This document shows, piece after piece, positions 1-64,000 of a DNA stretch of 64,000 bases (its first letter is position 1; each line of letters starts with the position of its first letter). Source of the DNA: an uncultured Clostridium sp. (lineage in GTDB: Bacteria; Bacillota; Clostridia; TANB77; CAG-508); contig CAJMJN010000002.1 in assembly GCA_905213875.1 (NCBI GenBank), positions 68,363 through 132,362 on the forward strand, written 5' to 3'. A program made the position numbers and the translations under genes. The notes beneath the pieces are model-generated. The model saw nothing but the letters and a program-made list of their open reading frames with translations, made no database searches and was not told where the DNA came from.

Positions 1-1
1 A

Positions 2-539
2 GACATAAAAATAGACTCATTAAATGGTATAGAAATAGCCCAAAAGATACAGCAAGAAAATCCTAAAATAAAGATAATATATATGACAGCATATAGTCAA
101 TACTCGGAAGCAATCTTTAAAACCAAACCAACATATTTATTATTAAAACCAATAAAAAAAGAACAAATTAAAAAATCCTTAGAAAGAGCATTGCAAGAAG
201 AAAAACAAAACAAAAGTATCAAGACATTTAACATAAAAGGAAAAATATTCAATATCGAGGTAGAAAAGATAAAATATATAGAAAGCAATAAAAGAGTAGT
301 TATAATTTATGAAGAAGATTTAAAAAGGCGTATATATGGAAAATTGGATGAAATAGAAGAAATGTTATCTAGTAATTTTGTTAGATGCCACCAAAGTTAT
401 ATAGTAAACTTAGAACATGTAAGAGAATTAAATACACATGAATTTGTTTTGCGTACTCGGAGAAAGAGTACCTGTTAGCCAAACCAAATATAGAAACACT
501 AAAGAAATATTTATAAAGTATTTAGGTGATGACATATGA
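2..539 (+). CDS. LytTR-family response regulator, with its 5' end outside the window. The frame breaks at in-frame CGG 458-460 and resumes in the +1 frame.
   Basis: Receiver-domain tail followed by a LytTR domain (KIKYIES, VRCHQSYIVNLEHV). The zero frame ends ...VLRTRRKSTC* at 478. The +1 frame from GGA 459 reads GERVPVSQTKYRNTKEIFIKYLGDDI*. Its TGA (537-539) overlaps the next gene's ATG (ATGA). Confidence 0.8.
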
Positions 540-1279
540 AGTTTGTAATAGCAACACTGATATTTGCTAATATTGGATGTTTATATAAAAATATAAAAAG
601 AAATAAGAAATTAAAGAAAAAAGAACAAGAATTAATATTTTCAGAAAATAAAAAAGAATTTTTAGATAAATATTATGAATTAATAAAAAGAAATAATGAA
701 GAAATATCTATTATAAAACATGACATATATAATCAATTACAAATAGCATATGTAGCATTTAAACAAAATAATATTAATGCAATAAAAATGCTAATAGAAG
801 TTGAAAAAGAATTAGATGATATAAAATCTACAAAATATTGTGAAAATGAATTGTTAAACATTATTTTATCTATAAAAATAGAAGAAGCTAAAAAATATGA
901 TATAAATATAGAATTAAAAATAGACTATTTTATAGAACTTAATATGGAAGATATAGATGTATGTAATATTTTTACTAATTTATTAGATAACAGCATAGAA
1001 GCCGCAAAGAAAAATGAAAATAAAAATATAAAATTATATATATACGAAAAAAACGGATATGTAATAATAAAAAATGAAAACTTTTGTAAATGTTATAAGA
1101 AAAATAAAATTGGTAAATTTGAAACAACTAAAAAGGATAAAAAATCTCATGGCTATGGGATAAAAATTATAGAAAAAACGCTAGAAAAATATAATGGGGA
1201 TTTAAACATAAGAATAGATAATGGCATATTTAGGATGATTATATTGTTGCCACAAAATAAAAGTGCAACAAAAAAATAG
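536..1279 (+). CDS. GHKL histidine kinase of the LytTR-associated (AgrC/HPK10-like) type with a single N-terminal TM helix
   Basis: H-box SIIKHDIYNQL, N-box NLLDNSIEA, G-box KSHGYGIKII. It is only 247 aa with one hydrophobic N-terminal segment. Its start is coupled to the upstream regulator. Confidence 0.75.
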   Translation: MKFVIATLIFANIGCLYKNIKRNKKLKKKEQELIFSENKKEFLDKYYELIKRNNEEISIIKHDIYNQLQIAYVAFKQNNINAIKMLIEVEKELDDIKSTKYCENELLNIILSIKIEEAKKYDINIELKIDYFIELNMEDIDVCNIFTNLLDNSIEAAKKNENKNIKLYIYEKNGYVIIKNENFCKCYKKNKIGKFETTKKDKKSHGYGIKIIEKTLEKYNGDLNIRIDNGIFRMIILLPQNKSATKK

Positions 1280-1289
1280 TATAAAATAC

Positions 1290-1318
1290 TTGCTAAAAAG
1301 TTATATTAATACTATAAT
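1290..1318 (+). promoter_or_regulatory. Sigma-A type promoter of the capsule operon
   Basis: TTGCTA (1290-1295), 17-nt spacer, TATAAT (1313-1318). An 18-bp perfect palindrome, tactataatattatagta (1310-1327), overlaps the -10. Confidence 0.6.
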
Positions 1319-1349
1319 ATTATAGTAGAAAAAATGAGGGGACTAAAAA

Positions 1350-3227
1350 ATGAAATTTATAAAGAAACATAGAAATATTTATTTGCGAATTATGGACATT
1401 ATTATAATAGCAATAAGCTACTATGTAGCACAAGTAATAATAGGAAATCAATTAGTATTGCAACCTGAAATAGGCAAAAAACTTATTACAACTATAATAA
1501 TGGCTATTATTATATATGGTGGAATACTTGAAATATTTAAAACATATAAAAATATTACTAGATATGAGAATGGAAACGATTATTTAATATATGTATTAGC
1601 ATGTTTAATTTCTTGTACAATAATGATATTTTTTAATGTTATACCAGTAGTACCAATTTTAGATGAAAGAACAAATTTAATAGCATCATTAATAATTGTT
1701 ACATCAATAATAGGATATAGAGTATTTATAAGATTAATATTAAATGAAGGAACAACATCAAGAAGGGAAAGAGAAGACACTAGAAAAAACGTATTAGTAA
1801 TAGGTGCAGGAGAAGCAACAAAAGTATTATTAACAACAATAAAAAACAGTATGAAAGATACATATAAAGTTGTAGGATTAATAGATGATAATGAAAACAA
1901 ATTAAATTACGCAATATCTGGAAATAAAATATTAGGAACTAGATATGATATACCTAGAATATGTAAAGAAAATAATGTGGAAGTAATATTTTTTACAATT
2001 TCAAATATATCACCAGATGATAGAAGAAAAATATTAGAAATATGTCAAGAAACTGGATGTAAAGTTCGTATATTACCAGGAACTAAAGAATTAATAAAAG
2101 ATAAGCCATTAATACAAAGCTTTAGAGATGTTCAAATAGAGGATTTATTAGGAAGAGATCCTATAAAATTAGATAATAAAAATATTGGTAAATTAATAGA
2201 AAATAAAGTTGTTCTAGTAACAGGTGGAGGAGGTTCTATAGGTTCAGAACTTTGTAGACAAATTATAAAATTTAAACCTTCAAAATTAGTTATTGTAGAC
2301 ATATATGAAAATAATTTATATGATATTGAACAAGAATTGAAATTTAATTATCCAGATATGAAAATAGATGCGATAGTTGCAAGTGTAAGAGAAAAACATA
2401 GATTAAACGAAATATTTGAACAATATCATCCATACTTGGTATTCCATGCTGCAGCACATAAACATGTGCCATTAATGGAAACAAGCCCGCTAGAAGCAAT
2501 AAAAAACAATGTATTTGGAACATATAACACAGTAAAATGTGCAGATGAATATGGAGTAAAAAGATTTATATTAATATCAACAGACAAAGCTGTAAACCCA
2601 ACTAATATAATGGGAGCAACAAAACGTCTTTGCGAATTAATAATACAAGCTAAAAACAAAGTAAGCAAAACAGAATATGCAGCAGTACGTTTTGGAAATG
2701 TATTGGGAAGCAATGGTTCAGTAGTGCCACTATTCAAAAAACAAATAGCAAAAGGTGGGCCTGTAACTGTAACACACAAAGAAATAACAAGATTTTTTAT
2801 GACAATACCAGAAGCAGTATCACTTGTATTACAAGCAATGTCTGGAGCAAAAGGCGGAGAAATATTTGTACTTGACATGGGTGAACCGGTTAAGATATAT
2901 GACATGGCAATAAAACTGATAAAATTATCAGGACTAGAACCAAATGTTGATATACAAATAAAAGTAACAGGTTTAAGACCTGGAGAAAAACTATATGAAG
3001 AACTATTAATGGCTGAAGAAGGACTAACGGAAACAAAACATGATAAAATTCATGTGGCAAGACCAAGCGATATTGATATGGAAAAATTAGAAGCTAAATT
3101 GGCTAAATTACAATATTTGCTAGATAATACAAATAATGAACAAAAAGATGAAATTAAAGATGTTATTAGTGAAGTTGTACCAACTTATAGGAATTTAGAG
3201 AAAGAACTAAAAATATACAATAATTAA
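1350..3227 (+). CDS. Membrane-anchored UDP-HexNAc 4,6-dehydratase (CapD/PglF/EpsC family)
   Basis: Four N-terminal TM segments, then two Rossmann motifs (VLVIGAGEA, VLVTGGGGSIGSE) and family-typical HAAAHKHVPLME. Confidence 0.9.
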   Translation: MKFIKKHRNIYLRIMDIIIIAISYYVAQVIIGNQLVLQPEIGKKLITTIIMAIIIYGGILEIFKTYKNITRYENGNDYLIYVLACLISCTIMIFFNVIPVVPILDERTNLIASLIIVTSIIGYRVFIRLILNEGTTSRREREDTRKNVLVIGAGEATKVLLTTIKNSMKDTYKVVGLIDDNENKLNYAISGNKILGTRYDIPRICKENNVEVIFFTISNISPDDRRKILEICQETGCKVRILPGTKELIKDKPLIQSFRDVQIEDLLGRDPIKLDNKNIGKLIENKVVLVTGGGGSIGSELCRQIIKFKPSKLVIVDIYENNLYDIEQELKFNYPDMKIDAIVASVREKHRLNEIFEQYHPYLVFHAAAHKHVPLMETSPLEAIKNNVFGTYNTVKCADEYGVKRFILISTDKAVNPTNIMGATKRLCELIIQAKNKVSKTEYAAVRFGNVLGSNGSVVPLFKKQIAKGGPVTVTHKEITRFFMTIPEAVSLVLQAMSGAKGGEIFVLDMGEPVKIYDMAIKLIKLSGLEPNVDIQIKVTGLRPGEKLYEELLMAEEGLTETKHDKIHVARPSDIDMEKLEAKLAKLQYLLDNTNNEQKDEIKDVISEVVPTYRNLEKELKIYNN

Positions 3228-3271
3228 GTTGATTTAATTTGGAAAATAAATAAAGAGAGAAGGCTATATAA

Positions 3272-4399
3272 ATGAATAAGAAAATATATTTAGCCTCACC
3301 ACATATGTCTGATGAGGGTTATGAAAGAGAATATGTAAAAGAAGCATTTGATACAAACTGGATAGCACCATTGGGAGAAAATGTTAATAAATTTGAAGAA
3401 GAATTAGCAAAATATGTAGGAACAAAACATGCAGCAGCATTATCAGCAGGAACTGCTGCAATACATATGGCTTTTAAAGCTTTAGATGTAAAACAAGGAG
3501 ATATTGTATTTTGTTCAGATTTAACATTTTCTGCAACAGCAAATCCAATAACATATCAAAATGCAACACCAGTATTTATAGATAGTGAAAAAGAAACTTG
3601 GAATATGGATCCAAAAGCATTAGAAAAAGCATTTGAAAAATATCCACATCCAAAAGCAGTAATAGTAGTATATTTATATGGAACACCTGGAAAAATAGAC
3701 GAAATAAAAACAATTTGTGACAAACATGGAGTACCATTAGTAGAAGATGCAGCAGAGAGTTTAGGGGCAACATATAAAGGAAAAGAAACTGGTACATTTG
3801 GAAAATATGGAATATATTCATTTAATGGAAATAAAATAATAACAACAAGTGGTGGAGGAATGCTAGTATCAGAAGATGAAGAAAGAATTGCTAAAGTAAG
3901 ATTTTGGGCAACTCAATCTAGAGAAAAAGCACGTCACTATGAACATAAAGAAATAGGATATAACTATAGAATGAGTAATATAGTTGCAGGAATTGGTAGA
4001 GGACAATTAAAAGTTTTAGATTTAAGAATAAAACAAAAAACAGAAATATATAACAGATATAAAGAAGCATTTAAAGATATAACAGATATAGAAGTACAAC
4101 CAACACCAGTAGATACAAAACCAAACCATTGGCTAACAGCAATAACTATAAAAGCAGACTCAAAAGTAAAACCACTAGATATAATGGAAGCATTAGAAAA
4201 AGAAAATATAGAATCAAGACCAGTATGGAAACCAATGCATATGCAACCAGTATTTGAAAAATGTGATTTTATAAAAGTTGCAGATGAACCAGTATCAAAA
4301 GAATTATTTGAAACAGGAGTATGTTTACCATCGGATACAAAAATGACAGTAGAAGAGCAAGATAGAGTAATTGAAATTATAAAAAATCTATGGAAATAG
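3272..4399 (+). CDS. DegT/DnrJ/EryC1 aminotransferase (PglE/EpsN-like, UDP-4-keto-6-deoxy-HexNAc aminotransferase)
   Basis: Family-typical N-terminus [31 protein letters not shown] and the [15 protein letters not shown] lysine motif. Confidence 0.9.
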
Positions 4400-4413
4400 A
4401 AGGAGAACGTTTA

Positions 4414-5025
4414 ATGTATGCAAAATATTTTAAAAGAATGTTAGACTTTATTCTAAGCTTAATAGCATTAATAATATTATCACCAATATTGTTAATAGTA
4501 GCAATATTAGTTAGAATAAAGCTAGGTAGCCCAATAATATTTAAGCAACAACGACCTGGTAAAAATGAAAAGATTTTTACATTATATAAATTTAGAACTA
4601 TGACAGATAAAAAAGATGAAAATGGAAATCTTTTGCCAGATTCAGAGCGTTTGACTAAGTTTGGAAAACTTTTAAGAAGTACAAGCTTGGACGAATTGCC
4701 TGAATTGATAAATATTTTAAAAGGCGATATGGCGATAGTTGGGCCAAGACCATTATTGGTAGAATATTTATCATTATATAATAAAAAGCAAAAACATAGA
4801 CATGATGTTAGACCTGGTCTTACAGGATTAGCACAGGTGAACGGCAGAAATTCAATTTCGTGGGAAGAAAAGTTTAACGATGATTTAAAATATATAAAGA
4901 AAATTACTTTTATAGGAGATGTAAAAATAATTTTAAAAACAGTAGAAAAAGTTTTTAAAAGAGAGGGAATATCGCAAGATGATAATGTAACGATGAAAAA
5001 ATTTCAAGGGAATAAGATGGAGTAA
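4414..5025 (+). CDS. Small monotopic phosphoglycosyl (sugar) transferase (PglC/EpsL-like initiating transferase)
   Basis: [52 protein letters not shown] lies before ATG 4414 (the ORF-track start 4390 overlaps the previous gene). Confidence 0.9.
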
Positions 5026-5029
5026 AAAT

Positions 5030-5665
5030 ATGAAGAGAGAAGTTTTTATTATAGGAGCAGGAGGCCATTCAAAAGTCATAGCAAATGTGATTAATAAATC
5101 AGGCGATATTGTAAAAGGTTTTTTAGATGACTATATAGAAGTTGGAACTGTAATAATAAAAAAAGTAAATTATAAGGTGATTGGAAGGCTTGAAGATATA
5201 ATACATTTACAAATAAAATATCCAAACGCGGAATTTATAATAGGTATAGGAAATAATAAAATAAGAAAAGAAATAGCAGAAAAATATGAAGAAATATTAA
5301 AGTTTTATACAGCTATTGATCCTAGTAGCCAAATAGCATTAGACGTAGAAATTGGAAAAGGTAGTGTTGTTTTAGCAAATGCGTGTATTAATACATCAGC
5401 CAATATAGGAGAACATTGTATTATAAACACTGCATCAATTGTAGAACATGATAATATAATTGAAAATTATGTACATATATCACCAAACGCGACATTGTCA
5501 GGAACAGTAGAAATTGGAGAGATGACTCATATAGGCTCAGGAGCAATTGTTAAAAATAATATAAAAATTTGTAATAATTGTACTATAGGAGCAGGAGCGG
5601 TGGTAGTTAAAAATATTGATGAATCAGGAGTTTATGCTGGAGTGCCAGTTAAAAGATTGAAATAG
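5030..5665 (+). CDS. Hexapeptide-repeat N-acetyltransferase (PglD/NeuD/EpsM family)
   Basis: N-terminal IIGAGGHSKV Rossmann-like segment followed by left-handed beta-helix repeats (IGEHCIINTASIVEHD, IGSGAIV). Confidence 0.85.
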   Translation: MKREVFIIGAGGHSKVIANVINKSGDIVKGFLDDYIEVGTVIIKKVNYKVIGRLEDIIHLQIKYPNAEFIIGIGNNKIRKEIAEKYEEILKFYTAIDPSSQIALDVEIGKGSVVLANACINTSANIGEHCIINTASIVEHDNIIENYVHISPNATLSGTVEIGEMTHIGSGAIVKNNIKICNNCTIGAGAVVVKNIDESGVYAGVPVKRLK

Positions 5666-5676
5666 GAGAAAATAAA

Positions 5677-6771
5677 TTGAAAAAAGTTTTATTTGTAGCA
5701 ACAATAACAAAACATATAAAAACATTTCATGTTCCATACTTGAAATGGTTTAAAGAACAAGGTTATGAAGTACACGTGGCAAGTAAAGGAAACGAAACAA
5801 TAGAATATTGTGATAAACACTTTGATATTCCATTCGAAAGATTTCCACTAAAACCACAAAATATAAAAGCATATAAACAACTAAAAAATATAATTGAAGA
5901 AAACAAATATGAGATAATTCATTGTCATACGCCAGTTGGTGGAGTATTAACTAGATTAGCGGCAAGAAAAGCAAGAAAGAAATACAACACAAAGGTTATT
6001 TATACAGCTCATGGATTTCATTTTTATAAGGGAGCTCCATTGCTTAATTGGATAATATATTATCCGATAGAAAAATGGTTATCAAAATACACTGATTGCT
6101 TAATTACTATAAATGAAGAAGATTATAATAGAGCAAAAAGTAAGTTTAAAAAGGCAAAAAAAATTAAACTGGTACATGGTGTTGGAGTTGATGAATATAA
6201 GTTTAAGCAAAATATGACAAAAAATGAAAAAATAAACTTAAGAAAAGAATTAGGAATAGAAGAAGATGATTTTGTAATAATATATCCAGCAGAACTAAGT
6301 AAGCGAAAAAACCAAGGAATGTTAATAAGAGCAATATCTCTATTATCAAACAAAGATAAAATAAAGATTTTACTTGCTGGTAAAGATTCGTATAAGGGAA
6401 AGTATCAGAAATTAACAAAAGAACTTGGTTTAGAGAAGCAAATTGTGTTTCTGGGATTTCGAACAGACATTTGTAAATTGATGCAAATTTCTAATATGGC
6501 TGTTTCGACATCAAGACAAGAAGGGCTACCAGTAAATATAATGGAAGCTATGTTTATGGGATTACCAATTATTGCAACTGATTGCAGGGGGAATAATGAG
6601 TTAATAAAAGAAAATCTAGTACAATTAGATGATGAAAAAGAATTGGCTAAATTAGTGAATTCTTGTATAGAAAAGTATAAAGAAAATAATAATATTAGTT
6701 ATCCACTTTTACAGTTATATAAATTAGAAAATGTAAAAAAGGAAATGGAAAAAAGTTATAAAGGAGAATAG
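5677..6771 (+). CDS. Glycosyltransferase family 4 (GT-B)
   Basis: TTG start after a GGAG RBS. C-terminal SRQEGLPVNIMEAMFMGLPIIATDCRGNNE (EX7E-type motif). Confidence 0.85.
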   Translation: MKKVLFVATITKHIKTFHVPYLKWFKEQGYEVHVASKGNETIEYCDKHFDIPFERFPLKPQNIKAYKQLKNIIEENKYEIIHCHTPVGGVLTRLAARKARKKYNTKVIYTAHGFHFYKGAPLLNWIIYYPIEKWLSKYTDCLITINEEDYNRAKSKFKKAKKIKLVHGVGVDEYKFKQNMTKNEKINLRKELGIEEDDFVIIYPAELSKRKNQGMLIRAISLLSNKDKIKILLAGKDSYKGKYQKLTKELGLEKQIVFLGFRTDICKLMQISNMAVSTSRQEGLPVNIMEAMFMGLPIIATDCRGNNELIKENLVQLDDEKELAKLVNSCIEKYKENNNISYPLLQLYKLENVKKEMEKSYKGE

Positions 6772-6775
6772 AATA

Positions 6776-8089
6776 ATGAGTATATATAATGAATTAGTTG
6801 AAAAAAAACAAAAATTGGCGGTAGTTGGCTTGGGATATGTAGGAATGCCTATTGCAATAGAGTTTGCTAAAAAAGTAGATGTAATAGGTTTTGATATAAA
6901 TGCTGAAAAAGTAAAAATCTACCAAAATGGAATTGATCCAACAAATGAAGTTGGTAATGAATCTATTAAAGAAACAAAAGTATATTTTACTTCCGACAAA
7001 AGTGAAATAAAAAAGGCAAAGTTTATAATAATAGCGGTACCAACACCAATTAATATAGATAAGACTCCTGATTTAGAACCAGTAATAAAAGCAAGTGAGA
7101 TAGTAGGGGAAAATTTACAAAAAGGTGCGATAGTAGTGTATGAATCTACAGTTTATCCTGGGGTAACTGAAGATATTTGTATGCCAATACTTGAAAAAAA
7201 ATCAGGACTAAAATGTGGAAAAGATTTTAAAATAGGATATTCACCAGAACGAATTAATCCAGGAGATAAAGAACATAGATTAAAAAATATAACAAAAATA
7301 GTATCAGGGATGGATAATGAAGCCTTAGAAGAAATAGCAAAAATATATGAAATGATAATTGAAGCAGGAGTACACAAAAGTAAAACAATAAGGGTAGCAG
7401 AAGCGGCAAAAGTATTAGAGAATAGTCAAAGAGATATAAATATTGCTTTTATGAATGAAGTAGCTATTATTTTAAATAAAATGAATGTTGACACAAAAGA
7501 AGTAATTGAAGCTATGAACACAAAATGGAATGCTTTAAAATTTTATCCAGGATTAGTTGGAGGACATTGTATAGGTGTGGATCCTTATTATTTCATATAT
7601 AAAGCAGAAAATTTAGGTTATCATTCACAAATAATATCTTCAGGAAGAAAGATAAATGATTATATGGGAGAGTACGTAGCTGAACAAACAATAAAAAGAC
7701 TTATTTTGAATAATAAATTGGTGAAAAATGCGAGAATTGCAATATTAGGAATGACTTTCAAAGAAAACTGCCCAGATATTCGAAATTCTAAAGTAATGGA
7801 TATTATAGGAAAATTAGAAGAATATGGAGTTGAAATAATAGCAACAGATGTAGAAGCTGATAAAGAAGAATTAAAGAAACAATATGGAATAAACTTAGTA
7901 GATATAGATGAAATTGAAAATGTAGATTGTTTAATTTTAGCTGTTTCTCATAATAGGTATAAAAATATGAAAGCAAACGAATTTGAAAAAATGTATAAAA
8001 ATAAAAATAATAAAATTTTAATAGATGTAAAAGGCTGTTTAAAAAGAGAAGAATTCGTTAATAATGGATATGATTATTGGAGGTTGTAA
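6776..8089 (+). CDS. Nucleotide-sugar dehydrogenase, TviB/WbpO-like UDP-N-acetylhexosamine 6-dehydrogenase
   Basis: KLAVVGLGYVGMPIAIEFAKKVDVIGFDIN, catalytic GGHCIGVDPYY, 437 aa. Confidence 0.8.
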   Translation: MSIYNELVEKKQKLAVVGLGYVGMPIAIEFAKKVDVIGFDINAEKVKIYQNGIDPTNEVGNESIKETKVYFTSDKSEIKKAKFIIIAVPTPINIDKTPDLEPVIKASEIVGENLQKGAIVVYESTVYPGVTEDICMPILEKKSGLKCGKDFKIGYSPERINPGDKEHRLKNITKIVSGMDNEALEEIAKIYEMIIEAGVHKSKTIRVAEAAKVLENSQRDINIAFMNEVAIILNKMNVDTKEVIEAMNTKWNALKFYPGLVGGHCIGVDPYYFIYKAENLGYHSQIISSGRKINDYMGEYVAEQTIKRLILNNKLVKNARIAILGMTFKENCPDIRNSKVMDIIGKLEEYGVEIIATDVEADKEELKKQYGINLVDIDEIENVDCLILAVSHNRYKNMKANEFEKMYKNKNNKILIDVKGCLKREEFVNNGYDYWRL

Positions 8090-8094
8090 TTTTA

Positions 8095-9055
8095 ATGAAA
8101 ATACTATCTATAATAATACCTATATATAATTCAGAAAAAACATTAGAAAAGTGTATAAATTCGGTAATAGATATAAAAGATATAGAAATTATATTGATTA
8201 ATGATGGATCTACTGATAAGACAAGAGAAATATGCTTAAAATATCAAAATAAGTATGACAATATTGTAGTAATTCAGCAAGAAAATAGTGGACCGCGGAA
8301 AAGCAAGAAATGAAGGGATAAAAGTAGCCAAAGGTAAATATGTTATGTTTCTTGATTCGGATGACTATATAGAAAAAAATAATTTACAGGAAGTTATAAA
8401 TCAATATTTAAAAAATGAAAAATATGATGTATTATATTATGATTTTGAATTGGTAGCAGATAATGGGATGATATTAAAGAAATATAATTTACAAAAATTT
8501 GCGAAATGTTCTAAAGAAGATTTAATAAAAAATACGATATCTTGGAATTTACCATGGGGACAATTCAAGATTGTTAAAAAAGATATTATAATAGATAATA
8601 ATATTTATTTTGAAGAAGAGATAAGTACTTGTGAAGAGCTTTTCTTTACTATTAGGATTTTGCAAGAAGCAACAAAAGTGTTTTTCTATAACAATGTAAT
8701 ATATAAATATTTAAAAAGAAATGATAGTATTTCTAGAAAAATTAATATATTAGAAAATAAACAATCAGTAGATCTAGTTGTTAAGAAATTAAAGGAAAAT
8801 TTGGATATAAGAAAATATGAAAAAGTAATAGAAAATTATCATATAATATCAAAATTGCATATACTAAAATATTTTGCATTAAATAGAGAGTATAAACTTT
8901 TTAAGAATATATGTATTGATGTAAGGAAAGAATGCAAGAATGTAAGCTATAAATATATGGCAAAAAGGTATAAAAAATTAATCTATATTATTAATTGTCA
9001 TCTGGATTATTTAATATATTATATGATGCGATCTTACTTCAAGGAGAAAGTTTAA
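8095..9055 (+). CDS. Family-2 glycosyltransferase interrupted at in-frame CGG 8296-8298; it continues in the +1 frame
   Basis: ILSIIIPIYNSEKTLEKCINSV...INDGSTD...QQENSGP, then zero frame RKSKK* (8313). The +1 frame from GGA 8297 reads GKARNEGIKVAKGKYVMFLDSDDYI, the GT2 ARN/DxD core. Confidence 0.85.
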
Positions 9056-10497
9056 TGGGTGAGGAAAGAAAATATAACCATGGAGCAAAAATAGTACTTA
9101 TTATTTCAATTTTAATGATTCCGATGCAATTAATTACATCAGCTTTAATAAGCAGAATTTCATCAGAGGCTTCGGGAATTTTAGGTGTACTAGAAATTTT
9201 TTATAATGCTATGATTTCATTTTTTGTTTTTGGTGGAGAGAATGCTATTATAAAGCTTTTGACGAATAAAAAAACAAAAACAGAAAAAAATAACTTTATT
9301 ATAAAATATATATTTATAACTATTATGATATTTATTTCAACGATAGTAATTGCAGAAATATTTCACTTTGATTTTATACAAAAATTAACAGGACAACAAA
9401 AAGCAACATCCATTTTAATGTATGTGGTAGGTTTGTTAATTATCATAAATAACATATTGTTATATTATCTTAAAGAAGAAGAAAAATTTTCTTATTATGC
9501 ATTTGGCATAAAATTATTTAATATAGGGAATTTTGTATCTGTTCTTTATATTACATTTTTAGTTAAGAATGTAGATATACAAAATACTTTGTTGATATTT
9601 ATGGGAACGTTACAATTGTTAAGTATAGTAAGAATAGTGCTCAGGGAAAAAATTACATATAAAAATGTGGGGGAAATGAATCAAATAAAAATAGAAGATA
9701 TTAAATTTATTTTTTTTCTATATCTTTCTACATTGCTAGTATTTATATATGATAAATTAGATCAGATAATATTAGTAAAAACATTAGGATTATCAACTTT
9801 AGGAGGATACTACTTGATTGTAAAAATAGTAAATATGGTAAAGTTGTTACCAAATACGTATAATTCAACTTTTTACCCATATATTTGTAAATATTTGAAT
9901 AAAGAAAGTTCAAATTATATTTTTAATAATATATTATCTAAAAACCTGTTTTTTATTTTTCCATTAACAATAATAATTGTTTTTAATAGTAAATTGGTTA
10001 TTAATATATTATTTGGTATGGAATATATGAATTATAATTTTGCATTACAACTTCTAACAACTATAATATTAATATCAGCACCTACAATCATATTGAATAA
10101 TTTTATATATGCTTTAGGGAAAACAAAAAAATATTTTCAAATAAGCTTTATAGCAATTATAGTACAGGTAATAATTATTGTTAATATGATAAAATATATA
10201 GGACTTAATGCTATTTTAATAGCAAGGTTTGTAAGTACTATGATGATATTTATTTTTTGCAAATTATATTTAAGTAAAATGCAATATAAAACTGAACTAC
10301 CTAAGAATTATTATAGATATAGTGCAGTATTATTAATTTCTTTACTAATTACAAATCTATTTAGATTAAGTATAGTTTGGAATATGATTCTGTCGACTGT
10401 AATCCTTATTATATATATGTTCGAAAATAAAAATTATGTTATAAATAATTATAAAAAAATAAAAGAAAAATTTAACAATAAAAAATCAGTTGAATAG
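9055..10497 (+). CDS. wzx: Wzx-type oligosaccharide flippase (MOP superfamily)
   Basis: About 12 predicted TM helices. ATG 9055 overlaps the upstream TAA (TAATG) after an AAGGAG RBS. Confidence 0.75.
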   Translation: MGEERKYNHGAKIVLIISILMIPMQLITSALISRISSEASGILGVLEIFYNAMISFFVFGGENAIIKLLTNKKTKTEKNNFIIKYIFITIMIFISTIVIAEIFHFDFIQKLTGQQKATSILMYVVGLLIIINNILLYYLKEEEKFSYYAFGIKLFNIGNFVSVLYITFLVKNVDIQNTLLIFMGTLQLLSIVRIVLREKITYKNVGEMNQIKIEDIKFIFFLYLSTLLVFIYDKLDQIILVKTLGLSTLGGYYLIVKIVNMVKLLPNTYNSTFYPYICKYLNKESSNYIFNNILSKNLFFIFPLTIIIVFNSKLVINILFGMEYMNYNFALQLLTTIILISAPTIILNNFIYALGKTKKYFQISFIAIIVQVIIIVNMIKYIGLNAILIARFVSTMMIFIFCKLYLSKMQYKTELPKNYYRYSAVLLISLLITNLFRLSIVWNMILSTVILIIYMFENKNYVINNYKKIKEKFNNKKSVE

Positions 10498-10522
10498 TAA
10501 ATTAGAAAGGAAAAGAATAAAT

Positions 10523-11860
10523 ATGCAGATCTTTAATAATAAATTTGTGAATTATCTATATTTACAATATAAATATAACAATAAATATTTTAGAAAATAT
10601 ATGAATACTTTAAGAAAGTATGAATATGCAAATAGGAAAGAATTAGACGATTATACATTGTATCAAATTAAAAAATTATTAGTATATGCTTATGAAAATG
10701 TAGAATTTTATAAAGATAGATTTGATGAATGTGAATTTAATCCATATACATTTAATGAAATCCAAGAAATAGAAAAAATACCAATTCTTACTAAAAAAGA
10801 AATTATTGATAATAAAGAAAAAATGATTTCAAAACAATTTCGAAATAAAAAACTAAATAAGATAACAACTGGAGGAACAACTGGTACTCCAATGGAATTT
10901 TATTTTTCTGAACAAAGTAAATATATAAGACAAGGTAACTGGGCAAAGTGGAAATTAAGTAGTAAAGTTGACTATAAATATGATAAATATTGTTATATTG
11001 GAAGGATATTGGGATCAAACAGTGCTTGGGAATATAATGGAAATATTCTACAAATAGCATCAAATCAACTATCTGTACAAAATGTAAAAAAAATCATAAA
11101 AGAAATGGAAAGGTTTCAGCCTAAATATATACAAGGGTATGCATCTGCTGTATATATTTTGGCAACAATAATAGAAAGAGAAAACATAGATATTTCTAAA
11201 ATAATGATAAAATCAATTTTAACCTCATCAGATACTATGTTTAAGGAATATAGAGAAAAAATTGAGAAAATATTTCAATGTAAAGTATATGATCATTATG
11301 GTCAAAATGAAGATTGTGTTGCAGCGACAGAATGTGATGAACATAATGGATATCATATACATGAAGAATCTACTTATATAGAAGTAGTAGATATTTATAG
11401 CAATAATAAAATATCAAGTGGAATAGGGAAAATAATAGGAACAAATTTATTCAATTATGCTATGCCATTGATAAGATATGAAATTGGTGATGTAGGAGAA
11501 ATTACTCTTGAAAAATGTAAATGTGGAAATGAACATAAAAGAATCATAAATTTCCAGGGTAGAATAGATGATATAATAAAATTGAAAGATGGAAGAAGAA
11601 TAGCAGCGGGAAGTTTAAACCAACCAATGAAATATTCTAATAATGAAATTATAGAATGTCAATATATACAAGAAAGTATGGATGAATTAGTGATAAATGT
11701 TGTTCCAGATATAAATTTTTCAGACAAAACATTGAAAACGTTTCAAGAAGAATTAGAAACATTGATAGGAAATACTCTAAATATTAAGTTTAATGTGGTA
11801 GAAAATATACCAAGAGCAAAAAATGGAAAATATAAATTTATTATTAGTAAGGTGAAATAG
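10523..11860 (+). CDS. CapK-like adenylate-forming enzyme (phenylacetate-CoA ligase / F390 synthetase family)
   Basis: ITTGGTTGTPMEFYF AMP-binding P-loop-like motif, YDHYGQNE, C-terminal KNGKYKFIIS. Confidence 0.75.
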   Translation: MQIFNNKFVNYLYLQYKYNNKYFRKYMNTLRKYEYANRKELDDYTLYQIKKLLVYAYENVEFYKDRFDECEFNPYTFNEIQEIEKIPILTKKEIIDNKEKMISKQFRNKKLNKITTGGTTGTPMEFYFSEQSKYIRQGNWAKWKLSSKVDYKYDKYCYIGRILGSNSAWEYNGNILQIASNQLSVQNVKKIIKEMERFQPKYIQGYASAVYILATIIERENIDISKIMIKSILTSSDTMFKEYREKIEKIFQCKVYDHYGQNEDCVAATECDEHNGYHIHEESTYIEVVDIYSNNKISSGIGKIIGTNLFNYAMPLIRYEIGDVGEITLEKCKCGNEHKRIINFQGRIDDIIKLKDGRRIAAGSLNQPMKYSNNEIIECQYIQESMDELVINVVPDINFSDKTLKTFQEELETLIGNTLNIKFNVVENIPRAKNGKYKFIISKVK

Positions 11861-11861
11861 T

Positions 11862-13022
11862 ATGAATATAAAAGATATAATATTAAAATATGTAAATAAA
11901 CCAGTGGATAACATAATTAGTTCTCAGACTCTTTATGAAGCATTATTTGCAAATATAAATATGTATTTAAAATATCATAATAAGGAATTTGAAAATAGAT
12001 GTAAAAATATATCACAATTAATTGTAAAAAGTCAATTGCCAGATGGAGGATTTGATATAGGATATAATTTTAGATTTGGAAATAATATGACAAAAAAATC
12101 AGAAAAAGAGTCTACAACACCAGAAGTTTTAAGTATTTATGCACTATTAAAATATTATGAGATTTTTAAGGACGAAAGTGTTGTAATGTCTATAAAAAAA
12201 GGCATGAATTGGATAGAAGAAAAAATATATGAAAAAGATGATGGAATATTTGTTATTCCTTATGCCCCATGTTCATACAGAAGTGTTCATATAACAAATG
12301 CAATATCTTTTACTGTTGCAACAATTGTGTATTATATGTATATATTTAAAGATAAACGATTAAAAAATGTATGTGACGGAATGTTAACATATATGAAAAA
12401 CGAATTAATTATAAAAGATGATATGGGATATTGGAACTACTTTGAAAAAGATATGATAGAAGAAAAAGGCTATTTGAAAACAGATAATTATCATATTGCA
12501 CAACAATTGTATTATCATATTTTGTTAGATAAATATTATGAAAATGTAAATAATAAAGAAATAATAAGATTAGTAAGTAATTATATAAAATATAAATTAA
12601 AAATTAATTTAGCAGTTCCTTATATTGAAATAGGAGAAAAAAAGACAAAAGATATCCATTCTTGGGGATATTGTTCTTTATTATTGTGTGCATTATATTT
12701 TGAAGAAAATACAACAAAAGAAGATATTAAAGAATATATTATGAAATATATGATTAAGGAAGATCATTTTTTACCAATTATAAAAAGTAATGGAGAAGTG
12801 ATAAATGATGACTATTATCCAAGATCTGATGCTTGGGTATTGCATGCATTGTCAGAATATTTATTTATGAATGAAGAAAACAAACAAGTATATGAAATAG
12901 TAAATATAGGACTTGAAAAATTAGAAAAAGTTCAATATAAAGGTTTAGAAAATCATGCATATACAATGAGAAAAAGGATATTTACAAGATGTATAGAAAT
13001 AATAAAAGGGAAAGGAAAATAG
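11862..13022 (+). CDS. Hypothetical protein, possibly an alpha/alpha-toroid fold (prenyltransferase/squalene-oxidase-repeat-like or C5-epimerase-like)
   Basis: Motifs QLPDGGFDIGY, WGYCSLLLCALYF, RSDAWVLHALSEYL. No confident family assignment is possible by eye. Confidence 0.3.
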   Translation: MNIKDIILKYVNKPVDNIISSQTLYEALFANINMYLKYHNKEFENRCKNISQLIVKSQLPDGGFDIGYNFRFGNNMTKKSEKESTTPEVLSIYALLKYYEIFKDESVVMSIKKGMNWIEEKIYEKDDGIFVIPYAPCSYRSVHITNAISFTVATIVYYMYIFKDKRLKNVCDGMLTYMKNELIIKDDMGYWNYFEKDMIEEKGYLKTDNYHIAQQLYYHILLDKYYENVNNKEIIRLVSNYIKYKLKINLAVPYIEIGEKKTKDIHSWGYCSLLLCALYFEENTTKEDIKEYIMKYMIKEDHFLPIIKSNGEVINDDYYPRSDAWVLHALSEYLFMNEENKQVYEIVNIGLEKLEKVQYKGLENHAYTMRKRIFTRCIEIIKGKGK

Positions 13023-13025
13023 TAA

Positions 13026-14204
13026 ATGAAATACTGGATTATAACAAATGAGTATTTTCCTAAAAAAGGAGGACTTGTTTCTTATACAAGAAATTTAGCC
13101 TTAGAAATAAAGAAACAAGGAAAAGATATAGAAATTGTTACATCTAATTCCAAAGATAGTGAATTAAAAGAAATAGAATATATAGAAGGGATAAAAGTGC
13201 ATAGAGTAGATTTTTCAAGAGTTCCTATAATATTACGTTTATTTTCACCTATTGTATATTATTATCGAATAAAGAAATATTTGCATAAATTAGATGTAAA
13301 ATCAGAGGATGTTGTCATATCAAGATTTTATTCTTTTGCGTTAGCGATGTGCAAAAGTAAAAATGTGAAAAAACATATTTTTATAACTCCTTTAATTGCG
13401 GAAAAATTACAAAAGATGGAAGCAAAGAAAAGTAAAGGAATAAGAAAATTATACTATTATTTTATATTACCTCAAATAAAGTTTTTAGATACACAAGCAA
13501 TTAAACACACACCATATATAGGAGTATTAAGTAAATCTAAAAGAGATGAGATTGAAAAAGAGTATAAAATTAAAAATGTAAAAATATGTGAACCAGGAAT
13601 AGACATAAATAGATTTAATATTCCAACAAAAGAAATGAAAGAAACTATTAGAAAAAACAATAAAATAGAAATTAAAGAAAAAATGTTATTATGTGTATGT
13701 AGGTTATCTCCAGAGAAGAATTTAGAAATACTAATTGAAGCAATGAAATTATTAGAAAATAAAAATATTTATCTATATATTGTAGGAGAAGGAAGATTAA
13801 AAGGAAAACTAGAAGAATTAATCGAAAAATTAAATTTGCAAAAATATGTTAAATTATTAGGAGCAAAGAATAATGTGGAAGATTACTATAAAATGGCAGA
13901 CGTATTTATTCTTCCGAGCAAATATGAAGGCTTTGGACATGTATATATAGAAGCGCTAGCAACGGGTGTTATCTCTATAGCGACAAAACAAGAAATACCC
14001 AACTGTATTACAGCTGGTGATGAAATTATTGAAAATGATAAAATTGGGGAACTGGTAAAATATGATAGTAAGGAAGATATAGCTAATAAAATAGAGAAAT
14101 GTTTTCAAAAAGCAACTGAAAATATAGAATACAGAAGAAAGTATATATTAAGTAAATATACTTGGAAAAAACATTTAGATAAAATAATGAGGAGCTTTGA
14201 ATAG
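13026..14204 (+). CDS. Glycosyltransferase family 4 (GT-B)
   Basis: FILPSKYEGFGHVYIEALATGV (EX7E motif), 392 aa. Confidence 0.85.
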   Translation: MKYWIITNEYFPKKGGLVSYTRNLALEIKKQGKDIEIVTSNSKDSELKEIEYIEGIKVHRVDFSRVPIILRLFSPIVYYYRIKKYLHKLDVKSEDVVISRFYSFALAMCKSKNVKKHIFITPLIAEKLQKMEAKKSKGIRKLYYYFILPQIKFLDTQAIKHTPYIGVLSKSKRDEIEKEYKIKNVKICEPGIDINRFNIPTKEMKETIRKNNKIEIKEKMLLCVCRLSPEKNLEILIEAMKLLENKNIYLYIVGEGRLKGKLEELIEKLNLQKYVKLLGAKNNVEDYYKMADVFILPSKYEGFGHVYIEALATGVISIATKQEIPNCITAGDEIIENDKIGELVKYDSKEDIANKIEKCFQKATENIEYRRKYILSKYTWKKHLDKIMRSFE

Positions 14205-14207
14205 ATT

Positions 14208-15437
14208 ATGGACAAAAAGAAGAATGAGAACTATAAAATATTGATACCAATACTTATATTGATTTTTTTCCCTTTTCCATCTAAAGTTTTAGGATATTCA
14301 ACGGCCTTATATATAAGCGATATGGTGTTGATAAGTTATTTATTGTTTGGAGCAATAAATAATAGATATAAGATACCACTAAATAATACAACTTATTTGT
14401 TGATAGGAATGATGGTTGTTAATATTATAGGGATAATTATAGGAGTATTGAAAGGATATGCAGAAATAAGACAATTAATGGAAATCGTAAGAACTTCGGA
14501 GTGGATAATAATATATATATATAATTATAATCTAATAAAAAGAAATCAAGAAGTAGAAACAGCTTTTTTAAAATCAATAAAAGTAATATTACTTTTATTA
14601 ATTCCTTTCGTAATAATAGAGCTATTCAATTTGCCAGGAAAAAATTTGTTGAGAAATTTTTATGAATTAAGTAAATCAGGAAATATATACCAATATTATA
14701 ATAGGATTTCAGGACCATTAAGAAACCCTAATTTTTTAGGAATATTTATGATAATTATACTTAATTTTGTATTAATATCAAATTATAAGTTAATGACAAA
14801 AGTATTATTTGCTATAATAAGTATAGGAATAATTTATTTTACAGGTTCAAGAACAGCAATCATAATTTCTATAATAACAATAATTATAACATGTTTAACT
14901 AATTTAAAAATAAATAGGTCAAGAAAAGAAATTATAAAAAGTATTATTGCTATTATAACTATTTTATTAGTATGTTTATTAGTTATTCAAAAAAACTCAA
15001 AACTATTCTATTCTGTAAGAATTAATGAATTAAAAGATGATATGGATGATTTTAGTGGAAGAAGCCAAATATGGGAAAAATATGAAAAAGATATTCAAGC
15101 AAATATTTTAGTAGGAAATGGAATTGTAAAGAGTAATGAAATAATTTTTGACAATTTGTATATACAATATATGTACTATTATGGAATAGTAGGCATTATT
15201 GTATTAATATGTTTGTTTGTAAAAAACATTGCTAAAATATATAAATTGTACATTTTAGAAAAAGATTTAAAACGAAAGAAATTTGTATTAGGAATTTTTG
15301 CAATTCAAATTATTATTATAGTTTCTGGAGTGACAATTCAGATTTTAGATTCCTTGCAAATATTCTATTTCTATATATTAGCAATGGCATATATAGATGT
15401 TAGGTACAGTAATTTGACAGATGTGAAATTAAAATAA
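14208..15437 (+). CDS. wzy: O-antigen ligase / Wzy-type polymerase family membrane protein
   Basis: About 10 TM helices, with a Wzy_C-like core (YFTGSRTAIIISIITIIIT) and a periplasmic loop. Confidence 0.7.
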   Translation: MDKKKNENYKILIPILILIFFPFPSKVLGYSTALYISDMVLISYLLFGAINNRYKIPLNNTTYLLIGMMVVNIIGIIIGVLKGYAEIRQLMEIVRTSEWIIIYIYNYNLIKRNQEVETAFLKSIKVILLLLIPFVIIELFNLPGKNLLRNFYELSKSGNIYQYYNRISGPLRNPNFLGIFMIIILNFVLISNYKLMTKVLFAIISIGIIYFTGSRTAIIISIITIIITCLTNLKINRSRKEIIKSIIAIITILLVCLLVIQKNSKLFYSVRINELKDDMDDFSGRSQIWEKYEKDIQANILVGNGIVKSNEIIFDNLYIQYMYYYGIVGIIVLICLFVKNIAKIYKLYILEKDLKRKKFVLGIFAIQIIIIVSGVTIQILDSLQIFYFYILAMAYIDVRYSNLTDVKLK

Positions 15438-15451
15438 AAAATTATATTAAT

Positions 15452-15487
15452 ATCCAAGAAACTTTTGAAGCCTTGGATTATTTTTTA
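15452..15487 (+). terminator. Rho-independent terminator ending the first capsule transcription unit
   Basis: atccaag (15452-15458) pairs with cttggat (15472-15478), followed by a T-run. Confidence 0.55.
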
Positions 15488-15523
15488 TTACAATAAAAAA
15501 GGAAAAAATAATTTATTAGGTTG

Positions 15524-15569
15524 TTGACAAAATAATATGTATGCCTTATAATATTACTTATAAGTAATA
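15524..15569 (+). promoter_or_regulatory. Consensus promoter plus palindromic operator of the toxin-antitoxin-chaperone cassette
   Basis: TTGACA (15524-15529), 17-nt spacer, TATAAT (15547-15552). The 18-bp perfect palindrome tattacttataagtaata (15552-15569) follows immediately. Confidence 0.7.
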
Positions 15570-15611
15570 ACAAAGGAGAAGGAAAATGAGAAATAGATAC
15601 ATAAGGAGTAG

Positions 15612-16043
15612 ATGAATGTGAGTGCTAAAGATGATTTTACAGCAATGCTAGAAATATTGAAATTAATGCACAATGTGGATTATGTTGAACAAGTTATAGA
15701 TGATATAAGTAAGCTTGTAAAAACGGATAAATTAGAATTCATGGATGAATTTACAAGAAATATGTCAAGAAAAAATCAGAAAAAGCATAATAGATATGAG
15801 CCTTTAATGAAACTAACAAAAAATCAAAAACGAAGATTAGATGGAAGAAAACTATATCGATACGAATATAGAAAAAATTCAAATTTTAGATGTATATATT
15901 TAGCAAAAGATGCATATAATAATATGATTATATTGTTAGCTTTTAATGAAGACGGAGACAAAAGTAAAGGAAAAGGCAATTATGATTTAAATATAGAGAA
16001 AGCTATAAAAAGATATGAAAGTTTTAAAAAGAGTATGAGGTAA
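15612..16043 (+). CDS. RelE/HigB-like toxin with an N-terminal extension (start ATG 15612 or GTG 15618)
   Basis: C-terminal core LYRYEYRKNSNFRCIYLAKDAYNNMIILLAFNEDGDKSK...IEKAIKRYESF fits the RelE/HigB/Gp49 pattern. It lies upstream of an Xre antitoxin. Confidence 0.55.
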   Translation: MNVSAKDDFTAMLEILKLMHNVDYVEQVIDDISKLVKTDKLEFMDEFTRNMSRKNQKKHNRYEPLMKLTKNQKRRLDGRKLYRYEYRKNSNFRCIYLAKDAYNNMIILLAFNEDGDKSKGKGNYDLNIEKAIKRYESFKKSMR

Positions 16044-16048
16044 AGAAT

Positions 16049-16537
16049 ATGGAAAAGGTATATATTGAAAATGTAAATAAAAGTGAAAATTTAAAAGTTA
16101 GTCGAGAAGTAAAAGAAATTTTTGATTTAAATGAAATTTATTATTCTATTTCAAAAATGATATTACAATATAGAGAAGACTATAATTTAACACAAAAAGA
16201 ATTAGCAAAAAAGTTAGAAGTAAATCAAACAATGATATCAAAAATAGAAAGTGGAAAATATAATCCTACATTTAAGCAAATATATAAAATTTCAAGCAAA
16301 TTAACACATTCGGCTGATATGTTCAAAGAAATATTAAGAAACATATTAAGGAGTTTAGATAAAGTTGATTATATTATAAATGTTAAAATGACAAAAAATA
16401 TAAATGAATACAAGTTAAAAAAGTACTATAAGAGCGATGATAAAAATAACGTGTTATATGTACAAGAATTTTACATTAATAATGAAGGAGAAAAAAACAA
16501 TGAAAGAAATACAAGCAAGTATACAATTAATGGATAG
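16049..16537 (+). CDS. Xre-family HTH antitoxin (HigA-like) with a roughly 75-aa C-terminal extension
   Basis: LTQKELAKKLEVNQTMISKIESGKYNPTFKQIYKISSKL helix-turn-helix. The aromatic-rich tail (VLYVQEFYI) overlaps the next gene. Confidence 0.8.
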   Translation: MEKVYIENVNKSENLKVSREVKEIFDLNEIYYSISKMILQYREDYNLTQKELAKKLEVNQTMISKIESGKYNPTFKQIYKISSKLTHSADMFKEILRNILRSLDKVDYIINVKMTKNINEYKLKKYYKSDDKNNVLYVQEFYINNEGEKNNERNTSKYTING

Positions 16538-16934
16538 TTATATAAAAAATTATAATCTAAATTTAAAAGGAAGATTAACAGGTGAAGAAAAAGTAGATTT
16601 AGGATGTTCTATTACTTTTGAAATTGTAAAGATAGAAAAAAAAGAAGAGAATCAGATTGGTCAAATAAAAATGAAATATCAAATTGAAATAATAAAAAAG
16701 GAAGAAATATTTGGAAGAATTGAATTAGAAATTCAAGGACTTTTTGAGACTGATAAAAATTTATCAAAAGAGGAATTTGAAAATATTTTAAAATATAATG
16801 GAGCACCCGTAATATCTAATATTGCTCGTTCATATATTATATCTAATACATCTTTAAGTGAAATGCCAACAATAAGAATTCCTTTAATTAATTTTGTTGA
16901 ATTTTTTGATAAAGCTAATAAGACAAATAAATAG
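16500..16934 (+). CDS. SecB-like chaperone
   Basis: AAGGAG RBS before ATG 16500. GRIELEIQGLFETD...ILKYNGAPVISNIARSYIISNTSLSEMPTIRIPLINFVEFF aligns by eye with E. coli SecB CEVQQGGIFSI...[36 protein letters not shown]. Confidence 0.8.
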   Translation: MKEIQASIQLMDSYIKNYNLNLKGRLTGEEKVDLGCSITFEIVKIEKKEENQIGQIKMKYQIEIIKKEEIFGRIELEIQGLFETDKNLSKEEFENILKYNGAPVISNIARSYIISNTSLSEMPTIRIPLINFVEFFDKANKTNK

Positions 16935-17048
16935 AACAAATAATATTCTTAATATTAAAATTTATGTTTGATAAAGCTCGGTTCTATATTGAATAATATA
17001 TAGAAAGGGGCTTTTATTACAATATCTTGATTTTTTTTGCTAAAAATC

Positions 17049-17077
17049 TTGCAAAAAAACAAACTTAAATGTATACT
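17049..17077 (+). promoter_or_regulatory. Promoter of the wzz / BY-kinase / phosphatase block
   Basis: TTGCAA (17049-17054), 17-nt spacer, TATACT (17072-17077). Confidence 0.55.
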
Positions 17078-17128
17078 ATAAAAGTGCAAAAAACAAAAGA
17101 AAAATAAGAAAACAATAAGGGGGAAAAA

Positions 17129-17839
17129 ATGGAAGAATTAGATTTAAAAGAATTATTTGTAATGTTTTGGAACAAAAAAGCACAAATAATATTAGTAGTA
17201 TTAATATTTATAGCAATAGGAGTAATATATACAGTAGGATTTACAACACCTAAATATAGCGCTTCAACATCGTTACTATTAGCTGGCTCAGGCTCTAGTG
17301 GAACACAAACAAATACAATAACAACAACAGATGTAACATTAAACTCTAAACTAGTTTCAACATATAGTGAATTAGTAAAAAGTAAAAATGTATTAGGACA
17401 AGTTATTTCAAATTTAAACATAAATGAAAATTATGAAACTTTAAAAAATAACATTTCAGTAACAAATGTAAAAGATACAGAAATGATAAAAATCACAGTA
17501 ACTACTGAAAATGCACAAAATGCAGCTAAAATAGCAAATGAAACAGCAAAAGTATTCATAGAAAAAGTGGCAAATGATTTTTACAACATAAATAATGTTC
17601 ATATTGTAGATGAAGCAGAAGTTAATACAACACCATCAAATATTAACCATAAAAAAGATATTTTAATATTTGCCTTTATTGGTTTAGTCATATCAGTAAT
17701 ATATGTTTTAATTGCTAATATGTTAGATACTACAATAAAAACAGCAGAAGAAGTAGAAAAAGAATATAAATTGCCTGTATTGGCTTCAATACCATTATAT
17801 GCAGGTGATGCACAAAAAGGAAAAGGAGGAAGAAGATAA
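17129..17839 (+). CDS. Wzz/CpsC/YveK-type chain-length determinant (tyrosine-kinase transmembrane modulator)
   Basis: DLKELFVMFWNKKAQIILVVLIFIAIG N-terminal TM, a periplasmic coiled region, a C-terminal TM, and a basic tail. Confidence 0.85.
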   Translation: MEELDLKELFVMFWNKKAQIILVVLIFIAIGVIYTVGFTTPKYSASTSLLLAGSGSSGTQTNTITTTDVTLNSKLVSTYSELVKSKNVLGQVISNLNINENYETLKNNISVTNVKDTEMIKITVTTENAQNAAKIANETAKVFIEKVANDFYNINNVHIVDEAEVNTTPSNINHKKDILIFAFIGLVISVIYVLIANMLDTTIKTAEEVEKEYKLPVLASIPLYAGDAQKGKGGRR

Positions 17840-18872
17840 TGAAAAGAGAATTAATAGTACATCAAGATCCAAAATCTCCAATTTCTGAAGTGTTTAGAAC
17901 ATTAAGAACTAATATTCAATTTATGAATACTAAAGGAAAATTGAAACGATATTAGTAACATCAACTTTACCAGGTGAAGGTAAAAGCTGGGTATCATCAA
18001 ACTTAGCAGTAACTTTTGCTCAAGCAGGTAAAAAAGTTGTATTAATAGATGCAGATATGAGAAAAGGAAGACAATATTCAATATTTGAAGTTTCACCAAG
18101 ACCAGGGCTTTCAAATTATTTATCAGGAATAGATGAAACTAATGACGAAAATAAGGAATTAGATTTAGCAGACTACATACAAGAAACAGATGTAGAAAAT
18201 TTATACTTGATAGCAGCAGGTAATATTCCACCAAATCCAGCAGAACTTTTAATTGCTCCACAAATGGTTGATTTATTAGAACAATTAAAAGAAATATGTG
18301 ATATTGTTATAATAGATGGAACACCAAGCCAATTAGTTACAGATGCTTTGATATTAACAAGATTAGTTGATTCAACATTAATTGTAACTGCCAGTAAGCA
18401 AACTAAGAAAGAGGATTTAAAAAGAATTATTGCTAATATTCAACAAGTAGGCGGAAAAATTGCTGGGGTAGTTGTAAATAAAATGCCAATGAATGCTAAA
18501 AAATATGAACAATCATATTATTATGGTTCTACTTCTATGTCAAGAACAAAAAACAATAATAGAACAGCACAAAGAAGTGCATCAAGAACGACAACTAAGA
18601 GACAAAATAGAGAAATGTATAATAGAGCTTCAAATTTAATGGCTCAAAGTGGAAATAGAAAAATAAGTAGCAAACAAGAAATAGCAGATATTAAGCAAAA
18701 TCAAGATATGGAAGCAAACAGCAAGACATATGAACAAACAGATGAAATACCAACAGCATTACAAAATAAAATAAAAATAGAGAATAAAGAAGAAATATCA
18801 ACTGAAAAGACACAAGAGATATTAAATCAAATAAATCAATATCTAGATGAAGAAAAGAAAAAAATGAATTAA
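17839..18872 (+). pseudogene. CpsD/CapB-type BY tyrosine kinase with a 1-nt frame break in an A-run (17934-17950)
   Basis: Frame 1: MKRELIVHQDPKSPISEVFRTLRTNIQFMNTKGKLKRY* (stop 17953-17955). The -1 frame continues TILVTSTLPGEGKSWVSSNLAVTFAQAGKKVVLIDADMRKG (Walker A and A'), then the Tyr cluster YYY (18516-18524). Confidence 0.85.
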
Positions 18873-18899
18873 TAAGGGGAACAAAAGGAGAAAAAGTCA

Positions 18900-19733
18900 A
18901 TGATAGACGTACATTCACATATATTACCAAATATTGATGATGGTTCAAGAAGTATAGAAGAAACCTTTAATTTAATAAAAGAAGCAAAAGAAGCAGGATT
19001 TGAAGGGATTGTTTGTACATCACATTATATGGAAAATTATTATGAAACAAATAGACCTGAAAGAGAAGTATGGATTAATGCAATACATGAAAACTTAGAA
19101 AACAAAAATATAGATATGAATCTATATTTAGGAAATGAAATATATATGTCAGATAATATAATAGAATTGCTGGAAGATGGAAAAGCAACAACCATGAATG
19201 ACACAAGCTATGTATTATTTGAATTACCTATGAATGCAGAACCAATGAATTTATATGATATGGTTTATGAAATGCAACAATATAAAATAGTTCCAATTTT
19301 GGCACATCCAGAAAGATACAGTTTTGTACAAACAGATCCAGAATTAATATATGATTTAATTGATAAAGGTGTGTTAATGCAGGCAAATTATGGAAGCATT
19401 ATAGGTCAATATGGAAAAAAAGCTCAAATGATAGTACAAAAATTTCTTGAAAACAATATGATACATATGTTAGGAACAGATGTGCATAGACAAAATACTA
19501 TATATCCAAAAATTCCTGAAATAATATTAGAGCTAAAGTCCTTAATAGGAGAGGAAAAAGTAAAAGAATTGACAACAATTAATCCAGAATTAGTAATAAA
19601 TAATAAAAGGATAGATATTAGAAAACCATATAAAGTAGAATTAACATTAAAAGAAAAAATATCAATGTATACAGAAGATACATTACAAAAAGTAAAGACA
19701 ATGATAAGAAAAAGCCAAAGTGGTAGACATTAA
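18900..19733 (+). CDS. CpsB/CapC-type PHP-family tyrosine-protein phosphatase
   Basis: MIDVHSHILPNIDDGS, TSHY, LAHPERY metal-binding motifs. Confidence 0.9.
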   Translation: MIDVHSHILPNIDDGSRSIEETFNLIKEAKEAGFEGIVCTSHYMENYYETNRPEREVWINAIHENLENKNIDMNLYLGNEIYMSDNIIELLEDGKATTMNDTSYVLFELPMNAEPMNLYDMVYEMQQYKIVPILAHPERYSFVQTDPELIYDLIDKGVLMQANYGSIIGQYGKKAQMIVQKFLENNMIHMLGTDVHRQNTIYPKIPEIILELKSLIGEEKVKELTTINPELVINNKRIDIRKPYKVELTLKEKISMYTEDTLQKVKTMIRKSQSGRH

Positions 19734-19815
19734 AACATATGAAATTTAAAATATAAGTAAATAATAAATTAATTATTTAAGTTCAATAATATTGGACAAG
19801 GAAGGAAGTAATTTT

Positions 19816-21180
19816 ATGAGAAAATATTTTGGAACAGATGGGATTAGAAGAATTGCTAATACAGAATTAACACCAGAACTTGTATATAAAGTAGCAAAAG
19901 CTGGAGCATATGTATTATCAAAACATACAGATCATACACCAACAATATTAATAGGTAGAGATACACGTATTTCTGGAACATTAATAGAAAGTGCAATGGT
20001 AGCAGGATTTTTAAGTTATGGAGCAAATGTTAAATTATTAGGTGTAATTCCAACACCAGCAGTAGCATATTTAACAAGAAAATTAAATGCAGATGCAAGT
20101 GTTGTTATTTCAGCATCACATAATACATTTGAATTTAATGGAATTAAATATTTTAGTAATAAAGGTATGAAAATTCCAGATACTTTAGAAGAAGAAATCG
20201 AAGAAATAATGGAATCAGATAAGTTTACTGAATTAACAGCAAAAAATGAAAAAATAGGAGTTTCAGAATATGCATTAGATTTAATGGATGAATATGTATA
20301 TTTCTTTAGAAAAAACTTTGATGATATTATAGATAAATATAATAATAAAGATTTCATAGTAGCATTAGATACAGCAAACGGAGCAACATCAGTAGTTGCA
20401 GAAAAAGTATTTAAAGCATTAGGAATAAATTATAGAATTATTAACAATCATCCAAATGGAATTAATATTAATGACAATTGTGGATCAACACATTTAGAAG
20501 GATTAAAAAAATATGTGGTAGATAATCACATGAGCCTTGGAGTTGCATATGATGGTGATGGTGACAGATGTTTAGCTGTTGACGAAAAAGGAAATGAAAT
20601 TGATGGAGATAAATTGTTAGCTATTATTTCACAACATCTTAGAAAAAAAGGAAAATTAGAAAAAGATACAATAGTAGCAACTGTTATGAGCAATTTAGGA
20701 TTAAACAAATATGCTAGAGACAACGGATTAGAGTTACTACAAACTAAAGTTGGAGATAGATATGTTCTAGAAGAAATGCTAAAAGATGGATATAATTTAG
20801 GAGGAGAACAATCTGGACATGTAATTTTATTAGATTATAATCCAACAGGGGATGGAATTTTAACATCATTAATGTTAATTAGTACAATTTTAGAAGAAGG
20901 TAAAAAAGCATCTGAACTAAGTGAACTTATAAAATTATATCCTCAAGTATTAGTAAATGCAAAAGTAAATAGTAATAAAAAATATGATTATGATAAAGAT
21001 ACTGAAATCAAAGAAGCAATTGACAAATTAGAAAGAGAATTTGCTGGAAATGGTAGAGTATTAATAAGACCTTCAGGAACTGAACCACTAGTAAGAGTTA
21101 TGATTGAAGGTGAAGATCAAGAATATATTACTAAAAAAGCTGAAGAAATAGCTAAACTTATAGAAGAGAAACTAAAATAA
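19816..21180 (+). CDS. glmM: Phosphoglucosamine mutase
   Basis: YFGTDGIRRIAN, active-site SASHNTFEFNGIK, GDGDRCLAVDE, GGEQSGH. Confidence 0.95.
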   Translation: MRKYFGTDGIRRIANTELTPELVYKVAKAGAYVLSKHTDHTPTILIGRDTRISGTLIESAMVAGFLSYGANVKLLGVIPTPAVAYLTRKLNADASVVISASHNTFEFNGIKYFSNKGMKIPDTLEEEIEEIMESDKFTELTAKNEKIGVSEYALDLMDEYVYFFRKNFDDIIDKYNNKDFIVALDTANGATSVVAEKVFKALGINYRIINNHPNGININDNCGSTHLEGLKKYVVDNHMSLGVAYDGDGDRCLAVDEKGNEIDGDKLLAIISQHLRKKGKLEKDTIVATVMSNLGLNKYARDNGLELLQTKVGDRYVLEEMLKDGYNLGGEQSGHVILLDYNPTGDGILTSLMLISTILEEGKKASELSELIKLYPQVLVNAKVNSNKKYDYDKDTEIKEAIDKLEREFAGNGRVLIRPSGTEPLVRVMIEGEDQEYITKKAEEIAKLIEEKLK

Positions 21181-21297
21181 TATTTTGGTTATATGTAATA
21201 AAAATGTAATATAAACTTAATTAAAAAATATTGATTTGAAAATATAATAATGATATTATATATTCATAAAAACAAAAGAAAATTGGAGGGGATCAAG

Positions 21298-21636
21298 ATG
21301 TTGATTTTTGACATATCTAATCCATTAACATTATTATTAATGTTAGCAGTAACAGTTTTATTAATATTTTTAGCACAAGAAGTGAAAAAAAGTATGATAG
21401 TAGCTGGAGTATTATTTGTATATTTAGTATTATTAATAACACATGTAGCACAAATTGCTACTTTGTCAGAAGAGTACAGATATATGTTAGAAATATTATC
21501 AAGATGTATTGTTATTGACTTTATTTTTGTATTTATATCTTTCTTCTCATATTTATGGGTAGATGATATAGAAACAAAAAAATTAGGTAAAAAAAGTTTA
21601 GATGATAGTCTAGATTGGTTTTGGAAAAAAGTATAA
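21298..21636 (+). CDS. Small integral membrane protein (3 TM), function unknown
   Basis: GGAGGGG RBS before ATG 21298. Three hydrophobic segments. Confidence 0.5.
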   Translation: MLIFDISNPLTLLLMLAVTVLLIFLAQEVKKSMIVAGVLFVYLVLLITHVAQIATLSEEYRYMLEILSRCIVIDFIFVFISFFSYLWVDDIETKKLGKKSLDDSLDWFWKKV

Positions 21637-21687
21637 TTGCAGTAAAATACAATTATTTTAAAGAAAGATGTAAAAACCTTAAAGGCA

Positions 21688-21717
21688 GAAAGAAGCTTGG
21701 ATGAGCTTCTTTTTTTA
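21688..21717 (+). terminator. Rho-independent terminator
   Basis: gaaagaagct / agcttcttt stem with a 6-nt loop and a T7 run. Confidence 0.8.
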
Positions 21718-21831
21718 TATAACAGAAAAACTTTCTGAACTTCCTATAATACAAATTATCTAATTAAATATCATAATTAATAATGTAGTTGAATATATTA
21801 AATATAATAGACTTAAGACAAGGAGAATAAT

Positions 21832-22977
21832 ATGTTTAGTATAGCTATATTAAAATTAAAAGATGTCATAAAATTTGCTATAGTAATTGTAGTAGCAATT
21901 TTTATTATTATATTTTGTGCAAAAAATTTAAATAGTTTATCTAAAATATTGGATCAAACATTACCTGCTATAAAAAATATGAATGAAGAATATAGAAATA
22001 TATCTAAAGAAGATCCAGCAATTGATAAAAATATCTTAAAATCTATGATGAAAACTCAAATCAGTTCAGTAAAAGGATTAGAAGAAATAGAAGCTAAACA
22101 AAAAGAAAAAGATACAAATAATAGCATAGATAGCAGTGAAAATGTAAATAACAATCAAAATGAAACCAATGATACAAAAAAAACTGATAATGCTGAAAGT
22201 TCAGAAATAAAAGTAGCAGAAACAGGAGTTACAACACAAGTTATCACTCAAAATCCAATAGCAGAAAAAAGTAATGTACAATATGGTAATGTAAAAATAA
22301 AAAATGAAACAGATTATGAATTAACTCAAGAAATGTTAAAACCAGACATTACAATAGAAAATAGAAATATAATAATTTTTCACACACATAGTTGTGAAAG
22401 TTATACATCAAGCGAAAAATATCCATATATCCCAACAGGAAATTATAGAACAACAGATTTGAACTATACAGTTACAAGAGTTGGAACAGAATTAGAAAAT
22501 CAGTTGAAAAATTATAATTTTAATGTAGTACATAATCAAGATTATCATGATTATCCATCATATAATGGATCATATACAAGATCATTAAAAACTGTCGAAG
22601 GAATTTTAGAAACAGCACCAAGTGACATAATTATTGATTTACATAGAGATGCAGTAGGCTCAAGAAGCGATTATGCACCAACTGTAAAAATAGGAGACGA
22701 AGAAGCCGCACAAATAATGTTTGTAATAGGAACAAACAATGGCGGATTGTGGCACCCTAACTGGAATCAGAATTTAAAATTCGCAGTAAAAGTGCAAGAA
22801 AAAGCAGAAGAATTGTATCCAGGGTTGTTTAAACCAATAATGCTAACAAAATCGAGATATAATCAACATACTGGAAAATATGCAAATATAATAGAAGTAG
22901 GGGCAACAGGAAACACATTAGAGCAATGTTTAAATAGTATGAAATATTTAGCTAAAATTATGAATGATATAACCTGA
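21832..22977 (+). CDS. spoIIP: Stage II sporulation protein P (SpoIIP amidase/endopeptidase)
   Basis: N-terminal TM, IIIFHTHSCESY, IIIDLHRDAVG, MFVIGTNN, NQHTGKYANIIEVG. Confidence 0.9.
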   Translation: MFSIAILKLKDVIKFAIVIVVAIFIIIFCAKNLNSLSKILDQTLPAIKNMNEEYRNISKEDPAIDKNILKSMMKTQISSVKGLEEIEAKQKEKDTNNSIDSSENVNNNQNETNDTKKTDNAESSEIKVAETGVTTQVITQNPIAEKSNVQYGNVKIKNETDYELTQEMLKPDITIENRNIIIFHTHSCESYTSSEKYPYIPTGNYRTTDLNYTVTRVGTELENQLKNYNFNVVHNQDYHDYPSYNGSYTRSLKTVEGILETAPSDIIIDLHRDAVGSRSDYAPTVKIGDEEAAQIMFVIGTNNGGLWHPNWNQNLKFAVKVQEKAEELYPGLFKPIMLTKSRYNQHTGKYANIIEVGATGNTLEQCLNSMKYLAKIMNDIT

Positions 22978-22998
22978 TTTTGGGGATGATTTTGGGGA
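22975..22998 (+). repeat. Perfect 12-bp tandem duplication (tgattttgggga x2) starting at the spoIIP stop codon
   Basis: 22975-22986 is identical to 22987-22998. The second copy forms the base of the hairpin's left arm. Confidence 0.9.
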
Positions 22999-23062
22999 CG
23001 GAGCAAAAAATCATTTTTATATAAAATTTTTAAAATGATTTTTTGCTCCGTCCCCAAAATCA
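22987..23062. terminator. Unusually long perfect hairpin (31-bp stem, 14-nt loop)
   Basis: 22987-23017 is the exact reverse complement of 23032-23062 (core ttttggggacggagcaaaaaatcatttt). It is GC-rich relative to its surroundings. Confidence 0.7.
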
Positions 23063-23131
23063 CTTGAAATTTATTCCAACTTTATATATAATGTGGACAG
23101 AAAATTCAAAAGAAAGTTGAGGGATATAATT

Positions 23132-24439
23132 ATGGCAGAAATTAAACTAAATTTAAAAAATTCAGGAATTACACAAAAAAGTATTATGGAATATAAAGCA
23201 CAAGTAGAAAATATCCATAAAGACCTACACAAAAGGTCAAATGAAGAAGATGATTTTGTTGGATGGTTAGAATTACCAACTAACTATGATAAAGAAGAAT
23301 TTAAAAGAATTAAAAAAGCTGCAAAAAAAATAAAAAAAGAATCTGATATATTGGTCGTAATAGGAATTGGTGGTTCATATTTAGGAGCAAGAGCTGTTAT
23401 CGAATCATTAACAAGTACATTTAACAATATGTTACCTGCAAAACAAAGAAAATTTCCTCAAATTGTATATGCAGGGAATAATTTAAGTTCAAATTATTTA
23501 AATGAATTGATAGAATATATTGGAGATAAAGATTTTTCTGTAAACGTAATATCTAAATCAGGTACTACAACAGAGCCTGCAATTGCTTTTAGAGTATTTA
23601 GAGAAATCTTGGAAAATAAATATGGAATTGATGAAGCAAGAAGTAGAATTTATGCAACTACAGATAAAGCAAAAGGAGCATTAAAAACATTAGCTGAAAA
23701 TGAAGGCTATGAACAATTTGTTGTTCCAGATAATGTGGGTGGAAGATATTCTGTTTTAACAGCAGTAGGATTACTTCCAATTGCAGTAGCAGGAATTGAT
23801 ATAGATAAATTAATGGAAGGTGCTAGAGTAGCACAAGAAAGATATAATGATCCTAACTTAAAATATAATGAGTGTTATCAATATGCAGTTGTAAGAAATA
23901 TTTTATATAAATTATATAAAAATACAGAAATTTTAGTAAATTATGAGCCTAAAATGCATTATTTTACAGAATGGTGGAAGCAACTATTTGGTGAAAGCGA
24001 AGGAAAAGATGAAAAAGGAATTTTACCAGTTGGTGTCGATAATACAACAGATTTACATTCAATGGGACAATATATTCAACAAGGAAGAAGAAATTTATTT
24101 GAAACAGTTATTTCAATAAAAATACCTAATTCTGATTTTACAATAAACTCTGATGATGATAATTTAGATGGATTAAATTATTTAGCTGGTAAAAAATTAG
24201 ACTATGTAAATAAAAAAGCAATGGAAGGAACTGTACAGGCACATGTTTCAGGCGATGTTCCAAATATAGAAATTTCTCTAAACAAATTAGATGAGGAAAA
24301 TCTAGGAGAATTAATATATTTCTTTGAAAAATCATGCGCGATGTCTGGAAGCATATTAGGAGTAAATCCTTTTAATCAACCAGGAGTTGAAGAATATAAG
24401 AAAAATATGTTTAAATTATTAAAAAAACCAGGTTATTAA
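23132..24439 (+). CDS. pgi: Glucose-6-phosphate isomerase
   Basis: [48 protein letters not shown]. Confidence 0.95.
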
Positions 24440-24444
24440 AATAG

Positions 24445-24468
24445 AAATCCCTTTTAAAGGGATTTTTA
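24445..24468 (+). terminator. Rho-independent terminator
   Basis: aaatcccttt / aaagggattt stem followed by a T-run. Confidence 0.75.
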
Positions 24469-24559
24469 TTATATTGTACATAACATTGCAAAAAAGAAAA
24501 GACTGTGATATATAATAAAACAATTAATGAAATTACAAAAATAGAAGGTGAAAGCAAAA

Positions 24560-25282
24560 ATGATTTATGAAGAAAATTTTAAAATAGGACTAAAGGATAT
24601 AGGTAAAAATAATTTAATAAAAAATAAGGCAATTTTAGAAATGCTAGAAAATATAGGCGCATTTCAATCTGATTTAGTAGGGTATGGAATAAATGACATA
24701 ATAAAAAATAAAATTACGTGGATATTATTAGAATGGGACTTAAAGGTAATAGATAGACCTGAATATGGAAATGAATTGAAAATAAGAACATGGGCAAGAA
24801 ATGCAAATAGATTTTTTACATATCGAGATTTTGAAATATATGTTAAAGATAAACTTGTTGCAGTTGCAACATCTAAGTGGGCACTAGTTGATATAGAAAA
24901 AAGAAAAATAGCTATAATAACAGAAGAAATTATAAAAGCATATAAAATGGAAGATAAGAGTGTATTGAAGATAGATAATTTAGAAAAAATTAAGATGCCA
25001 GAAAAATTTGAAAATATAGTAAAATATGAAATTAAAAGACGAGATATAGATGTAAATAAACATTTGCATAACTTGTATTATTTAGATTTAGCCTATGAGG
25101 CATTACCAGAAGATATTTATAACAATAAAAGACCATTTAATAATGTTAAAATTGTATATAAAAAAGAAATAAGACTAGGAGATATAGTAAACTGTGAATA
25201 TTCAAAAGTAGAAGGAAAACATATTATAATAATAAAAGATCAAGAAGAACAAAAAGTTCATGCAATTATTGAGTTATATTAA
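24560..25282 (+). CDS. Acyl-ACP thioesterase (FatA/B-like hotdog pair)
   Basis: Size and the pattern ITWILLEWDLKVIDRPEYGNELKIRTWA...FTYRDFEI...RRDIDVNKHLHN. Confidence 0.75.
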   Translation: MIYEENFKIGLKDIGKNNLIKNKAILEMLENIGAFQSDLVGYGINDIIKNKITWILLEWDLKVIDRPEYGNELKIRTWARNANRFFTYRDFEIYVKDKLVAVATSKWALVDIEKRKIAIITEEIIKAYKMEDKSVLKIDNLEKIKMPEKFENIVKYEIKRRDIDVNKHLHNLYYLDLAYEALPEDIYNNKRPFNNVKIVYKKEIRLGDIVNCEYSKVEGKHIIIIKDQEEQKVHAIIELY

Positions 25283-25447
25283 AATATAAAACATTCAATT
25301 AAAATGTTTATATAAAGCCTAAAATTGTTAAAAACATAAAAAAATAGTGAAAAATGAAAGAAAAAATCAAAAAAAGTGGTTAAAAATCTTGAAATTAGGA
25401 AAAACTATGTTATAATAACAATTGGTTTAAAAAGGGAGGAATTTGTA

Positions 25448-26890
25448 ATGAATGAACAATTAAGAAAAACAAAAATAATAGGAACAATAGGACCTGCTAG
25501 TGAAAACGAAGAAATGTTTACAAAATTAGTAAAAGCAGGACTAAATGTAGCAAGAATTAACTTTTCTCATGGTGGATATGAAGAAAATAAGGAAAAAATT
25601 GAAACAATAAAAAGAGTAAGAAAAACTTTAGGAAAACCTGTTGCTTTAATGTTAGATACAAAAGGACCAGAAATTAGAACAGGTGTATTAGAAACAGGAG
25701 ACGAAAAAGTAGTAATAAATGAAGGACAAACATTTACATTTGTTCATGATGACATTATAGGAAATAATGAAAAAACAACAATTACTTATAAAGATTTATA
25801 TAAAGAAGTAAAAGTTGGAACAGAAATGTTAGTTGATGATGGAGCTATAAAATTTAGAGTAACAGAAATAAAAGATAAAGATATAGTTTGCGTTGCTTTA
25901 AATACAGCAAAATTAGGAAGCAGAAAAACAATGAATATTCCATCAGTAAATATTCAAATGGAATTTTTATCAGAAAAAGATATTAAAGATATAACACAAG
26001 GAATTACTGCAGGATTTGATTATATAGCAGCATCATTTGTAAGAAGAGCACAAGATGTTAGAGATATAAAAGAATTATTAAAAGCAAATGGTGGAGAAAG
26101 AATAAAAATAATCTCTAAAATTGAATGTCAAGAAGGAATTGACAATTTTGATGAAATATTAGAGGAATCAGATGGAATAATGGTAGCTCGTGGAGATATG
26201 GGAGTTGAAGTTCCAATGGAAATGGTTCCTATATATCAAAAACAAATCATTAAAAAATGTAATAAAATAGGAAAACCAGTTGTTACAGCTACACAAATGT
26301 TAGAATCAATGACATCAAATCCAAGACCAACAAGAGCAGAAGTAAGTGATGTTTCAAATGCTGTATATGATATAACAAGTGATATTATGCTATCAGGTGA
26401 ATGTGCTATGGGTAAATATCCTGTAGAATGTATTGAGGCTATGGTAAAAATATCTAAAGCAACAGAAAACTCAATTCATTATTGGAATAGATTTTATAAA
26501 AGAAGTTTTGACCATAACAAAAAAGATATGGAAGAAGCTATTGCATACACAACAGCTGTTACAGCAGAACAAATTGCAGCAGATGCTATTGTAGCTTATA
26601 CAAACACAGGAAGATCAATAGAAAAATTAGCTTCAGTTGCAACTGAATGCCCTGTATTTGCAATAACAGATGATGAAAAAACATTTAACCAATTATCAAT
26701 AGTATTTAATGCTACACCAGTATTATGTGAAGGTGAAAAAACTATAGATGATACAATATCAGCAGGAATTGAAAAATTAAAAGCTGAAGGATTATTATCA
26801 GAGGGAGACATGGTTGTTTTATCAGGAGGGGCATCAGCATTAAAGAAAGAAGAAAAAGGTAAAGTTATTGGGGGATGTGTTAGAATTTAG
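25448..26890 (+). CDS. pyk: Pyruvate kinase
   Basis: KTKIIGTIGPAS, NVARINFSHG, MLDTKGPEIRTG, MVARGDMGVEVP, ATQMLESM. Confidence 0.95.
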   Translation: MNEQLRKTKIIGTIGPASENEEMFTKLVKAGLNVARINFSHGGYEENKEKIETIKRVRKTLGKPVALMLDTKGPEIRTGVLETGDEKVVINEGQTFTFVHDDIIGNNEKTTITYKDLYKEVKVGTEMLVDDGAIKFRVTEIKDKDIVCVALNTAKLGSRKTMNIPSVNIQMEFLSEKDIKDITQGITAGFDYIAASFVRRAQDVRDIKELLKANGGERIKIISKIECQEGIDNFDEILEESDGIMVARGDMGVEVPMEMVPIYQKQIIKKCNKIGKPVVTATQMLESMTSNPRPTRAEVSDVSNAVYDITSDIMLSGECAMGKYPVECIEAMVKISKATENSIHYWNRFYKRSFDHNKKDMEEAIAYTTAVTAEQIAADAIVAYTNTGRSIEKLASVATECPVFAITDDEKTFNQLSIVFNATPVLCEGEKTIDDTISAGIEKLKAEGLLSEGDMVVLSGGASALKKEEKGKVIGGCVRI

Positions 26891-26931
26891 TTTCATAACA
26901 CCATAAATATAAAATTAAAACTTAAATAACT

Positions 26932-27017
26932 AAAACGAAGTTTAATATTGTAATAAACATAAATTATTAAATATAAAATTTAATAATAAGCTTATTATAA
27001 AAAAACTTCGTTTTTTA
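26932..27017 (+). terminator. Terminator-like structure (12-bp outer stem enclosing an AT-rich interior)
   Basis: aaaacgaagttt (26932-26943) pairs with aaacttcgtttt (27003-27014), followed by a T-run. Confidence 0.5.
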
Positions 27018-27176
27018 TTTTACGAAATTTACATTTTTATTGTTATTTAGATAAAAAGTATGTTATACTATAAAAGTACAGAAAAACTACAGCAAATAAG
27101 ATATGAACAAAATATGAACATCAAATGTATACAAAAAATTATAATCAGAAATAGATTTAAGAAAGGAAAAATAAAT

Positions 27177-28520
27177 ATGGCAAAACCAATTGTAGCAATA
27201 ATAGGAAAACCCAATGTAGGAAAATCTACTTTTTTTAATTATTTAGCAGGAACAAGAATATCTATTGTAGAAGACACACCAGGTGTTACAAGAGATAGAA
27301 TTTATGCTGAAACTAATTGGAGAGGTAGAGATTTTACTCTAATAGACACAGGTGGAATTGAACCTGATTCAGATGATATAATACTTTCTCAAATGAGAGA
27401 ACAAGCAAACTTAGCAATAGAAATGGCAGATGTAATAATATTTTTAACAGATGTAAGGCAAGGAGTAACAGCTGCAGACCAAGAAATAGCATTGATGTTA
27501 AAAAAATCTAAAAAGCCAATTGTTTTAGTTTGCAATAAAGCAGACAATTTAGAAAAATATCAAAATGAAGTATATGAATTTTATAATTTAGGAATAGGAG
27601 AACCACATCCAATTTCAGCATCAAATGCTATTGGAATAGGAGATGTTTTAGACGAAATATATGAACATTTTCCCAAACAAAATGAAAATGAAGAAGACGG
27701 ATTAATAACAAAAGTTGCTTTAATAGGAAAACCAAATGTAGGAAAATCTTCTTTAGTTAATAGAATTATAGGCGAAAATAGAAGTATTGTAAGTGATATT
27801 CCAGGAACAACAAGAGATGCAATTGATACAAACTTTAAAAATGATAAAGGCGAATATATTTTAATAGATACAGCAGGATTAAGAAGAAAAAGCAAAATAA
27901 AAGAGGATATCGAAAAATACAGTATAATTAGAACAATGCTTGCAATCGAAAGAGCAGATGTGTGTTTAATGATGATAGATGCAACACAAGGAGTTACAGA
28001 CCAAGATACTAAAATTGCAGGAGAAGCACATGAAGCGGGAAAAGGTGTAATAATTGTAGTAAACAAATGGGATGCAATAGAAAAAGATAATCATACATTA
28101 GAAGCATATAAAAAAGATGTTTATGAAAAATTAAAATATCTTTCATATGCACCTATAATATTTATTTCTGCAAAAACAGGACAAAGAGTAAATAAATTAT
28201 TTGAATTAATAAATTATGTAGCAGAACAAAATTGTATGAGAATAAAAACATCTGTGTTAAATCAGGTTGTAAATGAAGCAATTGCAATAGTTCAACCACC
28301 ATCTGATAAAGGAAGAAGATTAAGAATCTATTATGGAACACAAGTATCAACAAAACCACCAACATTTGTTATATTTGTAAATGATAAAAGTCTATTCCAT
28401 TTTTCATATGAAAGATATTTGGTAAATCAAATAAGAAAAGAATTTGGATTAGAAGGAACACCAGTAAGAATAATAGTAAGAGAAAAATCTGATAAAGAAG
28501 CTCAAAAGGAGGGGTATTAA
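27177..28520 (+). CDS. der: Ribosome-associated GTPase Der/EngA
   Basis: Two G domains ([18 protein letters not shown]; DTGG, DTAG; NKAD, NKWD) plus a KH-like C-terminus. Confidence 0.95.
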
Positions 28521-28521
28521 A

Positions 28522-29169
28522 ATGGTTATATACATAATTATGGCATTAATTGCATATGTAATAGGAAGTATAAATTTTTCAGTTATAATAAGTAAAAAGG
28601 TTGCAGGATTTGATGTAAGAGAAAAAGGAAGCGGAAATGCAGGAAGTACAAATATGTTACGTTCTGTAGGAAAAAAAGCAGCAGCATTAACTTTGGTATG
28701 TGACATTTTAAAAGGAGTTATATCTATAGGAATCGCAGTTGTATTAGGAAATATGGTACAAGATATAAATAGAGAACTATTAGTACAAATAGCAGGAATC
28801 GCAGTTGTATTAGGACATACTTTCCCAGTATTTTTTGGATTTAAAGGTGGAAAAGGTGTTGCAACATCATTAGGAGTACTATTAATAAGCAACTGGCAAA
28901 TAGGATTAATATGTCTAGTATTTGCATTAGTACTTATGGTTTTAACAAAAATGGTATCACTTGGATCTTGTGGAGCAGCAGTTCTATATCCAGTTTTAAC
29001 TTTATTTATAAACCAACATTATACAGTTTTAACAGAAGGAAAAAGTGGAAAAGCGTATTTAATTTATAGTATTATTTTAGCAGTAATTGTATTATATAAT
29101 CATAGAAGTAATATAAAAAGATTATTAAATGGAACTGAAAACAAATTAAGTTTTAAAAGTGCCAAATAG
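28522..29169 (+). CDS. plsY: Glycerol-3-phosphate acyltransferase PlsY
   Basis: YVIGSINFS, GSGNAGSTN, FKGGKGVAT. Confidence 0.95.
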   Translation: MVIYIIMALIAYVIGSINFSVIISKKVAGFDVREKGSGNAGSTNMLRSVGKKAAALTLVCDILKGVISIGIAVVLGNMVQDINRELLVQIAGIAVVLGHTFPVFFGFKGGKGVATSLGVLLISNWQIGLICLVFALVLMVLTKMVSLGSCGAAVLYPVLTLFINQHYTVLTEGKSGKAYLIYSIILAVIVLYNHRSNIKRLLNGTENKLSFKSAK

Positions 29170-29300
29170 CAACGAATGTGTAGAAATATATGACACTGAG
29201 AATTGTATTAAGCAAAAAAGCAACAAAGTTGTATAAATAATATGCTGAAAAAATTAATAATTATGGGCTTTGATAGTAAATTGGAAAGGAACGAAAGATT

Positions 29301-30287
29301 ATGAGAAATGTAGCAATAATAGGAAGCGGAAGCTGGGGTACAGCATTAGCTGTATGTTTAGCCAACAACGGAAACAATGTAAAGATTTGGTCTTTTTGTG
29401 AAGAAGAAAAAGATTTAATAAATAATAAAAAGCAATGCAAGTTTTTGCCAGGAGTAGTAATTCCTAATAATGTGGAATGTATGACTGATTTTGAAAAGGT
29501 AATTGATGGAGCAGATTTTATATTACATGTAACACCATCAAAATTTACAAGATCTACATTTAAACAATATAAACAATATGTAGGAGACAAACCAGTAATT
29601 ATTTGTTCAAAGGGATTTGAAAAAGAAACATTACAAACATTAGATGATGTAATAAAAGATGAATTACCATCAGCAAAAATTGGAGTTCTAACAGGGCCTA
29701 GCCATGCAGAAGAAGTTGCTATAAGTATTCCGACAGTATTAGTTATAGCATCTGAACATGAAGAAATATTACCACTTATACAAGATACATTTATGTCTAA
29801 AAATATGAGAATATATACATCAACAGATGTAAAAGGACTTGAATTAGGAGGAGCATTAAAAAATATTATTGCATTTTGTGCTGGCGTAGCAGCTGGAATT
29901 GGACTAGGAGATAACTCCTTTGCGGCATTAATTACTAGAGGTTTAGGTGAAATATCAAGATTAGGAGTTAAATTAGGTGGAAAACAAGAAACATTTTATG
30001 GCTTAAGTGGACTTGGAGATTTAATTGTTACATGTCTTAGTGAACACAGCAGAAATAGAAGAGCAGGAAAACTAATAGGTCAAGGAAAAACACTTGAAGA
30101 AACAAGAAAAGAAGTTGGAATGGTAATAGAAAGTATAGACAATATAGATGTAGCTTATGAATTAGGAAAAAGAAATAATATATATATGCCAATAATAGAA
30201 ACAGTATATGATGTTATTTATAATGGATTAGATCCTAAAAAAGCTGTTGAAGATTTAATGACAAGAGAAAAGAAAAGTGAAATCTAA
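29301..30287 (+). CDS. gpsA: NAD(P)H-dependent glycerol-3-phosphate dehydrogenase
   Basis: IIGSGSWGTALA, GPSHAEEV, GALKNIIA, SRNRRAG. Confidence 0.95.
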   Translation: MRNVAIIGSGSWGTALAVCLANNGNNVKIWSFCEEEKDLINNKKQCKFLPGVVIPNNVECMTDFEKVIDGADFILHVTPSKFTRSTFKQYKQYVGDKPVIICSKGFEKETLQTLDDVIKDELPSAKIGVLTGPSHAEEVAISIPTVLVIASEHEEILPLIQDTFMSKNMRIYTSTDVKGLELGGALKNIIAFCAGVAAGIGLGDNSFAALITRGLGEISRLGVKLGGKQETFYGLSGLGDLIVTCLSEHSRNRRAGKLIGQGKTLEETRKEVGMVIESIDNIDVAYELGKRNNIYMPIIETVYDVIYNGLDPKKAVEDLMTREKKSEI

Positions 30288-30391
30288 TATTTGTGTTAAA
30301 ATTACACTAAGCAGAAAATTTGTTTTATAATTTTTCTAAAAAACAAATAAAATTTTAAATTGATAATAAATTTAATAAAAATGGTAATAAT

Positions 30392-31090
30392 ATGAAAAAA
30401 GAAAGGATGAGTGCAATGGAATTTTTTGATAAGTTAAGTAAAAAAGCTTCAGAAGCATATAAAATTACAGCTGACAAAACAGGTAAAATAGCTAAGGAAA
30501 CTAAATTAAAATTAAAAATTAGTGAGTTAAAGTCAGAAATAAATACAATATATACTGAAATTGGTAAAAAAGCATATGAAAAACATACAATAAAAAATGG
30601 TGGCGAAAAATGCACTGAAAATGTATGTGAACAAATAAAAGAAAAATGCTTAAAAATAGATGTATTAAGTGATGAAATAGATAATTTATTAAAACAATGT
30701 CTAGAATTAAATGATAAAAAACAATGTGAAAATTGTTATGCAGAAATAGAAAAAGATGTTAAATTTTGCCCACATTGTGGAGCAAAGCAAGAAGAAATTG
30801 CAGTTGAAGCAGAAGTACTAGAAGCAGAAGAAAATAGTAATTCTGATGACGATGACAATGTATTTGGTGCAGAACAAGAACCAGAAAATACAGATAATAG
30901 TGAAGAAGTAAAAGAGCAACCAGAAAATAACGAGAAAAATGATCAAATAGATAATGAAGAAAATTCAGAAGAAAAAGAAAAAACTAATTTAGAAAAAACA
31001 GTTGAAGTAGAATCAAATGTAGAAACACAAACAGATTCAGCAGAAATGGAAGAAGACAAGAAAGATGTAAAAGAAGACGGAGAGCAATAA
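30392..31090 (+). CDS. Zinc-ribbon protein with a coiled-coil N-terminus and a highly acidic tail (start may be ATG 30416)
   Basis: [22 protein letters not shown], then an E/D/N-rich C-terminus. Confidence 0.6.
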
Positions 31091-31527
31091 TGAAATTAGT
31101 TGTACAAAGAGTAAAAAATGCACAAGTAGAAGTAGAAGGTAAATTAGTAGGAAAAATAGAGCAAGGTTTTTTGGTATTACTAGGTGTTACACATAGTGAT
31201 ACCAAAGAACAAGCTGATTATTTAGTGAAAAAATTGTGTAAACTAAGAGTTTTCAAAGATGAAAACGATAAAATGAATTTAGGTCTAAAAGATATAAATG
31301 GAGAATTACTAATAGTTTCACAATTTACACTATATGCAGACTGCTCTAGTGGAAATAGACCATCTTTTATAAATGCTGCTAAACCAGAACAAGCGGAAGA
31401 ATTATATGAATATTTTTGCGAACAATGTGAGCAAAATAACATTAAAGTAGAAAAAGGAATATTTGGAGCAGATATGAAAGTTAGTCTTTTAAATGATGGC
31501 CCAGTAACAATAATAATGGAAAAGTAG
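31090..31527 (+). CDS. dtd: D-aminoacyl-tRNA deacylase
   Basis: [53 protein letters not shown]. Confidence 0.95.
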
Positions 31528-31809
31528 TTAATAAGGAAAACGTTCATATAAGTATTTAATTATATTATTAGCATTATCTTCAGTTATTGTAATAAACAAA
31601 TTCTTGTCAATACATATTAACATTTTTAAATTATATAAATCAGAATTATCAATATAAACACCAATTATCTCAGCAAGTTCAATGGGATTGGTGTATTTTT
31701 TTTCCCAATTTAAATTATTATAAATTTCTAAATCTGTATTATAAAAGCGACTTAAAAAATCATTTAATTCACCTTTTTTAGTACTATATAAATTTACAGT
31801 AGCAAACAT
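31528..31809 (-). CDS. Hypothetical 93-aa protein
   Basis: Non-repetitive ORF with an AAGGGA RBS. It is convergent with dtd and abuts it with no spacer. Confidence 0.45.
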   Translation of the reverse strand: MFATVNLYSTKKGELNDFLSRFYNTDLEIYNNLNWEKKYTNPIELAEIIGVYIDNSDLYNLKMLICIDKNLFITITEDNANNIIKYLYERFPY

Positions 31810-31982
31810 AATAAATTATCCCTTGTATAGTATATTTAGGTTTTTAAGAGGATTTACCTATAAACCAATATGTATTAAAAAAATCAAATTATATTAATAG
31901 TATTAAAAAATAAATAAAAATATATACAAAGAATAAATTAAATAAAAAATGTAAATAATAGAAAAAATGGAGGAAAAAAAAT

Positions 31983-32951
31983 TTGAAAAAAAATAAAATA
32001 ATATTGTTTATTGTAACAATGACAATTTTAATTGTAATTTTTGTATTAATATATAGAAATATTAGTAATAGTAATAATACTCAAACTCAAGAAGAAAAAG
32101 CATTTACTGAAATTGAATTTTTAGATGGAGAATTAGTAAATTTATTTAATCAAATGAATAATATAGAAATTAGAAATTACAATGTATCTGTAACTCAAAT
32201 TAATGAAAAAGGCGACAAAAATGAAGAAGATGGTCAAGCGAATAAAAGTGAAGAAAGCAAAAACAGCAATTCAAGTAGTGAATCTAATAATACGTCTGGA
32301 GGTAGTTCAAAAGATAGTTCTAGTGGTAATAGTACAGAAAGTACAGATAGTTCGTTACAAAATTCTCAAAATGGGAATAGTACAACTAAAAATGAAGAAT
32401 TTCAATTGCAATCAACAAGTGTATTGTTAAGAAGTGACCAAATAGATTGGGACGAGATAAAAACCAAAATTGAAACATTATATTTATCTATCCCAACAAT
32501 AACATTAGATTTATATCAAATACAAGTAAACCAAGATGATATATTAAATTTCAACAAAGAATTAGATTCATTAACCTTATTAGTTGAGCAAGAAAGAAAA
32601 GAAGAATGTTTAAATAAATTAGCAACAATATATGAATATATTCCTAAATTTGCGGAAAAAGCAACAACTGATGAATTAGAAAAAACAATATTAGAAACAA
32701 AGAAAAATTTATTTAAAGGATATAGCAAACTGGATAGTAAAAATTGGGGTGAAATATCACAAGATGTAAATCAAACAGTAGAAAGTTTTACAAAACTATT
32801 AACAAATGTTAATGAAAAAGATAGTAAACAATATACTATAAACAAAATTTATGTGATGTTAAATGAATTGAAAAATGCAGTAAACATACAAGATACAAAT
32901 GTTTTTTTGATAAAGTATAAAAATATATTGGAAGAATTAAATGATTTATAA
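31983..32951 (+). CDS. Membrane-anchored hypothetical protein with an S/N-rich linker (TTG start)
   Basis: N-terminal TM IILFIVTMTILIVIFVLI, a low-complexity SSSESNNTSGGSSKDSSSGNSTESTDSS stretch, and a helical C-terminal domain. Confidence 0.5.
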   Translation: MKKNKIILFIVTMTILIVIFVLIYRNISNSNNTQTQEEKAFTEIEFLDGELVNLFNQMNNIEIRNYNVSVTQINEKGDKNEEDGQANKSEESKNSNSSSESNNTSGGSSKDSSSGNSTESTDSSLQNSQNGNSTTKNEEFQLQSTSVLLRSDQIDWDEIKTKIETLYLSIPTITLDLYQIQVNQDDILNFNKELDSLTLLVEQERKEECLNKLATIYEYIPKFAEKATTDELEKTILETKKNLFKGYSKLDSKNWGEISQDVNQTVESFTKLLTNVNEKDSKQYTINKIYVMLNELKNAVNIQDTNVFLIKYKNILEELNDL

Positions 32952-33088
32952 AATTCATAGATTATTTGGTCGCTTACGCGGTATTTCATAAAATAATATT
33001 AAAATTATTAAAAATTTGCATTTTATAGCAAATTATTTCAAAAGAATTTATAGACATCGTAAGAATTTTATGTTATTATGTATATTGC

Positions 33089-33443
33089 TAAAGTAAATTA
33101 AATAGTCGCTGGTAAATTTCGAAAGAAATTACGAGAGGAAAGTCCGGGCTCCATAGAGCAATGATGCTAGATAACGTCTAGTGAGGGTGACCTTAAGGAA
33201 AGTGCAACAGAAAATAACCGCCTTAGTTTACTAAGGTAAGGATGAAAAGGTGAGGTAAGAGCTCACCGCCATTATGGTGACATAGTGGGTCTGTGTAAAC
33301 CCCATCTGGAGCAACACCTTGTAAAGAAGATTAAGCCTGCTCGGTGCCTTCTTGATTTGCGTGGCTTGAGGCAAATAGCGATATTTGTCCTAGATAAATG
33401 ACTATTTTAAATGACAGAACCCGGCTTACAGGTTTACTTTGCA
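33089..33443 (+). ncRNA. rnpB: RNase P RNA, bacterial type B
   Basis: Universal GAGGAAAGTCCGGGCTCC (about 33134), ACAGAAAATAACCGCC, and ACAGAACCCGGCTTACAG near the 3' end. 5' aaagtaaa pairs with 3' tttacttt (P1). Confidence 0.9.
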
Positions 33444-33495
33444 AAGGGGCAGGTCAAAGGTGTTTTTTATAACATTTTTGACCTGCCTCTTTTTA
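33443..33495 (+). terminator. Rho-independent terminator after rnpB
   Basis: aaaggggcaggtcaaa / tttgacctgcctcttt stem followed by a T-run. Confidence 0.8.
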
Positions 33496-33562
33496 AATAA
33501 TTATTTACAATTAAAAATCTTAAGTGTATAATGTAGGCAAGATTTGGAAAGGAAATTTGAAT

Positions 33563-34447
33563 ATGGAATTAATAAATTTTATGGCCACAGATGGAGTAAA
33601 TTTAGAAGGAATATTATATAAAGCTTCATCTAATATAAGTGAAAAAATAATATTATCAGTACATGGAATGACAAGCAATTGTTTTAAAAAAAGAGATATA
33701 GAAATAGCTAAAAAAGCTAATGAAAAAGGAATTGACTATTTTGCATTTAATAATAGAGGAAGTGAAATTGTTAAATATATAGAAAAAGAAACAGAAGGAC
33801 AGCCAACAAAAGAACTAGCAGGAACAGCATATGAAGATGTACTAGAAGGTTATGAAGATATAGTTGGAGCAATAATAAAATTAAAAGAATTAGGATATAA
33901 AAATATATATTTACAAGGACATAGTTTAGGTTGCACAAAAATAGTATACACATATAATGAATTGATAAATAATGATGAAACAGAAATATTAGAAAATATA
34001 AAAGGAGTAATATTGTTATCATTAGTAGATATCCCAATGGCCTTAAAAGTATATCTAAGAGATAATTTTAAACAATATCTTGATTATGCCGAAAAATTGG
34101 AACATGAAAATAAAATATACGAAATGATGCCTAGAGAATCATTTATACATCCAATAAGTGTAAAATCATTTTTACGTTATGCACGAGATAATAAAGATAT
34201 AGATTTTGCAAATTATGGTAAAGATAACGAACTAGAAAAATTAAATAATATACAAGTACCATTATTTATGAGATGGGGAAATGATAATGAAATGATTATT
34301 CAACAAGCGGATGAATTATCAACAATGGTAAATAATATAATAACAAATGAAAATAAAAATATCGACTATATAGATGGAGCAAACCATAGCTATACAGGAA
34401 AAGAAAAAGAACTTGCAGAGCAAATAGTAGAATTTGTATTAATGTAA
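33563..34447 (+). CDS. Alpha/beta-fold hydrolase
   Basis: Nucleophile elbow LQGHSLGC, C-terminal GANHSY. Confidence 0.7.
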   Translation: MELINFMATDGVNLEGILYKASSNISEKIILSVHGMTSNCFKKRDIEIAKKANEKGIDYFAFNNRGSEIVKYIEKETEGQPTKELAGTAYEDVLEGYEDIVGAIIKLKELGYKNIYLQGHSLGCTKIVYTYNELINNDETEILENIKGVILLSLVDIPMALKVYLRDNFKQYLDYAEKLEHENKIYEMMPRESFIHPISVKSFLRYARDNKDIDFANYGKDNELEKLNNIQVPLFMRWGNDNEMIIQQADELSTMVNNIITNENKNIDYIDGANHSYTGKEKELAEQIVEFVLM

Positions 34448-34550
34448 AAATAGAAATATATTAAAATAGAAATTAGTTTAATGAAATACAAAATTTGGGA
34501 AAGGAGAAAGTACGAAGAGATTAAAAATATAGTATCGTACGAAGAAAAAA

Positions 34551-35615
34551 ATGGCAAATATTTTTGATTATTTAGATTGGAGAGATATAAGTTTAGAAAA
34601 AGTAGAATTTAATGAAATAGATAATTTAATTTTAGCAAGATTATCATATTTCCCATTAGATGGCTCAGTAAAGGAAAATGATGAAATAACTGTAAAAGAA
34701 GCATATCTAAAAATGAAAGAACAAGGAACTACAGGAAGAATTTTACAGGCAGAAGATATTGACTTATTTCCTAAACTTGCAAATAGTGAAAGATTTGGAA
34801 ATCTAAAGTTAACAGGCTTTGTAAACAAAATAGATCCAGAAGCAGAAAAACAATTTTCAGCTGTAACAATATTATTTCCTGATAACACAATATATGTTGC
34901 ATACAGAGGAACAGACAACACTATTGTAGGTTGGAAAGAAGATTTTAATATGAGTTTTAGTGATTTAGTTGCATCACAAACAGAATCAGTAAAATACTTA
35001 GAAAAAATTGCTAATAAATATCCAGAAAAGAAAATATTAGTTGGAGGACATTCTAAAGGCGGAAATTTGGCAATATATGCATCAGTATTTTGCAAACCGG
35101 AAATACAAGATAGAATTATAGAAGTATATAATAATGATGGTCCAGGATTCTCAGAAAAAGTAGTTCAAAGTCCAGAATATGAAAAAATGATAAAAAAAGT
35201 ACATACATATATTCCGCAAACTTCAATAATAGGAAGGCTATTAAATCATAAGGAAGAAACAACAATAATTAAAAGTACACAAATGGGAATAATGCAACAT
35301 GATTTATATTCTTGGCAAGTATTAGGAGCTAAATTTGTAGAAGACGAATTAACAAACTCAAGTGAATTTATAGACCAAAAAATAACTAATTGGCTAAGAG
35401 AAGTAAGCCCAGAGCAAAGAGGAGAATTTTTTGATGTATTATTTGAAATACTAAATGCCACAAATGCAAAAACATTGTCAGAAATTAAAGGAAACTGGTT
35501 TGCAAGTGCAAAGGCAATGCTTACAACATATAAAAATTTAACACCTGAAAGTAAAAAAATACTAATACAAACATTTAGACTTTTAGGAACAAGTTCATCA
35601 GAAAATAAAGATTAA
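34551..35615 (+). CDS. DUF2974 / Mbeg1-like lipase-fold protein
   Basis: YVAYRGTDNTIVGWKEDF, VGGHSKGGNLA, YNNDGPGF. Confidence 0.7.
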   Translation: MANIFDYLDWRDISLEKVEFNEIDNLILARLSYFPLDGSVKENDEITVKEAYLKMKEQGTTGRILQAEDIDLFPKLANSERFGNLKLTGFVNKIDPEAEKQFSAVTILFPDNTIYVAYRGTDNTIVGWKEDFNMSFSDLVASQTESVKYLEKIANKYPEKKILVGGHSKGGNLAIYASVFCKPEIQDRIIEVYNNDGPGFSEKVVQSPEYEKMIKKVHTYIPQTSIIGRLLNHKEETTIIKSTQMGIMQHDLYSWQVLGAKFVEDELTNSSEFIDQKITNWLREVSPEQRGEFFDVLFEILNATNAKTLSEIKGNWFASAKAMLTTYKNLTPESKKILIQTFRLLGTSSSENKD

Positions 35616-35643
35616 ATTAGTGGCAATTTATGAATAGAATTAA

Positions 35644-35688
35644 GAATAAAGTGATATATATTAACATATGTATATTACTTTATTTTTA
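35644..35688 (+). terminator. Probable terminator
   Basis: gaataaagt...actttattt imperfect stem followed by a T-run. Confidence 0.45.
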
Positions 35689-35697
35689 TATAAAATC

Positions 35698-35781
35698 AAT
35701 AAAAACGTGTAAAAACCGACTCAAAAATCAAAAAAATGTGTAAAATATTCCTAAAAAGCAAGAAAAAATGTGTAAAATAAT
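35698..35781 (+). repeat. Three phased direct repeats, AAAAA(C/T)GTGTAAAA
   Basis: The GTGTAAAA cores start at 35707, 35738 and 35770 (31- and 32-bp spacing). Copies 2 and 3 share 17 identical nt (aaaaaatgtgtaaaata). Confidence 0.8.
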
Positions 35782-35842
35782 GTTTAAATTTATATAATTA
35801 AAAAATAATGTAGGATTATATACAAAAAACAAAATTTGTATC

Positions 35843-35871
35843 TTGAAATTTAAAATACATAAACATATAAT
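35843..35871 (+). promoter_or_regulatory. Promoter of the oleate hydratase gene
   Basis: TTGAAA (35843-35848), 17-nt spacer, TATAAT (35866-35871). Confidence 0.55.
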
Positions 35872-35906
35872 ATATTGGAAAAACTAAAGATATGGAGGTA
35901 GTTATT

Positions 35907-37682
35907 ATGTATTATAGTAATGGGAACTATGAAGCATTTGCACATCCTAAGAAACCAGAAGGTGTAGATAATAAATCTGCATACCTAGTAGGAGCAGGAC
36001 TTGCATCACTTGCAGCAGCATGCTTTTTAGTAAGAGATGGACAAATGAAAGGTGAAAATATTCACATATTAGAAACAGGAAAATTATCAGGAGGAGCTTG
36101 TGATGGTATAGATGATCCACAAAAAGGATTTATAATTCGTGGTGGACGTGAAATGGAAAATCATTTTGAGTGTTTATGGGATTTATTCCGTTCAATACCA
36201 TCATTAGAAACAGAAGGGGCATCAGTATTAGACGAATATTATTGGCTAAACAAAAAAGACCCAAATTATTCATTAATGAGAGCAACTGTAAACAGAGGAG
36301 AAGATGCACACACTGATGGCAAATTTGGATTATCAGATGAAGCTTCAATGGAAATTGTAAAATTATTTTTTACTAAAGATGAAGATTTATATGATAAAAA
36401 AATAGAAGATGTATTTACAGAAGAATTTTTTAGTTCTAATTTTTGGTTATATTGGAGAACTATGTTTGCATTTGAAACATGGCATAGTGCATTAGAAATG
36501 AAATTATATATTCAAAGATTTATACATCATATTGGAGGATTACCTGATTTTTCAGCTTTGAAATTTACAAAATATAACCAATACGAATCACTAATTTTAC
36601 CAATGGTAAAATATCTAGAAAGCCATGGAGTACAATTCCAATATGATACACAAGTAAAAAATGTAAAATTTGATATTGATGGAGAAAAGAAAACAGCTAA
36701 ACAAATTATATGTGTACATGAAGGAAAAGACGAAGTAATAGATTTAACTGTAAATGATTTGGTATTTGTAACAAACGGAAGTTGTACAGAAAGATCAATG
36801 CTAGGAGATCAAAACACTGCACCTGATTTAAACATAAAAAATGGTGAAGGTGATAGCTGGGAACTATGGAAAAATATAGCTATACAAAGTGAAGAATTTG
36901 GCCATCCAGAAAAATTCTGTATGAATATAAAAGAAACTAACTGGGAATCTGCAACAGTTACAACTTTAGATGATAAAATTCCGCAATATATTCAAAAAAT
37001 ATGTAAAAGAGATCCATTTAGTGGAAGAGTTGTAACAGGTGGAATAGTATCTGTAAAAGATTCAAATTGGATGATGAGTTGGACAGTAAATAGACAACCA
37101 CATTTTAAAAATCAACCTAAAGACCAATTAGTAGTTTGGGTATATGGACTATTTACAAATGTAAAAGGAAATTACATTAAAAAGCTAATGAGAGAATGTA
37201 CAGGAAAAGAAATTACAGAGGAATGGTTATATCATTTAGGTGTTCCAAAAGATCAAATAGAAGATTTAGCAGAACATTCTGCTAAATGTGTACCTTGTAT
37301 GATGCCATATATAACCGCATTCTTTATGCCAAGAACAGCAGGAGATAGACCAAAAGTAGTTCCAAAAGGATGTACAAACTTTGCATTTATAGGACAATTT
37401 TCAGATACTGTAAGAGATACAGTATTTACAACAGAATATTCAGTAAGAACAGCTATGGAAGCGGTGTATACATTACTTGATGTAGATAGAGGAGTTCCAG
37501 AAGTATTTGGCTCTTGCTATGATATTCGTGTATTATTGGATTCAACATATAAGATGATGGATGGTAAAAAAATTACAGATTTAAAATTGCCATTTGCAAA
37601 GGACTTAGTATTGAAAAAGGCATTAAAAGCAGCAGAGGGAACAGTAATAGAAGATCTATTAAAAAGATATAAATTAATATAA
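35907..37682 (+). CDS. ohyA: Oleate hydratase (FAD-dependent, MCRA family)
   Basis: [61 protein letters not shown], 591 aa. Confidence 0.9.
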
Positions 37683-37688
37683 AACAAA

Positions 37689-37734
37689 AGCAAAAACAGT
37701 AGTAAAAATATAAAGGCTACTGTTTTTGCTGTTT
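37689..37734 (+). terminator. Rho-independent terminator
   Basis: agcaaaaacagtag / ctactgtttttgct 14-bp stem. Confidence 0.8.
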
Positions 37735-37745
37735 AAAGGTATTGA

Positions 37746-37860
37746 AAAAATGTCTCAAATACAATAAAGCAACATTATGAAAAATATGGTAAATGTTATC
37801 GTATAGGAGGAGACGAATTTGCAGTAATCATAACTAAAGATGTTAAAAATAATGTGAGCA
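37746..37860 (+). pseudogene. Orphan fragment of a GGDEF diguanylate cyclase domain
   Basis: Open frame ...IKQHYEKYGKCYRIGGDEFAVIITKDVKNN. It has no start codon or N-terminal domain, and it runs into a terminator hairpin. Confidence 0.7.
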
Positions 37861-37892
37861 AAAGACACCAGATATTATATCTGGTGTCTTTT
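37860..37892. terminator. Bidirectional terminator hairpin
   Basis: aaagacaccagata / tatctggtgtcttt with a 3-nt loop. It lies between the GGDEF remnant and the convergent minus-strand gene. Confidence 0.8.
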
Positions 37893-37911
37893 GCGTATAT
37901 ATAGGGCATAA

Positions 37912-38781
37912 TTAATTTGCAGAAGGATTTTTAGTAGTATTAGTAATATTTTTATATAAATTACAAATATCACAATCTAAACATAAAGTTACTCTGTTCT
38001 CAAAGATAGATTGTAAAGTATTTATAAATTCATCTATATTTGAATCAATAAGATGAATAAAAATCTTTTTTGGTAATAAGTTTAATAATGTATTTAGAGT
38101 ATAATCATTTACAGAAAAATTGATATCACTTAAATATTTGGCATTTAAATTAAAATTGTAAATATTAATAATTTCTTTGTTTTCGTCTAATAATATACTT
38201 TCAGAATTAGAATATAATAAATGGACAACATTACAATTTGAAGATTGTGATTCAATATATAATCGCAAAAGTGATACAAATTCTAAATATTCTTTTTGAA
38301 TAATATAATTATTAACAGATCTTGACAATATATCATCTAAAAAATTAAAGTAATTTTTTAAACGAAAATGTATAAAACCACCTAAAAATAGCGATTTATT
38401 TTTATCAATATATTCAACTAAGTTAGTATAAACTAAATTAAGTTTTTTATCAAAAGTTTTATAAAAATCTTCAGACATAATATCAAAAGATAAATTTATA
38501 ATTTCTTTTCGTTCATTAGAATCAAAATAAAAGTAATTTTGAGAAAGCAAAAAAATCAAAATGTTTTCTTCTAACTCATCAATAATCATAATGGAAAGAA
38601 GATGAGAAATTTTATCAATAAAAAGAGAATTATTATTACCATTATAGTGAATAATAATGTTATTATAATGTTTAAATTTACGCAAAGAAAAACAAATATC
38701 AGGCAATTCAAAATGTTTTAATTCATTTAGTAGATATTGGAGTAAATTAGAATTATTTGTTTTTATACATAATGATTTCAT
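37912..38781 (-). CDS. Hypothetical protein (possibly a YtxC-like sporulation protein)
   Basis: 289 aa and non-repetitive. The overall pattern (IIDELEENILIFLLSQNYFYF) is reminiscent of YtxC, but this was not verified. Confidence 0.3.
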   Translation of the reverse strand: MKSLCIKTNNSNLLQYLLNELKHFELPDICFSLRKFKHYNNIIIHYNGNNNSLFIDKISHLLSIMIIDELEENILIFLLSQNYFYFDSNERKEIINLSFDIMSEDFYKTFDKKLNLVYTNLVEYIDKNKSLFLGGFIHFRLKNYFNFLDDILSRSVNNYIIQKEYLEFVSLLRLYIESQSSNCNVVHLLYSNSESILLDENKEIINIYNFNLNAKYLSDINFSVNDYTLNTLLNLLPKKIFIHLIDSNIDEFINTLQSIFENRVTLCLDCDICNLYKNITNTTKNPSAN

Positions 38782-38931
38782 TAAAAATCTCCTCCCAATA
38801 AAAATAGTATCTACTAAATAAGTAAAAGTTATACATTATACTATGAGAAGAAATAAAAAATAGTAACTTGTATAAAATTAAAAAATATAATTACTATAAA
38901 TATTTGTATAAATAGTAATTATATTTTTAAT

Positions 38932-40518
38932 TTATCCATATATATTATAATCAATATCAGGGAAGAGACAATCTTTTTTATTAATATCTTTTAAGAAATC
39001 TTCATCAATTTTATTATCTTTAATTTGATAATAAAGTTTTGTAAAACGTCCAATATGGTCTTTTATTCTTTTTTTAGCATAATCAACCATTGTACCATTT
39101 GTAATTATAAACAGCCAATCACTACTTTGAGCAAGTAAAAGTTCTCTTGCACATTGATTTAATGCTTTTTTCTTAAGCCCTTTAGCATTAGGGTATAAGC
39201 TAGCTAATTCACACATTCTGTCACCAGCTGTATGTAAATGTCTATGTACATAATCATTTGAAGGATTTAACCATACTTCGCTATATCCATTAGCACCCCA
39301 ACTTGAACGACAAGGAGAAGCTACTTGAATATTTGGGTATTTATCAATATATTCTGATGGAGTAATAAGTTTAAAGTTACAATCATCATAATAAATTTTC
39401 TTAAATAAAATATATAACCAGTAAGGTCCTTCATACCACCAATGACCATAAAGTTCTGCATCATAAGGACATAAAATAATAGGTGGGTGGTCCATATAAG
39501 GTGCTATATCATTAATTTGTTTTGTTCTAGAATCTAAGAAATGACCAGCTTGTCTTTCTGCAGAATCTTTAGCCCATTGAACATTATAATAATCTTTAAA
39601 TTCAGTTTTTCCAGTTATTCTATAATATTTTATGCCAGTGTGAACTCTAACACCATTATGTGCAATATATGGTTTGATATAATCATAATCTGCTTCATAA
39701 CCAATATCACGATAAAATTCACGATAATTATAGTCACCTGGATAACCATTAATTGAACTCCATACTTGTCTAGAAGATTCAATGTCACGTCCAAAAGCTA
39801 CAACACCTTCTGGAGAAACTATAGGAGCAAATGTACCATAAACAGGTGTAGGGTCTGCATATAAAATTCCGTGTGACTCTGTAATTATATATTCAATACC
39901 AAATTCTTTTAGATATTTATCTGCTTCAGGAACATAACCACATTCTGGAAGCCATATACCGCGAGGTTTTTTGCCAAAATATCTTTCATAAGTTTGAACA
40001 CCAACTGCAATTTGGGCTTTTACAGTTTTCTCATTTACATATAGGATAGGAAAATAACCATGTGTTGCGCCACAAGTTATAATTTCTAAGACGCCTAAAT
40101 CTTGGAAATGTTTAAAACCTTGTATAATATTACATTTAAAAACATCTTTAAATAAATGTAAATCATCTGAATAACGTTCATAATAATAATGTGAAAGCTT
40201 ATTTAAACGTTCGTCTCCAGCTGTACGTTTGATTTCTTTTTCAGATAATTCAATTAATTGTTTTAAATAATTAATGTATTTTTTTTGTAGTAATTTGTTA
40301 TCTAACATAGAAAGTAGTGGAGGAGTCATAGACATTGTGATTCTAAAATCAACACCTTCGTCCACTAATTTTTTAAAATTTCTAAGTAATGGTAAGTAAG
40401 TTTCAGAAATAGCTTCATATAACCAAGATTCCTCTAAATAATCATCACTTTCAGGGTGGTGAATAAATGGTAAATGTGCATGAAGTACAAAACTTACATA
40501 TCCTTTTTTCTCTTGCAT
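38932..40518 (-). CDS. GH57-family 1,4-alpha-glucan branching enzyme
   Basis: GYVSFVLHAHLPFIHHPE, EIITCGATHGYFP, WLPECGY, CPYDAELYGHWWYEGP. Confidence 0.85.
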   Translation of the reverse strand: MQEKKGYVSFVLHAHLPFIHHPESDDYLEESWLYEAISETYLPLLRNFKKLVDEGVDFRITMSMTPPLLSMLDNKLLQKKYINYLKQLIELSEKEIKRTAGDERLNKLSHYYYERYSDDLHLFKDVFKCNIIQGFKHFQDLGVLEIITCGATHGYFPILYVNEKTVKAQIAVGVQTYERYFGKKPRGIWLPECGYVPEADKYLKEFGIEYIITESHGILYADPTPVYGTFAPIVSPEGVVAFGRDIESSRQVWSSINGYPGDYNYREFYRDIGYEADYDYIKPYIAHNGVRVHTGIKYYRITGKTEFKDYYNVQWAKDSAERQAGHFLDSRTKQINDIAPYMDHPPIILCPYDAELYGHWWYEGPYWLYILFKKIYYDDCNFKLITPSEYIDKYPNIQVASPCRSSWGANGYSEVWLNPSNDYVHRHLHTAGDRMCELASLYPNAKGLKKKALNQCARELLLAQSSDWLFIITNGTMVDYAKKRIKDHIGRFTKLYYQIKDNKIDEDFLKDINKKDCLFPDIDYNIYG

Positions 40519-40611
40519 AATTTTCTCCTTTATTACTAATTTAATATTTGTACATAAAAAGAAATGGCGACAGTAAAGTCGCTATACTTTTTTAGATAAG
40601 AATTTGTATAA

Positions 40612-41478
40612 TTATGAAGATGGGTGAGAAGATGGATTTGTTAAATCATAAATATCTTCAACATTTTCATTTTTATAAATTGTTTTATATAAATCATAAA
40701 TATTATAAATTTTTCCCATATTTCTCATAAATGATAGTGATGCAAATTGTTTTTCTTGTGTAGCACCTGTTTTTACATTTCTAAAATAAACCATTTTTTG
40801 TTCTTTATTAAGTAAAATTCTATCATTTGGAGCTTCTAATTCATTAGATGTAGTTACATAAATGTAATCTGTGTGTTCCAATTTATCTTTCTTAATAATA
40901 GGACGTCTACCAAGTTCAATTCTATAATCACATTTACTATCTGCAACATGTAAATACCAACTATTAGCAAAATCGTTAATTTCAACTTCAAAACTATAAT
41001 TTAGAGTATCATTATGTACAATTAAAACAGGTCTAGTTTCATTGAAAAAGTTTTCTCCATATTGTTCTTCAAAAGTTTTTCTATCTTTATCAGAAATATC
41101 CCAATAAATAAATAGCGTAGTTGGTGTTTGTGCTAAAAGTTTTATAACAGTTTGATTGTAACGATATGGTAAATCATAATATTCTACAGTTTCAAGAGGT
41201 TTTGAAACTCTTTTTGTTACTTTTTTAGCAACAGTTTTTTTAGCAACTTTATTTGTAGTTTTTTTGTTATTTGAACGTTTTGCAGTAGTATTATTAGTTG
41301 CTTTTTTGGTACCAGTTGTTTTTGATGTTGTTTTAGAGTTAGCAGCTTTAGCTGTCTTTTTTGAGCTAGTAGTTTTTGAAGCAGTTTTAGTTGTTGAAAT
41401 TTTTGAGTTTGTTTTCTTAGTAGATGTTGTTTTATTTTCTAATTCTTTTCCTTTTTGTTCTTTTGTTTTTCTTGGCAT
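40612..41478 (-). CDS. DUF4912 protein with a K/T-rich low-complexity N-terminus
   Basis: AGGAGG RBS before ATG 41478. Core YDLPYRYNQTVIKLLAQTPTTLFIYWDISD. Confidence 0.7.
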   Translation of the reverse strand: MPRKTKEQKGKELENKTTSTKKTNSKISTTKTASKTTSSKKTAKAANSKTTSKTTGTKKATNNTTAKRSNNKKTTNKVAKKTVAKKVTKRVSKPLETVEYYDLPYRYNQTVIKLLAQTPTTLFIYWDISDKDRKTFEEQYGENFFNETRPVLIVHNDTLNYSFEVEINDFANSWYLHVADSKCDYRIELGRRPIIKKDKLEHTDYIYVTTSNELEAPNDRILLNKEQKMVYFRNVKTGATQEKQFASLSFMRNMGKIYNIYDLYKTIYKNENVEDIYDLTNPSSHPSS

Positions 41479-41697
41479 TATTATCCTCCTATGTAATCTC
41501 ATTTTATCTACACACTATATTATACTAAAAGCAGAATAAATTCAAGAGAAATGAGGAAGATTTTAAAAAAATAAAAAATATATACAAAATAAAAATAATG
41601 TTGAAAACTAATATAAAAAAAGTAAGGCTAATAGTTGAAAAACTATCAGTTTTTTGATATTATAACATATAGTTAGTTATGAATTTAGGAGAGGTAT

Positions 41698-43389
41698 ATG
41701 AATAAAAAGTGGCAAATATGCGAAACAGATAAAGAGAAAGTAGATGAACTAAAAAGCAAATATAATATAAGTGAGTTACTTGCTACTATATTAGTAAATA
41801 AAAATATAACAACGCAAAAGGAAATAAACGAATTTTTGAATCCAACAAGAAACGATTTTTTTGATCCATTTTTAATGAATGACATGGACATTGCTATTAA
41901 AAGAATAAAAAAAGCAATTGAAAATCAAGAAAAAGTTATCATTTATGGAGATTATGATGTTGATGGAATTACAAGTATTACAGTTCTAAAAAGCTTTTTA
42001 AAAGATGTAGGATTAGATGTCGATTATTATATCCCAAATAGGTTAGAAGAAGGTTATGGTCTAAACAAAAATGCAATAGATGAAATTGCAAAAAAAGAAT
42101 ATAAATTAATGATTACAGTAGATTGTGGAATATCTGCAATAGAAGAAGTGGATTATGCGAATTCTTTAGGAATAGAAGTTATTATAACAGATCATCATGA
42201 ACCAGGAGATGAAATTCCCAAAGCATTGGCAGTAGTTGACAATAAAAGAAAAGATAATAAATATCCATTTAGAGAATTAGCTGGTGTTGGTGTAGCATTT
42301 AAAGTATCCCAGGCGTTAGCACAAAGCATGAATATTAGAGAAGAAGAATATTTAAAATATTTAGATATTGTATGTGTTGGAACAATATCAGATATAGTGC
42401 CATTAGTGAGTGAAAATAGAGTAATTACAAAATTAGGACTAAAGTTAGTTAAACAAACACGAAATATGGGATTAAGAGCAATTATAAATTCATCTGGATA
42501 TAGTCAAATAAATTCTACAACAATATCATTTGGAGTAGCACCGAGAATAAATGCTTGTGGAAGGATGGGAAAGGCAGAACAAGCTTTAAAATTATTACTT
42601 TCTAAAGATATATATGAAGTAAATAAATTAACACAAGAATTAAACAGTTATAATAGAGAAAGACAAGAAATCGAAAAAGAAATATTTGAAAATGTATTAA
42701 CAAAGATTGAACAAAATAATTTAGCTAAAAATAGAACAATTGTAGTGGGAGGAGAAAATTGGCATCATGGAGTAATTGGAATAGTTTCTTCTAAAATTAC
42801 AGAAAAATATTTTAAGCCAAGTATCTTATTAAGCTTTGAAGAAGACGGAACCGGAAAAGGCTCAGGAAGAAGTATTCCAGGATTTGATTTACACGAAGCT
42901 TTGATGAAATGTGAAAATTGTTTAGAAAAATTTGGCGGGCACAGTATGGCAGTGGGTCTTACAATAAAAAAAGAAAATTTAGAACAATTTTATAAAGAAT
43001 TTGAAAAAATAGCTGAAGAAAATGAAATAGAAAATATAATACCAATAATTAATGTAGATGCTAAAATAGAATTAGATAAAATTGATAAATCAGTTGTAGA
43101 AGATTTAAAACAATTAGAACCATTTGGCGAAGCCAACAAAACTCCAACATTTGCTCTTAAAAATATAAGAATTGACTCAATAAGAGCTTTATCAGAAGGA
43201 AAACATTTGAAATTAACACTAAGGGAAAATAATCAAATAATAAATGCAATAGGCTTTAATATAGGAGAATTGGCAGAGGCTTATAAAATTGGAGATAAAA
43301 TAGATATTGCAGGGGTTTTGGAAATAAATACATTTAATGGGATTGATAATTTGCAAATAAATATAAAAGATATAATGAAATCAATATAG
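41698..43389 (+). CDS. recJ: Single-stranded-DNA-specific exonuclease RecJ
   Basis: IYGDYDVDGITS, TVDCGIS, ITDHHEP, GGHSMAVG. Confidence 0.95.
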   Translation: MNKKWQICETDKEKVDELKSKYNISELLATILVNKNITTQKEINEFLNPTRNDFFDPFLMNDMDIAIKRIKKAIENQEKVIIYGDYDVDGITSITVLKSFLKDVGLDVDYYIPNRLEEGYGLNKNAIDEIAKKEYKLMITVDCGISAIEEVDYANSLGIEVIITDHHEPGDEIPKALAVVDNKRKDNKYPFRELAGVGVAFKVSQALAQSMNIREEEYLKYLDIVCVGTISDIVPLVSENRVITKLGLKLVKQTRNMGLRAIINSSGYSQINSTTISFGVAPRINACGRMGKAEQALKLLLSKDIYEVNKLTQELNSYNRERQEIEKEIFENVLTKIEQNNLAKNRTIVVGGENWHHGVIGIVSSKITEKYFKPSILLSFEEDGTGKGSGRSIPGFDLHEALMKCENCLEKFGGHSMAVGLTIKKENLEQFYKEFEKIAEENEIENIIPIINVDAKIELDKIDKSVVEDLKQLEPFGEANKTPTFALKNIRIDSIRALSEGKHLKLTLRENNQIINAIGFNIGELAEAYKIGDKIDIAGVLEINTFNGIDNLQINIKDIMKSI

Positions 43390-43410
43390 GAAATAAGAGG
43401 GGTGAACATT

Positions 43411-45606
43411 ATGAGTGAAGTAAAAAATGCAACTATACAAGAAGTAATTGCAAAAAGAAAAGAACATTCTAAAAGACATGTTGACACAAAATTAATTATG
43501 AAAGCATATAACTATGCTGTTAACTTACATGGTGATCAAAAAAGAAAGTCAGGAGAACCATATATTATACATCCACTTGATGTAGCCTATATTTTAGCAG
43601 ATATAGGACTAGATGATAAGACTGTATGTGCAGCACTTTTACATGATGTTGTAGAAGATACTAAAGCAAGCCAAGAAGATATAACAAAAGAGTTTGGACA
43701 AGAAATATCAGACATGGTAGCAGGTGTTACAAAATTAAGTAAAATATCATTTGCATCTGTTGAAGAACAACAAGTTGAAAACTACAGAAAAATGTTTTTA
43801 GCAATGGGAAAAGATATAAGAGTAATACTAATAAAATTAGCAGATAGATTACATAATATGAGAACATTAAAATTCTTAAAAAGAGATAGGCAAATAGCAA
43901 TAAGCAAAGAAACAATGGATTTATATGCGCCATTAGCTAATAGATTAGGTCTATATTCTTTAAAATGGGAATTAGAAGATTTAGCATTTAAATATTTATA
44001 TCCAGAAGAATATCACGAACTAGTTGAAGGAATAAACAAAAAGAGAGAAGAAAGACTAAAATTTATTGACAAAATAATGAATGATATTAGAGTATCATTA
44101 AAAAAACAAAGAATTGAAGCAGAAGTAACAGGAAGAGCAAAACATTTATATTCAATATACAGAAAAATGAAAAGAGATAATAAAACATTAGATCAAATAT
44201 ATGATTTATTTGCACTTAGAATATTAGTAAATTCAGTAAAAGACTGTTATGCTGCATTAGGTGTAGTTCACGAGATGTATAGTCCTATGCCAGGAAGATT
44301 TAAAGACTATATTGCTGTACCAAAACCTAATATGTATCAATCTATACATACAACTTTATTAGGAGAAAAAGGAACACCGTTTGAAGTTCAAATACGTACA
44401 TATCAAATGCATCATATAGCAGAATATGGTATTGCTGCACATTGGGCATATAAAGAAGCTAGTTATTTTGGTAAAAAACAATCTGTACAAGTAGAACCAG
44501 ATAAATTAACATGGCTTAGAGAAACATTAGAATGGCAAAAAGATATGGAAAATCCTCAAGAATTTTTGGAAACATTAAAAACAGAATTATTTGAAGATGA
44601 AGTTTATGTATTTACACCAAAAGGAAAGATAATTGTATTACCAAGAGAAGCTACACCAATAGACTTCGCGTATAATATTCATGCAGAAATAGGACACCAT
44701 ATGACAGGGTGTAAGATTAATAGTAAAATGATGCCAATAATTACACCTTTAAAAAGTGGAGATATTGTAGAAATTATTACATCAGATAATTCTCAAGGAC
44801 CAAGTAGAGACTGGCTAAAATTTGTAAAAAGTTCTAGTGCAAAAAATAAAATAAAAAGTTGGTTCAAAAAAGCTCAACGTTCAGAAAATATTGAAAAAGG
44901 TAAGGACTTGGTAGAAAAAGAAATTAAAAGAATAGGCTTAACACATACGGATTTATTTAAGCAAGAATATATAGATCCTATGATGAACAAATATAATTAT
45001 AAGGATTTAGACGAAATGTATGCTGCTGTTGGATTTGGTGCTAATTCAGCATTTAAAGTTATCTCTAGAGTATTACAAGAATATAGAAAAGAACATGTTG
45101 AAGATGATATTGAAGAAAAAATGGAAGAATTGGCAAAAGGTAAAAACAAGAAAACAAAGCCATCAAATTCAGGAGTAGTTGTAAAAGGAATAGATAATTG
45201 TTTAGTAAAATTAGCAAAATGTTGTAACCCTGTTCCAGGCGATGAAATTATAGGATATATAACAAAGGGAAGAGGAGTATCTGTACATAGAAAAGACTGC
45301 ACAAATATTAAAAATTTAATATCAGAAGAAAATAGAATGATTGATGTTGAATGGTATGATGAAAATAAAGAAACTTATCAAACAGATATTGAAATTCGTT
45401 CAAATGATAGAACAGGATTGTTATTAGATATATTAAAAGAACTTGGAACAACAAAAGCAAAAATTTTAGGTGTTAATACAAAAACAACAAAAGAAAAAAT
45501 TGCAATAATAGTTGTAACTTTACAAGTAGAAAGTTTAGATGAGTTAAACAAAGCAATAAAAGTAACAAGAAAAGTAAACAGCGTATATGAAGTAAGACGT
45601 ATATAA
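43411..45606 (+). CDS. relA: Bifunctional (p)ppGpp synthetase/hydrolase Rel
   Basis: HD domain (HPLDVA, LHDVVEDT), synthetase (GRAKHLYSIYRKM, DLFALRI, YQSIHTT), TGS and ACT domains. Confidence 0.95.
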   Translation: MSEVKNATIQEVIAKRKEHSKRHVDTKLIMKAYNYAVNLHGDQKRKSGEPYIIHPLDVAYILADIGLDDKTVCAALLHDVVEDTKASQEDITKEFGQEISDMVAGVTKLSKISFASVEEQQVENYRKMFLAMGKDIRVILIKLADRLHNMRTLKFLKRDRQIAISKETMDLYAPLANRLGLYSLKWELEDLAFKYLYPEEYHELVEGINKKREERLKFIDKIMNDIRVSLKKQRIEAEVTGRAKHLYSIYRKMKRDNKTLDQIYDLFALRILVNSVKDCYAALGVVHEMYSPMPGRFKDYIAVPKPNMYQSIHTTLLGEKGTPFEVQIRTYQMHHIAEYGIAAHWAYKEASYFGKKQSVQVEPDKLTWLRETLEWQKDMENPQEFLETLKTELFEDEVYVFTPKGKIIVLPREATPIDFAYNIHAEIGHHMTGCKINSKMMPIITPLKSGDIVEIITSDNSQGPSRDWLKFVKSSSAKNKIKSWFKKAQRSENIEKGKDLVEKEIKRIGLTHTDLFKQEYIDPMMNKYNYKDLDEMYAAVGFGANSAFKVISRVLQEYRKEHVEDDIEEKMEELAKGKNKKTKPSNSGVVVKGIDNCLVKLAKCCNPVPGDEIIGYITKGRGVSVHRKDCTNIKNLISEENRMIDVEWYDENKETYQTDIEIRSNDRTGLLLDILKELGTTKAKILGVNTKTTKEKIAIIVVTLQVESLDELNKAIKVTRKVNSVYEVRRI

Positions 45607-45676
45607 TTTATTAAGTTAACAATATCGTTATAAACTTTATATAAGAGAGCAAAAAGAATAAAAAGGAAATGAGGAA

Positions 45677-46324
45677 ATGATTTTAAAAGAACTAAAGATA
45701 CAAACTTGGATAGGAGATCCAACAAATTGTTATATAATATTTGATGAAAAATCAAAAGAAACTATGGTAATAGATCCAGCAGGAGATGTAGATAAAATCC
45801 AAGAAATGATAAATATTTTAGGAGGAAAATTAAAATACATATATATAACACATTGCCATGGAGATCATATTGTTGGTGTATCAGAATTAAAGAAAAAATG
45901 TGGTGGGAAAATATTAATTCATAGAGATGATGCAGAAGGTTTAGATAATGCGGAAATTAATTTAACACCATATATATTAGAAAAAAAGATAGAATTAGAA
46001 GCTGATTCAAGAATAGATGATGGAGATTTAATACATTTAGGAAATCTTGAATTTAGAGTGATACATACACCTGGACACACAAAAGGAGGAACATCACTTT
46101 ATTGTGAAGAAGAAAAATGCTTATTCTCAGGAGATACATTATTTAGAGGAACATGGGGAAGAACAGATGTACCAACAGGTAACTTTGAAGATATAATAAA
46201 CTCAATTGTAAATAAATTATTAGTATTACCAGATGAAACAATTTGTTATCCAGGACATGGATTAAGTACACGAATAAAAGATGAAAAACCAATATATTTA
46301 GAATTAAAACCAAAATTACCATAA
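45677..46324 (+). CDS. MBL-fold metallo-hydrolase
   Basis: ITHCHGDH, TPGHTKG, and GDTLF motifs. Confidence 0.85.
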   Translation: MILKELKIQTWIGDPTNCYIIFDEKSKETMVIDPAGDVDKIQEMINILGGKLKYIYITHCHGDHIVGVSELKKKCGGKILIHRDDAEGLDNAEINLTPYILEKKIELEADSRIDDGDLIHLGNLEFRVIHTPGHTKGGTSLYCEEEKCLFSGDTLFRGTWGRTDVPTGNFEDIINSIVNKLLVLPDETICYPGHGLSTRIKDEKPIYLELKPKLP

Positions 46325-46402
46325 ATATAAGTGGAGTTATAAAAATTTAAAATTGCATACTTAATAAAAGATATGAACAATAAAAAGAAAAGGAGAGAGA
46401 GT

Positions 46403-47695
46403 ATGGCAAAAACAGAACCACGAACATTATCTGGTTTTATGGAATTATTACCAGATGAGCAAATATTATTTAATCAAATGAAAAGAACAATAGAAGAAAC
46501 ATATCAAAAATATGGATTTTTACCATTGGACACACCAGTAATAGAATTATCAGAAGTATTACTTGCAAAAGCTGGTGGAGAAACAGAAAAACAAATATAT
46601 AGATTTAATAAAGGTGATAATGATTTATCATTAAGGTTTGACTTAACAGTACCACTTTCTAAATATGTAGCTAAAAACTATGGAAATCTAAATTTTCCGT
46701 TTAGAAGATATCAAATAGGGAAAGTATACCGAGGAGAAAGAACTCAAAAAGGAAGATTCCGTGAATTTTATCAATGTGATATAGATGTTATTGGAGATGG
46801 AGAATTAGACTTAATAAATGATGCTGAACTACCAAGTGTAATTTATACAATATTTACTAAATTAGGATTTTCTAATTTTACAATAAGAATTAATAATAGA
46901 AAAATATTAAATGGTTTATTTGAAAGTTTAAATCAAAAAGAAAAAGCAGTTGAAATTTTAAGGATAATAGACAAAATTGATAAAATAGGAAAAGATGCCG
47001 TAATAGAAGAACTAGAAAAAATAGAAGTAGAAAAAGAAGCGGTTGAAAAAATAATTGAATTTATTTCAATTAATGGAACTTCAGACGAAAAAATAGAAAA
47101 ACTAAAAAAATTAAACATAGAAAATGAAACATATATAAAAGGTGTAGAAGAACTAGAATATGTTGTAAAACATATGAGAATGTTTGAAATACCAGAAAAT
47201 AACTTTAATGTAGATTTAACTATAGCACGTGGACTAGATTATTATACAGGAACAGTATATGAAACATTTTTAAATGATTATAGAGAACTTGGAAGCGTAT
47301 GTTCTGGTGGTAGATATGAAAATTTAGCAGAATATTATACAGACAAAAAACTACCAGGAGTTGGAGTTTCAATTGGATTAACACGTTTATTCTATAAATT
47401 AAATGAAATGAATTTAATAAAAGCAAGTAAAAAATCAATATCAGAAGTATTAATAATACCAATGGTAGAAGATTTAACAATACCAATAAAAATAGCAAAT
47501 AAACTAAGAACTAAAGGAACAAATGCAGAAATATACTTAAATAACAAAAAGCTAAAAGCAAAATTTAAATATGCAGACAAACTAAAAATTCCATATGTAA
47601 TAGTTGTAGGAGAAGACGAAATACAGTCTGGAAAATATACTCTAAAAAATATGGAAACAGGGGAAGAACAAAAAATAGAGTTTGAAAATTTGTAA
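46403..47695 (+). CDS. hisS: Histidine-tRNA ligase
   Basis: RYQIGKVYRGERTQKGRFREFYQCD (motif 2), GGRYENL, GVSIGLTR (motif 3). Confidence 0.9.
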   Translation: MAKTEPRTLSGFMELLPDEQILFNQMKRTIEETYQKYGFLPLDTPVIELSEVLLAKAGGETEKQIYRFNKGDNDLSLRFDLTVPLSKYVAKNYGNLNFPFRRYQIGKVYRGERTQKGRFREFYQCDIDVIGDGELDLINDAELPSVIYTIFTKLGFSNFTIRINNRKILNGLFESLNQKEKAVEILRIIDKIDKIGKDAVIEELEKIEVEKEAVEKIIEFISINGTSDEKIEKLKKLNIENETYIKGVEELEYVVKHMRMFEIPENNFNVDLTIARGLDYYTGTVYETFLNDYRELGSVCSGGRYENLAEYYTDKKLPGVGVSIGLTRLFYKLNEMNLIKASKKSISEVLIIPMVEDLTIPIKIANKLRTKGTNAEIYLNNKKLKAKFKYADKLKIPYVIVVGEDEIQSGKYTLKNMETGEEQKIEFENL

Positions 47696-47760
47696 ACAAA
47701 TTCGTTATTTCTCAAAATGAAAATAGATACATAAATGTTATTTTAAGGATAAAGGAGCTA

Positions 47761-48132
47761 ATGTATATGAATAAAAATAGAAAAGTGATAATTATAGTTG
47801 GTGTGATTGTTTTGGCTATTCTTTTATTGGCGATGTTATTTTATTTAAATTTTAGAATACACATATTAAGAGTTACGGAAATTAGTGAGAAAACTTTGGA
47901 AACATCCGGGGATAACGAAAATATTACATATTTTATGTATGTAAACAATGACACTAATATTTATAAAAATTTTAAAAAATCTAAGATTACTGATTTAAAA
48001 AGCAACGATTTAGTAATTGTAATAAATAAGGTTCCTAAAGTAATGACAACAGAAGCATATGTGACTAATGATGGAAAAGATGCAATAAAAATTCCTGATG
48101 TGAAATTTATTGTAGTTTTGAAGAGTAATTAA
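47761..48132 (+). CDS. Small membrane-anchored hypothetical protein
   Basis: Signal-anchor VIIIVGVIVLAILLLAMLFYL. Confidence 0.45.
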   Translation: MYMNKNRKVIIIVGVIVLAILLLAMLFYLNFRIHILRVTEISEKTLETSGDNENITYFMYVNNDTNIYKNFKKSKITDLKSNDLVIVINKVPKVMTTEAYVTNDGKDAIKIPDVKFIVVLKSN

Positions 48133-48194
48133 AACAAATTTGTACAGCGTAGTTCTTATATTATACAAACTTTACAACGTTTCTAATATAAAGT

Positions 48195-48226
48195 AAAAAA
48201 TCTTCGGATAGATCGAAGATTTTTTA
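48195..48226. terminator. Bidirectional terminator between convergent genes
   Basis: aaaaaatcttcg / cgaagatttttt. Confidence 0.8.
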
Positions 48227-48856
48227 TTTGTATAAAAGAGTAATTCTATTCCCATCTTTTTGAATAAAACCATCTTCTTTTAAAAGCTTTAACTCTCTCA
48301 TCATTGCACTTCTATCAACACCTAAATAGTCTGCTAAGTCAGTAAGAGAAAGAGGTAATTTAAAAGATTTACTGAACTTTTGTGAAGAAAGAGAGGTAAA
48401 ATAACCAATTAGTTTGTCGCGAGTAGAACGTTTTGTTAGGAGTTCAACTCGAGCATTTAGATTAGTTATTTTATATAAGATTAATTCAGGGATATATTCA
48501 GAAAGTTGTTGATGAAATTTGCAACTATTTCTACATTTTTCATGAATATTATCATAAGAATAAAATAATACTTGACATCTTTCCCTGGCTTCAACTAGTA
48601 GTTCATTATTTGTAATAACATTGTAAAAAACTTCTCCAAAGATATCATTTTTAGAAAAGTGTTCTACAATAGTTCGATTACCATTAAAGTCATAACGAAC
48701 TAAGTCAGCATTTCCACTAATTAATATACAAAATTGACTTCTCTTTTCAATATAAGAAGTTATAACTTCATTTTTTACGAATGTTTTCTTTTGTGCTTTA
48801 ATACAACTTTTAGAAAATTCCTGAATAAAATTTTCTAAGTCAAAACTTAAATTCAT
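48224..48856 (-). CDS. Crp/Fnr-family transcriptional regulator
   Basis: cNMP-binding-like barrel (IFGEVF) and a C-terminal HTH (LSLTDLADYLGVDRSAMMRELKLLKEDG). A Cys pair, HEKCRNSCKFH, lies before the dimer helix. The likely start is ATG 48856 (MNLSFDLENF). Confidence 0.8.
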   Translation of the reverse strand: MNLSFDLENFIQEFSKSCIKAQKKTFVKNEVITSYIEKRSQFCILISGNADLVRYDFNGNRTIVEHFSKNDIFGEVFYNVITNNELLVEARERCQVLFYSYDNIHEKCRNSCKFHQQLSEYIPELILYKITNLNARVELLTKRSTRDKLIGYFTSLSSQKFSKSFKLPLSLTDLADYLGVDRSAMMRELKLLKEDGFIQKDGNRITLLYK

Positions 48857-48912
48857 ATAATCACATCCGTTTACATTTTCAAAACAATTATGGAAACAGT
48901 ATAACATAAAAA

Positions 48913-48928
48913 TGTTGCATTTGCAACT
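48913..48928. promoter_or_regulatory. Palindromic site tGTTGCAttTGCAACt, a candidate Crp/Fnr-family operator
   Basis: gttgca (48914-48919) pairs with tgcaac (48922-48927). It shares the motif tgttgcNtttgcaacNgaaaaa with the site at 49091. It overlaps a possible -35 (TTGCAA) of the regulator gene. Confidence 0.45.
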
Positions 48929-49090
48929 GAAAAACACAGGTTATGATACTATAATAGGCAATATTTGGCATAATACTAAACATAAAAAATAAAAATAAAA
49001 GAAATGTTAATGTGATATTTTTGTAATATAAATGTAATATTAGCAAATAAACTTAGAGCATTGCAATGTTCAAATTTCGACAAAATAATT

Positions 49091-49106
49091 TGTTGCTTTT
49101 GCAACA
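49091..49106. promoter_or_regulatory. Perfect 16-bp palindrome TGTTGC-TTTT-GCAACA upstream of nrdD
   Basis: Centre at 49098.5. TATAAT lies at 49127-49132, which puts the centre near -40 relative to the predicted start site. Confidence 0.5.
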
Positions 49107-49165
49107 GAAAAAGTTTTTCTTTAGTATATAATAAAGCCATAATTTACTTGAGGGGGAAATGTAGA

Positions 49166-64000: not shown

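Follow-up and report, generated by a model that had tools for sequence, protein, structure and literature searches.

Toxin-antitoxin-chaperone (TAC) systems form a small class of phage-sensing toxin-antitoxin (TA) modules that has come to be understood recently, and their characterised examples come mostly from Actinobacteria and Proteobacteria. In the M. tuberculosis TAC HigB1-HigA1-SecB(TA) (Rv1955-1956-1957) the genes are arranged in the order toxin, antitoxin, chaperone: the toxin lies in or near the Pfam family Gp49 and has a long C-terminal helix, the helix-turn-helix (HTH) antitoxin carries a C-terminal extension of ~45-65 aa and the chaperone adopts the SecB fold. HigBAC of E. coli NT1F31, a prophage-encoded antiphage TAC, is likewise a HigB/HigA/SecB-like triad, and its ChAD, the C-terminal antitoxin extension, depends on a number of aromatic residues spaced along it. 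CmdTAC (PD-T4-9) follows the same three-gene logic, with the mRNA ADP-ribosyltransferase CmdT as toxin. Two-gene HigBA modules such as that of S. pneumoniae (6af3/6af4) also place the toxin first and an HTH_3 antitoxin second; Gp49/HigB-HTH modules of this two-gene kind have neither a chaperone gene nor a long antitoxin tail.

Here, we analysed a three-gene cassette within a polysaccharide locus on a 64-kb stretch of DNA (called the window for simplicity). The cassette is very probably a TAC module of the HigB(Gp49-type)/HigA(Xre-HTH)/SecB-like type, laterally exchanged as a self-contained unit in the capsule locus. It shares the gene order, a predicted long C-terminal toxin helix, the tailed HTH antitoxin and the SecB-fold chaperone with the M. 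tuberculosis system, from which it differs in its host, a low-GC gut Clostridia lineage. It differs from the two-gene modules in having the chaperone gene and the antitoxin tail. It differs from CmdTAC in that CmdA, unlike the product of gene 2, is not an Xre HTH protein, and from E. coli HigBAC in the toxin family (HigB there, a Gp49-like protein here). We regard it as a known, HigBAC-like TAC type with a very divergent toxin, whose family has so far been found only in uncultured gut Clostridia. An earlier sequence-only reading had arrived at a clostridial TAC variant, and its interpretation is supported as largely right by the SecB fold, the tailed HTH antitoxin, the Gp49-linked toxin family and the conservation of the triad. 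Architecture and likely mechanism are otherwise those already described for HigBAC-type systems. The cassette family extends TAC systems to uncultured, very low-GC gut Clostridia and adds a Gp49-related toxin subfamily that is missed by current domain libraries.

Layout and control region of the cassette

The cassette consists of three co-oriented genes on the forward strand: gene 1 (15612-16043; 143 aa), a divergent Gp49/HigB-like toxin candidate of the RelE/ParE superfamily; gene 2 (16049-16537; 162 aa), an Xre/HigA-type HTH antitoxin candidate; and gene 3 (16500-16934; 144 aa, counted from an ATG with a ribosome binding site upstream), encoding a SecB-like chaperone. For gene 1, an alternative GTG start at 15618 would yield 141 aa and has a better ribosome binding site spacing than the start at 15612. 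The end of gene 2 runs over the start of gene 3 by 38 nt, and an overlap was kept in 10/10 lineages in which both ends could be mapped. The neighbours are a Wzy_C gene for the capsule polymerase (14208-15437) on one side and a Wzz gene for chain length (17129-17839) on the other. The cassette sits where the variable part of this clostridial capsule locus meets its conserved part. No second copy of gene 1, gene 2 or gene 3 was found elsewhere in the window.

A sigma-70-type promoter on the forward strand (15524-15552, TTGACA-17 nt-TATAAT) matches the consensus at 12/12 positions; two such perfect sites are present in the window versus 0.09 expected. Most lineages keep its -10 box, and four have variants of it that differ by one base. 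Gene arrangement, overlap, promoter and placement between wzy and wzz were thus all as the sequence-only reading had described them. The flanking terminators that it also listed were not recovered, since a terminator scan detected no intrinsic terminator on either side of the cassette. Downstream of the wzy stop there is a weak forward-strand hairpin followed by a T-run (15452-15488; 7-bp stem ATCCAAG/CTTGGAT, -6.7 kcal/mol, z -1.5), which may terminate the upstream operon and falls outside the block conserved with L010, a locus of a Hadza-gut Clostridia MAG from a sister species. Scan and folding likewise yielded no convincing terminator on the 3' side of gene 3, and intrinsic terminators around the cassette were rejected on these grounds.

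Abutting the -10 box is a perfect 18-bp palindrome (TATTACTTATAAGTAATA, 15552-15569), which occurs once in the 64-kb window, namely at the cassette's own promoter, and is found in the same position in 18/18 cassette lineages. Two variants of the palindrome exist, TTAC/GTAA and TAAC/GTTA, both of them symmetric, i.e. the two half-sites change together. The variant tracks a residue in the recognition helix of gene 2 (NQT versus DQV/NQV): TTAC operators go along with NQT in 9/9 cases and TAAC operators with a non-T residue in 7/8. An HTH_3 domain together with a palindromic putative operator in its own promoter is the pattern of an autoregulating antitoxin of the Xre/HigA type, and we infer that the palindrome is the operator of a gene 2 HTH dimer. 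The cassette family provides a clean natural example of co-variation between operator and recognition helix.

Candidate antitoxin and SecB-like chaperone genes

The product of gene 2 matched HTH_3 with an E-value of 1.3e-13 over approximately residues 34-88 (nt 16148-16312, forward strand). The HTH domain is followed by a C-terminal tail of ~65 aa (approximately residues 97-162, nt 16337-16534, forward strand), which is the candidate chaperone-addiction region. Its aromatic content is modestly enriched (~12%, compared with ~8% for the remaining residues of the protein). Across 17 lineages, three aromatic columns (Y108, Y129 and Y139) show a conservation of 76-94%; the tail also has patches with a beta-like alternation and closes with a conserved TS..S..G motif. 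The Xre HTH protein with an aromatic tail had been recognised before. Aromatic motifs in antitoxin tails were described for ChAD elements (bioRxiv 10.1101/2024.02.24.581848; PMC6377645), and as a C-terminal extension with such motifs the tail would qualify as a ChAD by its sequence. Spaced aromatics are common to the tail and the ChAD of E. coli HigBAC; the latter measures 96 aa with aromatics ~30 aa apart, whereas the conserved aromatics of the shorter gene 2 tail are 10-21 aa apart. The M. tuberculosis antitoxin ends in a Val-Ala ClpXP degron, whereas gene 2 ends in ..NG or ..AG.

Gene 3 matched the Pfam SecB family over its full length (3.3e-5), albeit with a score of 24.3 bits just below the 26-bit cutoff, and most of its 275 relatives have a precomputed PF02556 match. 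It also matched the PADLOC model PD-T4-9_C (CmdC) at 7.8e-6. PDB sequence profile searches with gene 3 alignments returned no SecB match, so a fold comparison was needed to place the protein. The AF2 model of gene 3 (pLDDT 90.6) comprises four strands and two helices, and its top 19 Foldseek matches in the PDB were all SecB or Rv1957 (E 4e-7 to 3e-5, TM 0.6-0.8), with 5mtw among them and a probability of 1.00 for the SecB and Rv1957-ChAD matches. At the level of the predicted structure, the SecB fold that had been suspected from alignment by eye is confirmed. Gene 3 scored 18.6-22.5 bits with the NCBIfam secB equivalogs, versus cutoffs of 103-143 bits, and it always follows a toxin-HTH pair, which sets it apart from a solitary housekeeping secB. 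A single promoter and a toxin-antitoxin-SecB-like chaperone order that is conserved as a unit are what is found in TAC systems.

Distribution, lateral exchange and context

The order gene 1-gene 2-gene 3 was present in 18/18 loci of the first batch at protein identities of 35-57% and was seen again in loci fetched afterwards. All genome matches to the cassette were MAGs of uncultured Clostridia, in agreement with the clostridial origin proposed before. The cassette was found neither in IMG/VR viral contigs nor in GenBank phages and PLSDB plasmids, an absence that weighs against the TAC reading, and in JGI metagenome contigs it was found in three short loci only.

Comparison with L010 revealed 93% nucleotide identity over the cassette; the downstream flank is 78% identical to the window and the upstream flank is unrelated. 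The cassette proteins are 91-95% identical between the two loci, against 88% for PGM. In another locus (L035) the flanks are equally related, but the cassette is only 48-55% identical. The 93% versus 78% identity of cassette and flank, together with the contrast to L035, is the sequence signature which shows that the cassette is a laterally exchanged unit. The exchangeable unit on the forward strand extends from 15492 to 16960 (~1.47 kb) and includes promoter, operator, genes 1-3 and a 3' tail of ~25 bp. A 13-nt direct repeat (TTTTATTACAATA, at 15483-15495 and 17012-17024) brackets the cassette. We rejected it as a target-site duplication and as evidence for transposition, because it is absent at both L010 junctions and because, by our own estimate, chance alone would produce one or two AT-rich repeats of this kind over 2.1 kb. 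Like the capsule genes, cassette alleles are unlike each other in genomes that are equally related (93% versus ~50% identity).

Polysaccharide loci account for about 7 of 16 independent cassette contexts. In the window and in L010 the cassette occupies the junction of the variable and conserved cps parts, and in L035 and L040 it lies near wzz-wze-cpsB. Elsewhere, one copy adjoins GmrSD and an AlwI restriction-modification (R-M) system, one adjoins a type I R-M system and one is a prophage moron that separates the genes for tail chaperone and tape measure, placements in prophages or defence loci that are also seen for E. coli HigBAC. Where TACs in such positions have been characterised, they function in defence (bioRxiv 10.1101/2024.02.24.581848; PMC11618068). 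The abortive-infection or stabilising role suggested in the sequence-only reading fits the context, given the copies in R-M/GmrSD islands, the prophage moron and the signature of lateral exchange, and by analogy the cassette most likely serves in abortive-infection defence or in addiction of a mobile segment, and not in capsule synthesis.

A purely selfish addiction module, which anchors the variable capsule segment or itself by post-segregational killing and has no role in phage defence, is a rather unlikely alternative. It would account for the placement at the cps junction and near wzz-wze-cpsB as well as for the share of polysaccharide loci, and toxin-antitoxin genes are on record in streptococcal cps loci (PMC3541774). 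The copies in R-M/GmrSD islands and in a prophage structural module argue against it, and addiction and defence can coexist in one module. TA modules, moreover, generally provide only weak stabilisation on chromosomes.

The toxin candidate and the proposed mechanism

The protein encoded by gene 1 matched no Pfam family (E up to 1), no NCBIfam toxin model and no PADLOC model, that of the ADP-ribosyltransferase CmdT included. With 60 clusters out of 1.84 billion representatives, its family is a small one. Of 31 gene 1 relatives, 13 matched Gp49, and four of these exceeded the gathering score of 23.9 bits (P0053 29.5, P0067 31.9, P0077 28.5 and P0075 24.2 bits), and the bridging member P0053 matched the gene 1 profile with an E-value of 4.6e-9. 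Since only relatives pass the Gp49 cutoff and gene 1 is connected to them through the profile match of P0053, the link between gene 1 and the Gp49/RelE superfamily holds only transitively. The proposal of a RelE/HigB-like toxin stands in this indirect form, through bridging relatives and not through a direct match to a toxin model. Gp49 is the family to which HigB1 of the M. tuberculosis TAC belongs (PMC11980606), and gene 1, unlike HigB1, is too divergent for Pfam. A profile search of the PDB with gene 1 returned YoeB (E 0.002), an alignment with YoeB spans profile positions 15-109, hhalign aligned gene 1 with HigB1 at an E-value of 0.011, and a single-sequence PDB search with P0067 gave nothing relevant.

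In the RelE-type fold, a strand and two helices are followed by three antiparallel strands, to which Gp49-like members add a long C-terminal helix. In the AF2 model of gene 1 (pLDDT 84.6) the elements follow the RelE-type order, with one extra N-terminal helix preceding the strand-helix-helix part and an inserted strand-helix (E61-64, H70-75). Foldseek returned a sole coherent group for this model, toxins of the HigB/ParE type, consisting of PfiT, HigB2 and S. pneumoniae HigB (TM 0.36-0.59, with non-significant E-values, the best being 0.5); the model most resembles toxins of two-gene Gp49/HigB-HTH modules such as that of S. pneumoniae (TM up to 0.59), and no meaningful match was obtained among viral structures. 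The N-terminal extension of roughly 70 aa reported earlier was overstated and is mostly the normal N-terminus of the fold: the Gp49 profile begins near residue 41-43 in bridging relatives, and together with the YoeB coverage and the AF2 elements this leaves as real additions ~20 aa in front of the fold and, at residues ~66-78, an insertion of ~12 aa. The extra N-terminal helix of the model and this insertion distinguish gene 1 from M. tuberculosis HigB1.

The catalytic and mRNA-contact residues of HigB1 (K58, E66, R68, N73, R77, F93, K95, Q98 and K99) were compared with gene 1 using the hhalign mapping. Four of them are retained (N73 as N89, R77 as R93, F93 as F111 and K99 as K117), the E66/R68 pair corresponds to R83/E85 in swapped order, and K95 is replaced by a near-invariant glutamate (E113) and Q98 by D116. 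The K95A change abolishes toxicity of HigB1 (PMC9098466), i.e. a lysine essential in M. tuberculosis HigB1 is a conserved glutamate in this subfamily. With a glutamate at this position and the swapped E66/R68 pair, the catalytic chemistry or even the toxicity may differ. The glutamate had gone unnoticed in the sequence-only reading. Among 15 sequences, 36 columns of gene 1 are invariant, including R83, E85, R87, N89, N91, E113, D114, K117 and Y124, a pattern that indicates strong purifying selection. By analogy, ribosome-dependent endonucleolytic cleavage of mRNA is the most likely activity of the gene 1 product.

The glutamate at the K95 position could alternatively reflect a toxin that is catalytically dead or repurposed, which would make the module a regulatory pair of the antitoxin-chaperone (AC) kind or a decayed TAC, comparable to HigB2 and HigB3. 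This reading we consider improbable. HigB2 and HigB3 of M. tuberculosis indeed belong to Gp49 without being toxic (PMC9098466), toxin-less AC systems are known (PMC3581621), and in one lineage (two independent samples) gene 1 is frameshifted next to intact genes 2 and 3, although this is also the decay pattern expected for a toxin. Against it stand the purifying selection, with charged and polar residues among the invariant columns, and the intact gene 1 in nearly all lineages. RelE-fold RNases moreover use varied catalytic sets, some of which contain a glutamate, e.g. YoeB. A truncated toxin in L022/L023 was set aside as a possible long-read assembly error, because the HTH gene of L023 is split as well.

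By analogy with the M. tuberculosis TAC and with E. coli HigBAC and CmdTAC, dimers of gene 2 would bind the palindrome beside the -10 box and repress the operon, and gene 2 would neutralise the gene 1 toxin. The aromatic, aggregation-prone C-terminal tail would render gene 2 unstable unless it is wrapped by a gene 3 tetramer, and the conserved overlap of genes 2 and 3 would couple their translation such that the chaperone is made alongside the antitoxin. Titration of the chaperone would then lead to loss of the antitoxin and release of the toxin, which would stop translation. A phage structural protein that shows a similar aromatic pattern acts as titrating agent in the case of E. coli HigBAC.

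A dedicated regulator of capsule transcription, in which wzz-wze-cpsB or the variable genes would be under the control of the HTH protein together with its partners, could explain the recurrence in polysaccharide loci and the read-through from the cassette promoter into wzz that the lack of a convincing terminator after gene 3 makes possible, but it is very improbable, since the operator is found once in the window, at the cassette's own promoter, the same cassette and operator occur outside capsule contexts, wzz is preceded by a promoter-like site of its own, and neither RelE-fold proteins nor SecB-like chaperones are known as parts of capsule regulators.

Within the TAC reading, the placement in polysaccharide loci may itself be functional, in that gene 3 would sense a structural protein of phages which use that very capsule as receptor; we regard this as a long shot. 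If true, linkage to serotype-determining genes would create an abortive-infection immunity that is 'serotype-matched' and moves together with the capsule type. In a weaker variant, loss of the antitoxin would derepress the strong cassette promoter, and read-through into wzz-wze-cpsB would link capsule remodelling to the activation of the toxin. That the family turns up repeatedly in association with capsule loci deserves a systematic test. A share of ~7/16 polysaccharide contexts is not obviously predicted by a pure 'random mobile TA' model.

Cassette layout, promoter and predicted operator

Three co-oriented ORFs were mapped across 15612-16934: gene 1, the toxin candidate (15612-16043, 143 aa), gene 2, the antitoxin candidate (16049-16537, 162 aa), and gene 3, the SecB-like chaperone (16500-16934, 144 aa), whose ATG is preceded by GAAGGAG. 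These coordinates bear out the three-gene arrangement and the 38-nt overlap of genes 2 and 3 claimed in the sequence-only reading, as well as the location between wzy and wzz: GT2, a Wzx-like flippase, GT1 and Wzy_C (14208-15437) lie upstream, and Wzz (17129-17839), a tyrosine-kinase gene, CpsB and phosphoglucomutase (PGM) downstream, all of them polysaccharide genes. The GC content is 20-30% across the region, with no compositional break at the cassette. An alternative start of gene 1, GTG at 15618, lies 9 nt past AAGGAG and is used in database copies, e.g. P0001.

The cassette has its own sigma-70 promoter of perfect consensus (TTGACA, 17 nt, TATAAT) at 15524-15552, as had been proposed; two such sites are present in the 64-kb window (0.09 expected), the other being at its extreme end (63953-63981). 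The flanking terminators that had also been proposed are poorly supported, i.e. a terminator scan detected none flanking the cassette, the hairpin 3' of wzy was weak in a fold calculation (-6.7 kcal/mol, z -1.5) and no convincing terminator was found 3' of gene 3.

A perfect 18-bp palindrome, TATTACTTATAAGTAATA (15552-15569), abuts the -10 box and is a candidate operator; it occurs once in the 64-kb window. This element recurs beside the -10 box in 18/18 cassette lineages examined, including those with only about 40% protein identity, and exists in two versions, ..TTAC..GTAA.. (nine lineages) and ..TAAC..GTTA.. (eight lineages), plus one hybrid. The versions are symmetric, the half-sites having changed together, and they track the first residues of the HTH recognition helix: TTAC operators are paired with NQT in 9/9 cases and TAAC operators with DQV, NQV or QQA in 7/8 (Fisher's exact test approximately 4e-4, calculated by hand with lineages that are not independent). 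Type II antitoxins bind their own promoters. The operator data, though indirect, strongly favour binding of gene 2 to its own promoter, and they argue against a role of gene 2 in regulating other promoters of the capsule locus.

A 9-codon upstream ORF (MRNRYIRSR*, 15586-15615) with its own RBS-like AAAGGAGAAGG is located between the operator and gene 1, its stop overlapping the ATG of gene 1 at 15612. It is kept with one substitution in L010, the sister-species locus (species representative, Hadza gut sample), and is not conserved in the more distant cassette lineages inspected.

Predicted folds of the three proteins and a proposed mechanism

Gene 3 matched Pfam SecB over its full length with 24.3 bits, below the 26-bit gathering score, and the PADLOC CmdC chaperone model PD-T4-9_C with 7.8e-6. 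A profile built from 13 homologues retrieved 275 proteins, most of which carry a precomputed PF02556 match. The AlphaFold2 model (71 aligned sequences, pLDDT 90.6) is built of four long strands and two helices, one of 30 residues and a short one at the C-terminus. Its best 19 Foldseek matches in the PDB were all SecB of H. influenzae or E. coli, or Rv1957, the chaperone of the M. tuberculosis toxin-antitoxin-chaperone (TAC) system, bound to its chaperone-addiction (ChAD) peptide (E 4e-7 to 3e-5, TM-scores 0.6-0.8). The model and these matches uphold the earlier assignment: gene 3 does model as a SecB fold, and the first outcome that the sequence-only reading had named as refuting did not occur.

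Residues 39-85 of gene 2 matched HTH_3 (1.3e-13). Across 17 lineages this domain is nearly invariant, while the tail of about 65 residues is variable with a retained pattern: aromatic columns (Y108 94%, Y129 94%, Y139 76%), beta-like alternating patches such as DYIINVK and VLYVQEFYI, a near-invariant Gly and a conserved TS..S..G end. Aromatic content is about 12% in the tail versus about 8% elsewhere in the protein. Judged by its HTH match and the conserved aromatic columns, gene 2 is, as had been read, a predicted Xre/HigA-type HTH protein with a long aromatic tail. In the ChAD of E. coli HigA each of four spaced aromatics fits into an equivalent pocket on the tetrameric chaperone (bioRxiv 10.1101/2024.02.24.581848), and the extension of the M. 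tuberculosis antitoxin comprises about 46 aa (PMC5105189, PMC6377645). The tail pattern of gene 2 is as described for such segments, which makes it a putative ChAD.

Gene 1 itself had no match in Pfam, NCBIfam, PADLOC or PHROGs. It belongs to a small family: a search of 5.8 billion proteins yielded 14 clusters, and one of 1.84 billion representatives yielded 60 at E<=1e-3. Pfam Gp49 (PF05973), to which the toxin HigB1 of the M. tuberculosis TAC system belongs (PMC11980606), was matched by 13/31 diverse full-length relatives with a best E of 1.4e-7, four of them exceeding the 23.9-bit gathering score. The transitive link to Gp49 is sound because one of these four, P0053, also matches the gene 1 profile (E 4.6e-9). 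Against PDB sequences the profile aligned with YoeB across the core strands (E 0.002), and a broader profile gave a near-full-length YoeB alignment (E 0.08). In the AF2 model (pLDDT 84.6, pTM 0.82) an extra helix (5-20) comes first; a strand and a pair of helices follow, then an inserted strand-helix element, and after it three strands and the long helix at the C-terminus. Foldseek E-values were all non-significant, and the sole coherent group consisted of RelE/ParE-type toxins (PfiT, V. cholerae HigB2 and S. pneumoniae HigB; TM up to 0.59). Gene 1 is thus best described as a predicted, divergent protein of Gp49/HigB type within the RelE/ParE superfamily and a candidate toxin; the RelE/HigB core seen by eye holds transitively, through the Gp49-matching relatives, although gene 1 itself matches no toxin model. 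The 70-aa N-terminal extension ascribed to it is mostly ordinary fold, because in the bridging members the Gp49 profile already sets in near residue 41-43; what remains extra are the first 20 or so residues and an insertion of about 12 residues.

For HigB1 a catalytic pocket including N73, R77, F93, K99, E66, R68 and K95 was proposed, and K95A abolished toxicity (PMC9098466). The HigB1 sequence, identical to PDB 7awk except for the K95A substitution of the latter, was aligned to the gene 1 family profile by hhalign. In this pairwise alignment (E 0.011) N73, R77, F93 and K99 have identical equivalents in gene 1 (N89, R93, F111 and K117), E66/R68 correspond to R83/E85 in swapped order, and K95 is matched by E113, a nearly invariant residue of the family. 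Catalytic sets vary within the RelE-type fold family, and the same chemistry as in HigB1 cannot be asserted for gene 1.

HigB(Gp49)-HigA-SecB is the founding TAC type; the toxin of the M. tuberculosis system belongs to Gp49, whereas gene 1 reaches Gp49 transitively and carries a K-to-E change at the K95 position. We propose that gene 2 would repress the operon at the palindrome and neutralise gene 1, that gene 2, because of its tail, would require the gene 3 tetramer, and that the conserved overlap of genes 2 and 3 would couple their synthesis. A competing client, e.g. a phage structural protein, might sequester gene 3, upon which the antitoxin would be lost and the freed toxin would arrest translation. 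The present analysis itself shows the architecture, the predicted folds, the conservation of the operator and the mobility, and toxicity, chaperone addiction, trigger and target are here modelled on characterised TACs. TACs are on record in seven phyla, with Caldicellulosiruptor as a firmicute example (PMC3581621). The interest of the cassette lies in a candidate toxin subfamily that is invisible to current models and altered at a key position, and further in the compact ChAD-like tail, the co-variation of operator and recognition helix and the recurrent capsule-locus address.

Genomic contexts, exchange and decay

All genome matches to the cassette came from uncultured Clostridia/Clostridiaceae MAGs (human, mouse, rabbit and other guts). 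About 7 of about 16 distinct neighbourhoods lie in or beside polysaccharide loci: the window and L010, one Clostridiaceae species (loci L001-L006, L012 and L013; where it closes a strain-variable locus, after GLF-VanZ), and L007, L028, L040, L035 and L015. Elsewhere the cassette adjoins GmrSD and an AlwI-type R-M system (L019) or a type I R-M system (L030), lies downstream of AAA_21/RloB-type genes (again L035), sits as a moron in a siphovirus-like prophage, with the tail-chaperone gene on one side and the tape-measure gene on the other (L026; major head protein match 1e-108), is found near a Mob_Pre gene (L022) or has ordinary housekeeping surroundings (L024, L037, L039 and L017). The prophage and defence-island placements parallel those of E. 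coli HigBAC and CmdTAC. Capsule loci, which are themselves recombination hot spots, are notably enriched among the contexts. Toxin-antitoxin genes have also been reported in streptococcal cps loci (PMC3541774).

The block 15492-16960 is 93% identical to L010 at the nucleotide level, compared with 78% for the downstream genes and unrelated upstream genes; at the protein level the identity is 91-95% within the cassette and, in the flanks, 66% (Wzz), 64% (Wze), 78% (CpsB) and 88% (PGM). In L035 the flanks are equally related to the window (PGM 87.5%) but the cassette is only 48-55% identical. Therefore the cassette is a mobile unit whose alleles are exchanged independently of the backbone. A perfect 13-nt direct repeat bracketing it, TTTTATTACAATA (15483-15495 and 17012-17024), was discarded as evidence of transposition: it is absent at the L010 junctions and compatible with chance in AT-rich DNA.

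In the Clostridiaceae species the cassette (6001-7256 or 7001-8256) and GLF-VanZ are constant and the polysaccharide genes farther upstream vary by sample, with at least four gene sets; here the variable locus has its fixed end at the cassette. In L026 (6127-7441), as in L027 and L016, it occupies an unusual position inside a prophage structural module. In L035 it is preceded by genes with AAA_21 and RloB, AAA_14/DUF4143 and AAA-ATPase_like domains (1-4282), which may be defence-related, and followed by a sortase and a wzz-wze-cpsB-pgm block as in the window. In L028 it heads a VanZ-Bac_transf-Wzy-GT2-Wzx-LicD polysaccharide locus. L028 (4431-4843) and L029 (1-171), one lineage from two independent samples, share an identical frameshift in gene 1 with genes 2 and 3 intact, the pattern expected when the toxin gene decays first and reminiscent of antitoxin-chaperone 'AC' systems (PMC3581621).

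Within the variable part of the window's capsule locus (10490-13022), two long ORFs (456 and 386 aa) had no Pfam match at 1e-4. The tyrosine-kinase gene (Wze/CpsD-like, 17839-18060) is frameshifted: frame 0 ends after ...NTKGKLKRY at 17955 and the Walker-A portion (TSTLPGEGKSW...) runs on in another frame. The orthologues are unbroken in L010 (330 aa) and L035 (245 aa), and the window's gene could be a pseudogene or subject to phase variation, or the frameshift an error of sequencing.
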